From: a virus
Taxonomy: Duplodnaviria > Heunggongvirae > Uroviricota > Caudoviricetes
Reading direction: 5' to 3' (one strand)
DNA: 38,474 nucleotides
IMG/VR virus record: IMGVR_UViG_2778261226_000006
Part shown: one piece after another, positions 1 through 38,474 of the stretch
Position numbering within the stretch: position 1 is the first letter of the stretch
Layout of the letters: every line of letters starts with the position of its first letter
The notes under the pieces: generated by a model
What the model was told of the DNA's origin: nothing
The model's database searches: none
Seen by the model: the letters and a program-made list of their open reading frames with translations, nothing else
Translations under genes and position numbers: made by a program

Positions 1-1053
1 TTACGGGGTAATGCCAACCGCTGCCGCCACTTTGTCGCCACTTGGCAGCGTTGCCAGAGGATTGAAACGGAGCGCCGTTTCCAGATGATCTGGTGCCAGA
101 TGTGCGTAACGCATAGTCATTTTTATATCGTGGTGTCCGAGAATTTTTTGTAAGGCGAGAATGTTTCCACCCGACATCATGAAGTGCGCCGCAAATGTAT
201 GGCGCAGAACGTGTGTGAGTTGACCGCGAGGGAGCACGATAGACGTTTTTTCCATCACGGATAAAAATTGAAAATAGCAGTCTGTAAAGAAATTGAACCC
301 ATCAAGCGCCATGATCTCTTCGTAAAGCTCTTTACTGATAGGGATGCTTCTGTTTTTCTTCCCCTTCGTTCTGACAAAGGTAATTCGGTATTTGGTCACC
401 TGTGAGCGGGTAAGATTTACGGCTTCACGCCAGCGTGCGCCTGTGCTTAAGCATATCTTAACTACCAGTGCCAGAATCGGGTCCTGACGTTTACAATCAG
501 CCAGCAATTCAACAATCTGCTCATGGGTAAGCCATGCCATCTCTTTTTCTGCGATGGTGAATTTTCGCATGTTCTCCAGTGGGTTCGGATACGACCATTC
601 GCCCAGGCGGGATAGTTCGCTAAAAACACTACTTAGATAGCTTTGCTCCAGGTTAATGGTGACCGGGCTTGCTCCTTTCTTCCATTTCTCGCTGAAGTAG
701 ATCTCACCTGTCAGGCGTTTATCTCGATAGTGGGCAAACATTTTAGAGGTGAGATCGGTTGCTAGGGGATTGCCCAGAGCGTCAACCATCAACAGCAATT
801 TATCATAGACATGCTGCCCAGCGGTTAGAGATTTACCATGTAGTTTGAACCATAGCTCAACCACGTCTTTCAGTGTTCGACGATCCACTGATTCTCCCAG
901 CCAGGGCTTTGCTTCGGTTTCTTCCATCGTATGGCGCTCAAAAGCCAGAGCTTCGCCTTTGGTGGCGAATTGTTTACGCACACGACGCCCACTACGTCCG
1001 GCGGGGTAACATTCGCAAAGCCATTTTCCTGTGGTGAGTTTTCGTACTGCCAT
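1..1053 (-). CDS. int: Tyrosine integrase (P2/186 Int family)
   Basis: Tyrosine-recombinase catalytic motifs are present: ...GARWREA..., HVLRHTFA, LGHHDIKMTMRYAHL. The N-terminus MAVRKLTTGKW... resembles P2-like Int. I start at Met27 of the ORF-track entry (ATG 1053). The stop codon TAA is at 1-3. Confidence 0.93.
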   Translation of the reverse strand: MAVRKLTTGKWLCECYPAGRSGRRVRKQFATKGEALAFERHTMEETEAKPWLGESVDRRTLKDVVELWFKLHGKSLTAGQHVYDKLLLMVDALGNPLATDLTSKMFAHYRDKRLTGEIYFSEKWKKGASPVTINLEQSYLSSVFSELSRLGEWSYPNPLENMRKFTIAEKEMAWLTHEQIVELLADCKRQDPILALVVKICLSTGARWREAVNLTRSQVTKYRITFVRTKGKKNRSIPISKELYEEIMALDGFNFFTDCYFQFLSVMEKTSIVLPRGQLTHVLRHTFAAHFMMSGGNILALQKILGHHDIKMTMRYAHLAPDHLETALRFNPLATLPSGDKVAAAVGITP

Positions 1054-1239
1054 AAAAAATGCCCTCCAATAGAGAGCATTTTTACTGTATGTATAACCAG
1101 TGTCAATGTATGAAATCCTGCGACCATACATCTCACTGAAGCCATAATGAAGTTGGCTATTTTTTGCTATGTGAGTATGTGACTTTTGCGGTTAGCCTGC
1201 GGCTCATTGTTATATTAGGCGCAGATATAAAAGCAAAAT

Positions 1240-1431
1240 TTATCGCGAGTTTTTAGTACAGATTTTTTTTGATTTACTAATAGTTCCATCATTGCAAACG
1301 AACTTTCCATCGGAGGTACAGTGAGAGACACCTCCCTTTTTCCCAGAACAAGGATAATTTTTAGCATAGGTAGTTAGTGGGTTTAATAACAAAGAGCATG
1401 ATAAAACCACAAAAAATACCTTACCAAGCAT
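1240..1431 (-). CDS. Small secreted cysteine-rich protein (signal peptide plus about 40-aa mature part with 5 Cys); moron between int and cI
   Basis: The N-terminus [23 protein letters not shown] looks like a Sec signal peptide. The mature part carries GGVSHC...[11 protein letters not shown] motifs. The sequence is AT-rich relative to its neighbours. Confidence 0.5.
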
Positions 1432-1446
1432 AGTTTCCTCCCGGTA

Positions 1447-2016
1447 TTACCTAACGTACTTAATTGTTAAACTTATAATTTTCCCAATTATTTCAACATC
1501 TTCTATCTTGCACTCGAAGGCTCTGTTTCCACCTTCAACGAAGATTCTTCCACCGGGTAAACGAGTAATGTCGCGGATTGTTATTTCGCCATCAATACTT
1601 ATTACCCATTTACCGTCACGTATATCATCAAATTCTTTATCACAAATAAATTCAGAATTGTTATCTGTGATGACAAAAGGTTTTTTAAACGTAGAGGGTA
1701 GAAATCCCTTATCAAAAATATAAAAACCGTCTTCACGCAAGGCACCATCAGATAATACATATTTAGCAACTTCCATAGTATTTGTATTACCTGAAGTTTG
1801 CTTTGAACCATGTCCGGTTGTGAGCCAATTAAGCGAGGTGCCCGTTTCAAGGGCGCACTGGATTACCCATTCTGCTGGGAATGAGTCACGCATGTAGCGT
1901 GTGGCGAGTGTACTTTTAGAGATTCCTAAATGATCGCACAACGCCTGTCGAGTTTTGAATCCATAAGCTTCTACCATGCGCTCTATAGCGCCTCGTCCGC
2001 CTTTCTCCAAATTCAT
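1447..2016 (-). CDS. cI: 186 CI-type immunity repressor
   Basis: HTH segment YGFKTRQALCDHLGISKSTLATRYMRD followed by CALETGTSLNWLTTGHG matches my memory of the 186 CI N-terminal domain. It is divergent from the lytic operon. GGAG lies 5 nt before ATG 2016. Confidence 0.85.
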   Translation of the reverse strand: MNLEKGGRGAIERMVEAYGFKTRQALCDHLGISKSTLATRYMRDSFPAEWVIQCALETGTSLNWLTTGHGSKQTSGNTNTMEVAKYVLSDGALREDGFYIFDKGFLPSTFKKPFVITDNNSEFICDKEFDDIRDGKWVISIDGEITIRDITRLPGGRIFVEGGNRAFECKIEDVEIIGKIISLTIKYVR

Positions 2017-2040
2017 GGTCACTCCAAGTGAACTTTTATC

Positions 2041-2069
2041 TTGACGATTTCAATGTGCGATCGTATGTT
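2041..2069 (+). promoter_or_regulatory. Candidate lytic promoter (pR-like) of the lysis-lysogeny switch
   Basis: TTGACG (2041-2046), a 17-nt spacer, then TATGTT (2064-2069), reading toward the apl-like/cII operon. It is flanked by inverted AGTGAAC (2029-2035) and GTTCACA (2075-2081). Confidence 0.5.
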
Positions 2070-2141
2070 TATGGTGTTCACAAAATACAAACGATCCGTA
2101 TTCGTCCTGATTAATCATCATTAAACGAGGAATGTTGCATC

Positions 2142-2363
2142 ATGAGACCTAACATTTCAATCACTCTTACCACGCCTCATGTGACTATTGAACGCTATAG
2201 CGAGCTGACAGGGCTGTCCATCGATACCATCAATGACATGTTGGCTGACGGACGCCTTATCCGTCACCGTCTGCGCAAAGATAAAAAACGTGAAAAAGTG
2301 ATGATCAACATAGCAGCCATGACCGTTGATGCGCTTTCAGAATGCAATCTAAACCTTAATTAG
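2142..2363 (+). CDS. Apl/Cox-type small excisionase-regulator (first gene of lytic operon)
   Basis: Called on position (first ORF after the switch, before cII), size (73 aa) and an HTH-like segment [33 protein letters not shown] present. Confidence 0.6.
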
Positions 2364-2395
2364 TTCGATTCTGAAATACATCAGAGGCATTGACC

Positions 2396-2905
2396 ATGTT
2401 TGATTACCAAGTTTCCAAACATCCACATTTTGATGAAGCCTGTCGTGCATTCGCATTGCGCCACAACCTAGTGCAACTGGCAGAACGTGCAGGCATGAAT
2501 GTGCAGATTCTGCGGAACAAGCTGAACCCAGCTCAACCTCATTTATTAACCGCACCAGAAATCTGGTTGCTTACCGATCTGACTGAAGATTCAACGCTGG
2601 TAGATGGCTTTCTGGCACAGATTCACTGCCTGCCATGTGTACCGATTAATGAGGTGGCAAAAGAGAAACTGCCGCATTACGTCATGAGTGCAACTGCAGA
2701 GATAGGGCGTGTCGCGGCAGGTGCGGTTTCTGGCGATGTAAAAACCAGTGCAGGCCGTCGTGATGCGATCAGCAGCATTAACTCTGTTACACGACTGATG
2801 GCGCTGGCTGCTGTTTCATTGCAGGCCCGTTTACAGGCTAATCCTGCGATGGCGAGTGCAGTTGATACCGTGACTGGCCTCGGTGCTTCATTCGGTTTGC
2901 TGTGA
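2396..2905 (+). CDS. cII: 186 CII-type lysogeny establishment activator
   Basis: [45 protein letters not shown]...[20 protein letters not shown]...GASFGLL closely matches my memory of 186 CII (169 aa). ATG 2396 sits 8 nt after AGAGG. Confidence 0.85.
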
Positions 2906-2912
2906 GGTGCTT

Positions 2913-3113
2913 ATGCTGACGAAAGAACCATCATTTGCATCGCTGCTGGTAAAACAAAGTCCGGCAATGCACTACGGTCACGGCTGGATCATGGGTGAGG
3001 ATGGTACACGCTGGCATCCGTGCCGTTCACAAGATGAATTGCTGGCAGAACTATCTACGAAAAAACGGGGGAACAAATGGCTATTGAAGGCGCTGCGGCG
3101 ACTGTTCCATTAA
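2913..3113 (+). CDS. fil: Fil-family small protein (P2/186 early region)
   Basis: SFASLLVKQSPAMHYGHGWIMGEDGTRWHPCRSQDELL matches the recalled Fil family signature. I start at Met11 of the track ORF, just after the cII stop. Confidence 0.6.
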   Translation: MLTKEPSFASLLVKQSPAMHYGHGWIMGEDGTRWHPCRSQDELLAELSTKKRGNKWLLKALRRLFH

Positions 3114-3418
3114 GACCCGGTGAACGCCTGAATGGACTTAATCATATTGCGGAGTTAAGGGCGAAAGTTTTTGGTTTGAATATTGAGTCAGAGCTTGAGC
3201 GGTTTATTAAAGATATGCGTGATCCTCGGGATATCAATAATGAACAAAATAAACGGGCACTGGCTGCCATATTCTTTATGGCAAAAATTCCAGCTGAACG
3301 TCATAGCATCAGCATTAATGAGCTGACCACTGACGAAAAGCGGGAGTTGATTAAAGCAATGAATCATTTTCGTGCAGTGGTGAGCTTATTTCCCAGACGG
3401 CTAACCATGCCGAATTAA
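3077..3418 (+). CDS. Early-operon hypothetical protein (113 aa)
   Basis: ORF in the same operon orientation. GGGGGA RBS lies before ATG 3077. No motif recognised. Confidence 0.55.
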   Translation: MAIEGAAATVPLRPGERLNGLNHIAELRAKVFGLNIESELERFIKDMRDPRDINNEQNKRALAAIFFMAKIPAERHSISINELTTDEKRELIKAMNHFRAVVSLFPRRLTMPN

Positions 3419-3485
3419 CCAACTAATGAAATTAATGGCGTAAACCCGCCGGGCATCCCTTTATCTAAATTCAGGAGAATTGCTT

Positions 3486-3719
3486 ATGCGTAATATTGAA
3501 ACCCTCACGACCAAAACCGGACCGGATGATGCAGGTCTTAATCTTTTACTGACAGAGGCTCGTCTGGAAGAACGCCGGGCAAGGGCTGAAGCAATGGCTG
3601 CTCGCCTCGATAGCCTGGCGTGTCATATCACCTCCCGCCAGCTAAACCACGTCGAAGCGGCAGAACTGCTGCGTGTGACTGCTGAAGCAATCCAGAACGA
3701 AGCGCAGGAGATCCACTGA
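3486..3719 (+). CDS. Small early protein (coiled-coil, 77 aa)
   Basis: CAGGAG lies 8 nt before ATG 3486. The stop overlaps the next start (TGATG at 3717-3721). This is a typical small P2-like early ORF. Confidence 0.6.
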   Translation: MRNIETLTTKTGPDDAGLNLLLTEARLEERRARAEAMAARLDSLACHITSRQLNHVEAAELLRVTAEAIQNEAQEIH

Positions 3720-3946
3720 TGGCTGATGCAATGGATCTCGTACAGCAGCGCGTTGAAGAAGAACGCCAACGCCATATCCGTGCTGCCCGTGCCAAAACGC
3801 CGGGCGTGTCCCGCGTGCTTTGCGTTGAGTGTGAAGCGCCAATTCCGCCAGCACGCCGCCGTGCCATTCCGGGTGTGCAGCTTTGCATTACCTGTCAGGA
3901 AATCGCAGAGCTGAAAGGCAAACATTACAACGGATGTGCTGTATGA
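3719..3946 (+). CDS. TraR/DksA-family C4 zinc-finger protein
   Basis: CVECEAPIPPARRRAIPGVQLCITCQ is a CxxC-N17-CxxC motif typical of phage TraR-like proteins. The stop overlaps the dam start (ATGA at 3943-3946). Confidence 0.8.
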   Translation: MADAMDLVQQRVEEERQRHIRAARAKTPGVSRVLCVECEAPIPPARRRAIPGVQLCITCQEIAELKGKHYNGCAV

Positions 3947-4797
3947 GCACCATCCTGAAATGGGCAGGAAATAAAACCGCCATAATGTCCGAACTGAAAA
4001 AGCATCTTCCTGCTGGCCCGCGACTGGTTGAACCTTTCGCGGGTTCCTGTGCAGTGATGATGGAGACGGATTATCCCAGCTATCTTGTTGCGGATATTAA
4101 TCCTGATTTAATCAACCTCTATAAAAAGGTTGCTGCTGATTGTGAGGCGTTTATATCTCGTGCCAGAGCTTTATTTGAGGAAGCAAACAGGGAGGTGGCT
4201 TATTACAACATAAGGCAGGAGTTTAATTACTCCACTGAAATTACTGATTTCATGAAAGCGGTATATTTCCTGTATCTCAATCGTCACGGTTACCGTGGTT
4301 TATGTCGCTATAACAAGAGCAGGCATTTCAACATTCCCTACGGTAATTATAAAAATCCGTATTTCCCTGAAAAAGAAATTCGCGCATTTGCAGAGAAAGC
4401 CCAGCGGGCAACGTTTATCTGCGCCAGCTTTGATGAAACGCTGGCGATGTTGAAGGTGGGGGATGTGGTGTATTGCGATCCGCCTTATGACGGTACGTTT
4501 TCCGGCTATCACACTGATGGTTTCACTGAAGATGATCAGTATCACCTGGCATCCATTCTTGAACATCGGTCATCAGAAGGACATCCGGTCATTGTTTCTA
4601 ACAGTAACACGTCTTTGACCCGGTCCCTTTATCGTAATTTCACTCACCACTACATCAGGGCGAAACGCAGCATCGGCGTTGCAGCGGGGGAGGGAAAATT
4701 TGCAACAGAGATGATTGCCACTAAATCTGCTAATTGGTTTAGTGCCGATTTTAGTAGGGGACGTGACTCTACTGTTATTTTCGGGGTGCAAGTGTGA
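3943..4797 (+). CDS. dam: DNA adenine methyltransferase (Dam, GATC-type, alpha class)
   Basis: N-terminus [15 protein letters not shown]...[11 protein letters not shown] (AdoMet motif) and catalytic YCDPPY. I start at ATG 3943, not at the longer track ORF. Confidence 0.9.
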
Positions 4798-5624
4798 AAG
4801 AAATGCACCACGGAATTCATCATTTCCATGGGACGCCTGTCTGGGGAAGTGCTGGCGACGTTCATCGTATTGCGGTGAGCGGAGCTGGCGCTTTCGTCTC
4901 CTATGTACGACCAGATCAGATTGCGGCGTCCATTCAGCACGCTCAGGTCGTCGGCATTGATAACGGCGCATTTTCTGCATGGGTGCGTGGGCTAAAAATT
5001 AACTGGAGTGATTTTTATAAATGGCTCCTGAACTATTACCACCATCCTAAGGTCGCTTTTTTTGTCATTCCTGATGTTGTGGACGGAGGTGAACGTGACA
5101 ATGATGCCCTGATAAACGAAGTTCCGAAAATGTTCTACGGGAAGGCAACTCCCGTCTGGCATCTGCACGAGTCAATCGATCGGCTTATCGAGCTATGTCG
5201 TGAATGGCCTCGTGTCTGCTTTGGATCGTCTGGTGAATATGCGGCTATCAGAACTGCGCACTGGCATCGTCGTATGCAGGACGCTTTTGAAGCAATTTAT
5301 TGCCGACACAATTTCAAAACAGCTGTTCATGGTTTGCGCATGCTTGACGGTCGTGTGTTGGGAAATTACCCACTGGCGACTGCCGACAGTACAAATCTTG
5401 CCTGCAATGTCCCCAAATTTAATAGCAAATATCCTGAGCTGACGCGGGCTATTCAGGAGGCTGAGTATTCGCGCAATCTGACGGAAAAGGAGCTGAAAGC
5501 TGTCATTCTGAAAAACCGTTGCGCAATTTTAAAAGGTGCAATTGAAGCTGTTCGCCCACCTTCAGTTTCTGATTGGCTGTCGAATGGTTTGCAGCCTTCA
5601 CAGCTCGAACTGGAGATTGCGTAA
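4794..5624 (+). CDS. Unknown early protein, possibly a TGT/DpdA-like TIM-barrel (DNA 7-deazaguanine transglycosylase-like); function unproven
   Basis: Start overlaps the dam stop (GTGA) and stop overlaps the A start (TAATG). The motif series [39 protein letters not shown] resembles the strand-end motif order of tRNA-guanine transglycosylase-fold DpdA proteins as I recall them. Confidence 0.7.
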
Positions 5625-7996
5625 TGAACTACAGCTATTCCTGGAATGCTGAGAAAAAAGCAATCAATCCTTACGTAGAGACAGAAGAGCAATCTTCAGT
5701 TTCTGCGCTTTCAAACCTGATCGCTCTGTACGCTGCCGATAACGAGCAGGAACAGCTGCGCCGCGAGGCACTGAGTGATCAGGTCTGGGAGCGTTATTTC
5801 TTTAATGAATCCCGTGATCCTGTCCAGCGCGAAATGGAGCAGGATAAGCTCATTAGTCGGGCAAAGCTGGCGCATGAGCAGCAGCGTTTTAATCCAGATA
5901 TGGTCATTCTGGCGGACGTCAATGCCCAGCCTTCCCATATCAGCAAGCCGCTGATGCAACGTATTGAATACTTCAGCAGCCTGGGCAGGCCAAAGGCTTA
6001 TTCCCGCTATTTGCGTGAGACGATTAAGCCATGTCTGGAACGGCTGGAGCATGTACGCGACTGTCAGCTATCCACTTCTTTTCGCTTTATGGCAAGCCAT
6101 GAAGGGCTGGACGGCCTGCTGATCCTGCCTGAAATGAGTCAGGATCAGGTGAAACGCCTGTCCACCCTGGTAGCTGCGCATATGAGCATGTGCCTTGATG
6201 CAGCTTGTGGCGATTTGTATGTCACCGATGACGTTAAGCCAGAAGAAATCCGCAAGACATGGGAAAAGGTGGCAGCGGAAACCCTGCGTCTGGATGTCAT
6301 CCCGCCTGCGTTTGAGCAACTCCGCCGGAAAAGAAACCGCCGTAAACCCGTGCCCTATGAACTCATTCCGGGTTCGCTGGCGCGTATGTTGTGCGCTGAC
6401 TGGTGGTACCGGAAATTATGGAAGATGCGTTGCGAATGGCGGGAAGAGCAGTTGCGTGCTGTCTGCCTGGTCAGCAAAAAAGCATCTCCCTATGTCAGCT
6501 ATGAAGCCGTGATGCATAAACGTGAGCAGCGCCGTAAGTCGCTGGAGTTTTTTCGTTCTCATGAACTGGTGAACGAAGACGGCGACACGCTGGACATGGA
6601 GGATGTGGTAAACGCCAGCAGCAGCAACCCTGCGCATCGCCGCAATGAGATGATGGCCTGTGTTAAAGGCCTGGAGCTTATCGCGGAAATGCGCGGTGAC
6701 TGCGCCGTTTTCTACACCATCACCTGTCCGTCACGTTTCCATTCCACGCTAAATAATGGCAGGCCCAACCCAACTTGGACAAATGCGACGGTAAGACAAA
6801 GCAGTGATTATCTGGTCGGCATATTTGCTGCATTTCGTAAGGCGATGCACAAAGCCGGATTGCGGTGGTATGGCGTGCGGGTGGCTGAGCCGCATCATGA
6901 CGGTACAGTTCACTGGCACCTGTTGTGTTTTATGCGCAAAAAAGACCGCCGCGCCATCACTGCATTACTGCGTAAGTTTGCCATCCGTGAAGACCGCGAG
7001 GAACTGGGCAATAACACTGGGCCGCGCTTTAAGTCTGAGTTGATTAACCCGCGCAAAGGTACGCCAACAAGCTACATCGCGAAATACATCAGTAAGAACA
7101 TTGACGGGCGTGGTCTGGCTGGCGAGATCAGCAAGGAAACGGGTAAATCTCTGCGTGATAACGCTGAATACGTTAATGCCTGGGCGTCTCTGCATCGTGT
7201 TCAGCAATTCCGCTTCTTTGGCATTCCGGGGCGTCAGGCTTACCGTGAACTGCGATTGCTGGCTGGTCAGGCGGCAAGGCAACAGGGTGACAAAAAAGCA
7301 GGTGCGCCGGTACTGGATAACCCGCGCCTTGATGCCATTCTGGCTGCAGCTGATGCTGGTTGCTTTGCCACCTACATCATGAAGCAGGGCGGCGTACTGG
7401 TTCCCCGTAAATATCACCTCATCAGAACCGCTTATGAAATCAACGAAGAGCCGACCGCCTATGGCGATCACGGTATTCGTATTTATGGCATCTGGTCACC
7501 CATTGCAGAGGGCAAGATCTGCACTCATGCAGTGAAGTGGAAAATGGTTCGTAAAGCCGTTGACGTTCAGGAGGCGGCAGCCGACCAGGGCGCTTGCGCC
7601 CCTTGGACTCGTGGCAATAACTGTCCCCTTGCTGAAAATTTGAACCAACAAGGGAAAGACAAATCAGCTGATGGGGATACCAGAACGGACATTACCCACA
7701 TGGATGACAAGGAGTTGCACGATTACCTGCACAGTATGAACAAAAAAGAGCGCCGGGAACTGGCTGCAAGGTTACGCCTGGTGAAACCGAAACGGCGTAG
7801 AGACTACAAACAGCGAATTACAGACCATCAACGACAGCAGCTCGTCTATGAACTGAAGTCCAGAGGATTTGATGGCAGCGAGAAAGAGGTCGATTTACTC
7901 CTTCGCGGCGGCAGTATTCCGTCAGGAGCAGGCCTGCGTGTCTTCTATCGGAACCAGCGTTTGCAGGAAGATGATAAGTGGCGGAACCTGTATTAA
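5624..7996 (+). CDS. A: Replication initiation endonuclease (P2 gpA / 186 A, HUH rolling-circle nickase)
   Basis: HUH-type motif [13 protein letters not shown] and the tyrosine pair in [14 protein letters not shown]. Size and position match P2 A. The ATG 5624 start overlaps the upstream stop. Confidence 0.9.
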
Positions 7997-8044
7997 TTAC
8001 GCGGGTTAACAATTCGTGCTCTTAATAATACCAGGCATATCAGG

Positions 8045-8075
8045 CTGATGAACGTAAAAAAACGTTTTACATCAG
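8045..8075 (+). terminator. Hairpin downstream of gene A (possible early-operon terminator)
   Basis: CTGATG-AACGT-loop-ACGTT-(TTA bulge)-CATCAG. The T-tract is weak, so this call is tentative. Confidence 0.3.
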
Positions 8076-8090
8076 TAAGATTATTATATA

Positions 8091-8106
8091 CTGTAAATAT
8101 AAACAG
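8091..8106. promoter_or_regulatory. LexA (SOS) box
   Basis: taCTGTaaatataaACAGtg is a perfect CTGT-N8-ACAG with an AT-rich core. It lies 44 nt upstream of the 8150 start in an AT-rich promoter-like stretch. Confidence 0.8.
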
Positions 8107-8149
8107 TGGTTATCTATACAGTATTGTTTGCGGTGTCATAGGAGGAAAG

Positions 8150-8338
8150 ATGCAGGACTATTTTTTGGAGTCTTTGAAGCTCCAGCGCATTGATTTTTTT
8201 CTTAAGCTTGTAGCGGCTAGTGAGTGTAGTGATGAAGAGAAGGGGCTGGCCCTGCAGTGGGTTTCTGAATTGACTGATGAACTCATGGCAAAAATCAGAA
8301 GCCACGAATACAACCGCTCAATGGATGTCATCAGCTGA
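8150..8338 (+). CDS. Small SOS-controlled protein; candidate Tum-like antirepressor (62 aa)
   Basis: GGAGGA RBS (8141-8146) before ATG 8150, directly downstream of the LexA box. The position equals 186 tum. No sequence motif recognised. Confidence 0.55.
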   Translation: MQDYFLESLKLQRIDFFLKLVAASECSDEEKGLALQWVSELTDELMAKIRSHEYNRSMDVIS

Positions 8339-8348
8339 GGTGACTTTT

Positions 8349-8582
8349 ATGCGCATTGAAATAATGATCGATAAAGAGCAGAAGATTAGCCAGTCTACCC
8401 TGGACGCTCTGGAGTCCGAGCTTTACCGCAACCTGCAACCCATCTATCCCAAGACCGCTATCCGCATCCGTAAAGGGTCGGCAAACGGCGTTGAGCTGAG
8501 TGGCTTAAAGCTTGATGAAGACAAAAAGCGGGTGATGGAAATTATGCAACAGGTTTGGGAAGACGACAGCTGGCTGCACTAA
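8349..8582 (+). CDS. DinI-family protein
   Basis: MRIEIMIDKEQKISQSTLDALESELYRNL...KKRVMEIMQQVWEDDSWL parallels E. coli DinI (MRIEVTIAK...ISEILQETWES..DWF). Confidence 0.85.
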   Translation: MRIEIMIDKEQKISQSTLDALESELYRNLQPIYPKTAIRIRKGSANGVELSGLKLDEDKKRVMEIMQQVWEDDSWLH

Positions 8583-8700
8583 GGAACGTTCCTGATGTAA
8601 GAACTTGAATCTGACGTCAGCAAGGTTGAACAACGAGAGTAGCGAGGCGTTAGCCATGGGTAAAAAAGACAGTAATCACCAGATTATTTATCGGGGCTAG

Positions 8701-8916
8701 GTGCTGGAACGTTTAACCCTTGGCGACTGGGTCTTCTTTCAACGCCCAAAGGAGTGTGGCGGAGGTTTTTGGTTGGGCCGCATCTATGAAGACTGCTTCT
8801 GGCTTGAGCTGGAATTCCCCGTTTCGCTATATGACGGCCTGGGGTTTTTGATGGAAGTCACTAGGGTAGAGCAGAGAAGTGATGAGGTTGACGCGAATTA
8901 TCCCCTGTTTGATTAA
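8701..8916 (+). CDS. Hypothetical 71-aa ORF (GTG start)
   Basis: Open frame only. The RBS is weak and no motif is recognised. Confidence 0.3.
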   Translation: MLERLTLGDWVFFQRPKECGGGFWLGRIYEDCFWLELEFPVSLYDGLGFLMEVTRVEQRSDEVDANYPLFD

Positions 8917-8964
8917 AAATGTATTAGCTTATAATGGAATACTATTTTTGCAGGTGGGGGCGCA

Positions 8965-9576
8965 ATGGATTTAGTCTTTAAAGTTCTGGCTTCGTTGGGT
9001 GGGGTGTCTTTTGTTGCATCTGGCATATTTGTTTGGATCGGGAAAGTTTATTTAGAAAGATATAAGTCGCGGCTAAACAAAGATATTGCTGAATTTCAAT
9101 CACAACTGAGTGCAACTAATGAAAGAATAAAGGCTAAGTTAGACAATTCTGTTTATGTAACGAAAGCGTATTTTGATAAGGAGTTATCAGCATATAGTCT
9201 CATTTGGAATTCGATGTTTGAAACCAGAGAAAGCGTGCTTAAGCTGAGGCCTGCGCTGGATCATGTTGACCCCAACGAACCATTTGAAGAGAGAAAATTT
9301 AGAAGGTTGAAAGTTTTTTTTGATGCATTTAACACTTTTGTTACAAGTGTTGAATCTAACAAACCGTTCATCTCACCAGAGGTTTATATAATCTTGGACC
9401 GTTTCCGGAAGGAATGCCTTTCAGAGTCAATATCGTTTAAGCATAGCGATCCAGAATTTGACGGGCAAAATTATTGGAAAGAGGCGGAGTTGAACCATAC
9501 AACCATCACCAAGCTTTTTGATGAGACGTGTGATGCAATTCGAAACAGGATGCACACATTAACTGTGGTTACGTAG
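8965..9576 (+). CDS. Single-pass membrane protein with helical cytoplasmic domain (203 aa); cargo at the tin/old position next to cos
   Basis: N-terminal TM helix VLASLGGVSFVASGIFVWIG followed by a long predicted helical region. It starts a visibly AT-rich block. The position corresponds to the P2 tin/old variable locus. Confidence 0.75.
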   Translation: MDLVFKVLASLGGVSFVASGIFVWIGKVYLERYKSRLNKDIAEFQSQLSATNERIKAKLDNSVYVTKAYFDKELSAYSLIWNSMFETRESVLKLRPALDHVDPNEPFEERKFRRLKVFFDAFNTFVTSVESNKPFISPEVYIILDRFRKECLSESISFKHSDPEFDGQNYWKEAELNHTTITKLFDETCDAIRNRMHTLTVVT

Positions 9577-9668
9577 GTTTCCAAAAAGTCTCGATGCCCG
9601 CTTTGGAGATTGTGCATGTCTATGCCGCATGAATCCGCATGATCGTTTGAGGATCGTTTTAGCTGAGG

Positions 9669-9695
9669 CCCGCCAGGAGTGGCGGGATTTTGCTT
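9669..9695 (+). terminator. Rho-independent terminator-like hairpin
   Basis: CCCGCCA-ggag-TGGCGGG followed by ATTTTGCTT, downstream of the 203-aa ORF. Confidence 0.45.
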
Positions 9696-9736
9696 ATGTC
9701 ATGCAGGCGCATGAAAACCGCTACATAAAGCGGGCA

Positions 9737-9755
9737 GGCGTGGCGGGGATACGAG
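9737..9755. other. Candidate cos cohesive-end site (186-like)
   Basis: GGCGTGGCGGGGATACGAG shares its first 13 nt with the 186 cohesive end as I recall it (GGCGTGGCGGGGAAAGCAT; P2 is GGCGAGGCGGGGAAAGCAC). It lies in a GC-rich non-coding island between two AT-rich cargo blocks. Its orientation relative to Q matches P2. Confidence 0.55.
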
Positions 9756-9825
9756 CGCGCGCAAATATGGAAATTAGCTGCGTTTTGTTATATATAGGAG
9801 AGATATTAAAAGGGTAGGCACCACT

Positions 9826-10350
9826 ATGACTGTTTTACACCTTGTAGCAGACCACCTTGTTAAGCAGGCTAATACAACCCATAGAAAGGGGGAGGTGCAC
9901 GCAATATTAGCAGATGCATATGGTCGTTCTGCTTTTAATCGGTATTATTATGCTTGTTTTCTTAACGTCCGTGAGTTTGTTTCAACTATTGATTCCAATT
10001 GGGGCAAGGTCAAGCATGCAGATGTTCCAAAATTATTACGTGATAGTGTAAGTAGAAAGATAGAAGTTGAGCTCCAAAAATCAGAAAAAATTGGCGATAT
10101 AACTTTATGTGAATATAAATCTAAAAAGAGCTTAATACGTACTTCACTGAACAATATGGCTTCAACTATGGCATTGGCATATACAATTAGGGGAGTTGTT
10201 GATTATGAGCCGGAAATTGAGATGATATTCTGTAATGGCAGTTTTTCGATTAATAAAACATCAGTGGCTTCGGCTAAGGGGTGGCTACAAACCATTAATT
10301 CAGAAAGATCGAAGGTTACCAGAATTATGAAGGAGATTGGCTTTGTCTAA
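9826..10350 (+). CDS. HEPN-like all-helical protein (174 aa), first gene of the retron-associated operon
   Basis: AYGRSAFNRYYYACFLNVREFV...KVKHADVPKLL and a distal AYTIRGVVDYEPE resemble the HEPN (PF05168-type) pattern: ...YYA.F.a...l....sH... then R...DY. AT-rich. The stop overlaps the next ORF. Confidence 0.72.
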   Translation: MTVLHLVADHLVKQANTTHRKGEVHAILADAYGRSAFNRYYYACFLNVREFVSTIDSNWGKVKHADVPKLLRDSVSRKIEVELQKSEKIGDITLCEYKSKKSLIRTSLNNMASTMALAYTIRGVVDYEPEIEMIFCNGSFSINKTSVASAKGWLQTINSERSKVTRIMKEIGFV

Positions 10351-11080
10351 CCAGAAAATATTATCAGAATTGTTGGTAAAATTCCCGTTTATAAAAGTTA
10401 AAGATGTAACAGATTTTATGGATACAATTCTGTTGATCATCCCAATTAACAAAATAGTACCATTGTCTGCTTCGAATAGTATAACAAAACGCCAGATATC
10501 TTTATTGGTGAAACGAATAACAGAAAAGCTAAATGTAAGAGTGTTGATTAGTTACTCACCATTTTCAGATAAAGACAATATTGAAGCGGCTTTAGTGGCG
10601 TTAGCGAGAAGTAATTTTAAAAAAGGGAAGATATCTGATTTGAATTTATCTTTCTTTGATTCGCAAAACGCAGTGCTTTATGTCTTTTGTAAAAACCTTA
10701 CATTATCAGAACGCGAGAAGTGGGAGTCGTTAGTTGTAGGGATATTAAACGGTTTTAATATAAAAGTGACTTCATTTGTATATGAGGCTAAAAATAATCC
10801 TGAACCTACAATGATGGTTATTTTAAGAGCGGCAAAAAAATGTCAGCCCTTTGATCTTCCAAGATTGTTCAGTCAACTTGATAATGGCGATTATCATATT
10901 GAATCACTTGATTGGCTGAATGGGAAGCTAGACAACTTACGTAAGAAAGGATTTTTATTAAGAAGCCATGACGGAACTTATAGAATGACATTGTCAGGGT
11001 TAGAAATAGTTCCAGTGACTAAATCTAGGCAAAGTTCTGATATAGAGAGGGTCCTTTATCTTGCACGCAAACATCTATAG
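10337..11080 (+). CDS. Unknown protein with C-terminal winged-helix-like domain (about 245 aa), second gene of the retron-associated operon
   Basis: Overlaps the upstream stop (TTG 10337 or TTG 10343, 7 nt after GGAG). The C-terminal segment MMVILRAAKKCQPFDLPRLFSQLD...LDNLRKKGFLLRSHDGTYRMTLSGLEIV looks like a wHTH with a beta-wing. The N-terminal alpha/beta region was not recognised. Confidence 0.72.
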   Translation: MALSNQKILSELLVKFPFIKVKDVTDFMDTILLIIPINKIVPLSASNSITKRQISLLVKRITEKLNVRVLISYSPFSDKDNIEAALVALARSNFKKGKISDLNLSFFDSQNAVLYVFCKNLTLSEREKWESLVVGILNGFNIKVTSFVYEAKNNPEPTMMVILRAAKKCQPFDLPRLFSQLDNGDYHIESLDWLNGKLDNLRKKGFLLRSHDGTYRMTLSGLEIVPVTKSRQSSDIERVLYLARKHL

Positions 11081-11089
11081 TGGTATATT
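11061..11089 (+). promoter_or_regulatory. Sigma70 extended -10 promoter for the retron ncRNA
   Basis: TTGCAC (11061-11066), a 17-nt spacer containing TG, then TATATT (11084-11089): TGgTATATT. The predicted start, about 7 nt downstream, coincides with the first base of the a2 repeat (11096). Confidence 0.5.
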
Positions 11090-11095
11090 CGCGTT

Positions 11096-11268
11096 GGTAG
11101 TGGCGTTCACGAGAGTATGCATCATGCTCATTTGTGAAGGTCGCGGACAGAATGTGCGCCTGCGAATCAGCAGTCGTTCCTTCGAAACGTCTGCTGATTC
11201 GCAGGCGTCATCAACGAAAGTTTTCATCAGCTTTGCTTAAGGATTGACCTTATGAAAACGCCACTACC
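11096..11268 (+). ncRNA. Retron msr-msd non-coding RNA (template and primer for msDNA)
   Basis: 12-nt perfect inverted repeats GGTAGTGGCGTT (11096-11107, a2) and AACGCCACTACC (11257-11268, a1). Short msr-like hairpins lie at 11108-11136. The long msd hairpin has arm GCCTGCGAATCAGCAG (11158-11173) and arm CTGCTGATTCGCAGGC (11191-11206), 16 bp perfect, plus a 4-bp inner stem. It lies immediately upstream of, and overlaps the start of, a retron-type RT. Confidence 0.7.
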
Positions 11269-12229
11269 CTTATTTTTCACATTCACTGATGCCGAACAGT
11301 TTCTTAAGGCGTTGAGCACACCGCTGAGAGATAGATATTCTGCGGAACTTATTCGACTACAAGGCCTCAGGCTTCCCCCATTAGTTTCTTGGAGTATCTT
11401 GTCTGTTGCCATTGGCGTAAGCCCACAATTTATTACTTCGTTAATTAAGAATAAGTCAAAATACTATCGTGTTTTTTCTATTTCCAAAGGAAGAGGAAAG
11501 AAAAAAAGAATTATTGAAGCACCCAAGGTTAGTATAAAAATCATTCAGTCTTGGGTCGCTCATCATTTAAGCATTAATCATAGTCTTGGCATAAGTGAAA
11601 ATGCATATGCTTTTATCCCAGGTAAGAATGGGATATATGAAGCTGCAAGTAAACATTGTGGTGCAAAATGGATCCTGTCTATTGATTTAAGAGATTTTTT
11701 CCATACGATCACTTCAGATATAGTGATTTCAACATTAGTTGAAATCGGATATAGAGCCGATCAGGCTGCTAAATTGAGTGAATTACTTACCTTGAATCAG
11801 AGACTTCCGCAAGGTGCGCCAAGTAGCCCTGTTATCTCAAATTTAGTATTTAGGTCAACTGACTTAAAGATTAATGAGTTGATTTCTAATACGGGTATTA
11901 AATATACTAGATATGCTGATGATTTGACCTTCTCCGGTGATGATGAAACATTTGATATCGAGGAACTTAAAGATAATGTTGTAGAGTTGTTACTATCTGA
12001 TAATTGGGTTGTGGCTGAGGAAAAACTCAGAATAGCTAGGATTCCTAATAGATTAAAAGTACATGGTTTTCTAGTTCATGAAAATAAACCTAGATTGACT
12101 AAAGGCTATCGAAATAAAATTAGAGCATATAAACATTTATTGAGGACTGGGAAAATAGTTGAGAAGGATTTTGATAAAATTAAAGGGCATGTTAACTATA
12201 GTGAATATATTGATAGATTGAATGAGTAA
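11252..12229 (+). CDS. ret: Retron-type reverse transcriptase (325 aa)
   Basis: RT motifs KKKRIIEAP, SIDLRDFFHTI, LPQGAPSSPVISN and the YTRYADDLTFSG (YADD) active site. Retron-style NAYAF is present, and LKVHGFLV sits at the position of the retron VTG motif. Size is typical of stand-alone retron RTs. Confidence 0.92.
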   Translation: MKTPLPLFFTFTDAEQFLKALSTPLRDRYSAELIRLQGLRLPPLVSWSILSVAIGVSPQFITSLIKNKSKYYRVFSISKGRGKKKRIIEAPKVSIKIIQSWVAHHLSINHSLGISENAYAFIPGKNGIYEAASKHCGAKWILSIDLRDFFHTITSDIVISTLVEIGYRADQAAKLSELLTLNQRLPQGAPSSPVISNLVFRSTDLKINELISNTGIKYTRYADDLTFSGDDETFDIEELKDNVVELLLSDNWVVAEEKLRIARIPNRLKVHGFLVHENKPRLTKGYRNKIRAYKHLLRTGKIVEKDFDKIKGHVNYSEYIDRLNE

Positions 12230-12249
12230 GGGCCTAGCCCTTACTCATT
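12221..12249. terminator. Bidirectional hairpin between convergent ret and Q
   Basis: AATGAGTAAGGGC-cta-GCCCTTACTCATT is a 13-bp perfect stem that spans both stop codons. Confidence 0.6.
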
Positions 12250-13280
12250 TAATTTAATGTGTATATTCCAAAGGATATGATTTTATCTCCTATCCAGTTA
12301 TTTAACTCTTCTAGTCTTCTCTGTAATGGTATTAACTCATTCCTCACAAAAACAAGGCTTGCCTTCTCCACATCCCCAAAACCCCCAACATTATTAGGCA
12401 TTATCCCCATCATTTGTGGGGGTACACGATGCGCCGCCATCATGTCGTCCCGGCTTACGTTCTTGATGTTCAGAAACTCATCCTTCGCCGCGACTTCTGA
12501 TAACGGGATAATCTGAAGTCCGTCCTTTTTGCCGTTAGGAGAGTACATAAACAGATTGCGGAAGTTACCTGGTCCTTTGGCGCTTTTCATTGCATTGCGG
12601 AGGTTGTTCACATCCTCCTGGTTTTGTGCGGCGTCGGTCATGTACATGATGAAGCCTGCATGACTGCCGTTGATGTAATACTTCCGGCGGAACAGCGTGG
12701 CGGACTCGTTGAGCAGGGCTGACGGAATGGCAGAAAGATAACCGGGCAGGCCGTAGATCTCCTGGTTGATGTCCGGTTCCATCAGATGAAAAATGCTGCC
12801 TTTCGTGAACTGATACGGCTGGGTTGTCATACCGTATTGCACAAACCAGTAGGTATCCAGGTCTAACCCGCGTCGGGTGTATTTTGCCAGAGCAGGCTCA
12901 AGGGCGATAACTTCACCAAACCGGTTCGTGCGTTTCTCCAGGTAGGCGTTACCAAATACCAGATAGTCCTGCACAAAACGTGAAAAAGCCTGTTGGCTGA
13001 GCAGCGGGTGAGGGATGTAGGTGCTGGTCAGAATGTTGCATTTCACCGCAATCGGTGAGCTGTGATGCACGGCGGCGCGGAAGGTTCGCGCCAGTCCGTC
13101 AAAGCTGACGGGAGGCTCATACCAGCGATCTGTCTGTACGCATTCCACATAGTCCAGCAGTTCGCGGCGGTCAAGTACTGGAATGGGATCACCGAAGCTG
13201 AAAGCCTCAGCCGTTGGAGCGTTGCCTGGTTTTGTGTTGTGATCAACCTTTACCAGTTTGATGTTTTTATGTTTGCTCAT
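12249..13280 (-). CDS. Q: Portal protein (P2 gpQ)
   Basis: 343 aa at the P2 Q position and orientation. Sequence is of the P2 portal family (…YGLPGYLSAIPSALLNESATLFRRKYY…). Confidence 0.92.
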   Translation of the reverse strand: MSKHKNIKLVKVDHNTKPGNAPTAEAFSFGDPIPVLDRRELLDYVECVQTDRWYEPPVSFDGLARTFRAAVHHSSPIAVKCNILTSTYIPHPLLSQQAFSRFVQDYLVFGNAYLEKRTNRFGEVIALEPALAKYTRRGLDLDTYWFVQYGMTTQPYQFTKGSIFHLMEPDINQEIYGLPGYLSAIPSALLNESATLFRRKYYINGSHAGFIMYMTDAAQNQEDVNNLRNAMKSAKGPGNFRNLFMYSPNGKKDGLQIIPLSEVAAKDEFLNIKNVSRDDMMAAHRVPPQMMGIMPNNVGGFGDVEKASLVFVRNELIPLQRRLEELNNWIGDKIISFGIYTLN

Positions 13281-13984
13281 TCTGCCAGCTCCTCGTTAGC
13301 AAGAGGCCATTCGCACATAAACAGCATTCCCCAGTCCTCTGCTGATAATTCTTTTTTCATATCATTCAGCCAGTTATCAGTAAACAACATTGCTCCTGAT
13401 GCTACTGCATCATCAGCGGTGAATACCATGCGGGTTACACTGTTGTTTCTGCTTAGCTTTTTATATTCCTGCCATGCCTCCGGGTTAGGGCTGGGAGTGG
13501 TGTAGTAGGTGGCGTGGTGGTGTGCGTGCAAGGACATTCCTTTGGCGAGAGTAATCATATTTCTCGGTGATTCAGCCCAGGCATACTCTGACACGTAGAC
13601 ATTTCCACTGAGTGCGGCGGCGTGGCACTTGAGGTCGATAAAATAAATGACCGCACCATTGGGAAACTCCAGATATGTTTTGCCAGATTTTATTTTTCCA
13701 GTGCGCGTATAAGCTGCGGTCTGGCTTAAAAATGCTGACACATAGGCTTTGACTGCCTGCGCTGATGCGGTGCTGCAGCAGAGGAAAATCTGGTTACGCC
13801 CGGTATGCAGTGCATCGATCAGGGCCTCATAGGCAAAAAAGAAATCCGCTCCTGCCTGGCGCATTTTTGTGAGTAAACGGTTTCTACTCTTTGGGCCAGT
13901 GTTCCACTCATACTGGTAATCAAAGAAAGTGCTATCCACCGGAAGTCCCGCGATAGTCATGAGGTTAGTTGGGATTGGGGGCAT
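13277..13984 (-). CDS. Terminase-large-subunit ATPase-domain paralogue (235 aa), lacking the N-terminal and nuclease domains
   Basis: Aligns by eye to roughly residues 150-395 of the adjacent gpP. FFFAYEALIDALHTGRNQIFLCCS matches FYFAHEALIDALLTGRNQIFLSAS. NVYVSEYAW matches NLYLDEYFW. YYTTPS matches YFSTPS. MLFMCEW matches LLMCEF. Start and stop overlap the P stop and the Q start. Confidence 0.8.
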   Translation of the reverse strand: MPPIPTNLMTIAGLPVDSTFFDYQYEWNTGPKSRNRLLTKMRQAGADFFFAYEALIDALHTGRNQIFLCCSTASAQAVKAYVSAFLSQTAAYTRTGKIKSGKTYLEFPNGAVIYFIDLKCHAAALSGNVYVSEYAWAESPRNMITLAKGMSLHAHHHATYYTTPSPNPEAWQEYKKLSRNNSVTRMVFTADDAVASGAMLFTDNWLNDMKKELSAEDWGMLFMCEWPLANEELAE

Positions 13985-15750
13985 CAAAAAATCTCCACAA
14001 TATTGCTGGTATTGGCGGACTCGCCCTGCAGCGGTTCGTTAAACAGTGCGTGCATTGTTGCCCAGGCCAGATCGGCATGGCTGGCTTCTTCGCTGCGGCT
14101 GGCTTCATAGGTCGGGCGGTTGCCGCTGGCGGTGGTGGCGCGACGGATTGCCATAAATGACTGCGCAATGTCGGTGTGCCCGGCGTCAAACTCCAGACGG
14201 CGGTGGCTGATAATGTCGTAGGCCTTGAGTACCAGGGCGTTTTTAACGTTGGGGTTGTAGACAAACTCCCGGACGGCAGGAAAGAACGCTTTCACGTTCT
14301 CGTAAACTCCGTGACCGACACCTGTCGAGTCGATACCGATATAGGTCACGTTGTACTGTTCGGTCAGTTTTTTGATGGCGTCAGCCTGGGCGCGGAAGTC
14401 CATCCCGCGCCACTGGTGACGCTCAAGAATGCGAAACTTACCGCCTGGCACGGCTGGCGGTGCCACCACCACGCATCCGGCGCTGTCGCCGTTCTGCGTA
14501 CCTTTTGCCGGGTCATAACCGATCCACACTTCTCGCCAGCCAAACGGGCGCAGGGCCAGTGCATGAAAGTCGGTCCAGACTTCCCAACTGTCCACCATGC
14601 ATGCCTGCAGCTCGCTGAGCGGAAATACGGACGCGAGATCGTCCACGAATTCACACATCAGCAGGTTCTGGTATTCGTCCGGGCTGTATTCCATGCGCAA
14701 CTGGTCAAGGTCGAACAGGTTACAGCCGCCGCGCACCGCATCTTCCACGGTGACTATCTGGCGGTATTGCCCGTCTGCACACAGCAGGCCTGGAGCCAGA
14801 TTGCTGTGGGACAGGTCGATGTCCACCTTGTCGGCTTTATTGCGCCCACGGTTGAATAGCGCACCGGACCAGAACGGATAAGCACTGTGTGTCAGGCTGG
14901 ATGGCGTGGAAAAATAGGTTTGTCGCCATTTTTTGTGAATAGCCATACCGGAAGCCACTTTGCGCAGCTCCTGGAATTTCGGTATCCAGAAATATTCATC
15001 CAGATACAGGTTTCCGTGGTAACTCTGGGCCGTGCGGGCATTGGTGCCGAGGAAATACAGTGTGGCCCCGTTGGGAAGCACCATCGGATCGCCTTTCAGC
15101 TCCACTTCCACTTCTTTGGCGAAGTCGATGATGTACTGCTTAAAGACGTGGGCCTGTGCCTTGCTGGCGGAAAGGAAAATCTGGTTACGTCCGGTAAGCA
15201 GAGCGTCAATCAGGGCTTCATGGGCAAAGTAAAAGGTCGCGCCGATCTGGCGTGACTTCAGCAGGTTGCGGATGCGGTTGGTTTTTCCGGCTTCCCACCA
15301 GTGGCGCTGGTAGTTGAACATGGAGGAATGGAAGATTTCTTCCAGCTTCTCAATCTGCTCATCGGTGAAAACATTCTTTTCCGGCTGACGGCGCGGGCCT
15401 TTGTTGCGGTTGGCGACGTTAGGGTTTAAGTCGGCTTCGTTGCCGCCATTGTTAAACTTGCCGATCCGCGCGTGGCGTTCCGACTGGCGCGCCAGCAGGT
15501 CAATCTCTTTGAAATCTTTCCCTTCTTTGTGCTCCTTCATAATGAGCTGGCAGTAGCGTGCGGCGGTGGTGAGCTGCATCTGATCCAGCGGCCCATAGTC
15601 ACCCCACTTGTCGCGTTTCTTCCAGCTGTGAACGGTTGCAACTTTCTCGCCCAGCATTTCAGCAATGCGGGCTACACGGTATCCCTGAAAGTACAGCAGC
15701 ATGGCCTGCCGACGGGGATCGAGATCTGCGGGTGTCAGTGTGGTGTTCAT
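13984..15750 (-). CDS. P: Terminase large subunit (P2 gpP)
   Basis: 588 aa with an ATPase segment (KSRQIGATFYFA, LYLDEYFW) and a C-terminal nuclease-type domain (IGYDPA...IGIDSTGVG). Occupies the P2 P position. Confidence 0.93.
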   Translation of the reverse strand: MNTTLTPADLDPRRQAMLLYFQGYRVARIAEMLGEKVATVHSWKKRDKWGDYGPLDQMQLTTAARYCQLIMKEHKEGKDFKEIDLLARQSERHARIGKFNNGGNEADLNPNVANRNKGPRRQPEKNVFTDEQIEKLEEIFHSSMFNYQRHWWEAGKTNRIRNLLKSRQIGATFYFAHEALIDALLTGRNQIFLSASKAQAHVFKQYIIDFAKEVEVELKGDPMVLPNGATLYFLGTNARTAQSYHGNLYLDEYFWIPKFQELRKVASGMAIHKKWRQTYFSTPSSLTHSAYPFWSGALFNRGRNKADKVDIDLSHSNLAPGLLCADGQYRQIVTVEDAVRGGCNLFDLDQLRMEYSPDEYQNLLMCEFVDDLASVFPLSELQACMVDSWEVWTDFHALALRPFGWREVWIGYDPAKGTQNGDSAGCVVVAPPAVPGGKFRILERHQWRGMDFRAQADAIKKLTEQYNVTYIGIDSTGVGHGVYENVKAFFPAVREFVYNPNVKNALVLKAYDIISHRRLEFDAGHTDIAQSFMAIRRATTASGNRPTYEASRSEEASHADLAWATMHALFNEPLQGESANTSNIVEIF

Positions 15751-15796
15751 GGCACAAACCTACAGCCTTGAATGAAGGCTTTCCCCGCCTGCGGTT

Positions 15797-15814
15797 TGTG
15801 TGGTAGTCGGTACA
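15797..15814. promoter_or_regulatory. Ogr/B-type late-activator site (TGT-N12-ACA) in the P/O divergent promoter region
   Basis: TGTgtggtagtcggtACA lies about 80 nt upstream of the O start. Confidence 0.55.
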
Positions 15815-15892
15815 AATACCGCGCATTGTTTCACTGCCCCCATCACCGCAACCATAAGGCTCCAGTAAGTTTTTTCTAACGGAGCACGGCTC

Positions 15893-16726
15893 ATGACAGT
15901 GAAAGCAAAGCGTTTTCGCATCGGGGTGGAAGGTGCCACCACCGACGGACGCGAAATCCAGCGTGAATGGCTGGAACAGATGGCAGCCAGCTACAACCCG
16001 GCGGTGTACACCGCGCTGATTAACCTTGAGCACATCAAGTCTTATCTGCCGGACAGCACCTTTAACCGCTACGGCAAGGTGACGGCGCTGTTTGCTGAAG
16101 AAATCACGGAAGGTCCGCTGGCGGGCAAGATGGCACTGTATGCCGACGTTGAGCCAACGGAGTCCCTGGTGGAACTGGTGAAAAAAGGCCAGAAATTATT
16201 CACCTCTATGGAAGTCAGCCCGAAGTTTGCTGATACGGGCAAAGCCTACCTGGTCGGCCTGGCTGCTACAGATGATCCCGCCAGTCTGGGTACGGAAATG
16301 CTGACATTCAGCGCCAGTGCAGCCCATAACCCGCTGGCAAACCGCAAGCAGAATCCTGCCAATCTCTTTACCGCTGCAGAGGAAACGGTGATCGAACTGG
16401 AAGAAATCCAGGATGACAAACCGTCCCTGTTTTCCCGCGTCACGGCGCTGTTCACCAAAAAAGAGCAGTCAGACGATGCCCGGTTCTCTGATGTGCATAA
16501 GGCCGTGGAGCTGGTCGCCACTGAGCAGCAAAACCTGAGTGCGCGCACCGAAAAATCCCTGTCTGAACAGGAAGAACGCCTGTCTGAGCTGGAGACAGCC
16601 CTGCAGGCACAGCAGACCGCCTTTAACGAACTGGTGGACAAGCTGAGCCATGAAGACAGCCGCCAGGACTACCGCCAGCGTGCAACAGGCGGTAACGCCC
16701 CCGCTGACACTCTGACCAATTGCTGA
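15893..16726 (+). CDS. O: Capsid scaffolding protein/protease (P2 gpO)
   Basis: N-terminus MTVKAKRFRIGVEGATTDGREI... matches the gpO family. Size and position fit. Confidence 0.9.
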   Translation: MTVKAKRFRIGVEGATTDGREIQREWLEQMAASYNPAVYTALINLEHIKSYLPDSTFNRYGKVTALFAEEITEGPLAGKMALYADVEPTESLVELVKKGQKLFTSMEVSPKFADTGKAYLVGLAATDDPASLGTEMLTFSASAAHNPLANRKQNPANLFTAAEETVIELEEIQDDKPSLFSRVTALFTKKEQSDDARFSDVHKAVELVATEQQNLSARTEKSLSEQEERLSELETALQAQQTAFNELVDKLSHEDSRQDYRQRATGGNAPADTLTNC

Positions 16727-16742
16727 TGGAGCACAAAACCTG

Positions 16743-17801
16743 ATGAAGAAGAATACCCGCTTTGCTTTTAACGCTTACCTGCAGCAGCTGGCGCGTCTGA
16801 ACGGTGTGGCAGTTGAAGAACTGTCCAGCAAGTTCACTGTAGAGCCGTCCGTGCAGCAGACGCTGGAAGACCAGATCCAGCAGTCCGCCGCATTCCTGAC
16901 GCTGATTAACGTCACGCCAGTGACTGAGCAGTCCGGTCAGCTGCTTGGATTGGGTGTTGGCAGCACCATTGCCGGAACCACTGATACCACCGCGAAAGAG
17001 CGTGAGCCTGTCGATCCGACGCTGATGGTCGATGTGGAATATAAATGCGAGCAGACCAACTTTGACACGGTGCTGACCTACGCGAAGCTGGATCTGTGGG
17101 CGAAGTTTCAGGATTTCCAGGTGCGCATCCGTGACGCCATCGTGAAACGTCAGGCACTGGACCGCATCATGATCGGCTTTAACGGCGTGAAGCGTGCGAA
17201 AACCTCCAACCGTAGCGAAAACCCGCTGCTGCAGGATGTGAACAAAGGCTGGCTGCAGAAAATCCGTGAGGATGCACCGGATCACGTCATGGGCAGCACC
17301 ACCACGGGCGGTGAAACCACTCCGGGGGCGGTGAAAGTCGGGAAAGGTGGCGAATATGCCAACCTGGACGCCGTGGTGATGGATGCCGTTAATGAGCTTA
17401 TCGACGTGGTCTACCAGGACGATGACGATCTGGTGGTGATTTGTGGTCGTGAACTGCTGTCTGACAAGTATTTCCCGCTGGTCAACAAAGAGCAGGAAAA
17501 CAGTGAAAAACTGGCTGCCGATATGATCATCAGCCAGAAACGCATGGGTGGCCTGCAGGCCGTGCGTGCGCCATTCTTCCCGCCGAATGCGCTGCTGATC
17601 ACCCGTCTGGATAACCTGTCCATCTACTGGCAGGAAGACACCCGCCGCCGTTCAGTTATCGACAACCCGAAACGTGACCGGATTGAAAACTTTGAATCCG
17701 TTAACGAAGCCTATGTGGTTGAGGACTACCGCTGCGCCGCACTGGTGGAAAACATCCAGATTGGCGACTTCAGCGCCGCCGCAGCAGAAACCGGAGCGTA
17801 A
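16743..17801 (+). CDS. N: Major capsid protein (P2 gpN)
   Basis: 352 aa at the P2 N position with P2-family capsid sequence. Confidence 0.92.
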   Translation: MKKNTRFAFNAYLQQLARLNGVAVEELSSKFTVEPSVQQTLEDQIQQSAAFLTLINVTPVTEQSGQLLGLGVGSTIAGTTDTTAKEREPVDPTLMVDVEYKCEQTNFDTVLTYAKLDLWAKFQDFQVRIRDAIVKRQALDRIMIGFNGVKRAKTSNRSENPLLQDVNKGWLQKIREDAPDHVMGSTTTGGETTPGAVKVGKGGEYANLDAVVMDAVNELIDVVYQDDDDLVVICGRELLSDKYFPLVNKEQENSEKLAADMIISQKRMGGLQAVRAPFFPPNALLITRLDNLSIYWQEDTRRRSVIDNPKRDRIENFESVNEAYVVEDYRCAALVENIQIGDFSAAAAETGA

Positions 17802-17804
17802 TCC

Positions 17805-18455
17805 ATGAGCCTGAGTCCCGCACGGCAGCATCGCCTGCGCGTTCAGGCTGAACAGGCCGCCCGTGAGGGTGGCAGTGTTCGCCACGCGTCGGGCTATGAC
17901 CTGATGCTGCTGCAACTGGCAGAAGACCGCCGCCGTCTCAAGGGCGTTCAGTCCACGGTGAAAAAAGCGGAAATCAAGGTGGAGCTGCTGCCGAAATATG
18001 CCGCCTGGGCGGAGGGCGTCCTGGCTGCCGGAGGCGCTCAACAGGATGACGTGCTGATGTACGTGATGCTGTGGCGCATTGATGCCGGAGATTATGCCGG
18101 GGCGCTGGAGATCGGGCGTCATGCCCTGCGTCATGGCTGGGTGATGCCGCTGGGTAACCGCAACGTGCAGACCGTGCTGGCAGAGGAAATGGCAGACGCC
18201 GCGCAGAGCGCAATACTTGCCGCCACCGGCTTTGATGCCGATCTGTTGTTGCAGACGCTGGAGCTGACAGACGGTCTGGATATGCCGGACCAGTCACGGG
18301 CGCGTCTGCATAAAGCGATTGGCGCTGTCCTGAGTGAAAGCAATCCGGCTTCCGCCCTTAATCATCTCAACCATGCGTTACAGCTCGATCCCCGCTGTGG
18401 CGTGAAAAAAGACAAACAGCAGCTGGAGCGCAGACTGCGCAATGACAGCCGCTGA
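17805..18455 (+). CDS. M: Terminase small (endonuclease) subunit (P2 gpM)
   Basis: GAQQDDVLMYVMLWRIDAGDYAGALEIGRHALRHG parallels P2 gpM. Confidence 0.85.
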   Translation: MSLSPARQHRLRVQAEQAAREGGSVRHASGYDLMLLQLAEDRRRLKGVQSTVKKAEIKVELLPKYAAWAEGVLAAGGAQQDDVLMYVMLWRIDAGDYAGALEIGRHALRHGWVMPLGNRNVQTVLAEEMADAAQSAILAATGFDADLLLQTLELTDGLDMPDQSRARLHKAIGAVLSESNPASALNHLNHALQLDPRCGVKKDKQQLERRLRNDSR

Positions 18456-18550
18456 CAGAACGTGCCCCCGCGCACGGGCGGCACGGGGTGGCGAAAGGCA
18501 CTGCCACATCAAAACCCCGTCCACCGCCCTCTATTTCAGGAGAAAGCAGC

Positions 18551-19015
18551 ATGAAGTTTGTTGCGCCAGAACAGGCACCGGAACAGGCGGAAATCATCAG
18601 GAATACGCCGTTCTGGCCTGATGTGGACTTGTCGGAGTTTCGCAGTGTCATGCGCACTGACGGCACGGTGACGCAGCCGCGTTTAAAGCAGGTTGCGCTG
18701 TCGGCAATTTCGGAGGTTAACGCAGAGCTGTATGAGTTTCGCAGACGTCAGCAGATGCTGGGGTATGCGTCGCTGGCTGAGGTTCCGGCGGAACAGCTGG
18801 ACGGCAAAAGTGAGCGCATCCAGCACTATTTCAACGCGGTTTACTGCTGGGCATGCGCCATGCTCAACGAACGATACCAGGACTATGACGCCACGGCATC
18901 CGGTGTGAAGCGAGGCGAGGAACTGGCGGAATCCAGCGGTGATTTGTGGCGTGACGCCCGCTGGGCCATCAGCCGGGTGCAGGATGCGCCGCACTGCACA
19001 GTGGAGCTTATCTGA
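18551..19015 (+). CDS. L: Head completion/stabilisation protein (P2 gpL)
   Basis: AGGAGA RBS before ATG 18551. Position and size fit. The stop overlaps the X start. Confidence 0.85.
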   Translation: MKFVAPEQAPEQAEIIRNTPFWPDVDLSEFRSVMRTDGTVTQPRLKQVALSAISEVNAELYEFRRRQQMLGYASLAEVPAEQLDGKSERIQHYFNAVYCWACAMLNERYQDYDATASGVKRGEELAESSGDLWRDARWAISRVQDAPHCTVELI

Positions 19016-19218
19016 TGAAAGTGCGTGCGCATCAGTATGACACGGTGGACGCGCTTTGCTGGCGTCATTACGGGCGCACGCAGGGTGTCACGGAGCAGGT
19101 ACTGAAGGCAAATCCGGGGCTTGCCGAATATGGCCCCTTTTTACCTCACGGGCTGCAGGTGGAGCTGCCGGACATTCCGACCACCACCACCGTGCAGACC
19201 GTCCAGCTATGGGACTGA
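19015..19218 (+). CDS. X: Tail protein X (LysM-like)
   Basis: 67 aa beginning MKVRAHQYDTVDALCWRHYG..., which is the gpX family. Confidence 0.85.
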   Translation: MKVRAHQYDTVDALCWRHYGRTQGVTEQVLKANPGLAEYGPFLPHGLQVELPDIPTTTTVQTVQLWD

Positions 19219-19221
19219 ATT

Positions 19222-19437
19222 ATGACGCTTGAGCGAATCAGCGCCTTTATCACGTACTGCATCGCCGTTGTGCTGGCCTGGCTGGGTGATTTGTCCATCA
19301 AGGATGCCTCAACGCTGGGCGGCCTGATGATCGGTGTGCTGATGCTGGCTATCAACTGGTACTACAAACACAAAGCCTACCAGCTTCTGCGCGACGGGCA
19401 GATCTCGCGGGAGGACTATGAATCCATCAATCGTTAA
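19222..19437 (+). CDS. Holin (two-TM, small)
   Basis: 71 aa with two hydrophobic helices and a charged C-terminus. It lies immediately upstream of, and overlaps, the endolysin. Confidence 0.75.
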   Translation: MTLERISAFITYCIAVVLAWLGDLSIKDASTLGGLMIGVLMLAINWYYKHKAYQLLRDGQISREDYESINR

Positions 19438-19930
19438 ACGCTGCCTTGTCGGGGCCGTGCTGGCTATTGCTGCCACGCTGCCGGGTTTTCAGCAGCTTCA
19501 CACCTCCGTGGAAGGGCTGAAACTGATTGCCGATTACGAAGGTTGTCGTCTGCAGCCGTATCAGTGCAGCGCGGGTGTCTGGACCGACGGCATTGGTAAT
19601 ACGTCGGGCGTCATTCCCGGCAAAACCATTACGGAGCGACAGGCAGCAGAAGGGCTGATCTCCAACGTGCTGCGTGTGGAGCGGGCGCTGGAAAGGTGTG
19701 TGAAGCAACAGCCGCCGCAGAAGGTGTATGACGCTGCGGTGTCGTTTGCCTTCAACGTGGGTACGGGCAATGCCTGCAGTTCCACGCTGGTGAAATTGCT
19801 CAATCAGCGGCGCTGGGCGGATGCGTGCCGACAGTTGCCGCGCTGGGTGTATGTAAAAGGTGTGTTTAATCAGGGGCTGGATAACCGCCGTGCGCGGGAG
19901 ATGGCCTGGTGCTTACAGGGAGCAAACTGA
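19418..19930 (+). CDS. SAR endolysin (T4-lysozyme-like glycoside hydrolase, signal-anchor-release type)
   Basis: N-terminal weakly hydrophobic CLVGAVLAIAATLPG and the catalytic pattern YEGCRLQPYQCSAGVWTDGIGNT (E-D-T triad). Confidence 0.9.
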   Translation: MNPSIVKRCLVGAVLAIAATLPGFQQLHTSVEGLKLIADYEGCRLQPYQCSAGVWTDGIGNTSGVIPGKTITERQAAEGLISNVLRVERALERCVKQQPPQKVYDAAVSFAFNVGTGNACSSTLVKLLNQRRWADACRQLPRWVYVKGVFNQGLDNRRAREMAWCLQGAN

Positions 19931-19931
19931 A

Positions 19932-20309
19932 ATGAAAAAGAAAGTAATCAGCGGGCTGTTTCTGATGTTATGGATAGCGCTGTTAATCGCCGCAATGGTG
20001 TATCCGCAGGGGATTTTTCCGGTACTGGCAGCATCTGGTGTCTGGGTAGCCTGTGTGCTGACATGGGCAGTAATTCCGGTATCACTGGCTGCGTTAATTA
20101 AGAACGGCCCGCTCTGGCAGGAGTTGAGGGCATCTTTGCTGAAGACAATTACCCGAAAAGAAAACGTATTTATCAGCTGGATGATGCGATTGCTGATTGT
20201 CGTCAGTCTCGCCTGGACGGGGTGGGCTATTACCCTGGTCTTTTATCTACTGACCGTTATTGCCTTCTGGATCACCCGTAATCAGATGGCGCAACAGGTA
20301 GCAGCATGA
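19932..20309 (+). CDS. lysA: LysA-like multi-pass membrane protein (lysis timing)
   Basis: 125 aa with about 4 TM helices, located between the endolysin and the spanins as in P2. Confidence 0.6.
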   Translation: MKKKVISGLFLMLWIALLIAAMVYPQGIFPVLAASGVWVACVLTWAVIPVSLAALIKNGPLWQELRASLLKTITRKENVFISWMMRLLIVVSLAWTGWAITLVFYLLTVIAFWITRNQMAQQVAA

Positions 20310-20734
20310 ACCGGTTGCTGCTGGTTGTGCTGGCGTTATTACTGGCGGCGCTGGGCTGGCAGACGTGGCGGCTGGCTGATGCCAGCCAGACCATCAGCAC
20401 GCAGGCAGATGAGCTTCGGAGCAAAAGCCAGGCACTGGCAAAGAGCAACAGCCAGCTTATCAGCCTGTCCATTCTGACAGAAACCAACAACCGGGAGCAG
20501 GCGCGACTCTATGCCGACGCAGAACAGACCAGCGCACTACTGAGACAACGACAACACCGGATTGAGGAACTGAAACGTGAGAACGAGAATTTACGCCGCT
20601 GGGCTGATACTCCTTTGCCTGCTGACATTATCCGGCTGCGGGAACGCCCCACACTCACCGGAGGTGCAGCTTACCGTCAGTGGTTGTCCGCGAGTGACGC
20701 AGTGTCGGCTGGGGCAGGCAGCGCCTCGCACTAA
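20306..20734 (+). CDS. lysB: i-spanin (Rz / P2 LysB-like)
   Basis: N-terminal TM LLLVVLALLLAALGW followed by a coiled-coil periplasmic domain. Confidence 0.8.
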   Translation: MNRLLLVVLALLLAALGWQTWRLADASQTISTQADELRSKSQALAKSNSQLISLSILTETNNREQARLYADAEQTSALLRQRQHRIEELKRENENLRRWADTPLPADIIRLRERPTLTGGAAYRQWLSASDAVSAGAGSASH

Positions 20735-20867
20735 CGGTGACCTGAACGCGTTGCTGGATGAAACGGAGGCCGCCTGGGCGGTCTGTGCAGACAAAGTGGA
20801 CATGATTATTGCGTGTCAGGAGCGAAACAGTGAACAAACCACAATCCCTGCGCCACGCCCTCAATAA
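20577..20867 (+). CDS. lysC: o-spanin lipoprotein (Rz1 / P2 LysC-like), overlapped arrangement
   Basis: Lipobox LLTLSGC. It starts in an alternative frame inside lysB and extends beyond it. Confidence 0.8.
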   Translation: MRTRIYAAGLILLCLLTLSGCGNAPHSPEVQLTVSGCPRVTQCRLGQAAPRTNGDLNALLDETEAAWAVCADKVDMIIACQERNSEQTTIPAPRPQ

Positions 20868-21261
20868 AGCGGTGCCTTATGTCCGCAATAACCCGGACAA
20901 ACTGCATCTGTTTGTGGATAACGGTTCGCTGGTTGCCACGGGGGCCAGCTCCATGTCGTGGGAGTACCGTTACACACTGAACGCGGTGATTGAGGATTTC
21001 AGCGGCGACCAGAATCTGCTGATGGCCCCGGTTTTGCTGTGGCTGAGGGATAACCAGCCCGATGCCATCAATAACCCGGCGTTACGGGAAAAGCTATTCA
21101 CCTTTGAGGTGGATATTCTGCGCAACGATGTCTGTGATATCAGCCTGAACCTGCAACTGACGGAACGTGTGCTGGTCAGCACTGACGGCAGTGTGTCGAG
21201 CGTTGAAGCTATAGCGGAACCTGATGCACCTGAAGAAATGTGGACGGTGAAACGTGGCTGA
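20830..21261 (+). CDS. R: Tail completion protein R
   Basis: KPQSLRHALNKAV...LHLFVDNGS...YRYTLNAVIEDFSGD...VLLWLRDNQPD parallels P2 gpR. GTG 20830 lies 7 nt after AGGAG. Confidence 0.85.
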   Translation: MNKPQSLRHALNKAVPYVRNNPDKLHLFVDNGSLVATGASSMSWEYRYTLNAVIEDFSGDQNLLMAPVLLWLRDNQPDAINNPALREKLFTFEVDILRNDVCDISLNLQLTERVLVSTDGSVSSVEAIAEPDAPEEMWTVKRG

Positions 21262-21700
21262 ACTGCAGAAGGTGGACGACTGGCTGAGTGCCTTGCTGGC
21301 GAATCTGGAACCAGCCTCGAGAAGCCGCATGATGCGCCAGCTGGCGCAGGAACTTCGCCGGACACAGCAGCAGAATATCAGGATGCAGCGCAACCCTGAC
21401 GGCAGCAGCTATGAACCGCGACGGGTAACAGCACGCAGTAAAAAAGGCCGTATCAAACGTCAGATGTTTGCAAAGCTGCGCACCACAAAATACCTGAAAA
21501 CTGCTGCCAGCACCGACTCTGCCAGCGTGCAGTTTGAAGGCAAGGTGCAGCGCATTGCCCGCGTTCACCATTACGGCCTGCGAGATCGCGTCAGTCGTAA
21601 GGGACCGGAGGTGCGTTACGCAGAGCGTCGCCTTCTGGGTGTAAATGATGATGTTGAGGCAATGACCCGCGACATGATTCTGCAATGGCTGGCGGGGTGA
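21254..21700 (+). CDS. S: Tail completion protein S
   Basis: 148 aa at the gpS position with a GTG start that overlaps the R stop. Confidence 0.85.
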   Translation: MAELQKVDDWLSALLANLEPASRSRMMRQLAQELRRTQQQNIRMQRNPDGSSYEPRRVTARSKKGRIKRQMFAKLRTTKYLKTAASTDSASVQFEGKVQRIARVHHYGLRDRVSRKGPEVRYAERRLLGVNDDVEAMTRDMILQWLAG

Positions 21701-21704
21701 TCTT

Positions 21705-21722
21705 TGTATCAGCACTGATACA
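21705..21722. promoter_or_regulatory. Late-activator site (TGT-N12-ACA), PV-like
   Basis: TGTatcagcactgatACA is a near-perfect palindrome, 47 nt upstream of the V start. Confidence 0.55.
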
Positions 21723-21768
21723 AGTTGCAGCACTGCCGCCTTTCTTCCCCTGATGGCAACCTTTCCCT

Positions 21769-22347
21769 ATGAACGCACAATTAACCGAAATCATGCGCCT
21801 TATCACCAACCTGATCCGCACAGGGGTAGTCACCGAAGTGGACAGGGAAAACTGGCTTTGCCGGGTGAAAACGGGCGAGCTTGAAACCAACTGGATCAGC
21901 TGGCTGACGCTGCGTGCCGGGAATGCCCGTACATGGTGGCGACCATCGGAAGGTGAGCAGGTGGTGCTGCTGAGTCTGGGCGGCAATCTGGAAACCGCCT
22001 TTGCGCTGCCCGCTGTCTATTCGAATCAGTTCGCACCACCGTCGACGTCGGCGGACGCCTGCGTGACAGAACATCCTGACGGTGGCTGGTTTGAATACGA
22101 ACCCGCCACCGGGCGCTGGTATGTCAGGGGCATCAAATCAATGGTCATTGAGGCTGCTGACAACATCACCATGAAAACCAGTGAGTTTGTACTGGAGGCT
22201 GACCGCACGCGCATTAACAGCGAAGTGGTGATCAATGGTGGCGTTACCCAGGGCGGCGGAGCGATGAGTTCTAACGGGATCGTGGTTGATGCGCATCAGC
22301 ATACTGGCGTCCTGAAAGGCGGCGATACAACCGGAGGCCCGGTATGA
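21769..22347 (+). CDS. V: Baseplate spike/assembly protein V
   Basis: gpV family N-terminus with an OB-fold region (…RVKTGELETNWISWLTLRAG…). Confidence 0.9.
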   Translation: MNAQLTEIMRLITNLIRTGVVTEVDRENWLCRVKTGELETNWISWLTLRAGNARTWWRPSEGEQVVLLSLGGNLETAFALPAVYSNQFAPPSTSADACVTEHPDGGWFEYEPATGRWYVRGIKSMVIEAADNITMKTSEFVLEADRTRINSEVVINGGVTQGGGAMSSNGIVVDAHQHTGVLKGGDTTGGPV

Positions 22348-22703
22348 CGCTTTATAGCGGGATGAACAATACCAGCGGCAAAGTCATTACTGATATTGAT
22401 CATCTGCGCCAGTCGGTGCGGGACATTCTGCTGACACCGCAGGGTAGCCGTATTGCCCGCCGGGAATATGGTTCCCTGCTGTCGGCACTGATAGATCAGC
22501 CACAAAATCCGGCATTACGCCTGCAGGTCATGTCGGCAGTGTATGTGGCGCTGAGTCGCTGGGAGCCACGGTTGACGCTGGATTCCATCACCATCAACAG
22601 CAATTTTGACGGTTCAATGGTGGTGGAGCTGACCGGGCGGCGGAATAACGGTGTGCCTGTGTCCCTTTCCGTATCAACAGGAGCAGAGAATGGCAGTGAT
22701 TGA
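22344..22703 (+). CDS. W: Baseplate wedge protein W (gp25-like)
   Basis: 119 aa containing SVRDILLTPQGSRIARREYGS..., the GPW/gp25 family. Confidence 0.9.
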   Translation: MTLYSGMNNTSGKVITDIDHLRQSVRDILLTPQGSRIARREYGSLLSALIDQPQNPALRLQVMSAVYVALSRWEPRLTLDSITINSNFDGSMVVELTGRRNNGVPVSLSVSTGAENGSD

Positions 22704-23598
22704 CCTTTCGCAGTTGCCTGCACCGCAGATTGTGGATGTGCCGGACTTTGAGACGCTGCTTGCCGAACGCAAGGCAGAATTTGTGGCGCTTCATCCGAAA
22801 GATGAGCAGGAAGCAGTGATCCGCACGCTGGAACTGGAATCTGAACCCGCCACTAAATTGTTGCAGGAGAACGCTTACCGTGAGTTGCTTCTGCGCCAGC
22901 GCATTAACGAAGCCGCGCAGGCGGTGATGGTGGCTTACGCGATGGGCGGCGATCTTGACCAGCTCGCTGCCAACTACAACGTGACACGCCTGACGGTGAC
23001 GCCTGCTGATAATGATGCTGTGCCGCCCGTTGCAGCTGTGATGGAAAGCGATGAAGCGTTGCGCCTGCGTGTGCCTGCAGCCTTTGAAGGGCTTTCTGTT
23101 GCGGGGCCAACTGCAGCTTATGAATTTCATGCCCGAAGCGCCGACGGTCGGGTGGCGGATGCCAGTGCAACCAGCCCGGCACCTGCAGAGGTGGTGCTGA
23201 CTGTCCTTAGCCGCGAAGGCGATGGAACTGCAGAAAAAGACCTGCTGGACGTGGTGGAAAAAGCTCTGAACAGTGAGAACGTCCGCCCGGTGGCTGACCG
23301 TCTTACGGTTCGCAGCGCAGAAATCATCCCGTATCGCGTGGAAGCCACCATTTTTCTCTATCCGGGACCGGAAGTAGAGCCGGTAATGGCAGCGGCAAAA
23401 GCCAGTCTGCAGAAGTACATTGCCAGCCAGACGAGGCTTGGTCGGGATATTCGCCGTAGCGCCATCTTTGCTGCTCTGCATGTTGAGGGTGTTCAACGTG
23501 TGGAACTGGCTTCTCCGCTGGCGGATGTGGTCCTGAACAAAACACAGGCGGCATCATGTACGCAGTGGAGCGTAACCAACGGAGGAACGGATGAATAG
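22690..23598 (+). CDS. J: Baseplate protein J
   Basis: 302 aa from ATG 22690 (MAVIDLSQLPAPQIV...), the gpJ family. Confidence 0.9.
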   Translation: MAVIDLSQLPAPQIVDVPDFETLLAERKAEFVALHPKDEQEAVIRTLELESEPATKLLQENAYRELLLRQRINEAAQAVMVAYAMGGDLDQLAANYNVTRLTVTPADNDAVPPVAAVMESDEALRLRVPAAFEGLSVAGPTAAYEFHARSADGRVADASATSPAPAEVVLTVLSREGDGTAEKDLLDVVEKALNSENVRPVADRLTVRSAEIIPYRVEATIFLYPGPEVEPVMAAAKASLQKYIASQTRLGRDIRRSAIFAALHVEGVQRVELASPLADVVLNKTQAASCTQWSVTNGGTDE

Positions 23599-24196
23599 TC
23601 TGCTGCCACCGGGTTCAACTTCACTGGAGCGCCGACTGGCGCAAACCTGTAGCGGGATTTCTGATTTGCAGGTGCCGCTGCGTGACTTGTGGAATCCGGC
23701 TACCTGTCCGGTCAGCTTCCTGCCTTATCTCGCCTGGGCGTTCTCTGTGGATCGCTGGGATGAGGGCTGGACAGAAAGCGTCAAACGCCAGGTAGTGAAG
23801 GATGCTTTTTATATTCATCAGCATAAAGGAACCACCAGTGCCGTGCGGCGGGTGGTGGAACCGTTCGGATTCCTGATCCGCATTATTGAGTGGTGGCAGA
23901 CCGGAGAAACACCGGGCACGTTTCGCCTGGATATCGGCGTGCAGGACCAGGGCATCACTGAAGATACCTATCTGGAACTTGAGCGACTGATAAGCGATGC
24001 CAAACCATGTAGCCGCCACATGATCGGCATGTCCATCAATCTGCAGACCAGCGGCCCGCATTGGGTGGGAGCCGCCAGCTATCTTGGCGAAGAAATCACG
24101 ATCTATCCGTATATCAACGAAACGATTATTTCCGGTGGCACCGCGCATGAAGGCGGGGCGGTCCATGTTATTGACACAATGAGAGTGAATCCATGA
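23591..24196 (+). CDS. I: Baseplate/tail protein I
   Basis: LLPPGSTSLERRLA...FLPYLAWAFSVD matches the gpI family. Confidence 0.88.
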   Translation: MNSLLPPGSTSLERRLAQTCSGISDLQVPLRDLWNPATCPVSFLPYLAWAFSVDRWDEGWTESVKRQVVKDAFYIHQHKGTTSAVRRVVEPFGFLIRIIEWWQTGETPGTFRLDIGVQDQGITEDTYLELERLISDAKPCSRHMIGMSINLQTSGPHWVGAASYLGEEITIYPYINETIISGGTAHEGGAVHVIDTMRVNP

Positions 24197-25713
24197 GCAC
24201 AAAATTTTATACCCTGCTGACGGATATTGGCGCGGCGAAACTTGCCAGCGCCGCCGCGCTCGGTGTGCCGCTAAAAATTACCCATATGGCGGTGGGCGAT
24301 GGCGGTGGAGTATTGCCAACGCCGGACGCAAAGCAGACGGCACTGGTAAATGAGAAACGCCGGGCTGCGCTGAATATGCTTTATATCGACCCGCAGAACA
24401 GCAGCCAGATTATTGCCGAACAGGTGATCCCTGAAAACGAGGGCGGTTGGTGGATACGTGAAGTGGGCTTGTTTGATGAGTCCGGGGCATTGATTGCCGT
24501 GGGCAACTGCCCGGAAAGCTATAAGCCGCAACTGGCTGAAGGTAGCGGGCGCACTCAGACCGTGCGCATGGTGCTGATTACCAGCAGCACGGACAATATC
24601 ACCCTGAAAATCGACCCTGCTGTAGTGCTGGCAACCCGCAAGTATGTGGATGACAAGGCACTGGAGCTGAAGGTGTACGCGGATAATCAGATGGCAAAAC
24701 ATCTTGCCGCACCGGACCCGCATTCACAGTACGCGCCAAAAGCCAGCCCAACATTTACCGGAACCCCCAAAGCGCCGACGCCAGCGGCGGGGAATAATAC
24801 CACGCAACTTGCGACCACCGCGTTTGTTCAGGCGGCACTGACAGCCCTGATTAATGGTGCGCCAGCCACGCTGGACACGCTGAAAGAAATAGCCGCAGCC
24901 ATTAACAATGATCCGAATTTCAGTACCACCATTAACAATGCGCTGGCACTAAAAGCACCGTTGTCGAGTCCGGCACTCACCGGAACGCCAACAGCCCCCA
25001 CGGCGGCGCAGTCGGTCAACAATACACAGATTGCCACTACGGCTTTTGTGAAATCGGCGATTGCAGGAATGGTGGGTTCTGCACCTGCTGCACTGGATAC
25101 ACTGAACGAACTGGCGGCGGCACTGGGGAATGATCCGAACTTTGCCACGACAATGCTTAATGCGCTGGCAGGTAAACAACCGCTGGACAATACGCTTACC
25201 AATTTGAGTGGAAAGGATGTAGCTGGTCTTCTCGCATACCTTGGTTTGGGAGAAGGCTCTGCATTACCGGTTGGTGTGCCTATTCCGTGGCCTTCAGCCA
25301 CTCCGCCAATGGGGTGGCTAAAATGTAACGGAGCAGTATTTTCTTCTGAAAAGTACCCAAATCTGGCAAAGGCTTACCCAACATTAAAATTACCAGATTT
25401 ACGCGGTGAATTTATTCGTGGCTGGGATGATGGGCGCGGGATTGACTCTGGTCGTAACTTATTATCTGCACAGAATGATGCAATTCAGAATATTGTTGGT
25501 TCTTTTGGGCGTACCCAGCTTTTTAGAGACGTACTTAGTTCAGGGCCATTTAGTCAACATGGGCAAGTATTATCTACAGGTCTAAAGGAAGCCGAAATTA
25601 TTGAGGGTTATGGCGCTTATAACTGGACATTCGACGCATCTCGCTCAGTTCGCACAGCATCTGAAACCCGCTCCCGTAACATCGCCTTTAATTATATTGT
25701 GAGGGCTGCATGA
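24193..25713 (+). CDS. H: Tail fibre protein H (constant N-part plus currently expressed variable C-terminal receptor-binding cassette)
   Basis: The conserved N-terminus MSTKFYTLLTDIGAAKLA matches P2 H. The C-terminal PIPWPSATPPMGWLKCNG...LPDLRGEFIRGWD is a tail-collar motif. Confidence 0.9.
   Translation: MSTKFYTLLTDIGAAKLASAAALGVPLKITHMAVGDGGGVLPTPDAKQTALVNEKRRAALNMLYIDPQNSSQIIAEQVIPENEGGWWIREVGLFDESGALIAVGNCPESYKPQLAEGSGRTQTVRMVLITSSTDNITLKIDPAVVLATRKYVDDKALELKVYADNQMAKHLAAPDPHSQYAPKASPTFTGTPKAPTPAAGNNTTQLATTAFVQAALTALINGAPATLDTLKEIAAAINNDPNFSTTINNALALKAPLSSPALTGTPTAPTAAQSVNNTQIATTAFVKSAIAGMVGSAPAALDTLNELAAALGNDPNFATTMLNALAGKQPLDNTLTNLSGKDVAGLLAYLGLGEGSALPVGVPIPWPSATPPMGWLKCNGAVFSSEKYPNLAKAYPTLKLPDLRGEFIRGWDDGRGIDSGRNLLSAQNDAIQNIVGSFGRTQLFRDVLSSGPFSQHGQVLSTGLKEAEIIEGYGAYNWTFDASRSVRTASETRSRNIAFNYIVRAA
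24745..25188 (+). repeat. Tandem duplication of a 74-aa tail-fibre repeat unit within H
   Basis: SPTFTGTPKAP...TTAFVQAAL...LDTLKEIAAAINNDPNFSTTINNAL is followed by SPALTGTPTAP...TTAFVKSAI...LDTLNELAAALGNDPNFATTMLNAL. Confidence 0.85.
25229..25254. repeat. Invertase crossover site, left (cix/gix/hix-like 26-bp site) inside H
   Basis: TTCTCGCATACC-TT-GGTTTGGGAGAA has imperfect dyad half-sites. Its right half is the exact reverse complement of the left half of the site at 27174-27199. Confidence 0.7.
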
Positions 25714-26315
25714 TAAGTAAAGCTGTATTAAATAATGAACTCATCGCCACAAAGGCCGGAGACATTACCGTTTATAATTATGATGGTGAAACACGGGAAT
25801 ATATTTCCACATCAACTGAATATCTTGCTGTGGGTGTCGGTATCCCGGCATGTTCCTGTTTAGATGCTCCTGGCTCATATAAAGCTGGTTATGCAATTTG
25901 CCGTTCTGCAGATTTTAACTCATGGGAATATGTGCCAGACCATCGCGGTGAAATCGTCTATAGCACCGAAACAGGAGAATCAAAAGAAATCACAGTTCCG
26001 GGTGATTACCCTGAAAATACAACCACTATCGCCCCGTTAACGTCATACGATAAATGGGATGGTGAGAAATGGGTGACCGACACTGAGGCACAGCATAACG
26101 CCGCAGTAGACGCGGCAGAAGTACGGCGCCAGTCACTGATTGATGCGGCTATGGCTTCCATTAGTCTGATTCAGCTGAAATTGCAGGCCGGGCGGAAGCT
26201 GACGCAGGCAGAAACAACCCGGCTTAACGCTGTGCTGGATTACATTGACGCGGTGACTGCAACAGATATCAGCACCGCGCCGGATGTCATCTGGCCTGAA
26301 CTACCGGAGGCGTAG
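25710..26315 (+). CDS. G: Tail fibre assembly chaperone (gpG/U-like), expressed orientation
   Basis: The C-terminal half (...EAQHNAAVDAAEVRRQSLIDAAMASISLIQLKLQAGRKLTQAE...LDYIDAV) is of the tail-fibre-assembly family. The start overlaps the H stop. Confidence 0.85.
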   Translation: MISKAVLNNELIATKAGDITVYNYDGETREYISTSTEYLAVGVGIPACSCLDAPGSYKAGYAICRSADFNSWEYVPDHRGEIVYSTETGESKEITVPGDYPENTTTIAPLTSYDKWDGEKWVTDTEAQHNAAVDAAEVRRQSLIDAAMASISLIQLKLQAGRKLTQAETTRLNAVLDYIDAVTATDISTAPDVIWPELPEA

Positions 26316-26730
26316 GCCATTCAATATCTGGAGCACTGGAGGTATCAACCAGTTCCAGTGCGTCCAGATAATCCAGCCATAAATTATATTGTTCCAGCTC
26401 GTCACCTTTCAGACGACCAATAGCAGCTTTGCCAGGCCACTGATGGGTATTGATGTAGGTATTGACTTCTGAAACCAAAGATATTTTTTTCATTTCAGCC
26501 GCCAGCACCTCATCCTCTTTTGAAGGCGGCGGGGAATTAATCCATATTGGCCGTCCTGAACTGTCAGCGCCAATTTCTTTCCCTTCTGGATGCAGCCCAA
26601 GAAATTGCTCATATGTTTCTCTGGTAATTTCAATAACATCATCAGGAAGCGTTCCCGCATCCTCATATTCTGGAAACAATTCTTGCAGATAAAAACTTTT
26701 ACTTCCGGGTGAAAAGAATACTGAGTTCAT
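26287..26730 (-). CDS. Alternative tail fibre assembly chaperone (silent orientation)
   Basis: Same family (...HQWPGKAAIGRLKGDELEQYNLWLDYLDALELVD...). It is convergent with G and overlaps it at the 3' ends, as Mu U/U' do. Confidence 0.85.
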   Translation of the reverse strand: MNSVFFSPGSKSFYLQELFPEYEDAGTLPDDVIEITRETYEQFLGLHPEGKEIGADSSGRPIWINSPPPSKEDEVLAAEMKKISLVSEVNTYINTHQWPGKAAIGRLKGDELEQYNLWLDYLDALELVDTSSAPDIEWPTPPVVQAR

Positions 26731-26732
26731 TC

Positions 26733-27186
26733 TTACCGTCCAATGATTAACGCTGAGACGCTGGTATCTGAAGGAAAGGCTGCATTCAGTGGTTTGTCGA
26801 CTTTGAACACAATCGTATTATTCCCCCTGACAGCGGCAAAAGAACAAACCGCCGTCGCGTATGAACCTGTAATATTACTGGATACACCACCATAGGCTGT
26901 TGTTGATACCAGAGGGATAACGCCCAGCACCTTATTAGGAAATACAAAGGGCAATGTGGCTGTGGCAATATAAGACTTATTAGAACCTGTGATGGCATAA
27001 GCATTATCAGTCATTCCATTCATCGCCACTGGGCCGCTTATACTTACAGTAACCATCTGAATGATTAGCCCGTCAGGTTGACGAATCACAAAATTTCCAT
27101 TGCCACCAGTAGCCGTCCAGAAAGACATATCAGGGATTTGGTTTTCCCCGTTGCCCACATTCCGTTTTGCCGCTTCTCCCAAACCA
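26733..27186 (-). CDS. Alternative tail-fibre C-terminal cassette (promoterless; would fuse to H after inversion)
   Basis: The reading frame through the crossover gives ...GLGE|AAKRNVGNGENQ..., which matches the LGLGE junction in H. The rest is an unrelated beta-rich receptor-binding domain. The track ORF's first codons (27187-27227) lie outside the segment. Confidence 0.8.
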
Positions 27187-27199
27187 ACGTTTAAGAAAA
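27174..27199. repeat. Invertase crossover site, right
   Basis: TTCTCCCAAACC-AA-CGTTTAAGAAAA, in inverted orientation relative to 25229-25254 (central AA versus TT). Confidence 0.7.
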
Positions 27200-27254
27200 T
27201 GCAGAGGTAACAGCTAACTGGCATCATCTCCGGTTTTTATTCAGGGGGATGATC

Positions 27255-27821
27255 ATGCTTATTGGCTATGTACGCGTGTCAACAAATGACCAGAACACCG
27301 ATTTGCAACGTAATGCACTGAACTGCGCGGGATGTGAGCGGATTTTTGAGGACAAAATCAGTGGCACTAAGTCCGACAGACCGGGGCTGAAAAAACTACT
27401 CAGGACACTATCGGTAGGAGACACGCTGGTTGTCTGGAAGCTGGACAGGTTGGGGCGCAGTATGCGGCATCTTGTTACGCTGATAGAAGAGTTGCGCCAG
27501 CGTGGTGTGAATTTCAGAAGCCTGACTGACAGTATTGATACCAGTACCCCAATGGGCCGTTTCTTTTTTCATGTCATGGGTGCCCTGGCTGAAATGGAAC
27601 GCGAACTGATAGTTGAACGCACCAGGGCAGGGCTGGCTGCAGCTCGTGCCAAAGGCAGAGTAGGTGGACGCCGTCCTAAGTTGACCACCGAACAGTGGGC
27701 ACAGATTGGGCGTTTACTCGAGGCCGGAGAATCAAGACAGCGTATTGCACTGATTTTTGATGTAGGCGTTTCTACCATTTATAGAAAATTTCCGGCAAAT
27801 AAGATCAATGAATCCCCCTGA
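27255..27821 (+). CDS. Serine DNA invertase (Gin/Cin/Pin/Hin family)
   Basis: MLIGYVRVSTNDQNTDLQRNAL (catalytic Ser), ...LVVWKLDRLGRS..., and the C-terminal HTH GGRRPKLT...IALIFDVGVSTIYRKF. Confidence 0.93.
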   Translation: MLIGYVRVSTNDQNTDLQRNALNCAGCERIFEDKISGTKSDRPGLKKLLRTLSVGDTLVVWKLDRLGRSMRHLVTLIEELRQRGVNFRSLTDSIDTSTPMGRFFFHVMGALAEMERELIVERTRAGLAAARAKGRVGGRRPKLTTEQWAQIGRLLEAGESRQRIALIFDVGVSTIYRKFPANKINESP

Positions 27822-27869
27822 ATCAGCATTATGTTGATTATCCCTGCAAGCAGACAAATACCGTTATTT

Positions 27870-27887
27870 TGTGTGAATAACGACACA
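27870..27887. promoter_or_regulatory. Late-activator site (TGT-N12-ACA), PF-like
   Basis: TGTgtgaataacgacACA lies 77 nt upstream of the FI start. Confidence 0.55.
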
Positions 27888-27963
27888 ACTGCGCTTAGCT
27901 GTTTGTCAGGCACAATCACTTCAACATAGGGCGAAGCCTAATCCAATCAGGAGGTTCGCCACT

Positions 27964-29136
27964 ATGGCTCAGGATTACCACCACGGGGTGCGCGTTGTTG
28001 AAGTCAACGAAGGCACCCGATCTATTACCACGGTGAGCACCGCCATCGTGGGTATGGTCTGCACGGGCGATGATGCCGATGCAAAAATGTTTCCTCTTAA
28101 TAAACCCGTGCTGATCACTGATGTGCTGACTGCCAGCGGTAAAGCGGGTGAGTCCGGTACTCTGGCCCGTTCGCTGGATGCCATCGCTGACCAGGCAAAA
28201 CCCGTGACCATTGTTGTGCGTGTGCCGCAGGGTGAAACGGAAGACGAAACCACGACCAATATCATCGGCGCAGTGACTGCTGAAGGTAAAAAAACAGGTA
28301 TGAAAGCCCTGTTATCTGCCCAGTCACAGCTCGGCGTTAAACCGCGCATTCTCGGCGTGCCAGGCCACGACACCAAGGCGGTAGCTACTGAGTTGCTGAG
28401 CGTGGCGCAAAGCCTGCGTGGATTTGCTTACCTGTCAGCGTATGGCTGCAAGACAGTGCAGGAGGCGATCACTTACCGCGAAAACTTCAGCCAGCGCGAA
28501 GGGATGCTGATCTGGCCTGACTTTACTGGCTGGGACACGGTGCTGAATGCCGAAGCAACGGCATATGCCACCGCCCGTGCGCTTGGTCTGCGCGCCAAAA
28601 TTGACGAGCAGACCGGATGGCACAAAAGCCTGTCCAATGTGGGCGTGAACGGTGTCACCGGAATTTCTGCAGATGTGTTCTGGGATCTGCAGGACCCGGC
28701 AACCGATGCAGGTCTGCTGAACCAGAACGACGTCACCACGCTTGTGCGTAAAGACGGTTTCCGCTTCTGGGGGTCCCGCTGCCTGAGTGATGACCCGCTC
28801 TTTGCCTTCGAAAACTACACCCGCACGGCGCAGGTGCTGACGGACACGATGGCAGAAGCACACATGTGGGCGGTGGATAAACCGCTTAACCCGTCGCTGG
28901 CCCGCGACATTATCGAAGGTATCCGCGCCAAAATGCGCAGCCTGGTCAGTCAGGGCTATCTCATTGGTGGTGATTGCTGGCTGGATGAGTCGGTGAACGA
29001 CAAAGACACGCTGAAAGCCGGAAAACTCACCATCGACTACGACTACACGCCAGTGCCGCCACTTGAAAACCTGATGCTGCGTCAGCGCATCACCGATCAG
29101 TACCTGGTGAATTTCGCCAGCCAGGTCAGCGCGTAA
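27964..29136 (+). CDS. FI: Contractile tail sheath protein FI
   Basis: 390 aa beginning [19 protein letters not shown]..., the sheath family. Confidence 0.93.
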
Positions 29137-29145
29137 GGGGACAAC

Positions 29146-29661
29146 ATGGCTTTACCACGCAAATTAAAACACCTGAACCTGTTTAACGACGGGAACAACT
29201 GGCAGGGGATCGTTGAGTCGCTGACGCTGCCGAAATTTACCCGCAAATATGAGAAGTATCGCGGCGGCGGAATGCCGGGTGCGGTGGATGTGGATCTGGG
29301 GCTTGATGACAGTGCGCTGGACACAGAATTTTCCATTGGTGGTACTGAATTGCTGCTGTTTAAACAGATGGGTAAAGCCACGGTGGATGGCATCCAGCTG
29401 CGCTTTACCGGCTCTATTCAGCGTGACGATACCGGGGAAGTGCAGGCCGTGGAGCTTGTCGTGCGTGGACGTCACAAAGAAGTGGATTCCGGCGAGTGGA
29501 AGACGGGCGAAAGCAACACCACCAAAGTGACCAGTACCAACAGCTACGCGAAGCTGACCATCAATGGTGAGGTGCTCTATGAAGTGGACCTTATCAACAT
29601 GGTGGAAATTGTGGACGGTGTGGACCTGATGGAAGCGCACCGCAACGCCCTCGGCCTCTGA
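29146..29661 (+). CDS. FII: Tail tube protein FII
   Basis: 171 aa beginning MALPRKLKHLNLFNDGNNWQG..., the gpFII family. Confidence 0.92.
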   Translation: MALPRKLKHLNLFNDGNNWQGIVESLTLPKFTRKYEKYRGGGMPGAVDVDLGLDDSALDTEFSIGGTELLLFKQMGKATVDGIQLRFTGSIQRDDTGEVQAVELVVRGRHKEVDSGEWKTGESNTTKVTSTNSYAKLTINGEVLYEVDLINMVEIVDGVDLMEAHRNALGL

Positions 29662-29715
29662 TATATCTGAACGGCGCGGGATACCGCGCCAGAACCCAAT
29701 TGACAGGACAGCAAA

Positions 29716-30018
29716 ATGAGCGATAAGCAGACTGAAAAGACCATTCAACTGGATACCCCCATCAAGCGCGGTAAAACAGAAATCACCGAAATTGTGCTGC
29801 GTAAACCGCAGTCCGGTGCGCTGCGCGGTACACGCCTGCAGGCCATTATGGATATGGATGTAAACGCGATGATGACCGTGATCCCCCGCATCTCCAGTCC
29901 GGCACTGACTGCACAGGAAATTGCAGAGATGGACCCGGCAGATCTCACTGCCATGTCGGTTGAGGTTGTCACTTTTTTGTTGAAGAAGTCGGTGCTTGCC
30001 GGTTTACCGACAGCCTGA
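29716..30018 (+). CDS. E: Tail assembly chaperone E
   Basis: 100 aa at the expected position between FII and T. It contains the slippery T-run. Confidence 0.85.
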   Translation: MSDKQTEKTIQLDTPIKRGKTEITEIVLRKPQSGALRGTRLQAIMDMDVNAMMTVIPRISSPALTAQEIAEMDPADLTAMSVEVVTFLLKKSVLAGLPTA

Positions 30019-30152
30019 CGGTTGACGATCTGGTGGCAGATATCGCCACCATTTTTCACTGGCCGCCATCCGTTACTGACGTTATGCCGCTGACCGAAGT
30101 GCTGGAATGGCGGTATAAAGCGATTCAGAGAAGCGGGGCCAACGATGAGTGA
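29716..30152 (+). CDS. E+E' tail chaperone made by programmed -1 frameshift
   Basis: Slippery TTTTTTG at 29973-29979. The -1 frame stays open (…FFVEEVGACRFTDSLTVDDLVADIATIFHWPPSVTDVMPLTEVLEWRYKAIQRSGANDE*) to TGA 30150-30152 and overlaps the T start. Confidence 0.75.
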
Positions 30153-33100
30153 TAACAACCTGCGTCTGCAGGTCATTCTTAATGCGGTTGACAAGCTCAC
30201 CCGCCCATTTCGATCTGCGCAGGCCAGTTCAAGAGAACTGGCTGCTGCTGTCAAAAAATCCCGCGATGCAATAAAGCAGCTTGATCAGGCCGGGAGCAGT
30301 CTGGACAGCTTCCGAAAGCTGCAGGCAGAAAATCAGAAATTAGGCGACAGGCTGAACTATGCCCGCCAGCGTGCAAATTTGCTCAGTCAGGAACTGGGAG
30401 CGATGGGGCCGCCTTCGCAACGTCAGGTTGTTGCTCTGGGCCGTCAACGGCTGGCTGTTCAGCGCCTGGAAGAACGCCAGAAAAAGCTGCAGCAGCAGAC
30501 GGCGCTTGTGCGTGCTGAACTGTACCGGGCGGGAATTTCTGCGAAAGACGATGCGGGAGCAACTGCCCGTTTAGCCCGTGAAACATCACGTTATAACCAG
30601 GAACTTTCGAAACAGGAGGCGCGGCTGAAGCGACTGGGGGAAGCTCAGCGCAGGATGAATGCAGCGCGTGCCAGTTATGCCCGTTCGCTGGAGGTGCGTG
30701 ATCGTATTGCAGGTGCCGGAGCCACCACCACGGCTGCAGGGCTGGCAATGGGCGCACCAGTGATGGCGGCAGTAAAAAGCTATACCAGCATGGAAGATGC
30801 CATGAAAGGTGTGGCAAAGCAGGTCAATGGCCTGCGTGACGATAATGGCAACCGCACTGCACGTTTTTATGAAATGCAGGATGCCATCAAGGCTGCCAGC
30901 GAACAGTTGCCGATGGAAAACGGTGCGGTGGATTTCGCTGCACTGGTTGAAGGTGGTGCGCGCATGAACGTCGCAAACCCTGACGACAGCTGGGAAGACC
31001 AGAAACGTGACCTGCTGGCCTTCGCCAGTACGGCAGCAAAGGCGGCAACAGCCTTTGAGCTGCCAGCGGATGAACTGTCAGAAAGTCTGGGGAAAATCGC
31101 CCAGCTCTACAAAATACCTACCCGCAATATTGAACAGCTCGGCGATGCGCTGAACTATCTGGATGATAACGCCATGTCGAAAGGGGCAGACATCATTGAT
31201 GTGATGCAACGTCTGGGCGGTGTGGCTGACCGTCTGGATTATCGTAAAGCGGCGGCGCTGGGTTCCACCTTCCTGACACTGGGCGCTGCGCCAGAGGTTG
31301 CAGCCAGTGCAGCAAACGCGATGGTGCGTGAATTGTCCATTGCCACCATGCAAAGCAAGAGTTTCTTTGAAGGGATGAATCTGCTGAAACTCAATCCTGA
31401 AGCGATTGAAAAGCAGATGACGAAGGATGCGATGGGAACCATCCAGCGCGTGCTGGAGAAGGTAAACGCGCTGCCGCAGGACAAGCGCCTGTCTGCCATG
31501 ACTATGTTGTTTGGTAAAGAGTTTGGCGATGATGCGGCGAAACTGGCAAACAACCTGCCGGAACTGCAGCGTCAGTTAAAACTGACAGCGGGCAATGATG
31601 CGCTCGGCTCCATGCAGAAAGAATCCGACATTAACAAGGATTCACTTTCTGCGCAGTGGTTGCTGGTCAAAACCGGAGCGCAGAACACCTTCAGCAGCCT
31701 GGGCGAAACGCTGCGCCAGCCGCTGATGGATATTCTGTACACGGTGAAAAGCGTCACGGGGGCGTTGCGTCGCTGGGTGGAAGCTAACCCGGAACTGACA
31801 GGCACACTGATGAAAGCATCGGCTGTTGTGGCTGCGGTTACCGTCGGCCTCGGCACCTTAGCGGTGGCGCTGGCTGCAGTGCTGGGGCCGCTGGCAGTGA
31901 TCCGTCTGGGATTCTCTGTGTTGGGTATCAAAACGTTATCTTCCGTTACGGCAGCAGTAACTCGAACCAGCAGCGCGTTGTCCTGGCTGGCTGGCGCACC
32001 ACTGGCACTGCTGCGACGCGGGCTTGCTTCATCGGGCAACGCCGCAGGTTTACTTACTGCGCCGTTGTCGTCTTTGCGCCGCACGGCATCACTGACGGGA
32101 AATGTCCTGAAAACTGTAGCAGGTGCGCCGGTTGCACTTTTGCGGTCTGGATTATCCGGTTTACGTGCTGTTGCTGTGATGTTTATGAATCCTCTGGCGA
32201 TGCTGCGCGTTGCCCTGTATGCCATATCTGGTCTGTTAGGTGCTCTGCTCAGTCCGATAGGTCTTGTGGTTACTGCACTGGCGGGCGTGGCGCTGGTTGT
32301 CTGGAAATACTGGCAACCCATCACCGCATTTCTCGGTGGCGTGGTGGAAGGATTCAAAGCGGCGGCAGGTCCCATCAGTGCAGCGTTCGAACCGCTTAAG
32401 CCCGTGTTCCAGTGGATTGGCGACAAAGTGCAGGCGCTGTGGGGCTGGTTTACTGATCTGCTGACGCCCGTTAAGTCGACCTCTGCCGAACTGCAGAGCG
32501 CAGCGGCAATGGGGCGGCGATTCGGGGAGGCACTGGCGGAAGGGCTGAATATGGTCATGCATCCGCTGGACTCCCTGAAATCCGGCGTTTCCTGGTTGCT
32601 GGAGAAGCTCGGCATTGTCAGTAAAGAGGCCGCAAAGGCAAAACTGCCGGAAAGCGTGACGCGTCAGCAACCTGCGACGGTGAATGCAGACGGTAAAGTG
32701 ATGATGCCATCGGGTGGTTTTCCATCATGGGGATATGGCTTTGCGGGGATGTATGACAGCGGCGGGTATATCCCGCGCGGGCAGTTTGGCATCGTCGGTG
32801 AAAACGGGCCGGAAATTGTTAACGGCCCGGCAAATGTGACCAGCCGGAGAAATACAGCTGCACTGGCTGCCGTTGTTGCCGGAATGATGGGCGTTGCTGC
32901 CGCGCCAGCAGAGCTTCCACCGTTGCACCCTTTGGCACTTCCCGCGAAAGGTGGAGAAGCAATTGTGAGTCGCGCAGCCACTGTGCCGCTCGTTCAACGG
33001 ATTGAGGCACCGACGCAGATCATCATTCAGACGCAGCCAGGACAAAGTGCGCAGGATATTGCGCGGGAGGTGGCACGCCAGCTTGATGAACGTGAACGCA

Positions 33101-33156
33101 GGCTGAAGGCAAAAGCCAGGAGTAACTACAGCGATCAGGGGGGATACGACGCATGA
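30145..33156 (+). CDS. T: Tail tape measure protein T
   Basis: 1003 aa, Ala/Leu-rich and helical, with hydrophobic central repeats. Position fits. Confidence 0.92.
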   Translation: MSDNNLRLQVILNAVDKLTRPFRSAQASSRELAAAVKKSRDAIKQLDQAGSSLDSFRKLQAENQKLGDRLNYARQRANLLSQELGAMGPPSQRQVVALGRQRLAVQRLEERQKKLQQQTALVRAELYRAGISAKDDAGATARLARETSRYNQELSKQEARLKRLGEAQRRMNAARASYARSLEVRDRIAGAGATTTAAGLAMGAPVMAAVKSYTSMEDAMKGVAKQVNGLRDDNGNRTARFYEMQDAIKAASEQLPMENGAVDFAALVEGGARMNVANPDDSWEDQKRDLLAFASTAAKAATAFELPADELSESLGKIAQLYKIPTRNIEQLGDALNYLDDNAMSKGADIIDVMQRLGGVADRLDYRKAAALGSTFLTLGAAPEVAASAANAMVRELSIATMQSKSFFEGMNLLKLNPEAIEKQMTKDAMGTIQRVLEKVNALPQDKRLSAMTMLFGKEFGDDAAKLANNLPELQRQLKLTAGNDALGSMQKESDINKDSLSAQWLLVKTGAQNTFSSLGETLRQPLMDILYTVKSVTGALRRWVEANPELTGTLMKASAVVAAVTVGLGTLAVALAAVLGPLAVIRLGFSVLGIKTLSSVTAAVTRTSSALSWLAGAPLALLRRGLASSGNAAGLLTAPLSSLRRTASLTGNVLKTVAGAPVALLRSGLSGLRAVAVMFMNPLAMLRVALYAISGLLGALLSPIGLVVTALAGVALVVWKYWQPITAFLGGVVEGFKAAAGPISAAFEPLKPVFQWIGDKVQALWGWFTDLLTPVKSTSAELQSAAAMGRRFGEALAEGLNMVMHPLDSLKSGVSWLLEKLGIVSKEAAKAKLPESVTRQQPATVNADGKVMMPSGGFPSWGYGFAGMYDSGGYIPRGQFGIVGENGPEIVNGPANVTSRRNTAALAAVVAGMMGVAAAPAELPPLHPLALPAKGGEAIVSRAATVPLVQRIEAPTQIIIQTQPGQSAQDIAREVARQLDERERRLKAKARSNYSDQGGYDA

Positions 33157-33638
33157 TGATGGTGCTGGGATTGTACGTGTTTATGCTGCGCACCGTTCCG
33201 TATCAGGAACTGCAGTATCAACGCAGCTGGCGACATGCGGCAAACAGTCGGGTAAACCGACGTCCGTCCACGCAGTTTCTGGGACCGGAAAACGACATGT
33301 TGACGCTTTCCGGTGTTCTTATGCCGGAAATAACAGGCGGCAGGCTGTCGTTGCTGGCACTGGAGCAGATGGCAGAACAGGGGAAAGCATGGCCCCTGAT
33401 TGAAGGCAGCGGCACGATTTACGGAATGTATGTGATTGAGGGACTGAATCAGACTAAAACGGAGTTTTTCCGCGACGGTATGCCGCGCCGAATTGAGTTC
33501 ACCCTGTCGCTCAAACGAGTGGATGAATCCCTGTCCGATATGTTCGGTGATCTCAGTGCGCAACTGAATAATCTGCAGGACACGGCAACGTCTGCCTTAA
33601 GCGATATCAGTAAAACGGTGGGAGGGCTGCTGTCGTGA
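33153..33638 (+). CDS. U: Tail protein U
   Basis: 161 aa beginning MMMVLGLYVFMLRTVPYQELQYQRSWRH..., the gpU family. Confidence 0.88.
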   Translation: MMMVLGLYVFMLRTVPYQELQYQRSWRHAANSRVNRRPSTQFLGPENDMLTLSGVLMPEITGGRLSLLALEQMAEQGKAWPLIEGSGTIYGMYVIEGLNQTKTEFFRDGMPRRIEFTLSLKRVDESLSDMFGDLSAQLNNLQDTATSALSDISKTVGGLLS

Positions 33639-34735
33639 ATTTCAGCTCTGAACTGCTTAACAAAGGCAACAAAACTCCCGCATTCAGCATCAGTATTGAG
33701 GGCAGGGATATCACCACTGTGCTGGATAACCGCCTGATGAGTTTGACGCTGACGGATAACCGGGGCTTTGAAGCGGACCAGCTTGATCTGGAGCTGGATG
33801 ACGCTGACGGAAAAATCGTGCTGCCGCGCCGTGGTGCGGTTATTACGCTGGCGCTGGGCTGGAAGGGGCAGCCGCTTTTCCCGAAAGGGGCATTCACAGT
33901 GGACGAGATTGAACACACTGGCGCACCGGACCGCCTGACTATCCGGGCGCGAAGTGCTGATTTTCGGGAAACGCTGAATACCCGCCGTGAAAAGTCGTGG
34001 CACAAGACCACGGTCGGGGAAGTGGTGAAGGAAATAGCCGCGCGGCACAAACTGAAGATGGCACTGGCTAAAGACTTGTCGGATAAACCCGTGGAGCATA
34101 TAGACCAGACTAATGAGAGTGACGGCAGTTTTTTGATGCGGCTGGCGCGCCAGTACGGTGCTATTGCGTCGGTGAAAAATGGCAATCTGTTATTCATCCG
34201 GCAGGGACAGGGTAAAAGTGCCAGCGGTAAACCACTACCGGTGATCACTATCACACGTAAGGATGGCGACAGTCACCGCTTTACCCTGGCAGATCGCGGA
34301 GCCTATACGGGCGTAATTGCCAGTTGGTTGCATACCCGCGAACCCGCGAAGAAAGAAAGCACAACGGTGAAGCGTAAGCGCAGGACTAAGAATCGGAAGA
34401 AAGAGCCGGAAGCGAAGCAGGGCGATTACCTGGTGGGTACGGATGAAAACGTGCTGGTACTTAATCGCACTTATGCCAACCGGAGCAACGCTGAACGGGC
34501 AGCGAAAATGCAGTGGGAACGCCTGCAACGCGGCGTTGCGTCATTCTCGCTACAACTGGCGGAAGGTCGGGCAGATCTCTACACGGAAATGCCAGTGAAA
34601 GTCAGTGGCTTTAAACAGCCGATAGATGATGCGGAATGGACTATTACCACCCTGACGCATACTGTCAGCCCGGATAACGGTTTTACGACCAGTCTGGAGC
34701 TTGAAGTGAAGATTGATGATTTCGAAATGGAATGA
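33635..34735 (+). CDS. D: Tail/late control protein D
   Basis: 366 aa, gpD family (…RVMSLTLTDNRGFEADQLDLELDD…). Confidence 0.9.
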   Translation: MNFSSELLNKGNKTPAFSISIEGRDITTVLDNRLMSLTLTDNRGFEADQLDLELDDADGKIVLPRRGAVITLALGWKGQPLFPKGAFTVDEIEHTGAPDRLTIRARSADFRETLNTRREKSWHKTTVGEVVKEIAARHKLKMALAKDLSDKPVEHIDQTNESDGSFLMRLARQYGAIASVKNGNLLFIRQGQGKSASGKPLPVITITRKDGDSHRFTLADRGAYTGVIASWLHTREPAKKESTTVKRKRRTKNRKKEPEAKQGDYLVGTDENVLVLNRTYANRSNAERAAKMQWERLQRGVASFSLQLAEGRADLYTEMPVKVSGFKQPIDDAEWTITTLTHTVSPDNGFTTSLELEVKIDDFEME

Positions 34736-34825
34736 TTCTTCGCAATGGAGAACTTTTAAGTTTTCAAAATGGAATAATGCGGTATCATTATTGTGAATTT
34801 AGCAAAAATGGGGAGAACTCGAAAA

Positions 34826-35044
34826 ATGATGATTTGCCCACTGTGTGGAAGTGCCGCCCATACTCGCAGCAGTTTTCAGGTATCTTCATTGACCAAAGAG
34901 CGTTACAACCAGTGCCAGAACATTAACTGCAGCCATACTTTTGTTACCCATGAAACTTTTGTTCGTTCGATTGCAACGCCAAAAGAGTCAAATCCGGTTC
35001 AGCCGCATCCAATGAAATCAGGACAGGTGGCGCTCTCTCTTTGA
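34826..35044 (+). CDS. ogr: Late gene transcriptional activator (Ogr / 186 B family zinc finger)
   Basis: MMICPLCGSAAHTRSS...KERYNQCQNINCSHTF parallels P2 Ogr (CPLC...KERYHQCQNVNCSATF). Confidence 0.88.
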   Translation: MMICPLCGSAAHTRSSFQVSSLTKERYNQCQNINCSHTFVTHETFVRSIATPKESNPVQPHPMKSGQVALSL

Positions 35045-35045
35045 C

Positions 35046-35059
35046 TCTGCCGCCATTTT
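35046..35059 (+). repeat. 14-bp direct repeat copy 1 (TCTGCCGCCATTTT)
   Basis: Exact repeat of 35621-35634. It begins 2 nt after the ogr stop. Confidence 0.7.
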
Positions 35060-35112
35060 TTCACCATTGCTAAAAACAGTGATTCTAAAAATCATTGTTT
35101 TCGAATAAGTGC

Positions 35113-35604
35113 CTAGCATCCGATAAGGTCGTTTGCTTCAAACTTTGGCAAATGATACTCATTTGCCAAATGTTCGTTATCTTTGTTATTTTTTAAATAT
35201 TTGTATTTTAATGTATTTTTATCTTCATTGTATGATAATAAAGCTTCCCCGATAGGAACATCACGCCACCCTATTTGAATGCAAAGAAGGATAGTGACCT
35301 GCCCTTTATGGTTTAGCTTACCCGAGAATGTAAAGGTGCATTTCTCTTCATCAAGGCTTGTTGATGAACAGTTAGTGATAGTCCCTGCCAAATTGCCGAC
35401 GACATCTGATGACTCAATTTTTATGCTTATTATATTCTCATTATGGTTGCGAATATCACCAACATTGTTCCAGTTTTTTGAGACTAGAAGCTCAATAATT
35501 CTTTTTTTCTTAAGGCGTTTTACTTCCTTTGCCTGTGGTGAGTATAAGAGGTATGCGGGTATGCCTGCTACAATTGCCAGCACAGCTAATATAATGGTAA
35601 CCAT
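35113..35604 (-). CDS. AT-rich single-pass membrane protein (163 aa), unknown function
   Basis: AAGGA lies 6 nt before ATG 35604. The N-terminal TM is VTIILAVLAIVAGIPAYLLY and the C-terminal part is beta-rich. It is bracketed by 14-bp direct repeats. Confidence 0.65.
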   Translation of the reverse strand: MVTIILAVLAIVAGIPAYLLYSPQAKEVKRLKKKRIIELLVSKNWNNVGDIRNHNENIISIKIESSDVVGNLAGTITNCSSTSLDEEKCTFTFSGKLNHKGQVTILLCIQIGWRDVPIGEALLSYNEDKNTLKYKYLKNNKDNEHLANEYHLPKFEANDLIGC

Positions 35605-35620
35605 CTGAAGTCCTTGTTCT

Positions 35621-35634
35621 TCTGCCGCCATTTT
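35621..35634 (+). repeat. 14-bp direct repeat copy 2 (TCTGCCGCCATTTT)
   Basis: Exact repeat of 35046-35059. Confidence 0.7.
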
Positions 35635-35699
35635 GCCGCCAAAGATAAGTAAAGTAGTTTCTAACTTATTGATTATGGAATGGAAGAATAGCAGGCAAC

Positions 35700-35742
35700 A
35701 AAAAACCCATCAACCTTGAACCGAAATGGCGGGGTTGATGGG
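35700..35742 (-). terminator. Rho-independent terminator of ybjL
   Basis: On the minus strand: CCCATCAAC-loop-GTTGATGGG followed by TTTTTT. Confidence 0.7.
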
Positions 35743-35854
35743 CTCCACAAAATGGGGACATCAAAGAAAAGCAGTGGCACTAATTAAGACTGATGCCCTG
35801 CGGAAAAGTTCTGCGGTTGTGCAAAAAAATTTCATTTTCAGGGCAACTTCAGTT

Positions 35855-37540
35855 TTATCCTAATCCTGGCCATACCATGACGATGATTGTCCCTGCCAGC
35901 GTCAGCAGGACGTTGGCGATTGCGTAGGTGCCCGCATAGCCCAGCGCAGGGATGTTACTGCGAGCTGTATCACTGATGATCTCCATTGCCGGCGCGCAGG
36001 TGCGTGCGCCCATCATTGCGCCGAACAACAGTGCGCGGTTCATTCGCAATACATAAGCACCGAACAAGAAACAGATAACCACGGGCACAAGACTGACAAT
36101 TAATCCGGCAATCAACATCTGACCGCCAATCGCGCCCAGGCCGTTATTAATACCGCTACCGGCGCTCAGACCAACGCCTGCCATAAACACCATCAAGCCG
36201 AACTCTTTCACCATGCTTAATGCACCTTGCGGAATGTAACCGAAGGTCGGGTGGTTAGCACGCATAAAGCCCAGCATAATTCCGGCGAATAACAACCCGG
36301 CAGCGTTCCCCATGCCGAAACTGAATGTGCTGAACTGGAAGGTGATCATCCCGATCATCAGCCCAATAACAAAGAAGGCGCAAAATGCCAGCAGGTCAGT
36401 GACCTGGCTGTGAATCGAGATAAAGCCGATGCGATCGGCGATGGTTTTTACGCGACGGGCATCACCGCTGACTTGTAAAACGTCACCTTTGTTAAGCACG
36501 ACGTTGTCATCTATCGGCATCTCAATCTGGCTACGAATGACGCGGTTAAGGAAGCAACCGTGATCGGTCAACTTCAGTTGTGCGAGACGTTTACCTACAG
36601 CGTTATGGTTTTTAACGACCACTTCTTCAGTGACGATACGCATGTCGAGAAGGTCACGATCGAAAACTTCTTTACCGTTACGGAAGCTGGGATCGAGTCG
36701 GGCATGGGCGTCGGGATAGCCTACCAACGCTATTTCATCGCCCATTTGTAGCACGGCATCACCGTCTGGATTTGCCAGAATCCCGTTACGTCGAATACGT
36801 TCAATGTAGCAGCCGGTTTGTCGATAAATACCCAGTTCACGCAGATTTTTGCCGTCGGTCCAGGCCACCAGCTCCGGGCCGACGCGATAGGCGCGGATCA
36901 CCGGTAAATAAACCTTACGGTTGGCATCAGTGTCCAGGCCACGTTCGCGGGCGATTTGCTGGGCGCTGGTCTGTAAGTCCTGATGCTGCAATTTCGGCAA
37001 GTAACGCGCACCAACAATCAAACTCACCAGACCGATTAAATAGGTTAAGGCATACCCGAGGCTCAGATTATCCAGTGCCAGTGAGAGCTGCCTGCTTTCC
37101 ATGCCGAAATGACGCAGTGTATCGCCAGCACCGACCAGAACCGGTGTCGACGTCATAGAGCCTGCTAACATACCGGCCGTCAGGCCAATATCCCAGCCAA
37201 ACAGCTTACCTAACCCTAAGGCGATCACCAGCGCACTGCCAACCATCACCAGTGCTAACATTAGGTAATTTTTCCCATCGCGAAAAAAAATGGAAAAAAA
37301 GTTCGGTCCGGCTTCGACCCCGACGCAGAAAATAAACAGCATAAAGCCAAGATTAAGCGCATCGGTGTTAATGCTGAAATGTTGTTGGCCTAATAACAGC
37401 GATACGACTAAAACGCCAATGGAATTACCCAGTTGGATCGAACCAAGTCGTAACTTTCCGAGACATAGCCCAAGCGCGAGGACCACAAATAATAACAGAA
37501 TGTAATTCCCATTTAACAATTCGGCGACGTTTATATTCAC
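35855..37540 (-). CDS. ybjL: Putative AAE-family transporter YbjL (two membrane domains plus central RCK-C/TrkA-C domains)
   Basis: 561 aa beginning [33 protein letters not shown]..., recognised as E. coli YbjL. Confidence 0.95.
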
Positions 37541-37809
37541 GGAGGCTAACTTCTTGTTTACTAGTAAGCTGTTGAAAGAAATGGTAATTTACGATAATGT
37601 TTTTTACCAGAATTCAGGGCGCAGATTCATTCAGCGCACCTAAACGATAGTAAAGTAACAATATATTTTACTAGTGTAATCACATTAGGTATCAACGGCT
37701 ATATGAATTGCGTTGGCCTATATTAGCATGGAATGCGAAGCGGCTTTATCTTACTGAACGCCACACTGGCGAAAAATGTGTTCGATAGACGCAGTGTCAG
37801 GAGGAACGA

Positions 37810-38187
37810 GTGAAACATAAACAACGTTGGGCGGGGGCAATCTGCTGTTTTGTCCTCTTCATTGTGGTGTGCCTTTTTCTGGCGACGCACATGAAAGGCG
37901 CTTTTCGGGCTGCCGGGCATCCTGAAATCGGCTTGCTATTTTTCATTCTTCCTGGAGCAGTTGCCAGTTTCTTTTCACAGCGTAGAGAAGTCCTGAAACC
38001 TCTATTTGGCGCAATGCTGGCGGCACCCTGTTCAATGCTCATTATGCGGCTGTTTTTTTCACCGACGCGCTCATTCTGGCAAGAGCTGGCATGGTTACTA
38101 AGCGCGGTGTTCTGGTGTGCGCTGGGGGCACTGTGTTTCTTATTTATCAGTAGTTTGTTTAAACCACAGCACAGAAAAAATCAGTAA
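37810..38187 (+). CDS. ybjM: Inner membrane protein YbjM
   Basis: 125 aa with about 4 TM helices. GTG start after GGAGGA. Its position between ybjL and grxA matches E. coli K-12. Confidence 0.88.
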   Translation: MKHKQRWAGAICCFVLFIVVCLFLATHMKGAFRAAGHPEIGLLFFILPGAVASFFSQRREVLKPLFGAMLAAPCSMLIMRLFFSPTRSFWQELAWLLSAVFWCALGALCFLFISSLFKPQHRKNQ

Positions 38188-38206
38188 AGCCCTCAACGCG
38201 AGGGCT
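38188..38206. terminator. Bidirectional hairpin between ybjM and grxA
   Basis: AGCCCTC-aacgc-GAGGGCT lies between the convergent stops. Confidence 0.55.
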
Positions 38207-38216
38207 TGTCAGACGA

Positions 38217-38474
38217 TCAGGCGTCCAGATTTTCTTTCACCCATGCAGCAAAATCGGTATAGCCGCCGATATGTTGCTGATCGACAAAAATCTGCGGCAC
38301 GGTTTCTACGGGTTTACCTGCCTTTTGTTGTAGATCTTCTTTAGTGATCCCTTCCGCACGAATATCTACATACTGATACTGAAAATCATCGCGTTCATTG
38401 CTCAATTTCTCAGCCAGATCTTTTGCACGCACACAGTAAGGGCAACCCGAACGACCAAAAATAACGGTTTGCAT
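38217..38474 (-). CDS. grxA: Glutaredoxin 1
   Basis: MQTVIFGRSGCPYCVRAKDLAEKL... carries the CPYC active site and is 85 aa. The ATG sits at the last bases of the window. Confidence 0.97.
   Translation of the reverse strand: MQTVIFGRSGCPYCVRAKDLAEKLSNERDDFQYQYVDIRAEGITKEDLQQKAGKPVETVPQIFVDQQHIGGYTDFAAWVKENLDA

Follow-up and report, generated by a model that had tools for sequence, protein, structure and literature searches.

A P2/186-like prophage of Escherichia coli, represented here by a window of 38,474 nucleotides (IMG/VR record IMGVR_UViG_2778261226_000006), carries in its early operon a gene for a Dam methyltransferase followed by an open reading frame (ORF) of 276 residues, at 4794-5624. 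We consider it likely that this ORF is a phage DpdA, that is, a compact, zinc-less TIM barrel of the tRNA-guanine transglycosylase (TGT) superfamily belonging to the 'DpdA-only' cluster of gamma-proteobacterial phages. DNA is its expected substrate, and the base that it would insert is probably a 7-deazaguanine. The ORF is a fresh member of a family already catalogued as DpdA in the literature, in which, from 2022 on, we found nothing specific on the DpdA of P2-like phages or prophages.

Gene and operon structure

The features of the locus are collected in Table 1. The coordinates and both overlaps given in an earlier, sequence-only reading, GTGA with the dam stop and TAATG with the start of A, agree with the sequence: dam extends from ATG 3943 to TGA 4795-4797, the ORF from GTG 4794 to TAA 5622-5624, and gene A begins at ATG 5624. 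At the 5' end of dam, its ATG is shared with the stop of the TraR/DksA-like ORF lying upstream (ATGA, 3943-3946). As stops and starts overlap at all junctions, the TraR-like gene, dam, the ORF and A make up a four-gene chain with zero intergenic space. A consensus scan found a single promoter-like site on the + strand in 1900-8400, located between a divergent CI-like repressor gene (1447-2022, - strand) and the first early ORF (2142), an arrangement which fits 186-type phages; with a total count of sites below the shuffle expectation, it is weak evidence of a promoter. No promoter-like site was found by the scan in the dam-to-ORF interval. A terminator-like hairpin at 4752-4774, just 5' of the ORF start, was considered as a break in the operon and rejected, having three G-C pairs and belonging to a class of sites whose number equals the shuffle expectation. 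Antisense and out-of-frame ORFs inside 3943-5624 were unsupported and were taken as chance.

The ORF has 4313 homologues at E <= 1e-3, and its dN of 0.11-0.17 against saturated dS (dN/dS of approximately 0.03-0.07) points to strong purifying selection. The number of homologues, the low dN/dS and the invariance of the motif residues together identify it as a real gene and not a chance frame. In RefSeq the gene starts at ATG 4803, giving 273 aa and the product label "hypothetical protein". An ATG or GTG nine codons before HxHG, the position of GTG 4794, is kept in most P2-like relatives whereas ATG 4803 is not, and the GTG 4794 start, together with the GTGA overlap, is therefore better supported. 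One read-assembly contig contains a 421-aa 'Dam-DpdA fusion' (P0011), which we did not accept as a natural fusion, its probable cause being an assembly error of one base in the overlap of 4 nt.

Table 1. Features of the early operon and sequence motifs of the DpdA candidate (positions in the window; residues numbered from GTG 4794)
Feature	Position	Strand	Basis or remark
Candidate early promoter, TTGACG, 17-nt spacer, TATGTT	2041..2069	+	Consensus scan; ahead of the apl/cII/fil...dam-dpdA-A operon
TraR/DksA-type zinc-finger gene	3719..3946	+	PF01258 E 4.4e-11; phrog_54 E 1.4e-29
Dam-family N6-adenine DNA methyltransferase, 284 aa, DPPY motif	3943..4797	+	PF02086, TIGR00571
GTGA, overlap of ORF start and dam stop (translational coupling)	4794..4797	+	Read from sequence
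DpdA-type (TGT-fold) DNA-guanine transglycosylase candidate, 276 aa, GTG start	4794..5624	+	
GIDNGAFS, residues 54-61	4953..4976	+	C-terminal end of strand 52-56; aligns with LDSGAFSA of 9g DpdA
VIPDVVDGG, residues 91-99	5064..5090	+	Follows strand 87-91; D94 invariant in 98 homologues
VWHLHES, residues 121-127	5154..5174	+	H123 invariant, also in 9g DpdA (PCFHAGE)
GSSGEY, residues 144-149	5223..5240	+	Loop after strand 140-144
VHGLRML, residues 178-184	5325..5345	+	H179, G180 invariant, also in 9g DpdA (KVHGFG)
ATADSTN, residues 195-201	5376..5396	+	D198, S199 invariant in 98 homologues and in 9g DpdA (YSCDSSS)
TAATG, overlap of ORF stop and gene A start	5622..5626	+	Read from sequence
Replication initiator gene A (rolling-circle nickase), 790 aa	5624..7996	+	PF05840 E 2.6e-128; phrog_91 E 1e-287

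Family membership and fold

The ORF belongs to PHROG 887 (E 2.4e-96), the family which also contains the validated DpdA of phage 9g (6.9e-98) and the proteins of MED16, SE131 and SEN1. When a 98-sequence profile of the ORF was aligned with 9g DpdA by hhalign, the two were matched with Prob 98% and E 1.6e-13 over 154 columns, and DxGAFS, PxxH, G, HG and DS were brought into line. Over more than 90% of its length the ORF is 75.7% identical to SEN1 gp38, 54.7% to MED16 DpdA and 36% to the SE131 protein. SEN1 gp38 (YP_009217891) is listed as DpdA in Supplementary Data 1 of Hutinet 2019, and among viral proteins it has been given as the closest homologue of the DpdA of MED16 (PMC8306585). A structure model was built from the 98-sequence alignment, a single-sequence AlphaFold model (pLDDT 35) having been discarded, and it shows a (beta/alpha)8 barrel, to which TGT-family enzymes are the closest among solved structures. 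A TGT/DpdA-like fold had been guessed by eye, and family assignment, profile alignment and barrel all uphold that guess.

The searches against TGT and DpdA divided according to method. Structure comparison, with TGT-family enzymes nearest, and the profile alignment with 9g DpdA were positive, and sequence-only searches for TGT were negative: the ORF has no match in Pfam (including the TGT model PF01702), NCBIfam or PADLOC, phmmer and hmmsearch against PDB sequences returned nothing, and hhalign of the family profile with the single sequence of E. coli Tgt gave no signal (Prob 1.5%). The validated 9g DpdA likewise has no Pfam TGT match and, since it is equally invisible to Pfam, the missing match of the ORF is not evidence against DpdA. 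For MED16 DpdA, HHpred gave 99.2% with the TGT profile (PMC8306585). We counted against the assignment that the ORF has no equivalent of the structural zinc site present in TGT and in bacterial DpdA; CxCxxC...H does not occur in its 276 residues, the cysteines of which are C135, C142, C170, C203 and C243.

Predicted active site

The five motifs singled out in the sequence-only reading, GIDNGAFS, VIPDVVDGG, GSSGEY, VHGLRML and ATADSTN, were all found in the order given there. Conservation was scored over 98 homologues, down to approximately 27% identity, and among these D56, D94, H123, H179 and D198-S199 are invariant or nearly so, as is N57 beside D56. In the model D56, D94, H123, H179 and D198 are placed at the C-terminal ends of barrel strands, D198-S199 being at the end of the last one (196-199), and D56, F60, H123, H179 and D198 are identical in 9g, MED16, SE131 and SEN1.

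By analogy with Salmonella DpdA, in which Asp95 and Phe99 have the same D-x-x-x-F spacing (PMC10164549), D56 is predicted to act as general acid/base and F60 to stack on the base. D94 is predicted to be the Asp of base recognition; in the alignment with 9g DpdA an Asp of the latter stands opposite D97 and not D94, so that this second Asp is three residues out of register and ambiguous. H123 is the likely counterpart of His181 of the Salmonella enzyme, and D198, the predicted nucleophile, that of Asp256. We infer this mapping to Asp95, Asp130, His181 and Asp256 of structure 7UI4. Judged by order along the barrel, GSSGEY, of which G144 is nearly invariant and S145 and S146 are invariant within the close clade, would correspond to the TGT loop that contacts the 7-substituent. 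For H179, a possible parallel is the His in the catalytic pair D248/H226 of Cap10 (bioRxiv 10.1101/2025.04.06.647259).

Base supply and proposed mechanism

The annotation of the near-identical prophage of ATCC 8739 contains no que, folE or dpdC gene, and none was found among the accessory-region ORFs scanned in the window. Of 5426 complete E. coli genomes, 5425 have queC. The earlier suggestion that a lone DpdA could draw on the host pool of preQ0 agrees with this distribution of queC, with the behaviour of 9g DpdA, which by itself introduces dPreQ0 into plasmids in E. coli (PMC6884629), reaching approximately 800 per 10^6 nt of plasmid DNA under arabinose-driven expression, and with that of nt-1 DpdA2, whose insertion is lost in a queD deletion host (PMC10516641).

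We propose that, once the prophage is induced or a cell infected, the candidate early promoter would drive transcription of the ORF, and that translation coupled with that of Dam and initiator A would make the enzyme present during phage DNA replication. As in TGT and Salmonella DpdA, by analogy, D198 would attack C1' of the target deoxyguanosine in duplex DNA and D56 would protonate the departing guanine, and the covalent enzyme-DNA intermediate would then be resolved by a 7-deazaguanine from the host queuosine pathway, namely preQ0 or possibly its amide precursor ADG. Virion DNA would then be expected to contain dADG or dPreQ0 at few positions, probably in particular sequence contexts, and in an amount of about 0.01-0.3% of G. 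Dam would methylate adenine independently, the two enzymes being operon neighbours and not an obligate pair. Any benefit to the phage might lie in evading some restriction or other DNA-targeting defences.

MED16 virion DNA contains 354 dADG and 3 dPreQ0 per 10^6 nt, plus m6A (PMC8306585), and phage 7-11, a close relative of SE131, has dADG only (PMC6884629), the share of G replaced by dADG being 0.13% in the former and 0.02% in the latter (PMC8306585, PMC6884629). The link between DpdA and dADG in these two phages is a correlation and not a genetic test. There is no known enzyme for making the amide in MED16 or 7-11.

It is possible, though we judge it unlikely, that the DpdA-only clade, including the present ORF, inserts ADG, an intermediate of host QueC, directly and does not use preQ0, with the Ser-Ser of GSSGEY, invariant in and specific to the clade, reading the carboxamide. 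Direct insertion would explain the presence of dADG with almost no dPreQ0 in two tested members that are without a DpdC-type nitrile hydratase. The dADG data from MED16 and 7-11, the invariance of S145 and S146 in the close clade and the persistent slot before A are circumstantial evidence for it. If true, this would be a new substrate specificity in the family, and the mark written by a temperate phage of E. coli would be ADG, sparse and site-specific, with a possible interaction with Dam sites or with the nicking of the origin by gene A.

Extent of modification and relationship with Dam

The expression 'anti-restriction hypermodification', which had been applied to Dam and the ORF together, is too strong given the trace levels of the tested relatives (PMC6884629, PMC8306585) and the finding that MED16 dADG gave no measurable protection from the restriction enzymes tried (PMC8306585). 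The same observations would suit a protein which has kept the fold and installs no deazaguanine in E. coli, being either effectively silent, with noise-level modification and no phenotype, or else a glycosylase or binding protein acting on DNA, which would excise or recognise guanine but not exchange it. Mycobacteriophage Orion, with DpdA only and a host without the preQ0 pathway, has no modification (PMC6884629), and the gene is missing from many close relatives of the present phage. Loss of deazaguanine insertion nevertheless seems to us quite unlikely, given that the ORF is under strong purifying selection, that the catalytic and base-binding positions are all invariant in a family as diverse as that scored here, and that one slot has been kept across phages whose gene A proteins are just 29-36% identical.

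The Dam protein itself is readily recognised. It matches PF02086 with E 1.2e-75 and TIGR00571 with 314 bits (cutoff 115), has 'CDPPYDG' in its translation, does not reach the cutoff of NF008152, the equivalog of host Dam (284 vs 441), and is labelled by PADLOC as 'orphan MTase' (6e-109). GATC is neither avoided nor enriched, with 128 sites observed against a shuffle expectation of 131. It had been suggested that Dam and the ORF form a two-enzyme module, and in its strict form, an obligate module with interdependent activities (for example, with a common site, or with one product guiding the other), this is very unlikely. The two genes share the GTGA overlap, Dam is directly upstream of the ORF in 50 of 80 related IMG/VR loci (the search for related loci used a 21-sequence alignment), across two very different types of gene A, and MED16 has a methylase and DpdA in one operon with both m6A and dADG in its DNA (PMC8306585). 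However, Dam is absent from the remaining 30 loci, in which the ORF is still directly before A, and from SEN1; a DpdA-like gene is directly upstream of A in 77 of the 80. Conversely, in at least 30 isolated phages dam is joined straight to A with no ORF. Phage records matching the region numbered 58, none covering 80% of it, and among the 30 matches listed dam and A are approximately 95% identical and the ORF is missing. A related early region occurs in approximately 1300 E. coli genomes, but the ORF is found at >=99% identity in only 102. The methylase of MED16, moreover, belongs to a different family and is six genes distant, the neighbourhood in lambdoid SPN3UB contains no methylase, and 9g DpdA functions alone (PMC6884629). 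Dam and the ORF are thus coupled in translation in this phage, yet are separable in evolution.

Significance

The assignment gives a testable function and a name to a RefSeq "hypothetical protein". At >=99% identity the ORF is present in 102 of the 5426 complete E. coli genomes, among them that of the standard strain ATCC 8739, which has an identical cassette, and homologues in prophages of the Enterobacterales number in the thousands. If the prediction is true, the DNA of ordinary temperate P2/186-like E. coli phages contains 7-deazaguanine by means of the host queuosine pathway only, and this would bear on restriction evasion, on sensitivity to defences that sense deazaguanine and on possible artefacts when methylation in induced prophages is called from nanopore or SMRT data. 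With its tractable genetics, an inducible prophage of E. coli could also serve to address the source of dADG where DpdC is absent and the role of trace-level modification. The conceptual gain is modest, because the DpdA family has already been described.

Comparison with known systems

Bacterial TGT, archaeosine TGT (arcTGT) and QTRT1/2 have no sequence-level match with the ORF. Unlike these enzymes it has no zinc site, N-terminal lid or RNA-binding domains, and its predicted substrate is DNA. The label of PHROG 887, 'queuine tRNA-ribosyltransferase', and the place of TGT and arcTGT among the best structural matches would favour an enzyme that exchanges a base in host or phage tRNA, or in other RNA, and not in DNA. 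We regard this as highly improbable, for the label is an inherited annotation and not a test, and the same PHROG contains a DNA enzyme, 9g DpdA (PMC6884629); the ORF, at 276 aa against 375-577 for TGT and arcTGT, has neither their zinc subdomain nor their RNA-binding C-terminal parts, and phages of its relatives carry dADG in DNA (PMC8306585, PMC6884629). It is scarcely credible that the ORF resembles Cap10 of type IV CBASS (PDB 9NTN), which acts on a protein N-terminus with Cap9 and a CD-NTase, and binds or transfers a protein-attached 7-deazaguanine (on a phage or host replication protein, for instance) with no exchange in DNA, since Cap10 leads DpdA by just 0.8 Z units at 11% identity to the ORF, no CD-NTase or QueC-like Cap9 was found in the operon or the scanned accessory ORFs and PADLOC gave no match, the sequence homology of the ORF is to 9g DpdA and not to CBASS proteins, and the deazaguanine of its relatives was measured in hydrolysed DNA.

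For a phage DpdA, the reading that we prefer, the solved enzyme from Salmonella Montevideo (PDB 7UI4) is a distant comparison, with 13% identity to the ORF. It has 413 aa, four insertions and a CXCX2CX22H zinc site, all of which the ORF is without. The DpdA of the Dpd island requires the DpdB ATPase and acts with DpdC and DpdD-K, whereas no dpdB (ParB-like ATPase), dpdC or dpdD-K is found among the neighbours of the ORF, which are TraR, Dam and gene A.

Enterobacteria phage 9g swaps about a quarter of its G for dG+ and encodes FolE, QueD, QueE and Gat-QueC beside dpdA, whereas no synthesis genes were found among the ORFs scanned in the present phage. The DpdA of 9g (DpdA1) is only approximately 21% identical to the ORF but resembles it in belonging to PHROG 887, in having neither a Pfam TGT match nor the CxCxxC zinc motif, and, as predicted for the ORF, in functioning in E. 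coli.

The closest known relatives of the ORF are DpdA proteins, already listed as such, of Salmonella phages SEN1, 7-11 and SE131 and of Pantoea phage MED16 (gp38), phages which are without genes for preQ0 synthesis. MED16 and 7-11 differ from the present phage in being virulent or unrelated siphoviruses or podoviruses; DpdA relatives in other phage types are also located in replication modules. SEN1 has a 92-aa ORF where Dam is found here and has no Dam-DpdA-A overlap chain, but like the present phage it is P2/186-like and its DpdA gene lies directly before gene A.

Identity and extent of the DpdA-like gene

The 276-aa ORF lying between dam and replication gene A is a member of the DpdA family, and four lines of evidence agree on this: its PHROG assignment, profile alignment to the DpdA of phage 9g, the predicted fold and the invariant residues. 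The ORF matches PHROG 887 ('queuine tRNA-ribosyltransferase', E 2.4e-96), as does 9g DpdA (6.9e-98), for which preQ0 insertion into DNA has been shown experimentally (PMC6884629). No match to the ORF was found in Pfam, NCBIfam or PADLOC, and Pfam likewise gives none for 9g DpdA; against PDB sequences nothing was returned by phmmer or by a profile of 98 homologues. When this family profile was compared with 9g DpdA by hhalign (probability 98%, E 1.6e-13, 154 columns), IDNGAFS was paired with LDSGAFS, PVWH with PCFH, the G of GSSG with its counterpart, VHGL with VHGF and ADS with CDS, as also in a five-way alignment. An AlphaFold model based on the 98-sequence alignment (pLDDT 94.2, pTM 0.91) has eight strand-helix units. 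At a threshold of E <= 1e-3 Foldseek matches it to archaeosine TGT alone in the PDB and to 32 viral models in BFVD, of which nearly all the named ones are phage queuine tRNA-ribosyltransferases. The sequence-only reading had guessed at a TGT-fold, DpdA-like enzyme from the order of five motifs, all of which are present in that order, and the guess was correct.

D94, H123, H179, D198 and S199 are invariant over the 98 homologues, D56, N57 and G144 nearly so, and in the model each of these conserved residues is placed at the C-terminal end of a predicted barrel strand. They reproduce the pattern of Salmonella DpdA, in which the acid/base Asp95 is followed four residues on by Phe99, and then by Asp130, His181 and the nucleophile Asp256 (PMC10164549). 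Matching the individual residues to these is our inference, and in the 9g alignment the second Asp of 9g DpdA falls opposite D97, not D94. The family is already known, since the SEN1, SE131 and 7-11 relatives have been listed as DpdA and the MED16 DpdA has been published; its E. coli prophage member is unannotated.

Judged from its sequence, the ORF is a genuine gene on which purifying selection acts strongly: it has 4313 homologues at E <= 1e-3, a dN of 0.11-0.17 and saturated dS. All features described in the earlier reading were found where it had placed them, including both overlaps of the ORF with its neighbours. RefSeq (WP_001420002.1, ATCC 8739) begins the protein at the ATG at 4803, giving 273 aa. 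Most P2-like relatives have an ATG or GTG where GTG 4794 lies here, exactly nine codons ahead of the HxHG motif; conservation among the P2-like relatives compared does not extend to the ATG at 4803. The GTG start, which gives 276 aa, creates the overlap with dam and was also that of the earlier reading, is therefore preferred on grounds of conservation.

A few database proteins, P0011 (421 aa) and P0121 (399 aa) among them, fuse Dam (PF02086) to full DpdA-like sequence, or run the N-terminal part of the latter into other sequence; P0011 is a Dam-DpdA join. Each comes from a single read-assembly contig and is doubted as a natural fusion; such joins probably reflect errors of a single base in the 4-nt overlap.

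Prophage setting and operon structure

The window holds a temperate, P2/186-like phage that is integrated in an E. coli chromosome. E. coli ATCC 8739 carries the same prophage (>99% identity) beside rcdA, and this comparison, together with Pfam hits at the right end, shows that the prophage is flanked by rcdA on the left, outside the window, and by ybjL/ybjM on the right. In place of the retron cassette, the ATCC 8739 copy has other cargo after gene A and a P-loop ATPase of the Sll1717 family amid its tail genes. In the window, the accessory hotspot that separates gene A/DinI from the portal gene is occupied by a type IX retron-like defence cassette of three genes, and the ORF between DinI and this cassette has no Pfam or PADLOC family.

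Features of the prophage and its early operon
Feature	Position	Strand	Remarks
Integrase	1-1131	-	
CI-type repressor	1447-2022	-	
apl-like ORF, cII (PF06892), fil, DUF5347 gene, DUF2732 gene			rightward early operon, in this order, then TraR/DksA
TraR/DksA zinc-finger gene	3719-3946	+	early operon
ATGA	3943-3946	+	TraR stop/dam start overlap
dam	3943-4797	+	early operon
GTGA	4794-4797	+	ORF start/dam stop overlap
ORF (DpdA-like)	4794-5624	+	early operon
TAATG	5622-5626	+	ORF stop/gene A start overlap
Replication gene A	5624-7996	+	early operon
203-aa ORF	8965-9576	+	
Retron-like cassette	9826-12229	+	
HEPN_IX	9826-10350	+	PDLC02923, 1.4e-52
HTH_IX	10337-11080	+	PDLC02925, 1.5e-61
Reverse transcriptase RT_IX	11252-12229	+	PDLC02948, 4e-129; PF00078
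P2-type morphogenesis genes			downstream of early operon
ybjL, ybjM	35855-38187		host genes, right end; Pfam hits

The TraR-dam-ORF-A chain has zero intergenic space, and a scan found neither a promoter-like site nor a convincing terminator inside it, the sole + strand promoter-like site (2041-2069) lying ahead of the early operon. A hairpin at 4752-4774 (+), inside the 3' end of dam and ~20 nt before the DpdA-like start, has 8 pairs (3 G-C) followed by TTATTTTCGG. It was dropped as a terminator because such sites are no commoner in the window than in shuffles, but it could still influence the translational coupling of the two genes. Shuffles predict 131 GATC sites and the window has 128, and there is therefore neither avoidance nor enrichment in this Dam-encoding phage of a Dam+ host.

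Possible activity of the DpdA-like protein

A tblastn search of isolated phages gave three informative relatives: gp38 of Salmonella phage SEN1 (75.7% identical), gp38 of Pantoea phage MED16 (54.7%) and a homologue in the 7-11-like Salmonella phage SE131 (36%). SEN1 (YP_009217891), SE131, 7-11, SPN3UB, BTP1 and PEAT2 are listed as DpdA phages without preQ0 genes (Hutinet 2019, Supplementary Data 1), the 'singleton' DpdAs of gamma-proteobacteria phages forming a distinct cluster (PMC6884629). The nearest viral homologues named for MED16 DpdA are SEN1 gp38 and SW9 gp39; MED16 virion DNA contains m6A and 354 dADG per 10^6 nt (0.13% of G), and the restriction enzymes tried were not detectably affected by the dADG (PMC8306585). 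In phage 7-11 DNA, dADG stands at 0.02% of G (PMC6884629). By analogy with these relatives, the substrate of the E. coli prophage enzyme would be DNA, and the base, modification level and benefit may be similar.

The analysis itself shows the gene, its fold, family and conserved residues, the operon anatomy and host queC, which 5425 of 5426 complete E. coli genomes carry; the mechanism is proposed. The gene would be expressed from the early operon along with gene A. D198 would then bond covalently to C1' of the targeted deoxyguanosine, with D56 donating a proton to the departing guanine, and a host-derived 7-deazaguanine would resolve the intermediate, giving sparse, motif-specific dADG or dPreQ0; Dam would modify adenine independently. 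The annotation of the near-identical ATCC 8739 prophage lists none of queC, queD, queE, folE and dpdC, and in the window itself the scan for such genes covered the accessory-region ORFs only. 9g DpdA alone puts dPreQ0 into plasmid DNA in E. coli (PMC6884629), and insertion by nt-1 DpdA2 is lost in a queD deletion host (PMC10516641). MED16 and 7-11, both of the DpdA-only phages tested, carry the amide dADG rather than dPreQ0, without DpdC (PMC8306585, PMC6884629). The QueC reaction passes through ADG as an intermediate. One speculative and rather unlikely route is that the DpdA-only clade may insert ADG directly, the Ser-Ser of the GSSGEY loop, invariant within the clade, being a candidate carboxamide reader.

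The very low modification in the tested relatives favours an enzyme that is close to silent, or one that acts in the manner of a glycosylase and makes no exchange, but the strength of the purifying selection and the invariance of the active site speak against this and we consider it improbable. An RNA target, as the PHROG label implies, is unlikely because 9g DpdA sits in the same PHROG and the dADG of the relatives is borne by DNA. The locus is of value chiefly as an experimentally tractable prophage of E. coli in which the biology of DpdA-only phages could be worked out; the analysis also corrects the annotation and start codon of the gene.

Association with Dam and with replication genes

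In 80 related IMG/VR loci the DpdA-like gene nearly always immediately precedes gene A, also in phages whose A protein is only 29-36% identical to the one here; dam lies directly upstream of the DpdA-like gene in 50 loci and is missing in 30. The region is matched by 58 phage records, none reaching 80% coverage; in the 30 matches listed (Klebsiella KP12, 4LV2017, Salmonella RE2010 and others) dam and A, at ~95%, are adjacent and the 831-bp ORF is absent. About 1300 complete E. coli genomes have a related early region, and 102 have the ORF at at least 99% identity. The consistent partner of the DpdA-like gene is the replication machinery, not Dam. An obligate Dam-DpdA module is contradicted by these co-occurrence data: dam and the ORF are physically and translationally coupled here, yet are not an obligate pair. 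The two-enzyme anti-restriction module proposed earlier is only partly supported: the coupling stands, and the loci without dam, the listed phages without the ORF and the MED16 restriction result count against the rest.

The link to the replication module persists across P2-like phages and is also seen in other phage types. In the lambdoid SPN3UB the homologue follows O and DnaC-like genes, and in 9g dpdA sits beside the polymerase in the replication module, neither having a neighbouring methylase. SEN1, a 186-like phage, has its gene in the same slot as here, immediately before the replication gene, but differs in being without dam.

What the first reader, a model, noticed from the sequence alone, without database searches (positions are those of the whole stretch)
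8965..9576. Orphan single-pass membrane protein at the tin/old hot spot
This is a 203-aa ORF with one N-terminal TM helix and a long helical soluble domain. It marks the onset of the AT-rich cargo. It has its own terminator-like hairpin downstream and is separated from the retron operon by cos. Single-gene membrane-anchored proteins at this position in P2-like phages are typically superinfection-exclusion or abortive-infection determinants. I recognise no family.
Basis: inference. Interest (0 to 1): 0.6.

Follow-up and report, generated by a model that had tools for sequence, protein, structure and literature searches.

The report
Membrane-anchored prophage cargo protein, function unknown
This is a real, selectively maintained accessory gene of a P2-like prophage that makes a small inner-membrane-anchored helical-bundle protein from a large uncharacterised family; a near-identical copy is switched on in the dormant prophage of E. 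coli LF82, and it is a plausible but untested candidate for a new single-gene anti-phage protein.

Summary
The 203-aa ORF at 8965-9576 (+) is real. dN/dS is 0.11-0.12 between the E. coli and Enterobacter copies. It lies in a 957-bp variable cassette (8655-9611) between DinI and cos of a P2/186-like prophage. The flanks occur in about 1,280 of 5,426 complete E. coli genomes; this ORF occurs in 52. Many prophages have the slot empty or filled by other genes.

It is not an orphan. An exhaustive HMMER search finds 1,182 clusters at 50% identity, almost all about 200 aa, across many phyla. The family has no Pfam, NCBIfam or PADLOC model (only phrog_26391, function unknown).

AlphaFold2 (pLDDT 95) gives an N-terminal TM helix continuing into a roughly 40-residue stalk and a four-helix bundle. 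Flanking charges place the bundle in the cytoplasm.

No partner gene is conserved. The same protein sits beside at least eight different cargos beyond cos, so it is independent of the retron. Relatives lie in other accessory slots of mobile elements, including inside a type I R-M operon.

Published RNA-seq lists the LF82 orthologue (CARTA_47) as an autonomously expressed moron.

My best reading is a stand-alone, Abi-type phage-exclusion protein acting at the cytoplasmic face of the membrane (confidence about 0.45). This is untested. Its closest architectural analogue is the Csx28 pore protein, to which it shows no sequence relationship.

The parts
8965..9576 (+). Target gene: 203-aa bitopic inner-membrane protein (phrog_26391 family), stop codon included
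   Evidence: ORF listed. Full-length match to phrog_26391, E 8.7e-142. dN/dS 0.11-0.12 against the Enterobacter orthologue. Found in 52 of 5,426 complete E. coli genomes at 90-99.7% nucleotide identity.
8983..9042 (+). Codons 7-26: single N-terminal transmembrane helix. Gly at positions 12 and 26 is kept in 64% and 62% of family members.
   Evidence: Hydrophobicity scan: 112 of 117 members have one such helix and 1 of 117 has a second. K+R count is 0.38 on the N-terminal flank and 3.26 on the C-terminal flank, which gives N-out/C-in. Gly conservation.
9043..9162 (+). Codons 27-66: charged amphipathic stalk helix, continuous with the TM helix and with the first bundle helix
   Evidence: The AlphaFold2 model built on 117 sequences has one helix spanning residues 13-92, with pLDDT 96-98 over this part. 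A hydrophobic seam with 3-4 residue spacing is read directly from the sequence; that it mediates oligomerisation is an inference.
9163..9564 (+). Codons 67-200: cytoplasmic four-helix bundle carrying the family's near-invariant residues E73, W81, L94-R95-P96, P134-F135, E154 and I192-R193-x-R195
8909..8935 (+). Promoter-like element: TTGATT, a 15-nt spacer, then a perfect TATAAT (8930-8935), about 30 nt upstream of the ATG
   Evidence: Read from the sequence. Both hexamers are conserved in the E. coli and Enterobacter copies. The tool's scan does not list it because it requires a 16-18 nt spacer. In LF82 the orthologue is transcribed 4- to 60-fold above the small ORF just upstream and above gpA, so a promoter must lie hereabouts.
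8656..8916 (+). Decaying small ORF (phrog_2100; 86 aa when intact in LF82) that forms the left part of the cassette
   Evidence: An in-frame TAG at 8698-8700 replaces the CAG of LF82. The Enterobacter copies have lost the ATG and carry a frameshift and a stop. phrog_2100 match, E 1.4e-28. It is therefore not a required partner of the target gene.
8655..9611 (+). Variable cassette occupying the slot between DinI and cos
   Evidence: Megablast of 7900-9830 against E. coli genomes: the flanks match at query 1-~755 and ~1713-1865 in about 1,280 genomes. In many of them the two pieces are adjacent within about 913 bp (empty slot). In others they are separated by different genes such as DUF6236, DUF2971, ComF, DUF8087 and DUF4145.
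9669..9696 (+). GC-rich hairpin (7 bp, 6 G-C) plus ATTTTGCTTA: terminator-like, inside the conserved cos-proximal flank
   Evidence: It is also present in Cartapus. It lies in the 9612-9764 segment shared by about 1,265 genomes.
9705..9763 (.). cos region, with the cohesive-end-like sequence GGCGTGGCGGGGATACGAG at 9737-9755. It separates this cassette from the second cargo slot.
   Evidence: Pattern match, expected 0.02 by chance. Position fixed by homology to the annotated 'putative cos site' at 1-59 of phage Cartapus OV696611.
9826..12229 (+). Neighbour, not part of the feature: type IX retron (HEPN_IX 9826-10350, HTH_IX 10337-11080, RT_IX 11252-12229) in the slot between cos and the portal gene
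   Evidence: PADLOC E-values 1.4e-52, 1.5e-61 and 4.2e-129. The retron occurs without the target ORF in CP106924, and the ORF occurs mostly without the retron: only 3 genomes cover at least 80% of 8965-12229.

Best explanation
The ORF is a self-contained accessory ('moron') gene carried in the slot between DinI and cos of a P2/186-like prophage, which is the position of tin and old in P2. It has its own promoter and is expressed from the repressed prophage.

Its product is a bitopic inner-membrane protein. About 6 residues face the periplasm. One TM helix continues without a break into a roughly 40-residue stalk, and the stalk leads into a cytoplasmic four-helix bundle with a near-invariant set of Glu, Arg, Trp and Pro-Phe residues.

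I propose that it is a stand-alone phage-exclusion protein of the abortive-infection type. In this model the cytoplasmic bundle recognises a product or consequence of infection by another phage. Self-association through the stalk and the Gly-containing TM helix then perturbs the inner membrane, in the manner of Csx28, RexB or the membrane effectors of CBASS, and this stops the infection.

Shown here or by others: the gene, purifying selection on it, the architecture, the topology prediction, its modular independence, its preference for accessory slots of mobile elements, and its expression in a lysogen.

Inferred only: the anti-phage role, the trigger, oligomerisation and membrane perturbation.
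For: 1. It is a real, constrained gene. dN/dS is 0.11-0.12 between E. coli and Enterobacter, while the small ORF next to it is decaying.

2. It sits in a variable slot at a validated defence hotspot. It is in 52 genomes against about 1,280 that carry the flanks, with empty or alternative fillings elsewhere. Rousset 2022 describes the gpA-to-gpQ, cos-proximal locus as a defence hotspot in which more than a third of cloned systems were active. In P4, the satellite of P2, 6 of 8 unknown loci tested gave protection, and 15-32% of unknown P2 proteins are predicted to be antiviral (PMC13586616).

3. It is independent of its neighbours. The identical Enterobacter protein sits beside five different cargos beyond cos: AIPR, an STM3845+RT retron, an OLD-like protein, AAA_21+RloB and a hypothetical protein. 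In E. coli the partners include a KAP NTPase, DUF4145 and the type IX retron.

4. Relatives occupy accessory slots of other mobile elements.
- Between hsdS and hsdR of a type I R-M operon (L016).
- Next to the CI repressor of Pseudomonas phage Riah, and between terS and terL of Clostridium phage Maintenon.
- After int-alpA in a satellite-like element that also carries DUF4238.
- After int in a Lactiplantibacillus int/VapE element.
- Beside an Abi_C gene, PemK plus an IS, a SIR2-STAND protein and PDC-S41.
- In an island next to smpB.

5. Among 111 neighbouring ORFs from 36 loci, no Pfam family recurs in more than 2, so the gene is a single-gene module.

6. Its distribution across phyla is sporadic, as expected for a horizontally transferred gene.

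7. Expression is autonomous. The LF82 orthologue CARTA_47/LF82_789 is listed as a moron at 7-fold above the prophage background. Its log2 fpkm is 5.4-10.5 across conditions, while gpA stays at 2.5-2.9 and the structural genes at about 2.3 (PMC9928086).

Against: - No phenotype is reported in the papers I searched. Rousset 2022 lists the protein only as 'hypothetical' in hotspot loci and did not test it. It is absent from the DefensePredictor supplements.
- No PADLOC model matches the window protein, and no PADLOC family recurs in more than 4 of 117 family members.
- The association with defence genes is only partial. Many chromosomal relatives sit as single genes beside housekeeping genes such as aconitase, pheT, acyl-CoA dehydrogenase and gcvP. 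I could not compute a proper enrichment statistic.
- Expression of the LF82 orthologue rises about 30-fold in macrophages. That would equally fit a role in host adaptation or stress tolerance.
- The family is rare in sequenced phages (3 records of 50,697) and plasmids (1 of 72,556).
Confidence: 0.45

Rival explanations
1. It is a lysogenic-conversion gene that benefits the host for reasons unrelated to phages. It could be an envelope or stress-tolerance factor, or an anchor or scaffold at the cytoplasmic face of the membrane, switched on in stationary phase or inside host cells.
For: The LF82 orthologue rises from log2 fpkm 5.4-5.6 in LB to 8.5-8.6 after 6 h in DMEM and 10.5 after 6 h in macrophages. 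Many relatives are lone insertions beside housekeeping genes. The membrane-tethered helical bundle carries no recognisable enzymatic or toxin motif.
Against: The family is spread over marine, soil and sediment bacteria and MAGs from many phyla, so a macrophage-specific role cannot be general. Its recurrence in the exact slots where phages and satellites keep defence genes, and inside a type I R-M operon, is not expected for a stress factor. The DinI and phrog_698 genes next to it also rise in macrophages, so the induction may reflect general SOS or stress derepression of the region.
Confidence: 0.2
2. It serves the phage itself. It could be a counter-defence or a competition factor (for example against P4-like satellites or other P2-like phages), or a modulator of lysis or of injection at the membrane. 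On this reading it is not a host-protecting abortive-infection system.
For: It is cos-proximal in a phage whose satellite P4 shares the cos site. Hotspots hold counter-defence genes as well as defence genes (general knowledge of the field). Its membrane location would suit a holin or injection modulator.
Against: It is expressed in the lysogen while the early and late lytic genes are silent. About 96% of related prophages lack it, and many have the slot empty, so it is not needed for the phage life cycle. Relatives occur in bacterial chromosomes and in an R-M operon with no phage nearby. Only about 6 residues are periplasmic, which leaves little to interact with an incoming tail or ejection apparatus.
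Confidence: 0.2
3. It is the membrane effector of a two-part system, paired with the retron or other cargo beyond cos, or with the small upstream ORF.
For: Retrons and other systems often use TM effectors. The gene is about 250 bp from the retron operon, and a small ORF lies 48 bp upstream.
Against: The same protein is paired with at least eight unrelated cargos. The type IX retron cassette occurs without it (H99), and PADLOC already describes that retron as a complete three-gene set. The upstream ORF carries a stop codon here and is frameshifted in Enterobacter. No neighbour family recurs among 36 loci.
Confidence: 0.05
4. It is a valyl-tRNA synthetase fragment, as NCBI's automatic annotation labels some copies, or a chance ORF in AT-rich DNA.
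For: PGAP names WP_016237789 'valyl-tRNA synthetase'. There is a weak match to PF10458.
Against: The match scores 16.6 bits against a threshold of 25.9, with E 0.0097, and covers 38 residues of coiled coil only. No catalytic domain is present. dN/dS of 0.11, a 1,182-cluster family and a pLDDT-95 model show a genuine, different protein.
Confidence: 0.01

Closest known systems
Csx28, the accessory protein of type VI-B2 CRISPR-Cas (PDB 8gi1)
   Different: No sequence relationship is detectable: the profile search of PDB sequences at E<=1 does not return it. It ranks 58th among generic bundles at 10% identity. There is no Cas13b or CRISPR context. This family has an extra stalk of about 40 residues. 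The HEPN-like Rx4-6H motif is absent: the family has R193-x-R195, and H197 is kept only in close relatives. Csx28 needs a partner sensor, whereas this gene stands alone.
Tin and Old of phage P2, and other cargo of the P2 cos-proximal hotspot (Rousset 2022)
   Same: It has the same genomic position between gpA and cos, it is a variable single-gene cargo, and it is expressed from the prophage.
   Different: No PADLOC defence model matches. I did not compare it directly with the Tin or Old sequences. By general knowledge, Tin and Old are soluble cytoplasmic proteins, and Old is an ATPase-TOPRIM nuclease. This protein is membrane-anchored and has no enzymatic domain. Its function is untested.
Four-helix-bundle sensor domains of chemoreceptors and histidine kinases (Tar/Tsr ligand-binding domain, TorS, Adeh_2942 sensor 4k0d)
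   Different: Those domains are periplasmic and lie between two TM helices of large signalling proteins. This protein has one TM helix, a bundle predicted to be cytoplasmic and no output domain. Sequence identity is 3-11%, and no Pfam sensor-domain family appears among the families matched at E<=0.01 by the 117 members. The resemblance is at the level of a very common fold.
Single-gene membrane-anchored exclusion or abortive-infection proteins, such as lactococcal AbiP and T4 Imm (named from memory and not compared here); RexB and the CBASS membrane effectors are cited
   Same: They are small membrane proteins of prophages or plasmids that act alone or as effectors and stop other phages at the membrane.
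   Different: Proteins that block DNA entry usually expose a domain to the periplasm, whereas this protein exposes about 6 residues.

Membership tests
phrog_26391 (PHROGs, unknown function) | Full-length match to the family HMM | tested here: met
   E 8.7e-142 over residues 1-203 of 203. All 117 distant relatives also match only this PHROG at E<=1e-5.
Valyl-tRNA synthetase (PGAP label on some copies) | Class I synthetase catalytic and anticodon-binding domains, or a Val_tRNA-synt_C match above the gathering score | tested here: not met
   The only match is PF10458 at 16.6 bits (cut-off 25.9), covering residues 31-68. No synthetase domain is present.
Known anti-phage defence families (PADLOC-DB v2.0.0) | Match to any defence-protein HMM | tested here: not met
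   The window protein has 0 matches at E<=1. Among 117 family members no PADLOC family is matched by more than 4, and those matches are weak.
Csx28-like pore proteins | One N-terminal TM helix followed by a cytoplasmic four-helix bundle | tested here: met
   Topology statistics, AlphaFold2 model and the description of Csx28.
Csx28-like pore proteins | Detectable sequence or specific structural homology to Csx28 | tested here: not met
Csx28-like pore proteins | Genomic association with Cas13b or a type VI-B CRISPR locus | tested here: not met
   The neighbours are P2 genes, cos and a retron. No Cas family appears among the most frequent Pfam or PADLOC matches of the 111 neighbour ORFs, of which only the top 25 families are shown.
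Csx28-like pore proteins | Homo-oligomeric pore and membrane depolarisation | not testable with these tools
   This needs multimer modelling or biochemistry. Only monomer prediction was available.
HEPN superfamily | Conserved Rx4-6H motif in a four-helix bundle | tested here: not met
   The family motif is I192-R193-x-R195. H197 is invariant only among close relatives and is replaced in the more distant members aligned (for example Y in P0019 and P0020, L in P0021), and the spacing would be Rx3H.
Four-helix-bundle periplasmic sensor domains (Tar/TorS type) | Periplasmic location between two TM helices, attached to a signalling output domain | tested here: not met
   Only one TM helix is present: 1 of 117 members has a second hydrophobic segment. 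Flanking K+R is 0.38 on the N side and 3.26 on the C side, which places the bundle inside the cell. There is no further domain.
P2 cos-proximal hotspot cargo (tin/old slot) | Variable presence between conserved gpA/DinI and cos/gpQ flanks of P2-like prophages | tested here: met
   52 genomes carry the ORF and about 1,280 carry the flanks. The slot is empty or filled by other genes elsewhere. The locus is defined in PMC9122126.
Prophage moron (autonomously expressed accessory gene) | Transcribed in the lysogen independently of the lytic operons | tested here: met
   This is shown for the 96.6%-identical LF82 orthologue, not for this strain. It is 7-fold above the prophage background in LB, while gpA and the late genes stay at background in all five conditions (PMC9928086).
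Type IX retron (neighbour) | Obligate co-occurrence with the retron genes | tested here: not met
   The retron occurs without the ORF (H99). Only 3 genomes cover at least 80% of the ORF-plus-retron span, against 52 that carry the ORF.

The most novel reading that the evidence does not exclude
The protein founds a new, widespread family of one-gene immune proteins. In this reading a 200-residue polypeptide combines sensor and effector. A cytoplasmic four-helix bundle with an invariant Glu/Arg cluster detects infection. The stalk and the Gly-containing TM helix then assemble into a Csx28-like pore that collapses membrane potential. If true, this would be a minimal membrane-based abortive-infection module shared by phages, satellites and R-M operons across many phyla.
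Probability: 0.25. Interest if true: 0.65.

Novelty: new member of a known kind. Interest (0 to 1): 0.42.

Why it matters
The cos-proximal hotspot of P2-like prophages is one of the richest known sources of anti-phage systems, and about a fifth of these prophages carry only unknown genes there (PMC13586616). This gene is a well-defined example of that unknown fraction:
- it is a single gene;
- it is under strong purifying selection;
- its orthologue in E. coli LF82 is expressed in the lysogen;
- it has a high-confidence structural model;
- it belongs to a family of more than a thousand sequence clusters that no curated library describes.

If it protects against phages, it would add a new minimal membrane effector-sensor to the defence catalogue, and it would explain relatives that sit in R-M operons and satellites. 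If it does not, its strong induction in macrophages in the Crohn's-associated strain LF82 makes it a candidate host-adaptation moron.

The work also corrects a recurring database error, the 'valyl-tRNA synthetase' label.

Tried and rejected
- Curated libraries gave nothing beyond phrog_26391. I scanned the window protein against Pfam, NCBIfam, PADLOC and PHROGs, and the 117 relatives against Pfam, PADLOC and PHROGs. The weak hits (apolipoprotein, Val_tRNA-synt_C, Sec8, FliD) are coiled-coil noise.
- A profile search of PDB sequences found nothing significant; the best E-value was 0.18.
- Foldseek against viral structures (BFVD) found nothing with E<=0.001. One weak hit was orf1 of the P2-like phage HP1, which is 205 aa and lies in the int-cI region. 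I fetched it and compared it with hhalign: probability 0.3%, so I rejected it.
- The afdb50 library was unavailable.
With single distant proteins it found nothing in viral contigs. I replaced it with my own degenerate DNA pattern for F[DE]xE...Y...W(12)LRPxxD. That pattern gave 31 genome hits, of which hmmsearch confirmed 28 as true family members.
- I looked for a conserved partner gene among 111 neighbouring ORFs and found none.
- I tested whether the upstream small ORF is a partner. It is decaying, so I rejected the idea.
- I tested linkage to the retron and rejected it.
- I found no phenotype in the literature. The accession numbers appear in no full text, are absent from the DefensePredictor supplements, and appear only as 'hypothetical' in Rousset's Table S5.
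- I considered an HEPN reading of the IRxR(M)H segment and rejected it, because the His is not conserved and the spacing is wrong.
- Rfam found no credible RNA in 8000-12400.
Full report
**1. What is at the coordinates**

The window is a P2/186-like prophage.
- The integrase (1-1131, -), CI repressor (1447-2022, -) and Dam methylase were identified by Pfam.
- gpA (5573-7996) and the portal gene (12249-13280, -) were assigned by 77-90% protein identity to Enterobacter prophage genes carrying Phage_GPA and Phage_portal domains.
- DinI and the reverse transcriptase were identified by Pfam and PADLOC.

The ORF at 8965-9576 (+) exists as described. It has an ATG start, an AGGTGGGGG run at 8952-8960, and encodes 203 aa. 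Its GC content is 0.384, against 0.526 for gpA and 0.508 for the window.

It is followed by a 7-bp GC-rich hairpin with a T-tract at 9669-9696. The cos region comes next. GGCGTGGCGGGGATAC lies at 9737 (0.02 expected by chance). The linear genome record of the related phage Cartapus ends at the position equivalent to window 9704 and annotates its first 59 bp as cos.

Beyond cos lies a complete type IX retron (PADLOC HEPN_IX, HTH_IX and RT_IX; E 1e-52 to 4e-129), and then the portal gene.

**2. The gene is real and constrained**

The E. coli and Enterobacter copies differ at 18% of nucleotides, yet dN/dS is 0.11-0.12. By contrast, the small ORF immediately upstream (phrog_2100; 86 aa when intact in LF82) is decaying. 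It carries a premature TAG here and in strain 504237. In Enterobacter it has lost its ATG and has a frameshift and a stop. The small ORF is therefore not a required partner.

**3. The slot**

I ran megablast of 7900-9830 against 5,426 complete E. coli genomes. The flanks are present in about 1,280 of them: the end of gpA with phrog_698 and DinI up to about 8654, and the cos-proximal 9612-9764. The ORF is present in only 52.

In many prophages the two flanks are adjacent within about 913 bp, so the slot is empty. In others it holds DUF6236, DUF2971, ComF-family, DUF8087, DUF4145 or unnamed genes. The variable cassette is therefore 8655-9611.

The downstream hairpin belongs to the conserved flank and is not private to the gene. 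This slot lies on the gpA side of cos, where P2 itself carries tin and old. It falls within the gpA-to-gpQ hotspot defined by Rousset et al. 2022 (PMC9122126).

**4. Independence from the retron and other neighbours**

The same or nearly the same protein is followed beyond cos by many different cargos.
- A KAP P-loop NTPase in strain 504237.
- DUF4145 in LF82/Cartapus.
- In Enterobacter: an AIPR protein, an STM3845+RT retron, an OLD-like AAA_15-TOPRIM protein, AAA_21+RloB, or a 223-aa hypothetical protein.

The type IX retron cassette occurs without the ORF (H99). Only 3 genomes cover at least 80% of the span from the ORF through the retron. The locus therefore has two separate cargo slots, one on each side of cos, and they are filled independently.

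**5. It is not an orphan**

The word-indexed protein search found only enterobacterial relatives. An exhaustive HMMER profile search of 1.84 billion cluster representatives went much further. It found 1,182 proteins with E<=1e-3, 525 with E<=1e-10 and 39 with E<=1e-30, nearly all 180-230 aa long.

None of these has a consistent Pfam or PADLOC match. All 117 that I aligned match only phrog_26391, which has no known function.

The label 'valyl-tRNA synthetase' that NCBI's pipeline gives some copies comes from a sub-threshold hit to a coiled-coil arm: PF10458, 16.6 bits against a threshold of 25.9. It is wrong.

**6. Architecture**

With the 117-sequence alignment, AlphaFold2 gives a confident model: pLDDT 95, pTM 0.78, and all five models at 93.8 or above. 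One continuous helix spans residues 13-92. It comprises the TM segment (about 7-26), a charged amphipathic stalk (27-66) and the first helix of the bundle. Three further helices (107-131, 138-160, 168-200) pack on it to form a four-helix bundle.

Across the family, 112 of 117 members have exactly this single N-terminal hydrophobic helix. The flanks carry 0.38 K+R on the N-terminal side and 3.26 on the C-terminal side. By the positive-inside rule the bundle is cytoplasmic, and only about 6 residues face the periplasm.

The near-invariant residues all lie in the bundle:
- E73 and P134: 100%
- F135: 99%
- R95, P96, E154 and R195: 97%
- R193: 96%
- W81 and I192: 95%

The TM helix keeps Gly at positions 12 and 26 in 64% and 62% of members. 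This hints that the helix is more than a passive anchor; that is an inference.

**7. Where relatives live**

No partner is conserved. Among 111 neighbouring ORFs from 36 loci, no Pfam family recurs in more than 2. The contexts fall into two groups.

One group is accessory slots of mobile elements and defence loci.
- Between hsdS and hsdR of a type I R-M operon.
- Beside the CI repressor of Pseudomonas phage Riah.
- Between terS and terL of Clostridium phage Maintenon.
- Directly after int-alpA in a satellite-like element inserted in a lambdoid prophage, which also carries DUF4238.
- After int in a Lactiplantibacillus int/VapE element.
- In an island next to smpB.
- Beside Abi_C, PemK plus an IS, an R-M/Mrr gene, a SIR2-STAND protein and a PDC-S41/Schlafen-type helicase.

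The other group is lone insertions beside housekeeping genes such as aconitase, pheT, acyl-CoA dehydrogenase and gcvP.

The hosts span Bacteroidota, Cyanobacteria, Bacillota, Acidobacteriota, Myxococcota, Bdellovibrionota, Elusimicrobiota and several classes of Pseudomonadota. This sporadic pattern is typical of horizontally moving genes. The association with defence genes is suggestive.

**8. Expression**

This is the strongest external evidence. The LF82 prophage Cartapus carries an orthologue that is 96.6% identical in protein (CARTA_47 = LF82_789, at 2759532-2760143). Misson et al. 2023 (PMC9928086) re-analysed RNA-seq of the lysogen. They list this gene as one of only two Cartapus 'morons', at 7-fold above the prophage background in LB. 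Their S1 Table gives these log2 fpkm values:

| Condition | CARTA_47 |
|---|---|
| LB | 5.4-5.6 |
| DMEM 1 h | 7.1-7.3 |
| DMEM 6 h | 8.5-8.6 |
| Macrophages 1 h | 9.0 |
| Macrophages 6 h | 10.5 |

Over the same conditions gpA stays at 2.5-2.9 and the structural genes at about 2.3. The small ORF just upstream reads 3.1-3.3 in LB and 2.6-2.8 at 6 h in DMEM.

The gene therefore has its own promoter, active in the repressed prophage. This fits the perfect TATAAT at 8930-8935, with TTGATT 15 nt upstream, both conserved between E. coli and Enterobacter. This evidence comes from the orthologue and not from this strain.

**9. Interpretation**

The evidence comes from several independent sources: a variable slot in a validated defence hotspot, autonomous expression in the lysogen, single-gene modularity, recurrence in the cargo positions of other phages, satellites and an R-M operon, and an architecture shared with a proven defence pore. 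Taken together, the best-supported reading is a stand-alone phage-exclusion protein that acts at the cytoplasmic face of the inner membrane. The most likely mode is Abi-type membrane perturbation after self-association. I give this about 0.45.

The priors are favourable but not decisive. More than a third of cloned hotspot systems were active in Rousset 2022. Only 15-32% of unknown P2 proteins are predicted to be antiviral by machine-learning tools.

The main rivals are these.
- A host-adaptation or stress moron (0.2). It is favoured by the roughly 30-fold rise in macrophages and by the housekeeping neighbours of many relatives.
- A function serving the phage itself or its competition (0.2).
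- Coupling to the retron or to the small upstream ORF (0.05). The comparative data contradict it.
- The synthetase label or a chance ORF (0.01). Both are refuted.

A classical block of DNA entry from the periplasmic side fits poorly with a protein that exposes only about 6 residues there.

**10. Novelty and score**

The gene has been seen before, without study. It appears as 'hypothetical' in hotspot tables and as an unnamed moron. I found no function, family description or structure.

I rate it a new member of a known kind, namely hotspot-borne prophage accessory or defence candidates. There is a fair chance (about 0.25) that it founds a new family of minimal one-gene membrane immune proteins.

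Interest is 0.42. It is a clean, testable candidate with unusually good supporting data. However, unknown hotspot genes are numerous and nothing about its mechanism is yet shown.

Noticed in passing
window 9826-12229: A complete type IX retron (PADLOC HEPN_IX 174 aa, HTH_IX 247 aa, RT_IX 325 aa) fills the second cargo slot between cos and the portal gene. Only 19 bp separate the RT stop from the end of the portal gene. The 171-bp gap at 11081-11251 upstream of the RT is the likely msr-msd site, but Rfam found no match there.
   Followed up: partly
window 8656-8916: The small ORF (phrog_2100) next to the target is intact in LF82 (86 aa). It carries a premature TAG here and in strain 504237, and is frameshifted with a lost start codon in Enterobacter. 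It is a gene in the process of decay beside a well-conserved one.
   Followed up: yes
window 9629-9817: A 62-aa ORF spans the cos site and matches phrog_28685 (E 8.8e-25). It lies in the conserved non-coding cos flank that about 1,265 genomes share. It is probably a spurious ORF that prophage annotations have propagated into PHROGs.
   Followed up: partly
E. coli RefSeq records, e.g. NZ_CP025862 3302764-3303375 (WP_016237789): NCBI's pipeline names this protein 'valyl-tRNA synthetase' in many genomes. The label comes from a sub-threshold coiled-coil similarity (PF10458, 16.6 bits against 25.9) and is a propagating misannotation.
   Followed up: yes
window 26287-27821: A Hin/Gin-type DNA invertase (27249-27821; Resolvase plus HTH_7) lies next to an oppositely oriented tail-fibre assembly gene and a tail-fibre C-terminal fragment (26287-27227, - strand). 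This looks like an invertible host-range segment downstream of the tail-fibre genes. Cartapus annotates the same arrangement.
   Followed up: partly
window 35113-38187: The right end of the window is host DNA: an Asp-Al_Ex/TrkA_C permease (35855-37540, -) and YbjM (37810-38187). The prophage therefore ends before about 35.8 kb. A 172-aa AT-rich ORF with no Pfam match (35113-35631, -; local GC 0.37) sits at the junction.
   Followed up: no
window 4794-5624: A 276-aa ORF with no Pfam match lies between the Dam methylase and gpA. A gene of the same length, also without a Pfam match, occupies the same position in one Enterobacter prophage (L010). Other prophages have a PAPS_reduct-domain gene or nothing there, so this looks like another small variable spot in the early operon.
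   Followed up: no
L055 5479-12008 (Logan ERR10548450 contig): A 47%-identical relative lies directly after int-alpA in a satellite-like element. The element also carries an AAA_25 replication protein and a DUF4238 gene, and is inserted between capsid genes of a lambdoid prophage.
   Followed up: partly
L053 (Lactiplantibacillus plantarum NZ_CP032651): This 16.2-kb record, deposited as a plasmid, contains two copies of a roughly 8-kb unit (int, HTH regulators, VapE). It looks like a tandem dimer of an excised satellite-like element. It carries a family member next to int.
   Followed up: no
LF82 orthologous region (PMC9928086, S1 Table): In LF82 the phrog_698 gene, DinI and the DUF4145 gene beyond cos are also strongly induced in macrophages, to log2 fpkm 9-11, while gpA stays silent. 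The whole cos-proximal accessory region is therefore transcribed independently of the lytic programme under stress.
   Followed up: partly

Follow-up and report, generated by a model that had tools for sequence, protein, structure and literature searches.

The window analysed here, a stretch of 38,474 nucleotides of viral DNA, carries a prophage integrated next to rybB/ybjL in E. coli. Two runs of accessory DNA lie in it between the DinI gene and the portal gene Q, with a short GC-rich segment between them. The question raised by this locus is what the GC-rich segment is, and whether it divides the accessory DNA into separate units. Comparison of the sequence with related phages and prophages indicates, with a probability that we put at about 0.9, that positions 9612–9762 are the cos (packaging) site of a complete prophage of the P2/186 family, Fels-2 subtype. 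The order of the region is A, DinI, cargo, cos, cargo and Q (− strand).

Identification of a predicted cohesive end

The cos sites of 186 and P2 have experimentally defined 19-nt 5' cohesive ends. Alignment of the window with the annotated cos of P2 (positions 1–19) and of 186 (positions 1–19) predicted a 19-nt 5' cohesive end, GGCGTGGCGGGGATACGAG, on the + strand at 9737–9755. A 13-nt match to the 186 cohesive end at 9737, noted in the preliminary description, proved exact: GGCGTGGCGGGGA starts at 9737 and agrees at 13 of 13 positions with the 186 record (NC_001317), whose annotated cos reads GGCGTGGCGGGGAAAGCAT. Over its full length the predicted end matched 186 at 15 of 19 positions, and P2 (cosL, NC_001895, 1–19; GGCGAGGCGGGGAAAGCAC) and P4 at 14 of 19 each, the alignment being gapless for P2 and 186. 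The co-linear alignment to the annotated cos junctions of P2, 186 and P4 spans about 150 bp. Within it, a 55-bp core, taken here as −29 to +26 although the exact limits of the published core may differ, was identical at 44, 42 and 43 of 55 positions to 186, P2 and P4, respectively. A conserved core of ~55 bp around the cut sites was described by Ziermann and Calendar (1990), as cited in passages of PMC5694545 and PMC3931495. The strand of cos that begins with GGCG is the + strand and is antisense to Q, which lies downstream on the − strand; this orientation toward Q, previously noted as P2-like, was confirmed against the records of P2 and 186.

Closer relatives carry the same end. GGCGTGGCGGGGATACGAG is identical to the cos published and annotated for Salmonella phage SEN8 (PMC5427200; the assignment of this exact 19-mer in SEN8 is annotation-based) and to the 19-mer at the same position in Fels-2 and in MLG42, and it is present in 25 Enterobacterales species. 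The alignment to P2, 186 and other P2-like cos regions that had been proposed as a check thus gave a co-linear match and an identical 19-mer in Fels-2 and SEN8. In the group of Fels-2, SEN8 and RE-2010 (Felsduovirus and relatives) the complete 151-bp block is 88–95% identical and has the same limits; cos occupies the same position, between the DinI-side genes and Q, and only the cargo on each side differs (in Fels-2, the right-end side has an orf97-like gene and the cos–Q slot a 565-aa protein). By its sequence this cos belongs to the subtype of the Fels-2/SEN8 group, not to that of 186 itself. The 186 and P2 sites have the same order of elements (GCAT boxes, AAAACCG...GGGC(A/G), the 19-mer and (T/C)GCGCGC), the same orientation to the portal gene and the same type of terminase, but the overhang here differs from theirs at 4–5 of 19 bases. 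The nicks would fall at 9736|9737 (top strand) and 9755|9756 (bottom strand); at positions 14, 16, 17 and 19 the overhang agrees with neither P2 nor 186, so that the exact placing of the cuts rests on homology. A degenerate pattern of the P2-family 19-mer gave one match in the 38.5-kb window, even when 2 mismatches were allowed, with 0.03 expected by chance.

Organisation of the conserved block

The conserved block measures 151 bp (9612–9762, + strand) and comprises a right-end arm of 125 bp, the 19-nt cohesive end and CGCGCGC. Per-position conservation, determined over 34 loci from at least 25 Enterobacterales species, falls to background at 9611 and 9763, and these limits coincide with the homology breakpoints in ten relatives; 90 phage records match this block only. 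The GC-rich island that had been drawn at 9577–9825 stands as an island (57.6% GC for 9612–9762, against 41.4% for the cargo on the left and 36.0% for the retron cassette on the right), but its limits do not: 9577–9611 is the tail of the right-end cargo and 9763–9825 the leader of the retron cassette, both outside the functional block. P2, 186 and P4 likewise have the GCAT boxes, the inverted repeat, the 19-mer and CGCGCGC.

Three direct GCATG(A) boxes (9614–9618, 9627–9632 and 9637–9642, + strand) are co-linear with those of the relatives and are found at about −124, −111 and −101 from the nick, the same distances in P2, 186, P4, Fels-2 and the window. GCAT or ATGC occurs 6 times within 130 bp of the block, against 1.0 expected (P = 0.0004). 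The small terminase subunit may bind at these boxes, which would then have a cosB-like role. In the cos site of lambda, boxes are present on one side and very little is required on the other. The same asymmetry, with repeated short boxes on one side of a staggered nick (in lambda, cosN with cosB on one side; general scheme in PMC7617512), is seen here, where the role of the boxes is putative; sequence and terminase family are unrelated, and the lambda overhang is 12 nt instead of 19 nt. A proximal pair, inverted TCATGC (9699–9704) and direct GCATGA (9709–9714, + strand), is 97–100% conserved and co-linear with TCATGCAACTGCATTA of 186 and TGCATTA of P2 and P4. The arm also holds a direct repeat, GATCGTTT-gag-GATCGTTTT (9641–9660, + strand), with two GATC (Dam) sites at 9641 and 9652; its positions are 0.9–0.97 conserved in the Fels-2-type group, and it is absent from P2, 186 and P4. 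A D12 Dam methyltransferase is encoded by the same prophage at 3883–4797.

Both hairpins that had been noted ahead of the cohesive end were recovered by folding. The first, CCCGCCA-ggag-TGGCGGG followed by a T-run (9669–9695, + strand), is GC-rich and stable, the stem and loop at 9669–9686 having 7 pairs with a dG of −18.4 and a z of −3.0; in 34 relatives its stem is invariant and its loop variable. GC-rich inverted repeats are found at the equivalent place in 186 and P4, and the hairpin has no counterpart in P2. It is likely an intrinsic terminator before cos that would serve rightward transcription of DinI and the right-end cargo. The second, CCGCT-acataa-AGCGG (9718–9733, + strand), abuts the nick site within the 55-bp core and is real but weak (5 pairs, dG −7.9, z −2.2). 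Its pairs are kept to 4 of 5 in P2 and to 3 of 5 in 186, and in most Fels-2-type relatives the sequence is CCACT...AGCGG, which leaves one mismatch. With its pairs only partly kept, it was rejected as a conserved structure and is better taken as a stretch of the conserved core sequence. Toward the left end, the last element to be conserved in the cos core is CGCGCGC (9756–9762, + strand), which reads TGCGCGC in P2 and 186 and CGCGCGC in P4; homology to all relatives stops at 9762–9765.

The presence of a terminator-like hairpin inside the block could also be taken to mean that the block is only a transcriptional boundary, made of a terminator and a promoter, and that the real packaging site is elsewhere, for example at 8583–8964. 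This reading is scarcely credible. The window holds no second P2-family cos-like sequence, even at 2 mismatches, and relatives with the same packaging genes lack the segment 8655–9611. A scan of 8500–12400 for sigma-70-like promoters found none in or directly after the block and none in the retron leader (9763–9825), the total number of matches being below the shuffle expectation. An Rfam scan of the whole window at the gathering threshold returned only RybB, and nothing in the cos block.

A different account of the conservation would be that the block encodes a 62-aa protein (ORF 9629–9817) and is not kept as a DNA site. The ORF was considered because it matches phrog_28685 (E 8.8e-25); MLG42 and some Klebsiella phages have its counterpart annotated as a hypothetical protein, and its ATG is kept in 28 of 29 relatives. 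However, the match spans residues 1–46 only, which is exactly the cos block, and the ATG is part of a conserved GCATGA box, which P2, 186 and P4 have without having such an ORF. In 8 of 29 relatives the ORF has an in-frame stop at codons 13–23 or has lost the ATG, and PGAP treats it as a pseudogene with an internal stop in relatives L007 and L008. The C-terminus and the length (46–86 aa) vary with every cassette, and the substitutions by codon position (104/165/123) show no third-position excess. The ORF was rejected as spurious, as the preliminary description had suspected, and protein coding is a very remote explanation for the conservation of what we read as the cos site.

Packaging genes and predicted virion map

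The large terminase subunit P, the enzyme expected to cut cos, is encoded at 13984–15750 (− strand; Pfam Terminase_5, Terminase_6N and Terminase_6C), and the small subunit M, expected to recognise cos, at 17805–18455 (+ strand; Pfam Phage_term_smal, 2.3e-40). The same element thus encodes the cognate P2-type terminase (gpP plus gpM) that goes with a P2-family cos, and its terminase, portal, scaffold and capsid genes are intact. The presence of a gene of the DinI/Tum type suggests that the prophage is controlled by the SOS response.

These genes also bear on whether the prophage might be defective and the block a relic of cos that is neither cut nor used any more. An extra gene for a paralog with a terminase ATPase domain lies between P and Q, which is unusual, and the window starts at the int stop, with attL outside the inspected DNA. 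The extra gene is, however, conserved across many such prophages (235–241 aa, down to 50% identity) and is therefore not a sign of damage. Moreover, the genes Q, P, O, N, M, D, ogr, int and CI each have their full length and match Pfam models strongly, every conserved element of the block is intact, and 25 other species share an identical core. A relic is improbable, and we proceed from the reading of the block as the cos site of a complete prophage.

After excision and circularisation of the prophage, the P2-type terminase (M plus P) would act on cos. It would bind the 125-bp right-end arm with its five GCAT boxes and introduce the two nicks 19 nt apart (9736|9737, top; 9755|9756, bottom), leaving 5' overhangs of GGCGTGGCGGGGATACGAG. 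Placing cos in this manner fixes the virion map: the retron cassette would be the first 2.5 kb at the extreme left end, and the gene for a 203-aa membrane-anchored protein would be the last gene, at the extreme right end. Of the DNA around the nick, only 26 bp toward the left end and about 125 bp toward the right end would be needed, and this short need on each side would explain how accessory cassettes can abut the block on both sides. The bound of at most 26 bp on the left-end side for the cis requirement of this cos type may be useful in the design of cos plasmids and phage-delivery vectors.

Two cargo slots, one on either side of cos

Homology breakpoints in ten relatives were found at 8654|8655, 9610–9614 and 9762–9765, with a return at 12271–12322. 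The right-end cargo slot (8655–9611, + strand, 41.4% GC) is delimited by the first two, homology to the relatives stopping at 8654|8655 and returning at 9610–9614. It contains a 71-aa ORF (8701–8916, + strand; phrog_2100) and the gene for the 203-aa protein (8965–9576, + strand; phrog_26391), which has one N-terminal hydrophobic anchor (Kyte–Doolittle maximum of 2.0, residues 7–25). In L007 and MLG42 the slot is empty; in L008 and Fels-2 it is filled by other genes. The earlier placement of the membrane protein in the classical tin/old slot of P2 agrees with its location, which has the A-side genes on one side and the right arm of cos on the other; no homology to P2 Tin or Old was found for the 203-aa and 71-aa proteins, and the slots correspond by position alone. 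The P2 tin/old (TO) region and the gpA–gpQ region of Rousset et al. (2022) likewise hold variable low-GC accessory genes, from the replication-side genes to the right arm of cos. PADLOC gave no match for the 203-aa or the 71-aa protein, and NCBIfam nothing for the 203-aa protein or the retron effector genes. Pfam searches with the 203-aa and 71-aa proteins yielded only a sub-threshold coiled-coil match of the former, Val_tRNA-synt_C, which explains the misleading PGAP label 'valyl-tRNA synthetase' in several genomes.

Among 36 loci with the same 19-mer, a biased sample in that the E. coli relatives were picked by similarity to the window, 17 types of left flank and 26 types of right flank are combined many-to-many. 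The same right-end cargo (99.7% identity) occurs with six different cos–Q cassettes, and the same retron with three different right-end states. The data support the presence of two cargo slots that flank cos and assort independently, and with breakpoints on both sides of the block they bear out the proposal that cos splits the accessory DNA into two cargo loci. Rousset et al. (2022) and a 2026 NAR study analysed gpA–gpQ as one hotspot adjacent to cos, and a single A-to-Q hotspot with cos somewhere inside would mean that the two loci are not separate units. This is highly improbable: the junctions on the two sides of the block vary by only a few bases, each of the slots is found empty next to a filled one (L007; L009–L014 versus L042), a given content on one side of cos pairs with many on the other, and cosL–Q was already singled out as a hotspot of its own in earlier literature (a passage of PMC5694545). 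The slots on both sides of cos, one hotspot in Rousset et al. (2022), are counted here as two. The 'gpA–gpQ hotspot' of recent surveys would then consist of two independently exchangeable slots with a 151-bp packaging signal between them, which bears on the cataloguing of defence-cassette repertoires in P2-like phages. In P4, the same cos core and GCAT boxes are present and variable cargo (gop/beta/cII) follows directly after CGCGCGC on the left-end side, but P4 is a satellite without packaging genes and has one slot only, from cos to int.

The block, together with the Q or DinI region on the far side of a cassette, may provide the homology anchors for cassette swapping, and anchors of this kind would allow the two slots to assort independently. 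The window matches L009 without a difference up to 9763, and L007 without a difference from 9721 on, which places an exchange at 9721–9763; this 43-bp interval holds the nick and the 19-nt overhang, and represents one case, that of the window versus L007. One block haplotype, shared by the window, L009, L010 and L012, is linked to four different cos–Q cassettes, and for the other three cassettes the crossover would lie rightward of 9720, the last informative site. An exchange strictly at the nick was not supported, as L007 and L008 switch haplotype at about 9667–9677, in the middle of the block. It is possible, though doubtful, that the invariant cos core, beyond the flanking homology, is a preferred joint for cassette exchange. 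Cassettes could be exchanged by annealing and ligation of the terminase-cut cohesive ends of two co-resident P2-like genomes or satellites, a cohesive-end joining route on which Rousset et al. (2022) speculated, or alternatively by RecA-type recombination along the block; the data are equally compatible with homologous recombination favouring the longest perfectly identical tract.

The cos–Q slot and its type IX retron

The left-end (cos–Q) slot (9763–12248, + strand, 36.0% GC) is occupied by a type IX retron cassette, as recognised by PADLOC and Pfam, and the retron operon does lie between cos and Q. The leader (9763–9825) is followed on the + strand by the HEPN_IX gene (9826–10350; PADLOC 1.4e-52), the HTH_IX gene (10337–11080; PADLOC 1.5e-61), a predicted msr–msd ncRNA (about 11091–11270) and the RT_IX gene (11252–12229; PADLOC 4.2e-129, Pfam RVT_1). 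RT, HTH and HEPN together define the cassette as type IX in the Mestre classification as used in PADLOC. The putative ncRNA was read directly from the sequence: inverted repeats GGTAGTGGCGTT (about 11097–11108) and AACGCCACTACC (about 11258–11269), found by eye, flank a long msd hairpin at 11156–11207, and the Rfam scan of the window gave no retron ncRNA family at the gathering threshold. The cassette is 99.6% identical in E. coli MFDS1016424.

A second insertion point on the other side of the packaging site, as proposed in the preliminary description, exists (break at 9762|9763), but it is not new. The cos–Q slot is already known as the one described for retrons Ec67 and Ec86 in 1996: according to passages of PMC6868368, PMC5694545 and PMC7826664, Dodd and Egan (1996, Virology 219:115) described retrons that replace the DNA between cos and the terminator of a 186-related prophage. 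The Ec86 cassette of E. coli BLR(DE3) starts at the same base after CGCGCGC (9762|9763) and ends at the portal stop. At the Ec86 (Eco1) and Ec67 loci the retron replaces the cos-to-terminator DNA next to the portal gene, as here, and the chromosomal neighbourhood of Ec86 in BLR(DE3) is the same (about 0.86 Mb there, rybB/ybjL here). The retron itself differs, being of type IX (HEPN, HTH and RT), whereas Ec86 is of the St85/Ec86 type and Ec67 of the RT-Toprim type. The layout, with a retron that separates cos from the portal gene, is correct but ordinary, and current understanding is unchanged: cos–Q retrons have been on record since 1996, and annotation of this cos subtype already exists.

Relatives with an empty slot (L042, MLG42, 186 and P2) have, instead of a cassette, a cos–Q spacer of some 180 bp (~165–190 bp) that includes a terminator; in 186 and P2 this is a non-coding spacer of about 165–175 bp with the terminator tW/tQ. 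The cassette in the window replaces the spacer, the terminator and the last 25–30 codons of the portal gene Q (12249–13280, − strand; Pfam Phage_portal). These codons (about 12249–12322) travel with the cassette, homology to relatives with other cassettes returning only at 12271–12322. The cassette supplies its own terminator, a hairpin with a 19-bp stem (12215–12255; dG −26.1, z −8.8) that overlaps the stops of RT and Q, and every different cos–Q cassette brings its own hairpin beside the Q stop.

Identification of the cos site

The window comprises a P2/186-family prophage that is essentially complete, with genes for an integrase (1-1131, minus strand), a CI-type repressor (1447-2022, minus strand), a D12 Dam methyltransferase (3883-4797, upstream of gene A), replication gene A (5573-7996) and a DinI/Tum-like protein (8277-8582). 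After the cos region come portal Q (12249-13280, minus strand), terminase P (13984-15750, minus strand), scaffold O, capsid N and small terminase M (17805-18455), and then the tail genes, D and ogr.

The preliminary description had recognized a 186-like cos at 9737, where GGCGTGGCGGGGA begins, and this was confirmed by alignment to reference ends. The circular junctions of P2 (NC_001895; cosL 1-19 and cosR annotated) and 186 (NC_001317; cos 1-19 annotated) were rebuilt, and the window was co-linear with both and with the junction of satellite P4. In the alignment the window reads CGCATGAAAACCGCTACATAAAGCGGGCA, GGCGTGGCGGGGATACGAG and CGCGCGC in succession, where 186 has TGCATTAAAACCGACCCATAAAGTGGGCA, GGCGTGGCGGGGAAAGCAT and TGCGCGC. 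The window 19-mer was identical to that of 186 at 15/19 positions and to those of P2 and P4 at 14/19 each; across positions -29 to +26 (55 bp) the values were 44/55 (186), 42/55 (P2) and 43/55 (P4). A degenerate P2-family pattern, with up to two mismatches allowed, matched the window once (0.03 expected). For the inducible Salmonella phage SEN8, exactly this 19-mer has been published as cos (PMC5427200), and Fels-2 and Yersinia phage MLG42 share it; the 36-mer around it was found in genomes of 25 Enterobacterales species. Homology thus supports the prediction that 9612-9762 is cos.

Anatomy of the cos block

Ninety phage records matched the window at 9610-9764 only. Ungapped per-position conservation (34 loci) was 0.7-1.0 over 9612-9762 and at background (0.15-0.5) at 9611 and 9763. 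The block is indeed a GC-rich island, with 57.6% GC vs 41.4% and 36.0% in the flanks. It starts with three direct GCATG(A) boxes (9614-9642) and a direct repeat bearing GATC (9641-9660; GATCGTTT-gag-GATCGTTTT), followed by a GC-rich hairpin and T-run (9669-9695) with an invariant stem and a variable loop. A GCATGA pair, one inverted and one direct (9699-9714), precedes the inverted repeat AAAACCGCT-acataa-AGCGGGCA (9718-9733), the 19-mer and CGCGCGC. Both hairpins proposed earlier exist: 7 pairs at 9669-9686 with a T-run (dG -18.4, z -3.0) and 5 pairs at 9718-9733 (dG -7.9, z -2.2). At the position of the 9669-9686 hairpin a GC-rich inverted repeat is found in 186 and P4 but not in P2, and therefore this hairpin is probably a transcription terminator rather than a packaging requirement.

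GCAT(G/T)A boxes lie at about -124, -111, -101, -37 and -30 from the predicted nick (9736/9737), at distances common to P2, 186, P4, Fels-2 and the window. GCAT boxes are strongly over-represented (6 vs 1.0 expected, P=0.0004), and by analogy to lambda cosB we infer a candidate recognition array to which the small terminase subunit would bind. The direct repeat at 9641-9660 contains two conserved GATC sites in the right arm of cos, which are specific to the Fels-2-type group. Upstream of gene A, members of this group encode a D12 Dam methyltransferase, and the methylation state of cos could be relevant to packaging or to timing.

The 62-aa ORF at 9629-9817, already suspected to be spurious, was rejected as a real gene. 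In 8/29 relatives it is interrupted by a stop at codons 13-23 or has no ATG, its C-terminus differs with every cassette, substitutions at codon positions 1/2/3 number 104/165/123, and PGAP calls it a pseudogene in MFDS1016424 and PSJ-12. Its match to phrog_28685 is confined to residues 1-46, that is, to the cos block. What is conserved is a DNA site, the ORF being an artefact of its translation, and phrog_28685 ('unknown function', window 9629-9766) appears to have been built from translated cos DNA rather than a real gene.

Two cargo slots flank cos

Window 7900-13400 was compared by local blastn with Fels-2, MLG42 and eight E. coli prophages. The breakpoints were reproducible: backbone to 8654, variable DNA from 8655 to ~9611, the cos block from 9612 to 9762-9765, and variable DNA until homology resumes at 12271-12322, within the 3' end of Q. 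In MFDS1016424 the right-end slot (8655-9611) is empty and the retron is as in the window (99.6% identity), and PSJ-12 combines the same retron with a different 219-aa gene in that slot. Six further E. coli strains (L009-L014) carry the window's 71-aa and 203-aa genes (98.6-99.8% identity over the entire left part), with a cos-Q slot containing a St85-type retron, a P-loop NTPase, DUF4145, three hypothetical genes, AIPR, or ParA and SIR2. In a set of 36 loci that carry the identical 19-mer with sufficient flanking DNA, and whose E. coli members were picked by similarity to the window, 17 left-flank and 26 right-flank types combined many-to-many. The window's particular combination was found in 0/5,426 complete E. 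coli genomes. These data support the earlier interpretation that cos splits the accessory DNA into two cargo loci.

On its left side the right-end slot starts directly after a short conserved motif, GCGAGGCGTTAGCC (8641-8654). The motif reads GCGAGGCGTTAGTG in empty relatives and occurs in 186 as well, upstream of the t95b terminator (~2903-2916 of locus L004), and may serve the slot as a conserved anchor. On the other side, cos and the portal stop are separated in the 'empty' relatives (L042, MLG42), in 186 and in P2 by ~165-190 bp of GC-rich spacer that includes a terminator. In the window, the cassette takes the place of this spacer with its terminator and of the final 25-30 Q codons, and brings its own terminator with a 19-bp stem; each cassette has a terminator hairpin of its own abutting the Q stop (window 12215-12255). 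These Q codons (12249-12322) co-vary with the cassette: their DNA is low in GC and has diverged, but the protein pattern PLQ.R..E.N.W...I.F..Y persists; the right-hand cassette junction therefore lies inside a structural gene.

Replacement of the cos-to-terminator DNA of a 186-related prophage by retrons (Ec67 and Ec86) was described by Dodd & Egan (1996), as cited in PMC6868368, PMC5694545 and PMC7826664, and PMC5694545 names cosL-Q as a hotspot. The point was verified in E. coli BLR(DE3), where Ec86 lies next to the same cos block with an identical 19-mer: its cassette starts after CGCGCGC at the same junction base as the window retron, and ends at the portal stop. Because of these precedents the architecture was already known, and our finding is a correct re-derivation. 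In the work of Rousset et al. (2022), as in a 2026 NAR survey, gpA-gpQ is treated as one cos-adjacent hotspot. What is added here is the precise boundaries, independent assortment in this lineage and the exchange points mapped inside the block.

Exchange points within the block

The window showed no differences up to 9763 from the first of the six strains sharing its right-end cargo (L009). Compared with MFDS1016424, which shares the retron, there were 14 differences within 9624-9720 and identity from 9721 onward. Sequence comparison thereby places the presumed exchange that created the window's combination within 9721-9763, the invariant core with the predicted nick. MFDS1016424 and PSJ-12 have the retron and the 9677-9720 variants in common and differ in 9612-9667, which points to another exchange mid-block. 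The simplest reading is homologous recombination with the conserved block as one anchor and Q or the DinI region as the other. Cos-end joining may, with lower probability, also contribute to cassette exchange; this route was put forward as speculation by Rousset et al. (2022).

Cargo genes and other loci

The operon that had been placed between cos and Q is there, and is a type IX retron by PADLOC (HEPN_IX 1.4e-52, HTH_IX 1.5e-61, RT_IX 4.2e-129). Between its HTH_IX and RT_IX genes lies an msr-msd-like region (11091-11270) with a1/a2 inverted repeats (GGTAGTGGCGTT / AACGCCACTACC) and a hairpin with a 22-bp stem at 11156-11207; no Rfam family matched this region.

The 203-aa protein (8965-9576) has one N-terminal hydrophobic segment, belongs to phrog_26391 and had no PADLOC match. 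As proposed, this membrane-anchored protein occupies the P2 tin/old position, between the A-side genes and cos, but the likeness is positional only, the protein being unrelated to Tin and Old. Homologues in many E. coli genomes (including L010 and L013-type loci) carry the RefSeq/PGAP name 'valyl-tRNA synthetase', a propagated mis-annotation that seems to stem solely from a coiled-coil match to Val_tRNA-synt_C below the threshold (E 0.0097, 16.6 bits; cut-off 25.9).

Between terminase P and portal Q, a 236-aa gene (13277-13987, minus strand) overlaps each by 4 bp. Its product comprises a terminase large-subunit ATPase domain only (Pfam Terminase_6N 3e-17, phrog_3746), with 34% identity to P residues 142-368 and VYVSEY in place of the LYLDEY of P. 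E. coli, Salmonella, Citrobacter and Leclercia have homologues 233-241 aa long that share as little as 50% identity. The gene is absent from PSJ-12 and the six E. coli strains; in 6/6 contexts inspected (L042-L047) it is located between P and Q of Fels-2-like prophages.

The right flank of the prophage is E. coli chromosome, with RybB (35697-35775, minus strand) followed by ybjL, ybjM and grxA. P2-like prophages occupy the rybB/ybjL site in ~900/5,426 E. coli genomes, and the Ec86 prophage remnant of BLR(DE3) at ~0.86 Mb probably lies at the same site. At the prophage/chromosome border, between ogr and the sRNA gene rybB, a 172-aa ORF (35113-35631, minus strand) had no match in Pfam, PHROG or NCBIfam; it may be another small cargo position adjoining attR.

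Follow-up and report, generated by a model that had tools for sequence, protein, structure and literature searches.

What kind of retron lies between cos and the portal gene of this P2/186-like prophage, and is it new? The window (the whole 38,474-nucleotide stretch of DNA analyzed here, IMG/VR record IMGVR_UViG_2778261226_000006) contains an AT-rich 2.4-kb block, which the initial annotation had described as a four-component retron locus on one strand whose two companion genes might mark an undescribed subtype. The composition proved to be as described: the GC content is 0.36 over positions 9826 to 12249 compared with 0.51 for the whole window, all of the ORFs were recovered, and the three ORFs and the structured noncoding RNA (ncRNA) were each confirmed. 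With high probability, the block constitutes a complete retron of type IX (the class of Mestre et al. 2020) that occupies, as cargo, the hotspot close to cos in a P2/186-like prophage and works by a mechanism predictable by orthology. The system is real but not new, its type being already classified and recently solved.

A PADLOC search had been put forward in the initial annotation as a way of checking the proposal. The PADLOC type IX models derive from the type IX class of Mestre et al. 2020, and all three (RT_IX, HEPN_IX, and HTH_IX) matched at full length, which places the block in a type that is already classified. The reverse transcriptase (RT) gene (11252 to 12229, plus strand) encodes a retron RT of 325 amino acids, with the YADD motif at residues 221 to 224 and a type IX-specific N-terminal domain (residues ~1 to 45). 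RT_IX matched residues 1 to 324 over profile positions 1 to 316 of 317 (E = 4.2e-129; 428 bits), and the next-best PADLOC RT model was RT_II-A (E = 6e-67; 224 bits). Retron type II-A (Ec86/St85-like) was ruled out by this difference in score and by the absence of an NDT protein from the locus; the NCBIfam model retron_St85_RT scored 214.6, under its cutoff of 235. The RT of PDB entry 36ht (Retron-Kva2) aligned over residues 1 to 325 (E = 1.5e-145; 61% identity). Table S1 of Carabias et al. (bioRxiv 10.64898/2026.07.14.737667) lists WP_088551309.1 as type IX, and the RT encoded here matches that protein at 100% identity; a literature search of main texts gave no mention of the accession, which was met in the supplementary table only. 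Further inspection of the RT revealed that residues T10, V56, I97, R73, and F75 are present and that the N-terminal 39 residues are intact, the alignment to the Kva2 RT starting at residue 1. In Kva2, these 39 residues and the C-terminal 14 residues of the partner WH protein are essential. By analogy, the N-terminal extension (~1 to 45) of the RT encoded here would contact the C-terminal helix of its WH protein.

The first ORF (9826 to 10350, plus strand) had been called HEPN-like, and the protein searches agree. It encodes a HEPN RNase effector (toxin) of 174 amino acids with the noncanonical catalytic pair H64 and R122. HEPN_IX matched residues 4 to 172 over profile positions 1 to 160 of 161 (E = 1.4e-52), and the chain named Retron-Kva2 HEPN in PDB 36ht aligned end to end, over residues 1 to 174 of 174 (E = 5e-67; 60% identity). 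Residues H64, R122, D56, S57, I89, and D91 are all kept, and the His...Arg active site that the type IX HEPN has instead of Rx4-6H thus is present.

The second ORF, for which a terminal winged HTH had been proposed, overlaps the HEPN stop codon and spans 10337 to 11080 (plus strand), giving 247 amino acids from the first TTG. The start most likely is the TTG at 10343, giving a 245-amino-acid protein (10343 to 11080), because this codon lies 8 nt after AGGAG, is the start annotated by PGAP, and fits both the length of the Kva2 protein and the residue numbering of Retron-Sen3. HTH_IX matched at full length (E = 1.5e-61), and the chain Retron-Kva2 WH of PDB 36ht aligned at its residues 4 to 245 with residues 6 to 247 of the 247-residue form (E = 3.6e-78; 51% identity). 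The winged HTH accordingly holds, and the match covers the arrangement of the type IX partner protein, in which two N-terminal KH-like, HEPN-binding domains precede a C-terminal winged HTH (KH1-KH2-HTH). The msDNA-reading residues D197, R200, K201, and R207 are present (245-residue numbering), as are V237, L240, and A241, and the protein ends in an intact, conserved stretch of 14 residues, SDIERVLYLARKHL. By analogy with its relatives, the WH protein is expected to bind and mask the HEPN protein and to read the tip of the msDNA stem-loop. AbiE was considered and rejected: the WH-AbiEi match was marginal (E = 0.0029) and contained no stretch that passed alone, the AbiEi antitoxin would have no AbiEii nucleotidyltransferase partner here, and the similarity is that of generic winged HTHs.

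Between the WH and RT genes lies a structured msr-msd ncRNA closed by a1/a2 pairing, as in other type IX retrons. It is 173 nt long (11096 to 11268, plus strand) and, as a correction to the initial annotation, runs 17 nt into the start of the RT gene. Its a1 segment (GGUAGUGGCGUU; 11096 to 11107) pairs with a2 (AACGCCACUACC; 11257 to 11268). The msr stem-loop (11113 to 11129) and a linker (11130 to 11139) lead to the msd template (11140 to 11215; ncRNA positions 45 to 120), which was placed by collinearity with Kva2 and includes a long hairpin (11153 to 11210) with the conserved tip UCCUUCGA (DNA, TCGAAGGA). Stem-loop 3 (GAAAGU...AGCUUUG; 11216 to 11235), placed by homology with Kva2, is flanked by a G at 11216 and a G at 11235; by analogy, these are the predicted opposing G and the predicted branching G, respectively, the latter being equivalent to G139 of Kva2. 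All of these elements are on the plus strand.

The ncRNA is supported by its fold, a covariance model, covariation, and collinearity with Kva2. The noncoding gap folds with a minimum free energy of -82.1 kcal/mol (z = -7.1), and none of 200 shuffles was as good. Across 10 loci, 93.6% of cells pair, compared with 35 to 44% when the partners are slid, and 35 double-sided pair changes were counted compared with 18 +/- 2.6 in shuffles, none of 500 of which reached 35. Covariation was seen at 10 of 11 pairs of the a1/a2 helix and 17 of 26 pairs of the msd helix. Among the matches listed, the covariance model matched at full length in all seven distant loci of clade IX and gave no match in 73 other retron loci; its minus-strand matches mirror the hairpins and score far lower (51 to 56 bits versus 195 to 212). 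The ncRNA is 91% conserved, compared with 55 to 88% for the proteins, and is collinear with that of Kva2 at G18-C34, A35-G44, A42, G44, G45, and A52. A permissive Rfam search of 9000 to 13000 returned no retron family, only chance hairpin matches (MIR405, RsaD, and a CRISPR repeat); Rfam has no family that detects the ncRNA of this locus and therefore was no help in confirming it.

In Kva2, G45-C120 is reverse transcribed to dG1-dC76, which is cut between dA5 and dT6. The msDNA of the window is predicted by analogy to be the 76-nt reverse complement of 11140 to 11215, trimmed to 71 nt. The predicted msd contains the nucleotides named for Kva2 (dG1, dA5, dT6, dA8, dC9, dG10, dC58, dG59, dC60, dA61, dA63, dT64, dG68, dT69, and dC76), and its tip reads T26, G28, A29, A30, G31, and G32, the nucleotides recognized by the HTH in Retron-Yin1 and Retron-Sen3.

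Altogether, 22 of 22 functional or structurally named residues of Sen3 and Kva2 are kept under the same numbers. The order HEPN-WH-ncRNA-RT on one strand is the same in the window and in the related loci L003 to L009 and L083 to L090. It had been suggested that co-occurrence of the companions with this RT clade be examined; among the matches listed, HEPN and WH genes precede the RT gene in 7 of 7 distant clade-IX loci and at none of 73 other retron-RT loci, in support of the linkage. Among the matches listed, a generic motif scan (YTRYADDL and RLKVHG[FL]LV) gave mostly other retron types, which were reused as the negative control, and lacked the close enterobacterial relatives; these were retrieved by a separate search for contigs encoding the proteins. 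A back-translated pattern scan of genome contigs based on the single RT gave no matches, the patterns being too specific. The same block was found in five further contexts, each context seen being a mobile element. In E. coli it occurs in 3 of 5,426 complete genomes, and the three copies are 99.1 to 99.5% identical with the same ORFs.

The placement of the block between cos and the portal gene also stood. A search for the 19-mer of the P2 cohesive end, with up to 3 mismatches allowed, gave 0 matches, after which cos was placed through the annotated end of the phage Cartapus record. This linear record ends at window position 9704, and its positions 1 to 59, annotated "putative cos site, homologous to the cos of P2 phage," align to 9705 to 9763 (no strand assigned), with the invariant core ATAAAGCGGGCAGGCGTGGCGGGGATA at ~9725 to 9751. 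About 150 bp around cos is the sole part of 9600 to 12250 common to other P2-like phages. Homology to Cartapus ends directly after GCGCGC at ~9766, and identity to E. coli MFDS1016424, another carrier of this retron, continues beyond this point. The cargo therefore starts at ~9767 rather than at 9826, where the initial annotation began it, and 9767 to 9825 (plus strand) comprises the left junction, the 5' leader, and the presumed promoter region of the retron operon. A consensus promoter and terminator scan upstream gave 7 promoter-like sites against 9.6 expected by chance; it pinned down no promoter, and none was convincingly of the sigma-70 type. At the right edge, the portal stop codon is at 12249, and a perfect 13- to 14-bp hairpin (AAUGAGUAAGGGC/GCCCUUACUCAUU; 12220 to 12250, no strand assigned) lies between the convergent RT and portal stop codons. 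This hairpin first surfaced as the spurious MIR405 match, on both strands. It probably is a bidirectional terminator that forms the right edge of the cargo.

The interval gpA-cos-gpQ is a documented defense hotspot of P2-like phages (Rousset et al. 2022, PMC9122126). Consistent with the variable P2-family locus proposed initially, other prophages hold different cargo in the same slot, including P-loop NTPase, DUF4145, TIR, AIPR, and other genes. In a diverged P2-like phage (L089/L090), the slot also holds type IX cargo, which now is documented in this hotspot. The prophage that carries the retron looks like a complete P2/186-like prophage, and the copy is a clean, fully intact, E. coli-compatible example of the type.

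The mechanism proposed here is deduced by orthology to Sen3, Kva2, and Yin1; the relatives from which msDNA production, defense, and trigger are projected are 51 to 61% (Kva2 proteins) and roughly 87% (Sen3, nucleotide) identical to it. The operon would be transcribed as HEPN-WH-ncRNA-RT, and the RT would copy the ncRNA into the 76-nt msDNA from the template at 11140 to 11215. RT-msDNA, WH, and HEPN dimers then would assemble into a higher-order complex, in which the RNase would be held inactive, its composite H64/R122 active site being covered by the msDNA together with the N-terminal domains of WH. Upon infection, a phage factor may disturb the msDNA, either as a nuclease that cuts the base of the stem-loop (PD-(D/E)XK B14T or the lambda-exo-like Bas24-Exo) or as an HTH protein (T5 D5) that binds competitively. 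The loosened assembly would allow HEPN to cleave tRNA anticodon loops and rRNA, stopping translation and arresting the infected cell. Such abortive infection would protect the lysogen population, and the prophage along with it, from competing phages. RT- and HEPN-dependent phage protection, with tRNA and rRNA cleavage on activation, has been shown for Sen3, Kva2, and Yin1. Even for the model retrons, the three preprints differ on the architecture, described as a ring of 8 to 10 units, a sheet, or an asymmetric assembly, and on whether the msDNA is disturbed by nuclease cleavage or by binding of an HTH protein.

How firmly does this reading stand against others? That the locus is an undescribed subtype with two new effectors now is barely conceivable. 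The companions seem novel because general-purpose annotation has no family for either: Pfam, NCBIfam, and PHROGs contain none for the HEPN or WH protein, and RefSeq/PGAP labels both "hypothetical protein." This reading is nonetheless refuted by the full-length HEPN_IX and HTH_IX matches, the homologues in PDB 36ht, and the type IX table entry for an identical RT, and a HEPN-like cluster linked to this RT clade was already described by Mestre et al. 2020. The initial annotation had itself named this outcome, an RT of a classified type with accessory genes homologous to the two ORFs, as one that would refute its proposal. Its by-eye list of retron effector signatures omitted the type IX pair of HEPN and winged HTH, although its own title had named both domains. 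A further reading accepts type IX by sequence but takes the copy to be silent or decayed, making neither msDNA nor defense after losing its promoter on insertion near cos or through H-NS silencing of an AT-rich block. The lack of a convincing sigma-70 promoter upstream, the base composition, and the rarity of the block in E. coli fit this idea, which we consider improbable given the three intact ORFs with every named functional residue, an ncRNA that is more conserved than the proteins and retains compensatory changes, the near-identity of the E. coli copies, and the function of Sen3 and Kva2 from their native promoters. Finally, the module might serve mainly in addiction, stabilizing the prophage as a toxin-antitoxin pair rather than defending it against other phages. 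The HEPN protein of Kva2 is toxic on its own, an effect that WH by itself mitigates, and the block is on mobile elements wherever it was seen; however, Sen3 and Kva2 protect against many phages by up to 1e5-fold in a manner that needs both the RT and HEPN, and the slot is a defense hotspot. A main role in addiction thus is very unlikely, and the two roles can coexist.

Two further readings concern the trigger of the retron. Instead of nuclease cleavage, the main activator could be a DNA-binding (HTH) phage protein, which would compete with WH at the msDNA tip and remodel the assembly. T5 escaper mutations map to D5, Kva2 amplifies D5 toxicity, and D5 depletes higher-order species in mass photometry (Hibshman et al. 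PMC13405049); the msDNA tip and the four tip-reading WH residues are strictly conserved in the window. Against this, two independent groups, using catalytic mutants as controls, observed that phage nucleases cut the msDNA and that HEPN is then released, and the binding of D5 to msDNA is an AlphaFold3 prediction (Hibshman et al. PMC13405049). We regard a mainly competitive trigger as possible, if not the likelier route; the two can coexist. A doubtful suggestion is that the prophage allele has a trigger range unlike those of Sen3, Kva2, and Yin1, being tuned, for example, to phages or satellites in competition with P2/186-like prophages, through their nucleases or DNA-binding proteins, and blind to the lytic cycle of its own phage. 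The msd stem differs from that of Sen3 by one compensatory pair and one change near the stem base, and from that of Kva2 at dA70. If the suggestion were true, the allele would offer a natural variant with which to map the dependence of type IX trigger specificity on msDNA sequence.

The discovery value of the locus is small, as the type was classified in 2020, is detectable by PADLOC, was characterized structurally and functionally by three groups in July 2026 preprints, and already includes this RT in a published list. General annotation (Pfam, NCBIfam, PHROGs, and PGAP) leaves two of the three proteins hypothetical, so readers working by eye will keep rediscovering such loci.

Among known systems, Ec67 and Ec86 occupy the same position, as cargo adjoining the cos of P2/186-family prophages. 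Dodd and Egan reportedly described in 1996 that the two replace the DNA between cos and a terminator of a 186-related prophage. Their types and effectors differ from those of the window, Ec67 being type I-C (an RT-Toprim fusion) and Ec86 type II-A (an NDT effector). HEPN-MNT toxin-antitoxin systems, in which a dimeric HEPN RNase toxin is kept inactive by a partner, are named in both structure papers as the closest structural neighbor of the HEPN of type IX, at only 9% sequence identity to the Kva2 HEPN. The window system has neither the MNT nucleotidyltransferase nor the canonical Rx4-6H motif, and inhibition is by AMPylation in HEPN-MNT, whereas in type IX it is by the KH-KH-wHTH protein and msDNA.

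Within type IX, Retron-Yin1 (Yersinia intermedia; ring structure) has the same architecture, and its inter-unit HTH residues and msDNA tip nucleotides are conserved in the window; the RTs are 48% identical, the Yin1 msDNA is 70 nt, and the catalytic Arg of its HEPN is R116. The three proteins of Retron-Kva2 (Klebsiella variicola; PDB 36ht; Hayashi et al. 10.64898/2026.07.14.738597; Hibshman et al. PMC13405049) align end to end with those of the window at the identities given above, the RT having 327 residues in Kva2 and 325 here. The ncRNAs are collinear, down to the unusual branching G that follows stem-loop 3 and the nucleotides of the base triples where the msd hairpin begins; dA70 of Kva2 is a C in the window, and stem-loop 3 of the window is one nucleotide longer in its loop. 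Retron-Sen3 (Salmonella enterica subsp. arizonae; Carabias et al.) shares with the window all four components and their order, ~87% DNA identity over ~690 positions sampled from its published primers, and the same protein lengths and numbering (H64, R122, D223/D224, and D197/R200/K201/R207). The mature msDNA is 71 nt in both (predicted here), with an identical tip. The 65-nt msd segment carries three differences, two of them a compensatory pair, and the proteins carry several amino acid changes (e.g., HEPN D66E and K69T). The window therefore holds a different allele of this retron, carried on an E. coli-type P2/186-like prophage.

Three proteins are encoded on the plus strand between 9826 and 12229, and ORF calling placed them exactly where the initial annotation had: a 174-aa protein (HEPN; 9826-10350), a second protein (WH; 10337-11080), and a 325-aa reverse transcriptase (RT; 11252-12229) with its YADD motif at residues 221 to 224. 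WH is 247 aa from its first TTG. It is better read as 245 aa from the TTG at 10343, since this codon is the PGAP start, gives the WH length of Retron-Kva2, and is the only start with which the residue numbering fits; it lies 8 nt past an AGGAG. The proteins matched the PADLOC models HEPN_IX (E value of 1.4e-52), HTH_IX (1.5e-61), and RT_IX (4.2e-129) over their full lengths, and the three matches are mutually consistent. The second-best RT type was RT_II-A (6e-67). The models are those for retron type IX, a class from Mestre et al. 2020 (PMC7736814), who linked RT clade IX to a cluster of HEPN-like proteins bearing a noncanonical His/Arg site.

Type IX retrons are described in three July 2026 preprints: Carabias et al. 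(10.64898/2026.07.14.737667) on Retron-Sen3 and Retron-Yin1, Hayashi et al. (10.64898/2026.07.14.738597) on Retron-Kva2, and Hibshman et al. (PMC13405049), likewise on Retron-Kva2. The Retron-Kva2 structure (PDB 36ht) aligned end to end with HEPN (60% identity; E value of 5e-67), WH (51%; 3.6e-78), and RT (61%; 1.5e-145). All residues that were mutated or named as structurally important in the Sen3, Yin1, and Kva2 preprints are kept at the same numbers: H64, R122, D56, S57, I89, and D91 in HEPN; D197, R200, K201, R207, V237, L240, and A241 in WH (245-aa numbering); and T10, V56, I97, R73, F75, and Y221-D224 in RT. The retron, HEPN-like, and wHTH assignments made from the sequence by eye were correct. 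The proposal that the locus may be an undescribed subtype is refuted by the test that came with it, as the RT is type IX and both accessory proteins are homologous to those of that type. The companion proteins had appeared unfamiliar because neither has a family in Pfam, NCBIfam, or PHROGs and RefSeq labels both hypothetical. Not only is the type of system already known, but the exact RT is already catalogued: WP_088551309.1 of Escherichia coli MFDS1016424 is entered as a type IX RT in Table S1 of Carabias et al., and the locus in that genome is 99.5% identical to positions 9612 to 12400 (100% for RT).

The association of the three genes was assessed in 80 retron-RT loci, listed with one genome per species. 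Seven carry clade IX RTs (38 to 45% identity, N terminus included), from Chromobacterium, Paraburkholderia, a Paracoccaceae MAG, Shewanella, Undibacterium, Roseomonas, and Ideonella. HEPN and WH homologues lie immediately 5' of RT, with order and strand kept, in 7/7 of these, and neither was found in any of the other 73 listed loci. Closer relatives carry an equal block in varied mobile contexts. In Citrobacter sedlakii and a Logan contig (loci L083/L084; 5001-7404), a type IX retron with 87 to 88% protein identity sits in a small integrase/AlpA/DUF927 island adjoining smpB. This island resembles a satellite or an integrative element, a context indicating that the module travels among P2-like phages and mobile elements of other kinds. 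The Morganella block adjoins an HNH gene and an integrase, and the Serratia block lies in a remnant with an Ogr/Delta gene. A diverged P2-like phage (loci L089/L090; 5001-7404) has a type IX retron, with proteins only 59 to 60% identical to those of the window, in the identical gpA-to-portal slot, an arrangement suggesting that type IX retrons have used this hotspot repeatedly or since long ago. In E. coli the exact retron is rare (3 of 5,426 complete genomes).

The 171-nt gap between WH and RT forms an a1/a2-closed structure containing one small and one long hairpin (minimum free energy of -82.1 kcal/mol; z = -7.1; 0/200 shuffles as stable). Together with the ORFs and a GC content of 0.36 in 9826-12249 (whole window, 0.51), this bears out the AT-rich block with a structured gap that had been proposed. 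In an alignment of five close loci (those of the window, C. sedlakii, Morganella, Serratia ficaria, and the diverged P2-like phage), the noncoding RNAs are 91% identical, versus 55 to 88% for the proteins, and compensatory changes are already visible. A covariance model made from these five gave full-length matches (34 to 97 bits) on the coding strand between the WH stop and the RT start in 7/7 distant clade IX loci and none among the 73 loci with other retron RTs. Covariation was computed on ten plus-strand sequences in an alignment fitted to that model, so the counts are somewhat inflated: 35 double-sided pair changes against 18 +/- 2.6 in shuffles (0/500 reached 35), with 10 of 11 pairs covarying in the a1/a2 helix and 17 of 26 in the msd helix. 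Pairing held in 93.6% of cells, compared with 35 to 44% when partners were slid by 1 to 3 columns; these slid-partner controls and a MAFFT-only alignment agree with the model-based result.

When the RNA is numbered from 11096, the Kva2 landmarks match base for base (the G18-C34 stem-loop, the A35-G44 linker, A42, G44, G45, and A52). The Kva2 template is G45-C120, and its branching G (G139) lies past stem-loop 3, unlike in typical retrons (Hayashi et al.); by alignment, the equivalent G in the window is 11235. The msd deduced from 45-120 keeps the Kva2 bases dG1, dA5, dT6, dA8, dC9, dG10, dC58, dG59, dC60, dA61, dA63, dT64, dG68, dT69, and dC76; dA70, a C in the window, is the only named msd base to differ. 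From the sequence, the msDNA is predicted to be 76 nt, trimmed to 71 nt, the length reported for both Sen3 and Kva2. In 71-nt numbering its predicted tip has T26, G28, A29, A30, G31, and G32, the bases read by HTH residues in Yin1 and Sen3 (Carabias et al.). The hairpin tip (11184-11191; RNA UCCUUCGA, DNA TCGAAGGA) is near-invariant from Enterobacteriaceae to the distant loci, Chromobacterium and Paraburkholderia among them, whereas the stem below covaries freely (ncRNA alignments A4 and A5). A near-constant tip over a covarying stem fits sequence-specific reading of the tip by WH.

As a P2/186-like prophage, the window is matched best over the whole region by E. coli prophages (96 to 98% identity); these have CII, Fil, Dam, gpA, and DinI to one side, with portal, terminase, and capsid genes to the other. 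Phage Cartapus has a linear record whose end falls at 9704, and the cos annotated in it (record positions 1 to 59) aligns to 9705-9763. Homology ends past approximately 9766, and at the place of the retron Cartapus has a DUF4145 gene ahead of portal. Other prophages carry P-loop NTPase, TIR, AIPR, or other genes in this slot, which is the gpA-cos-gpQ hotspot of Rousset et al. 2022 (PMC9122126), where retrons are named among the cargo. GC content drops at approximately 9850 and rises again at approximately 12400. A perfect 13- to 14-bp hairpin (12220-12250) sits exactly between the convergent RT (12229) and portal (12249) stops and is probably a bidirectional terminator for both transcripts, marking the right edge of the cargo; its Rfam match, to MIR405 on both strands, is spurious.

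Three further ORFs were noted nearby. A plus-strand 62-aa ORF (9629-9817) spans cos and can almost certainly be dismissed as a gene, given that its sequence is conserved as cos DNA; its counterpart in MFDS1016424 contains an internal stop and is a pseudogene according to PGAP. On the gpA side of cos, an AT-rich (GC content of 0.40) plus-strand ORF of 203 aa (8965-9576) with a hydrophobic N-terminal helix has no family in Pfam, NCBIfam, or PADLOC, matches phrog_26391 (unknown function; 8.7e-142), and corresponds to Cartapus gp47. It is missing from the MFDS1016424 prophage, which has the same retron, and appears to be cargo in its own right, placed in the hotspot's other half. Between portal and terminase, a minus-strand gene of 236 aa (13277-13987) is a diverged paralogue of the ATPase domain (residues 142 to 368) of the neighboring 588-aa terminase large subunit (34% identity; E value of 3e-34) and matches phrog_3746, "terminase large subunit" (1.2e-85). 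It is also present in MFDS1016424; in Cartapus, portal directly abuts terminase.

By orthology to Sen3, Kva2, and Yin1, the RT of the window allele would produce msDNA, and RT-msDNA, WH, and HEPN dimers would form a higher-order assembly. Such assemblies have been described as a ring of 8 to 10 units (Yin1), a sheet (Kva2), and an asymmetric complex (Kva2) (Carabias et al.; Hayashi et al.; Hibshman et al.), and in all three the composite H64/R122 site is occluded by WH and msDNA. HEPN alone would be toxic and neutralized by WH or by WH with RT-msDNA. Activation might follow cutting of the msDNA by a phage nuclease, either of the PD-(D/E)XK kind (B14T) or lambda-exo-like (Bas24-Exo), or, alternatively, binding of the T5 HTH protein D5. 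HEPN would then cleave tRNA anticodon loops and rRNA, leading to abortive infection.

Mapping of the published Retron-Sen3 primers to the window sampled approximately 690 positions, over which the two DNAs are about 87% identical. Sen3 and the window agree at 62 of the 65 nt in the msd segment; of the three mismatches, two make up a compensatory pair.

Follow-up and report, generated by a model that had tools for sequence, protein, structure and literature searches.

The window analysed here (the whole stretch of viral DNA, 38,474 nucleotides) carries at 9826-11080 two overlapping genes, ORF1 and ORF2, which a sequence-only reading had taken for a retron effector pair: a HEPN RNase and a nucleic-acid-binding winged-helix (WH) partner, held in check by a complex of reverse transcriptase (RT) and msDNA and acting by abortive infection. 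The locus raises the question of whether the pair belongs to a retron, and whether such a retron would be of a new type. Positions 9826-12229 hold three genes on the same strand and one structured intergenic region, and the features to which we refer, assigned by comparison, are as follows.

5573-7996: replication endonuclease gpA (phrog_91)
9826-10350, + strand: type IX retron toxin (HEPN effector) of 174 aa; catalytic pair H64/R122, substrate-positioning Y40-Y42, accessory H10/Q14
10343-11080, + strand: WH (KH-KH-HTH) partner, 245 aa, most likely TTG start; Shine-Dalgarno GGAG at 10332-10335
11061-11089, + strand: putative ncRNA promoter; -35 TTGCAC at 11061-11066, 17-nt spacer, extended -10 TGG-TATATT at 11081-11089
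11096-11268, + strand: 173-nt ncRNA of the retron (msr-msd), with a1 (11096-11107) paired to a2 (11257-11268)
11113-11129, + strand: msr stem-loop 1, G18-C34 in the numbering of Hayashi et al. (G1 = 11096)
11140-11215, + strand: predicted reverse-transcribed template, G45-C120 in Kva2 numbering
11157-11178 and 11186-11207, + strand: 22-nt arms of the msd hairpin, with the conserved loop CCUUCGAA
11216-11235, + strand: small hairpin after the msd template, G11216-AAAG...CUUU-G11235
11252-12229, + strand: retron RT, 325 aa; RT_IX 4.2e-129, Pfam RVT_1 5.4e-23, 64% identity to the Kva2-like locus L059
12221-12249, no strand assigned: 13-bp perfect hairpin, AATGAGTAAGGGC / GCCCTTACTCATT, with a 3-nt loop, reaching across the stop codons of the RT gene and of the portal gene that converges on it
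12249-13280, - strand: portal (gpQ) (phrog_68)

Judged by sequence comparison, ORF1 and ORF2 are the HEPN RNase toxin and the winged-helix partner of a type IX retron. The locus as a whole is, with high confidence, a type IX retron, an anti-phage system that is complete and appears intact; its orthologues are Retron-Kva2, Retron-Sen3 and Retron-Yin1, and it is carried as cargo between gpA and gpQ of a P2-like E. coli prophage. PADLOC profiles matched all three proteins over nearly their full length (HEPN_IX to ORF1, 1.4e-52; HTH_IX to ORF2, 1.5e-61; RT_IX to the RT, 4.2e-129), and the second-best PADLOC model for the RT was RT_II-A, at 6e-67. The chains of PDB 36ht (Retron-Kva2) gave end-to-end matches to the HEPN (5e-67), the WH (3.6e-78) and the RT (1.5e-145 over residues 1-325). 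BLASTP against L059, whose HEPN differs from the 36ht HEPN chain by one residue, produced gapless alignments with 60% identity for the HEPN, 51% for the WH and 64% for the RT. The family call rests on these three independent profile models, on the full-length matches to all three 36ht chains and on the identities to the Kva2-like locus. With the literature positions read off the alignments, all residues found essential by mutagenesis in Kva2 and Sen3 are kept in the HEPN, RT and WH of the window.

Type IX was described by Mestre et al. in 2020 (PMC7736814) as an RT and ncRNA with a HEPN and a C-terminal winged-helix protein. The HEPN-like protein (cluster 1740_1) is encoded upstream and lacks Rx4-6H while having a conserved Arg and a separate conserved His, and the second gene, which encodes the C-terminal winged helix, overlaps the first by about 8 bp (PMC7736814). 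The window locus agrees with this description in its RT clade and YADD motif, in its upstream HEPN gene, in the 8-bp overlap of its WH gene and in the position of its ncRNA between the WH and RT genes. The type is thus not new, having been classified in 2020 and solved structurally in 2026, and the novelty that the sequence-only reading had implied for a HEPN-partnered retron falls away, since type IX has been so defined since 2020 (PMC7736814). The PADLOC Retron IX models, which are standard in defence annotation, already recognise the locus. Its functional interpretation draws on three type IX preprints of July 2026 (bioRxiv 10.64898/2026.07.14.738597; PMC13405049; bioRxiv 10.64898/2026.07.14.737667), hereafter the July 2026 preprints.

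The HEPN-like character of ORF1 had been read by eye from three peptides, RSAFNRYYYACFLNVREF (residues 34-51), KVKHADVPKLL (61-71) and IRGVVDYEPE (121-130), all of which are present in the protein, and the profile and 36ht matches given above confirm it. Across a 23-member alignment that reaches down to 27% identity, the residues R34, A36-F-N-R-Y-Y-Y-A43, R49, H64, P68, R122, D126, Y127 and P129 are invariant. The Arg and DY of the late motif had been rightly recognised and form a true active-site element, but the spacing is R122-x3-D126-Y127 and not R-x4-DY. ORF1 lacks the canonical Rx4-6H: the residues after R122 read GVVDYEPE, and no His follows at a distance of 4-6 residues. In the type IX HEPN the active-site His is contributed by another helix and, in the dimer, by the other protomer (PMC7736814; July 2026 preprints). 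Because the canonical motif is missing and the literature assigns catalysis to H64 and R122 across the dimer, we regard ORF1 as a divergent HEPN. ORF1 has the alpha-helical up-down bundle of the HEPN fold. The structural comparison that had been proposed as a check on this fold, a Foldseek search of the PDB with the HEPN model, returned no significant match, and a Pfam search with ORF1 and ORF2 gave no match at E <= 1.

Mutational data are available for the same residues in related systems. In Kva2, H64A and R122A abolished toxicity, RNA cleavage and defence; H64A in Sen3 led to loss of defence (July 2026 preprints). Defence was also lost with a Y40-42A triple mutant, and H10A/Q14A gave a partial defect (July 2026 preprints). 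Cleavage of tRNA and rRNA has been demonstrated for Kva2 and for the Sen3/Yin1 systems (July 2026 preprints). H64, R122, Y40-42 and H10/Q14 sit at identical numbering in the window HEPN and in Kva2. The residues picked by hand in ORF1 thus proved to be functional ones, H64 and R122 corresponding to the catalytic pair mutated in Kva2 and Y40-42 to residues that position the substrate, which shows that a by-eye reading of HEPN-like motifs found the true catalytic residues.

The mechanical listing of open reading frames gives ORF2 as 10337-11080 (247 aa) with a TTG start. We tried TTG 10337 as the start and rejected it: it lies 1 nt after the GGAG, RefSeq does not use it, and the Kva2-like locus has no start codon at the corresponding position. 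ORF2 most likely begins at TTG 10343, which lies 7 nt past the GGAG, is conserved in L059 and yields a protein of 245 aa that matches the 36ht WH; in an E. coli genome with 99.5% identity, RefSeq likewise annotates the protein at 245 aa. The 8-bp overlap of the HEPN and WH genes then reads TTGTCTAA. The earlier description of ORF2 as starting within the ORF1 stop region, with GGAG followed by TTG, is correct except for the choice of TTG, and the length becomes 245 aa and not 247.

That ORF2 would be a winged-helix-like partner is upheld by its matches to HTH_IX and to the Kva2 WH, both far beyond chance. The segment LRKKGFLLRSHDGTYRMTLSGLEIV, quoted by the sequence-only reading from the end of the protein, is present in ORF2, and ORF2 aligns with the L059 WH at 51% identity over 245 of 245 residues. 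Domain 3 of the Kva2 WH, an HTH plus beta-hairpin, touches the msDNA tip (July 2026 preprints), and the C-terminal HTH and wing of ORF2 are predicted from its 51% identity to that solved protein. The alignment to L059 indicates that ORF2 keeps R50, K57, N193, D197, R200, K201 and R207 as well as the C-terminal helix; these are contact residues as named in bioRxiv 10.64898/2026.07.14.738597, and in the solved structures they and the helix make contact with the RT and with both stem and tip of the msDNA (July 2026 preprints). Two residues of the WH dimer interface differ from Kva2 (I134 for Y134 and F138 for L138) and are still hydrophobic. PADLOC AbiEi matches ORF2 weakly (0.0029).

The ncRNA is bounded by a perfect 12-nt inverted repeat, a1/a2. 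The 175 nt at 11096-11270 that hold it have a minimum free energy of -82.1 kcal/mol, with z = -8.9 against shuffles. Its column identity to the Kva2-like ncRNA is 95%, much above that of the flanking coding DNA, and most of the changes relative to the Kva2-like locus in the msd stem and in msr stem-loop 1 are compensatory. With a covariance model based on the window ncRNA and its Kva2-like counterpart, an ncRNA was located between the WH and RT genes at every one of the 48 loci with an RT in the survey described below and at none of the three exceptions. Among the 42 ncRNAs found on the + strand, to which this comparison was confined, 90.8% of cells were paired in the model structure, compared with 36-40% in slid controls, and 52 of the 61 pairs had changed on both sides; because the alignment was fitted to the covariance model, these figures favour the model structure somewhat. 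The loop CCUUCGAA was exact in 31 of the 42. An Rfam scan of 8000-13000 yielded spurious hairpin matches only and no retron msr family.

The predicted msdDNA keeps T31, G33, A34 and G36, with the tip TCGAAGG, and these four bases are read by WH residues K201, D197, N193 and R200, respectively (bioRxiv 10.64898/2026.07.14.738597). The small stem of 4 bp flanked by G after the msd was found in 39 of 42 type IX ncRNAs, most commonly as AAAG/CUUU. One of the 2026 preprints places the priming or branching G at the end of this hairpin, which would be G11235 here, whereas the other two place it canonically, next to a1; the published msdDNA lengths also disagree, at about 71-76 nt versus 55 nt. Comparative data from the E. 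coli locus could help to settle the disagreement over the priming site.

The ncRNA promoter had been placed within the 3' end of ORF2. The -35 (TTGCAC, three of six consensus matches) does lie inside ORF2, but the extended -10 falls just past the ORF2 stop, and the promoter is a consensus-level reading that the scan did not call. Its position suits G11096 as the first base of the ncRNA, and its counterpart in L059 is TTGCAA / TGT-TATTTT. The consensus scan found seven promoter-like sites in the region versus 11.2 expected, with no enrichment over shuffles, and close to the ORF2 3' end the only site that it placed on the + strand was 10958-10986, about 110 nt upstream of the ncRNA.

The start codon of the RT gene lies inside the 3' region of the ncRNA, the spacer between ORF2 and the RT gene being 171 bp. 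The RT has YADD at residues 221-224 and, as its alignment begins at residue 1, includes the N-terminal domain specific to type IX (about residues 1-45). The hairpin at 12221-12249 is, from its sequence and position, likely to terminate transcription in both directions and to mark where the cargo ends on the right. It surfaces in a spurious MIR405 alignment and is not listed by the intrinsic-terminator scan.

In order to see how constantly the gene pair accompanies an RT, the HEPN alignment was used to scan one genome per species. This gave 57 loci in Proteobacteria, Planctomycetota, Verrucomicrobiota, Acidobacteriota, Bacteroidota and others, six of which were cut by contig ends, leaving 51 evaluable. 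The order HEPN-WH-ncRNA-RT, with the WH and RT genes immediately downstream of the HEPN gene, is kept in 48 of the 51. Independent occurrence of the pair apart from RTs, which the sequence-only reading had named as a finding that would count against it, is thus not the pattern seen.

Three loci depart from this order. A Betaproteobacteria metagenome-assembled genome (L007, 4001-4507) has a solo 168-aa HEPN_IX homologue beside a RelE/ParE-like pair; Paraburkholderia madseniana (L053, 376-1369) has a HEPN and a truncated 168-aa WH-like ORF with no RT; and L047 (4001-4195) has a HEPN fragment without a retron. These retron-less HEPNs are probably remnants; a solo toxic HEPN would require another antitoxin. 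In a Roseomonas metagenome-assembled genome (L052, 407-1612), HEPN and WH lie in one stop-to-stop frame upstream of the ncRNA and RT, which suggests a candidate HEPN-WH fusion protein, with a sequencing frameshift as the alternative.

The published type IX systems provide a mechanism. HEPN alone is toxic and is neutralised by RT-ncRNA-WH and partly by WH alone; a higher-order assembly is built from all four components, with WH and msDNA enclosing the active site of the HEPN dimer (July 2026 preprints). Reported activators are a lambda-exo-like exonuclease of Bas24, the PD-(D/E)XK nuclease B14T, which cuts the base of the msDNA hairpin, and the T5 DNA-binding protein D5, and the freed HEPN cleaves tRNA anticodon loops and rRNA, leading to growth arrest and abortive infection (July 2026 preprints). 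The three preprints differ in the shape of the assembly (a sheet, an asymmetric 4:3:2 particle or an 8-10-mer ring) and in the trigger (lambda-exo-like exonuclease, T5 D5 or PD-(D/E)XK nuclease). For the E. coli copy we infer the mechanism by orthology, down to msDNA production, toxicity, defence and the trigger; msDNA production and anti-phage defence that depends on RT, HEPN and WH have been shown for Kva2 and Sen3 (July 2026 preprints). The RT would copy the msd part of the ncRNA into msDNA, and a higher-order complex would form from RT, msDNA, WH and HEPN, with the WH bridging RT and HEPN and reading the tip of the msDNA hairpin. In this complex the composite site of the HEPN dimer (H64 and R122 from two protomers, with Y40-42 nearby) would be sterically occluded. 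The HEPN dimer would be released once a nuclease encoded by the phage cuts the msDNA or a DNA-binding protein of the phage remodels it, and free HEPN would then cut tRNA anticodon loops and rRNA, so that translation stops and the infection is aborted. The sequence-only proposal of a HEPN RNase and a nucleic-acid-binding WH held by RT-msDNA in an abortive-infection system coincides with this published mechanism, and the window proteins are clear orthologues of those in which it was worked out.

The sequences flanking the retron are those of a P2/186-type prophage, with gpA, a DinI-like gene, portal and terminase. The gpA-gpQ interval is a cos-proximal defence hotspot of P2-like phages (Rousset et al. 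2022, PMC9122126), and the retron is found as variable cargo between these two genes. Of 5426 complete E. coli genomes, 1257 contained the backbone segment 9600-9775, whereas no more than three had the full retron, in copies with 99.1-99.5% identity to the window over the locus. A blastn comparison of the retron DNA, in distant mode, with sequenced phages and PLSDB plasmids gave no match.

Several other features of this prophage region were observed. Upstream of the 9600-9775 backbone, a second gpA-gpQ cargo module (8701-9576) consists of a 71-aa ORF (phrog_2100) and a 203-aa ORF, the latter a full-length match (8.7e-142) to phrog_26391, a family of unknown function. The ORFs of the module had no PADLOC match and only weak, sub-threshold Pfam matches; the module occurs in 52 of 5426 complete E. 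coli genomes, is missing from the other three retron-bearing genomes and may represent a defence or accessory gene that has yet to be characterised. Immediately before the retron, the backbone contains a 62-aa ORF (9629-9817; phrog_28685), whose counterpart in E. coli MFDS1016424 is a RefSeq pseudogene with an internal stop. The same segment includes a GC-rich stretch, GGCGTGGCGGGGATACGAG, at about 9738-9756, a possible cos site by its resemblance to that of P2/186; however, the one phage record ending in the region (Cartapus) stops at about window position 9704 instead. Beyond the portal gene, a 236-aa ORF (13277-13987, - strand) matches only the C-terminal two thirds of a large terminase (phrog_3746, profile 126-371) and has the portal gene on one side and the full-length terminase gene (588 aa, 13984-15750) on the other. 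It is annotated in MFDS1016424 and absent from a similar locus (L062), in which portal and terminase abut, and may be a partial duplication or insertion.

We weighed three other explanations of the locus. ORF1 and ORF2 might be a self-contained HEPN-toxin/WH-antitoxin module that merely lies beside a retron and whose regulation does not need RT and msDNA; the large suppression of HEPN toxicity by Kva2 WH alone (July 2026 preprints) and the existence of the solo HEPN_IX of L007 and the RT-less HEPN with truncated WH of L053 speak for such a module. We consider this very unlikely, however, given that the four-part order is kept in 48 of 51 evaluable loci and the exceptions resemble decayed remnants, that RT active-site mutants and msDNA-loop deletions abolish defence by Kva2 and Sen3, and that all four components are found in the cryo-EM complexes (July 2026 preprints). 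Slightly less weight still is given to a decayed or silent prophage copy, unexpressed or non-functional, since none of the three ORFs is truncated or has lost a key residue, the ncRNA shares 95% identity with that of a functional orthologue and the copies in three other E. coli genomes match at 99.1-99.5% identity over the locus; the rarity of the retron in complete E. coli genomes (3/5426) and the lack of a statistically supported promoter in the consensus scan are what speak for it.

Lastly, ORF2 might be chiefly a winged-helix transcriptional repressor of the operon and not a structural msDNA-binding adaptor, as its C-terminal HTH/winged-helix domain and the weak PADLOC AbiEi match (0.0029) could be taken to indicate. 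In the solved orthologue, however, the HTH reads the msDNA hairpin tip and binds the N-terminal domain of the RT, while the two N-terminal WH domains wrap the HEPN (July 2026 preprints), and both the msDNA-contact residues and the msDNA tip are kept in the window, which leaves the repressor reading scarcely credible and the least probable of the three. ORF2 may have an additional regulatory role beside that of adaptor. The preferred reading is an apparently intact type IX retron in which ORF2 would serve as the adaptor. The practical value of this finding is modest: it documents a type IX retron that is native to E. coli, rare there and located in the cos-proximal hotspot of P2, and this host-matched system could serve retron biology or editing.

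Among the closest known systems is Retron-Kva2 of Klebsiella variicola (PDB 36ht). It and the window locus agree in the four components and their order, in the 8-bp HEPN/WH overlap, and in having protein lengths of 174 and 245 aa for HEPN and WH, nearly equal RTs (327 aa in Kva2, 325 aa in the window), identical numbering for H64, R122, YADD 221-224 and the WH contact residues, and ncRNAs of 173 nt with 95% column identity and the same msDNA tip. They differ in that protein identity is only 60%, 51% and 64%, in the compensatory changes of the msd stem and msr stem-loop 1, and in WH residues I134/F138 of the window versus Y134/L138 of Kva2. The vehicle also differs, being a P2-like prophage in the window, whereas the Kva2-like L059 copy adjoins T4SS genes and a SIR2 gene. 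The L059 retron (7642-10525) directly follows T4SS/conjugation genes (TrbI, a T2SSE-family ATPase and a coupling protein) and is followed on the opposite strand by genes for a 485-aa unknown protein and a SIR2_2-domain protein; it is in a defence islet on a conjugative element.

The window HEPN is 72-87% identical to copies in Citrobacter, Enterobacter, Klebsiella, Serratia and Morganella and only 60% identical to Kva2. Because of this divergence of the sub-branch HEPN from Kva2 and the compensatory changes in the msd stem, it is possible, though unlikely, that this enterobacterial sub-branch copy answers a different phage trigger or is tuned not to fire in the P2 lytic cycle.

Retron-Sen3 (Salmonella enterica arizonae) and Retron-Yin1 (Yersinia intermedia), which were compared by description, share with the window the architecture and the catalytic residues H64 and D223/D224, and in Sen3 the HTH residues D197, R200, K201 and R207 (Sen3 numbering) read the msDNA tip T-C-G-A-A-G-G. 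For Sen3/Yin1, 8-10-mer rings and a PD-(D/E)XK nuclease trigger have been reported, features that the E. coli system may share. From the HEPN-MNT toxin-antitoxin pair of Shewanella (SO_3166/SO_3165, PDB 5yep) and other minimal HEPNs (AF0298, PDB 2hsb) the type IX HEPN differs in lacking Rx4-6H, in drawing its Arg and His from different helices and protomers and in having an extra three-stranded sheet; in contrast to HEPN-MNT, it is neutralised by steric caging in the RT-msDNA-WH assembly and not by nucleotidylylation. Retron-Eco1 (Ec86, type II) resembles type IX in that an HTH reads the msDNA and the msDNA is both sensor and antitoxin. In type IX, however, DNA binding and toxicity are divided between two proteins, the toxic one being an RNase, whereas the effector of Eco1 is a nucleoside deoxyribosyltransferase-like enzyme.

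Follow-up and report, generated by a model that had tools for sequence, protein, structure and literature searches.

A type IX retron in an Escherichia coli P2-like prophage, with a predicted noncoding RNA reaching into the first codons of its reverse transcriptase gene

The locus at 9826–12229 of the viral record IMGVR_UViG_2778261226_000006 (Caudoviricetes; hereafter the window, meaning the whole 38,474-nt stretch that was analyzed) is a complete type IX retron, comprising a HEPN toxin, a winged-helix/KH-HTH (WH) protein, an ncRNA, and a reverse transcriptase (RT). It is very probable that positions 11096–11268 are the ncRNA of this retron, within an operon ordered HEPN-WH-ncRNA-RT that forms cargo of a P2-like prophage. 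As a kind of anti-phage system the locus is known, being of type IX and close to Retron-Kva2 of Klebsiella variicola, described in July 2026 preprints (10.64898/2026.07.14.738597, PMC13405049); what is new is this E. coli member. The full retron RNA anatomy was recovered by reading the raw sequence alone, and an uncharacterized E. coli prophage locus is now placed in a defense family with a mechanism elucidated in 2026. Three features of the present analysis were not found in the type IX preprints: a terminal helix that always lies over the RT start and has constrained synonymous sites, a mismatch signature suggestive of selection of the long hairpin as DNA, and an invariant G-helix-G module, which supports the non-canonical branch site of Kva2. 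These features bear upon how retron RT levels are set as well as upon the trimming or recoding of type IX ncRNAs for engineering.

The components of the retron are encoded on one strand in the order HEPN, WH, ncRNA, RT, with an identical layout and spacing in 10 homologous loci. PADLOC recognizes all three proteins with type IX models in the canonical gene order (Table 1), while the remaining PADLOC matches listed for the RT are all retron RT models, and its Pfam RVT_1 match has an E value of 5.4e-23. The RT encodes YADD at residues 221–224, each of which (Y221, A222, D223, and D224) is invariant in the alignment, and comparison with the K. variicola homolog indicates that the HEPN protein retains the catalytic residues H64 and R122. 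Type IX retrons have been defined by a HEPN-like gene upstream and a winged-helix gene overlapping it by about 8 bp (PMC7736814). Here, the HEPN gene is likewise upstream, the WH overlap is 8 nt, and both the gene order and the hairpin tip are conserved. The 8-nt overlap corresponds to a WH start at the TTG codon at 10343, which is preceded by AAGGAG at a distance of 7 nt and is probably the correct start, rather than position 10337 as given in the open reading frame list. The locus is flanked by a P2-type replication gene on one side and by a portal gene on the other, and a query with a P2 cos sequence gave no match. Its host is E. coli, in which it is present in only 3 of 5,426 complete genomes; in RefSeq, two genes of the operon are hypothetical and the RNA is without annotation.

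Table 1. Positions of the retron genes and RNA elements in the window
Feature	Coordinates	Strand	Basis and details
HEPN-like RNase effector (toxin)	9826–10350	+	PADLOC HEPN_IX 1.4e-52; 80% identical to K. variicola homolog
Winged-helix/KH-HTH accessory protein	10343–11080	+	PADLOC HTH_IX 1.5e-61; 80% identical to K. variicola homolog over 245 aa
Promoter-like element, within and just past the 3' end of the WH gene	11061–11089	+	TTGCAC, 17 nt, TG-n-TATATT; conserved position
a2, 5' arm of the terminal inverted repeat, ncRNA positions 1–12	11096–11107	+	GGTAGTGGCGTT; exact complement of 11257–11268
msr domain: helix CAC 11108–11110/GUG 11134–11136 enclosing G11111, A11112, and SL1	11108–11136	+	RNAalifold, covariation
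Termination region: A42 (11137), G44 (11139), then RNA side of the RNA-DNA hybrid from 11140	11137–11147	+	Homology to Kva2
Predicted msd template, ncRNA positions 45–120	11140–11215	+	Position match to Kva2 numbering (G45, A115, C120, G121)
msd hairpin: arms 11157–11178/11186–11207, loop CCUUCGA 11179–11185	11156–11208	+	Fold, repeat search, covariation
Stem-loop 3: 11217–11222/11229–11234, flanked by G11216 and G11235	11216–11235	+	G-AAA...UUU-G in 28/28 loci
Stem-loop 4: RT Shine-Dalgarno AAGG 11239–11242 paired with CCUU 11248–11251, plus start codon	11238–11254	+	Minimum-free-energy fold
a1, 3' arm of the terminal repeat, inside RT codons 2–6	11257–11268	+	AACGCCACTACC; 12 nt, 100% repeat match
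Retron reverse transcriptase, type IX clade	11252–12229	+	PADLOC RT_IX 4.2e-129 covering residues 1–324; Pfam RVT_1

The initial annotation of this DNA had already read the region upstream of the RT gene as a retron ncRNA with 12-nt a2/a1 repeats, short msr-like stem-loops, and a 16-bp hairpin with extensions, and all of these elements were located; the adjacent type IX RT and the two preceding type IX accessory genes support the overall reading as well. The ncRNA would be 173 nt in length. RNAfold of 11090–11275, which had been proposed as a check, gives -82.1 kcal/mol (z = -8.3) with the a2/a1 helix closing the fold. Among 2000 shuffles of 10900–11400, perfect inverted repeats 12 nt or longer appeared in 13 and those 16 nt or longer in none, which places both the terminal repeats and the long hairpin beyond chance. 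Within the msr domain, the 3-bp CAC/GUG helix encloses the invariant G11111 and A11112 together with SL1 (11113–11119/11123–11129, loop CAU), which contains the GAG..CTC pairing, and these stem-loops were recovered by RNAalifold. The long hairpin consists of 16 perfect pairs (11158–11173/11191–11206), extended at its base by C11157:G11207 and, past a U-U mismatch (11174/11190), by four more pairs from CGTT/AACG, yielding an inverted repeat of 22 nt at 95%. An 11-nt alternative pairing of the stem-loop 3 loop with the RT start was set aside, as it is only partly conserved among the enterobacterial loci and absent elsewhere.

The strongest evidence for this structure comes from 28 homologous loci with RT identities of 38–88%. 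A search of contigs with the RT alone gave no match, and an alignment-based contig search with generic retron motifs yielded at least about nine type IX loci among the 80 matches listed; most close relatives were therefore taken from contigs encoding close homologs and from viral contigs. A plain MAFFT alignment left a2/a1 out of structural register across subgroups, due to which RNAalifold made no call for the a2/a1 helix. Consequently, we built an N-padded, module-registered alignment in which the a2/a1 columns were registered individually for each sequence, a procedure that favors pairing. Indels in the long hairpin of two loci (L003 and L005) were masked for that helix only. In this alignment, 95.3% of cells are paired compared to 74.5% in shuffles and 34–46% with slid partners, although relatedness among the loci means that these counts exceed the number of independent events. 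Changes on both sides occur in 35 of 49 pairs, a level reached by 0 of 500 shuffles. On the unbiased MAFFT alignment, RNAalifold independently recovered three helices, in which 24 of 31 pairs are compensatory. The compensatory changes that the initial annotation had suggested looking for are thus present in the a2/a1 helix (both-side changes in 12/12 pairs, 98.4% of cells paired), the msr stem-loops (2/3 pairs compensatory in the CAC/GUG helix; SL1 100% paired, with every non-Watson-Crick cell a G-U), and the msd hairpin (18/23 pairs compensatory). Stem-loop 3 has one compensatory G-C to C-G pair, whereas stem-loop 4 occurs only in the enterobacterial subgroup and is invariant there, for which reason it lacks a covariation test. 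The inner 20 pairs of the long hairpin include 20 A-C cells versus 4 G-U cells, and this A-C excess is confined to the long hairpin. Such a pattern fits selection acting upon the DNA copy of the hairpin, while the other helices would be selected as RNA, and it lends indirect support to msDNA production by the locus.

The closest known relative is a K. variicola locus (L081), which is probably Kva2 itself. Its ncRNA has the same 173-nt length and is identical at 167 of 173 positions (96.5%), and its three proteins are about 80% identical to those of the window (RT 81%, HEPN 80%, WH 80%), with H64/R122 and YADD 221–224 shared. The operon order and the 171-nt WH-RT intergenic distance are identical, and the K. 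variicola locus likewise adjoins the portal gene of a P2-like prophage. The differences lie in the host species and in six ncRNA substitutions. As a result of these, the window hairpin is fully paired at the site of an A-C (T-G in DNA) in the K. variicola copy, and has U-U (A-A in DNA) at a site that pairs there. Positions G1, G18, C34, A42, G44, G45, A115, C120, G121, and C173 all agree with the published Kva2 numbering. In Kva2, the stem-loop G18–C34, which is equivalent to SL1, binds the RT thumb domain, and the cryo-EM structure assigns A42 and G44 roles in termination (10.64898/2026.07.14.738597, PMC13405049); A42 and G44 are invariant in 28/28 loci. Sequencing of the Kva2 msd places it on ncRNA positions 45–120, and its authors propose the G at the 3' base of stem-loop 3 as the branch, with G121 and G139 as the opposing and branching guanosines, respectively (10.64898/2026.07.14.738597). 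The authors deduced this branch assignment from where the 5' end of the msd lies. In our numbering, Kva2 G121 is G11216 and Kva2 G139 is position 140, or G11235.

Retron-Sen3 and Retron-Yin1 (10.64898/2026.07.14.737667) share the family and the parts of the window system, but derive from other species. In these systems, the tip of the msDNA hairpin is recognized by the HTH protein from a neighboring unit (10.64898/2026.07.14.737667), and the RNA form of this type of tip, the loop core CUUCG, is invariant in 28/28 loci of our alignment. Their reported higher-order assembly is a ring, whereas a sheet and asymmetric forms have been reported for Kva2. msDNA has been shown for Kva2 and for Sen3/Yin1.

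A more distant likeness is to Retron-Eco1 (Ec86, type II-A), with which the window shares terminal inverted repeats, RT-bound msr stem-loops, and a long msd hairpin. Retron-Eco1 msDNA is formed with a 2'-5' branch from a conserved G, removal of the template by RNase H, and trimming by exonuclease VII; the branching G immediately adjoins the end of a2, and the RT start codon is located downstream of a1. The window differs in each of the latter respects, as its best-supported branch site is in a separate small hairpin downstream of the template and its terminal helix overlaps the RT coding sequence. The effectors are distinct as well, a HEPN RNase plus a WH protein here versus an N-glycosidase in Ec86.

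Based upon these comparisons, a mechanism can be proposed. The ncRNA-RT transcript would begin near 11096, driven by a promoter located where the WH gene ends, and would probably also arise by read-through from the operon promoter. Covariation shows that the RNA folds into a junction closed by a2/a1, the branches of which are the 3-bp helix with SL1, the long hairpin, and stem-loop 3. By homology to Kva2, the RT would bind SL1, initiate at a guanosine 2'-OH, most likely that of G11235, and copy from 11215 down to 11140, after which RNase H would presumably remove the template and exonuclease VII would trim about 5 nt. The predicted msDNA would be 76 nt, or 71 nt after 5' trimming, leaving a DNA hairpin of about 71 nt attached to the msr RNA via a short RNA-DNA hybrid. 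Judging from the three 2026 preprints on homolog function (10.64898/2026.07.14.738597, 10.64898/2026.07.14.737667, PMC13405049), the DNA hairpin, RT, and WH protein would keep the HEPN RNase caged until its release by phage nucleases or DNA-binding proteins attacking the msDNA, and cleavage of tRNA/rRNA would then arrest the infected cell.

The initial annotation had rightly located a1 inside the first RT codons. With the RT ATG at 11252, a1 takes in the third base of codon 2, all of codons 3–5, and the first two bases of codon 6, and it overlaps the start codon or the first RT codons in 28/28 loci. In 15/15 enterobacterial loci, codons 2–5 are invariant, synonymous sites included, whereas residues 6, 7, and 9, although just as conserved, are encoded by 4, 4, and 2 different codons, respectively. 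Judged by codon usage, RNA-level constraint acts upon the overlap of a1 with the RT start. In the window, opening the ribosome-binding region is predicted to cost 13.9 kcal/mol, as opposed to 8.0 kcal/mol when a2 is blocked, giving a2 a share of about 6 kcal/mol (1.4–15 kcal/mol across the 28 loci). The cost is 12–23 kcal/mol in 25/28 loci (range 8.0–23.3), and blocking a2 lowers it in every locus. On these folding models, it is plausible that the a1/a2 helix and RT translation initiation are mutually exclusive. Due to the position of a1 in the first RT codons and of the Shine-Dalgarno sequence in stem-loop 4, the folded ncRNA probably blocks RT translation; a given transcript would therefore serve either as mRNA or as msDNA template. 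Coupling of ncRNA folding to RT translation is not discussed in the Kva2 paper examined on this point.

As a tentative but possible reading of these data, the classical jobs of a1/a2 may have been split in type IX retrons: priming would have moved to the G-AAA...UUU-G hairpin (11216–11235) downstream of the template in what amounts to a permuted RNA, while a2/a1 would have been kept as a switch between msDNA and translation that also closes the junction, with a2 co-evolving with the RT N-terminus. Given that the first RT codons contain a1, one transcript could not both fold for msDNA synthesis and be translated into RT. It is rather unlikely that the a2/a1 helix acts chiefly as a translational gate on the RT and is unneeded for msDNA synthesis, with stem-loop 3 alone handling priming. 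The universal placement of a1, its frozen synonymous sites, and the contribution of a2 to the opening cost all accord with such a gate, as does the second subgroup, in which the UG of the AUG belongs to a1 and the RT start lacks a visible Shine-Dalgarno sequence. However, the helix may equally serve to bring the RT-binding SL1 beside the priming hairpin, and in that same subgroup G140 is only 4–5 nt from a1 and a2 abuts the 3-bp helix, suggesting a compact structural junction. Gating and structural roles are also compatible with one another rather than mutually exclusive.

The split of jobs described above places priming at stem-loop 3, and there are two invariant candidates for the branching guanosine, namely G11235, which is opposite G11216, and G11111. 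The helix-end geometry opposite the template is found for G11235 in 28/28 loci. G11111, which the initial annotation had favored as a branch point, is not positioned in this manner: it lies in an internal loop between the CAC/GUG helix and SL1, the strand opposite is the msr linker rather than the template, and its distance from the a2/a1 helix is 3, 6, or 12 nt among the loci. Together with the correspondence of G11235 to the proposed Kva2 branch, this makes G11235 the more likely branching G. The contrary scenario, in which the retron is canonical, a2/a1 positions G11111 as the branch, and synthesis starts next to a1 (~11256) to yield an msDNA of ~117 nt that is later 5'-trimmed to the hairpin base, is unlikely. 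It does have several points to recommend it. In classical retrons, the branching G is near the 5' end and a stem-loop follows, which fits G11111, invariant in 28/28 loci; the type IX ncRNA is described as canonical in architecture by one 2026 preprint, and the reported length of the processed msr RNA, ~36–37 nt, is that of positions 16–52. Furthermore, the Kva2 msd 5' end is the base of a DNA duplex, where a single-stranded DNA exonuclease stops whatever the start site, and trimming back to the hairpin base after canonical priming would give an identical end. Yet the 3-bp CAC/GUG helix separates G11111 from a2/a1, and the spacer between a2 and that helix is 0, 3, or 9 nt, so the geometry of G11111 relative to a1 is not conserved. 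The sole invariant template-G-helix-G arrangement is stem-loop 3, where the Kva2 authors explicitly put the branch (10.64898/2026.07.14.738597), and the msd of complexes purified by three laboratories is ~55–71 nt, starting at the hairpin base in both studies that give ends. It is highly improbable that the features are something other than retron RNA, such as an intrinsic terminator or attenuator following WH or a repeat that lies upstream of the RT by accident, since the strong hairpin directly 3' of the stop codon and the outcome of an Rfam search of 10500–11800 at permissive E values up to 10 (only chance-level matches to miRNA, CRISPR repeat, and snoRNA families, and no retron family) stand against the lack of a T-run after the hairpin, an empty terminator scan there, five helices covarying across the 28 loci, the DNA-type mismatch pattern, and a homolog of 96.5% identity that yields msDNA from the corresponding region.

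The initial annotation also described an extended -10 promoter upstream of a2. Its sequence stands, as direct reading gives TTGCAC at 11061–11066, a 17-nt spacer, TG at 11081–11082, and TATATT at 11084–11089, with transcription predicted to start at about 11096. The -35 hexamer is weak, matching TTGACA at only 3/6 positions, and for this reason the element was not listed by a consensus promoter scan. Part of the -35 conservation may reflect coding, because the hexamer sits within a conserved Leu-Ala codon pair of the WH protein. The element is supported by conservation of its position, as the arrangement TTGnnn-(16–18)-TAnnnT, with the -10 ending 5–7 nt before a2, recurs in 23/28 loci versus a background of 0.35%.

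The locus is an E. coli member of the type IX retrons, an already known and recently well-characterized class defined by Mestre et al. 2020 (PMC7736814). Its reverse transcriptase (RT) belongs to the type IX clade (PADLOC RT_IX, 4.2e-129, residues 1-324) and retains YADD at residues 221-224, while the two ORFs upstream match HEPN_IX (1.4e-52; H64 and R122 retained) and HTH_IX (1.5e-61), the latter being the winged-helix (WH) protein. The most likely WH start creates an 8-nt overlap with the HEPN gene, as the type IX description requires (PMC7736814). With these three ORFs, the retron ncRNA reading of the initial annotation proves right in outline. RefSeq annotates the locus as two hypothetical proteins and a "reverse transcriptase family protein", with the RNA feature absent, and Rfam returned no family matching the ncRNA locus.

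Coordinates of features in and around the retron, with compensatory pairs among 28 loci
Feature	Coordinates	Description	Compensatory pairs
203-aa ORF	8965-9576 (+)	hydrophobic N-terminus
62-aa ORF	9629-9817	immediately 5' of HEPN gene
Terminator-like hairpin	9669-9686	GC hairpin, then T-run; inside 62-aa ORF
WH start	10343	TTG (most likely)
-35-like hexamer	11061-11066	TTGCAC
-10-like hexamer	11084-11089	TATATT, after 17-nt spacer ending TG-n
a2	11096-11107	GGTAGTGGCGTT
a1	11257-11268	exact reverse complement of a2
a2/a1 helix			12/12
Small msr pairings	inside 11108-11136	CAC...GTG and GAG...CTC
3-bp helix		CAC/GUG	2/3
SL1		msr stem-loop	2/7, plus 2 pairs varying on one side
Long hairpin	11158-11173/11191-11206	16 perfect pairs, extended by C11157:G11207; past a U-U mismatch, CGTT/AACG gives four further pairs	18/23
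Stem-loop 3	11216-11235	G-AAA...UUU-G	1/4
Stem-loop 4 (predicted)	11239-11242/11248-11251	Shine-Dalgarno AAGG with CCUU
RT start	11252	ATG
236-aa ORF	13277-13987 (-)	Terminase_6N domain (3.2e-17)

The a2/a1 repeat, the long hairpin and the small msr pairings, all read directly from the sequence by the initial annotation, lie where it had placed them, and the first two were also recovered by an inverted-repeat search. Among shuffles of 10900-11400, perfect inverted repeats of 12 nt or longer appeared in 13/2000, and those of 16 nt or longer in 0/2000. RNAfold closes 11090-11275 with a2/a1, at -82.1 kcal/mol versus -50.0 +/- 3.9 in shuffles (z = -8.3).

These helices are also maintained among homologous loci, where the initial annotation had suggested looking for compensatory changes. 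The comparison added 27 loci, with RT identities of 38-88%. Run independently on a plain MAFFT alignment, RNAalifold predicted the 3-bp helix, SL1 and the long hairpin, with 24/31 pairs kept via changes on both sides. The a2/a1 sequences are subgroup-specific, namely GGTAGTGGCGTT/AACGCCACTACC in enterobacterial loci and GTGGGAGTCTCA/TGAGGCTCCCAC in a second subgroup, with compensated variants including GCGGGAGTCTCA/TGAGACTCCCGC. Since MAFFT leaves them out of register, a module-registered alignment was built, in which the a2/a1 register was fitted sequence by sequence and the long-hairpin positions of two loci (L003 and L005) were masked. Here, standard pairs fill 95.3% of cells, compared to 74.5% in shuffles and 34-46% with slid partners, and both-sided changes occur in 35/49 pairs, values reached by 0/500 shuffles; because the loci are related, a cell does not in each case stand for an independent event.

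Mismatches within the helices were counted as G-U versus A-C cells, giving 32 versus 0 in SL1, 4 versus 0 in the 3-bp helix and 10 versus 4 in a2/a1, whereas the long hairpin reverses the pattern over its inner 20 pairs (20 A-C versus 4 G-U). Because an A-C in RNA corresponds to a T-G wobble after copying into DNA, this excess fits selection on the reverse-transcribed copy. Judged from sequence alone, the A-C over G-U pattern would mark the msd, the cells not being independent among related loci.

Retron-Kva2 has been dissected in July 2026 preprints (10.64898/2026.07.14.738597 and PMC13405049), as has Retron-Sen3/Yin1 (10.64898/2026.07.14.737667). The K. variicola locus L081, which is probably Retron-Kva2, likewise lies in a P2-like prophage adjoining the portal gene, and its RT is 81% identical to that of the window. 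The ncRNAs agree at 167/173 positions, whereas the three proteins are only ~80% identical. Upon conversion of the published numbering (window position = 11095 + n), the window agrees with Kva2 at G1, G18, C34, A42, G44, G45, A115, C120, G121 and C173. Within the msd hairpin, 11162 is paired in the window and A-C (T-G in DNA) in L081 and eight other loci, while the U-U mismatch at 11174/11190 (A-A in DNA) is paired in L081. As phage nucleases reportedly cut the msd hairpin, near its base in Yin1, these differences might alter trigger sensitivity. By homology with the systems in the preprints, the RT would bind SL1, reverse transcription would terminate with the active site occupied by A42 and G44, and a 76-nt msd of predicted sequence would be trimmed to 71 nt. 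The msDNA, RT and WH protein would cage the HEPN RNase until phage nucleases or a DNA-binding protein free it, with tRNA/rRNA cleavage then leading to abortive infection.

We infer that the branching G is probably G11235, the 3' base of stem-loop 3. This small hairpin is found in 28/28 loci just 3' of the long hairpin, separated from it by a short linker of varying length. A compensatory G-C to C-G exchange has affected one pair of stem-loop 3, and the hairpin matches the arrangement in which the first template base is followed by an opposing G, a helix and then the branching G. In Kva2, the DNA recovered corresponds to positions 45-115, and the authors propose that, "unlike typical retron systems", the opposing and branching roles fall to the Gs at either end of stem-loop 3, after which exonuclease VII takes off 5 nt (10.64898/2026.07.14.738597); their assignment is itself deduced. 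Canonical priming from G11111 (position 16), the branch point put forward by the initial annotation, has in its favor that this residue is invariant and that the observed Kva2 msd 5' end is the base of the DNA duplex, where an exonuclease would halt after canonical priming as well. However, G11111 sits in an internal loop flanked by the 3-bp helix and SL1, opposite the msr linker, and the spacer from a2 to the 3-bp helix is 0, 3 or 9 nt depending on the locus, so it has no fixed geometry to a1 or to any template. We consider this branch point unlikely, and the original proposal at best unsupported, if not wrong.

Only two parts of this analysis go somewhat beyond what we found in print, namely the conserved overlap of a1 and the RT gene and the proposed division of priming and closure between separate helices. 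As first proposed, a1 falls within the first RT codons; given the position of the ATG, it spans the last base of codon 2 to codon 6. The overlap occurs in 28/28 loci, where a1 starts 1 to 10 nt past the A of the start codon or its equivalent first nucleotide; a1 of the second subgroup takes in the UG of the AUG. Codons 2-5 (AAA ACG CCA CTA) are invariant even at synonymous positions in 15/15 enterobacterial loci, where the residues at positions 6, 7 and 9, just as well conserved, are encoded by 4, 4 and 2 different codons. At the sequence level, this shows an RNA constraint on a1 added to the coding constraint. Since the Shine-Dalgarno sequence is paired in the predicted stem-loop 4, and opening -18 to +13 around the AUG is predicted to cost 13.9 kcal/mol (8.0 with a2 blocked; 8-23 for the ribosome-binding region over the loci), we infer on thermodynamic grounds that ncRNA folding and RT translation are plausibly mutually exclusive, a scenario not discussed in the one Kva2 paper searched for it. 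Separately, the stem-loop 3 loop region 11220-11230 (GTTTTCATCAG) and the RT start region 11249-11259 (CTTATGAAAAC) are 91% complementary; this alternative pairing would cover the AUG as well, but its conservation in enterobacterial loci is only partial, and the other subgroup lacks it.

The promoter-like element likewise lies where it was initially described. TTGnnn-(16-18)-TAnnnT, with the -10 ending 5-7 nt 5' of a2, is found in 23/28 loci, including 8/13 non-enterobacterial ones, against a background of 0.35% per equivalent window. This positional conservation supports a dedicated transcription start predicted at ~11096, coinciding with G1 of the published Kva2 ncRNA. The -35 hexamer, matching consensus at 3/6 positions, is the one weak point among the listed elements; WH C-terminal Leu-Ala codons may explain part of its conservation, and a consensus promoter scan did not include 11061-11089 among its predictions.

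The P2-type replication endonuclease and DinI-like genes border the operon at one end, and the portal and terminase genes at its other end. Of 5,426 complete E. coli genomes, only 3 carry the entire locus. Window 9600-9765, the initial ~165 nt of a 9600-12300 query, matched many other E. coli genomes, which places the left boundary of the cargo near 9766-9777. RefSeq treats the 62-aa ORF as a pseudogene with an internal stop. The 203-aa ORF had no PADLOC match and no significant Pfam match, and the segment holding it (~8583-9611) is missing from E. coli prophage H1, otherwise 99.5% identical, in which the retron follows the DinI-like gene almost directly; this ORF may be a second cargo gene of the same hotspot. 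The 236-aa ORF between the portal and full-length terminase genes appears to be a partial terminase paralog; the RefSeq prophage carries it too, with an annotation. Near-identical type IX modules (L082, L083, L084, L086 and L088) occupy strongly differing contexts, namely P4-like integrase/AlpA islands, sites adjoining conjugation genes or a CcdAB toxin-antitoxin pair, and P2-like prophages, which indicates that the four-part module moves as a unit.
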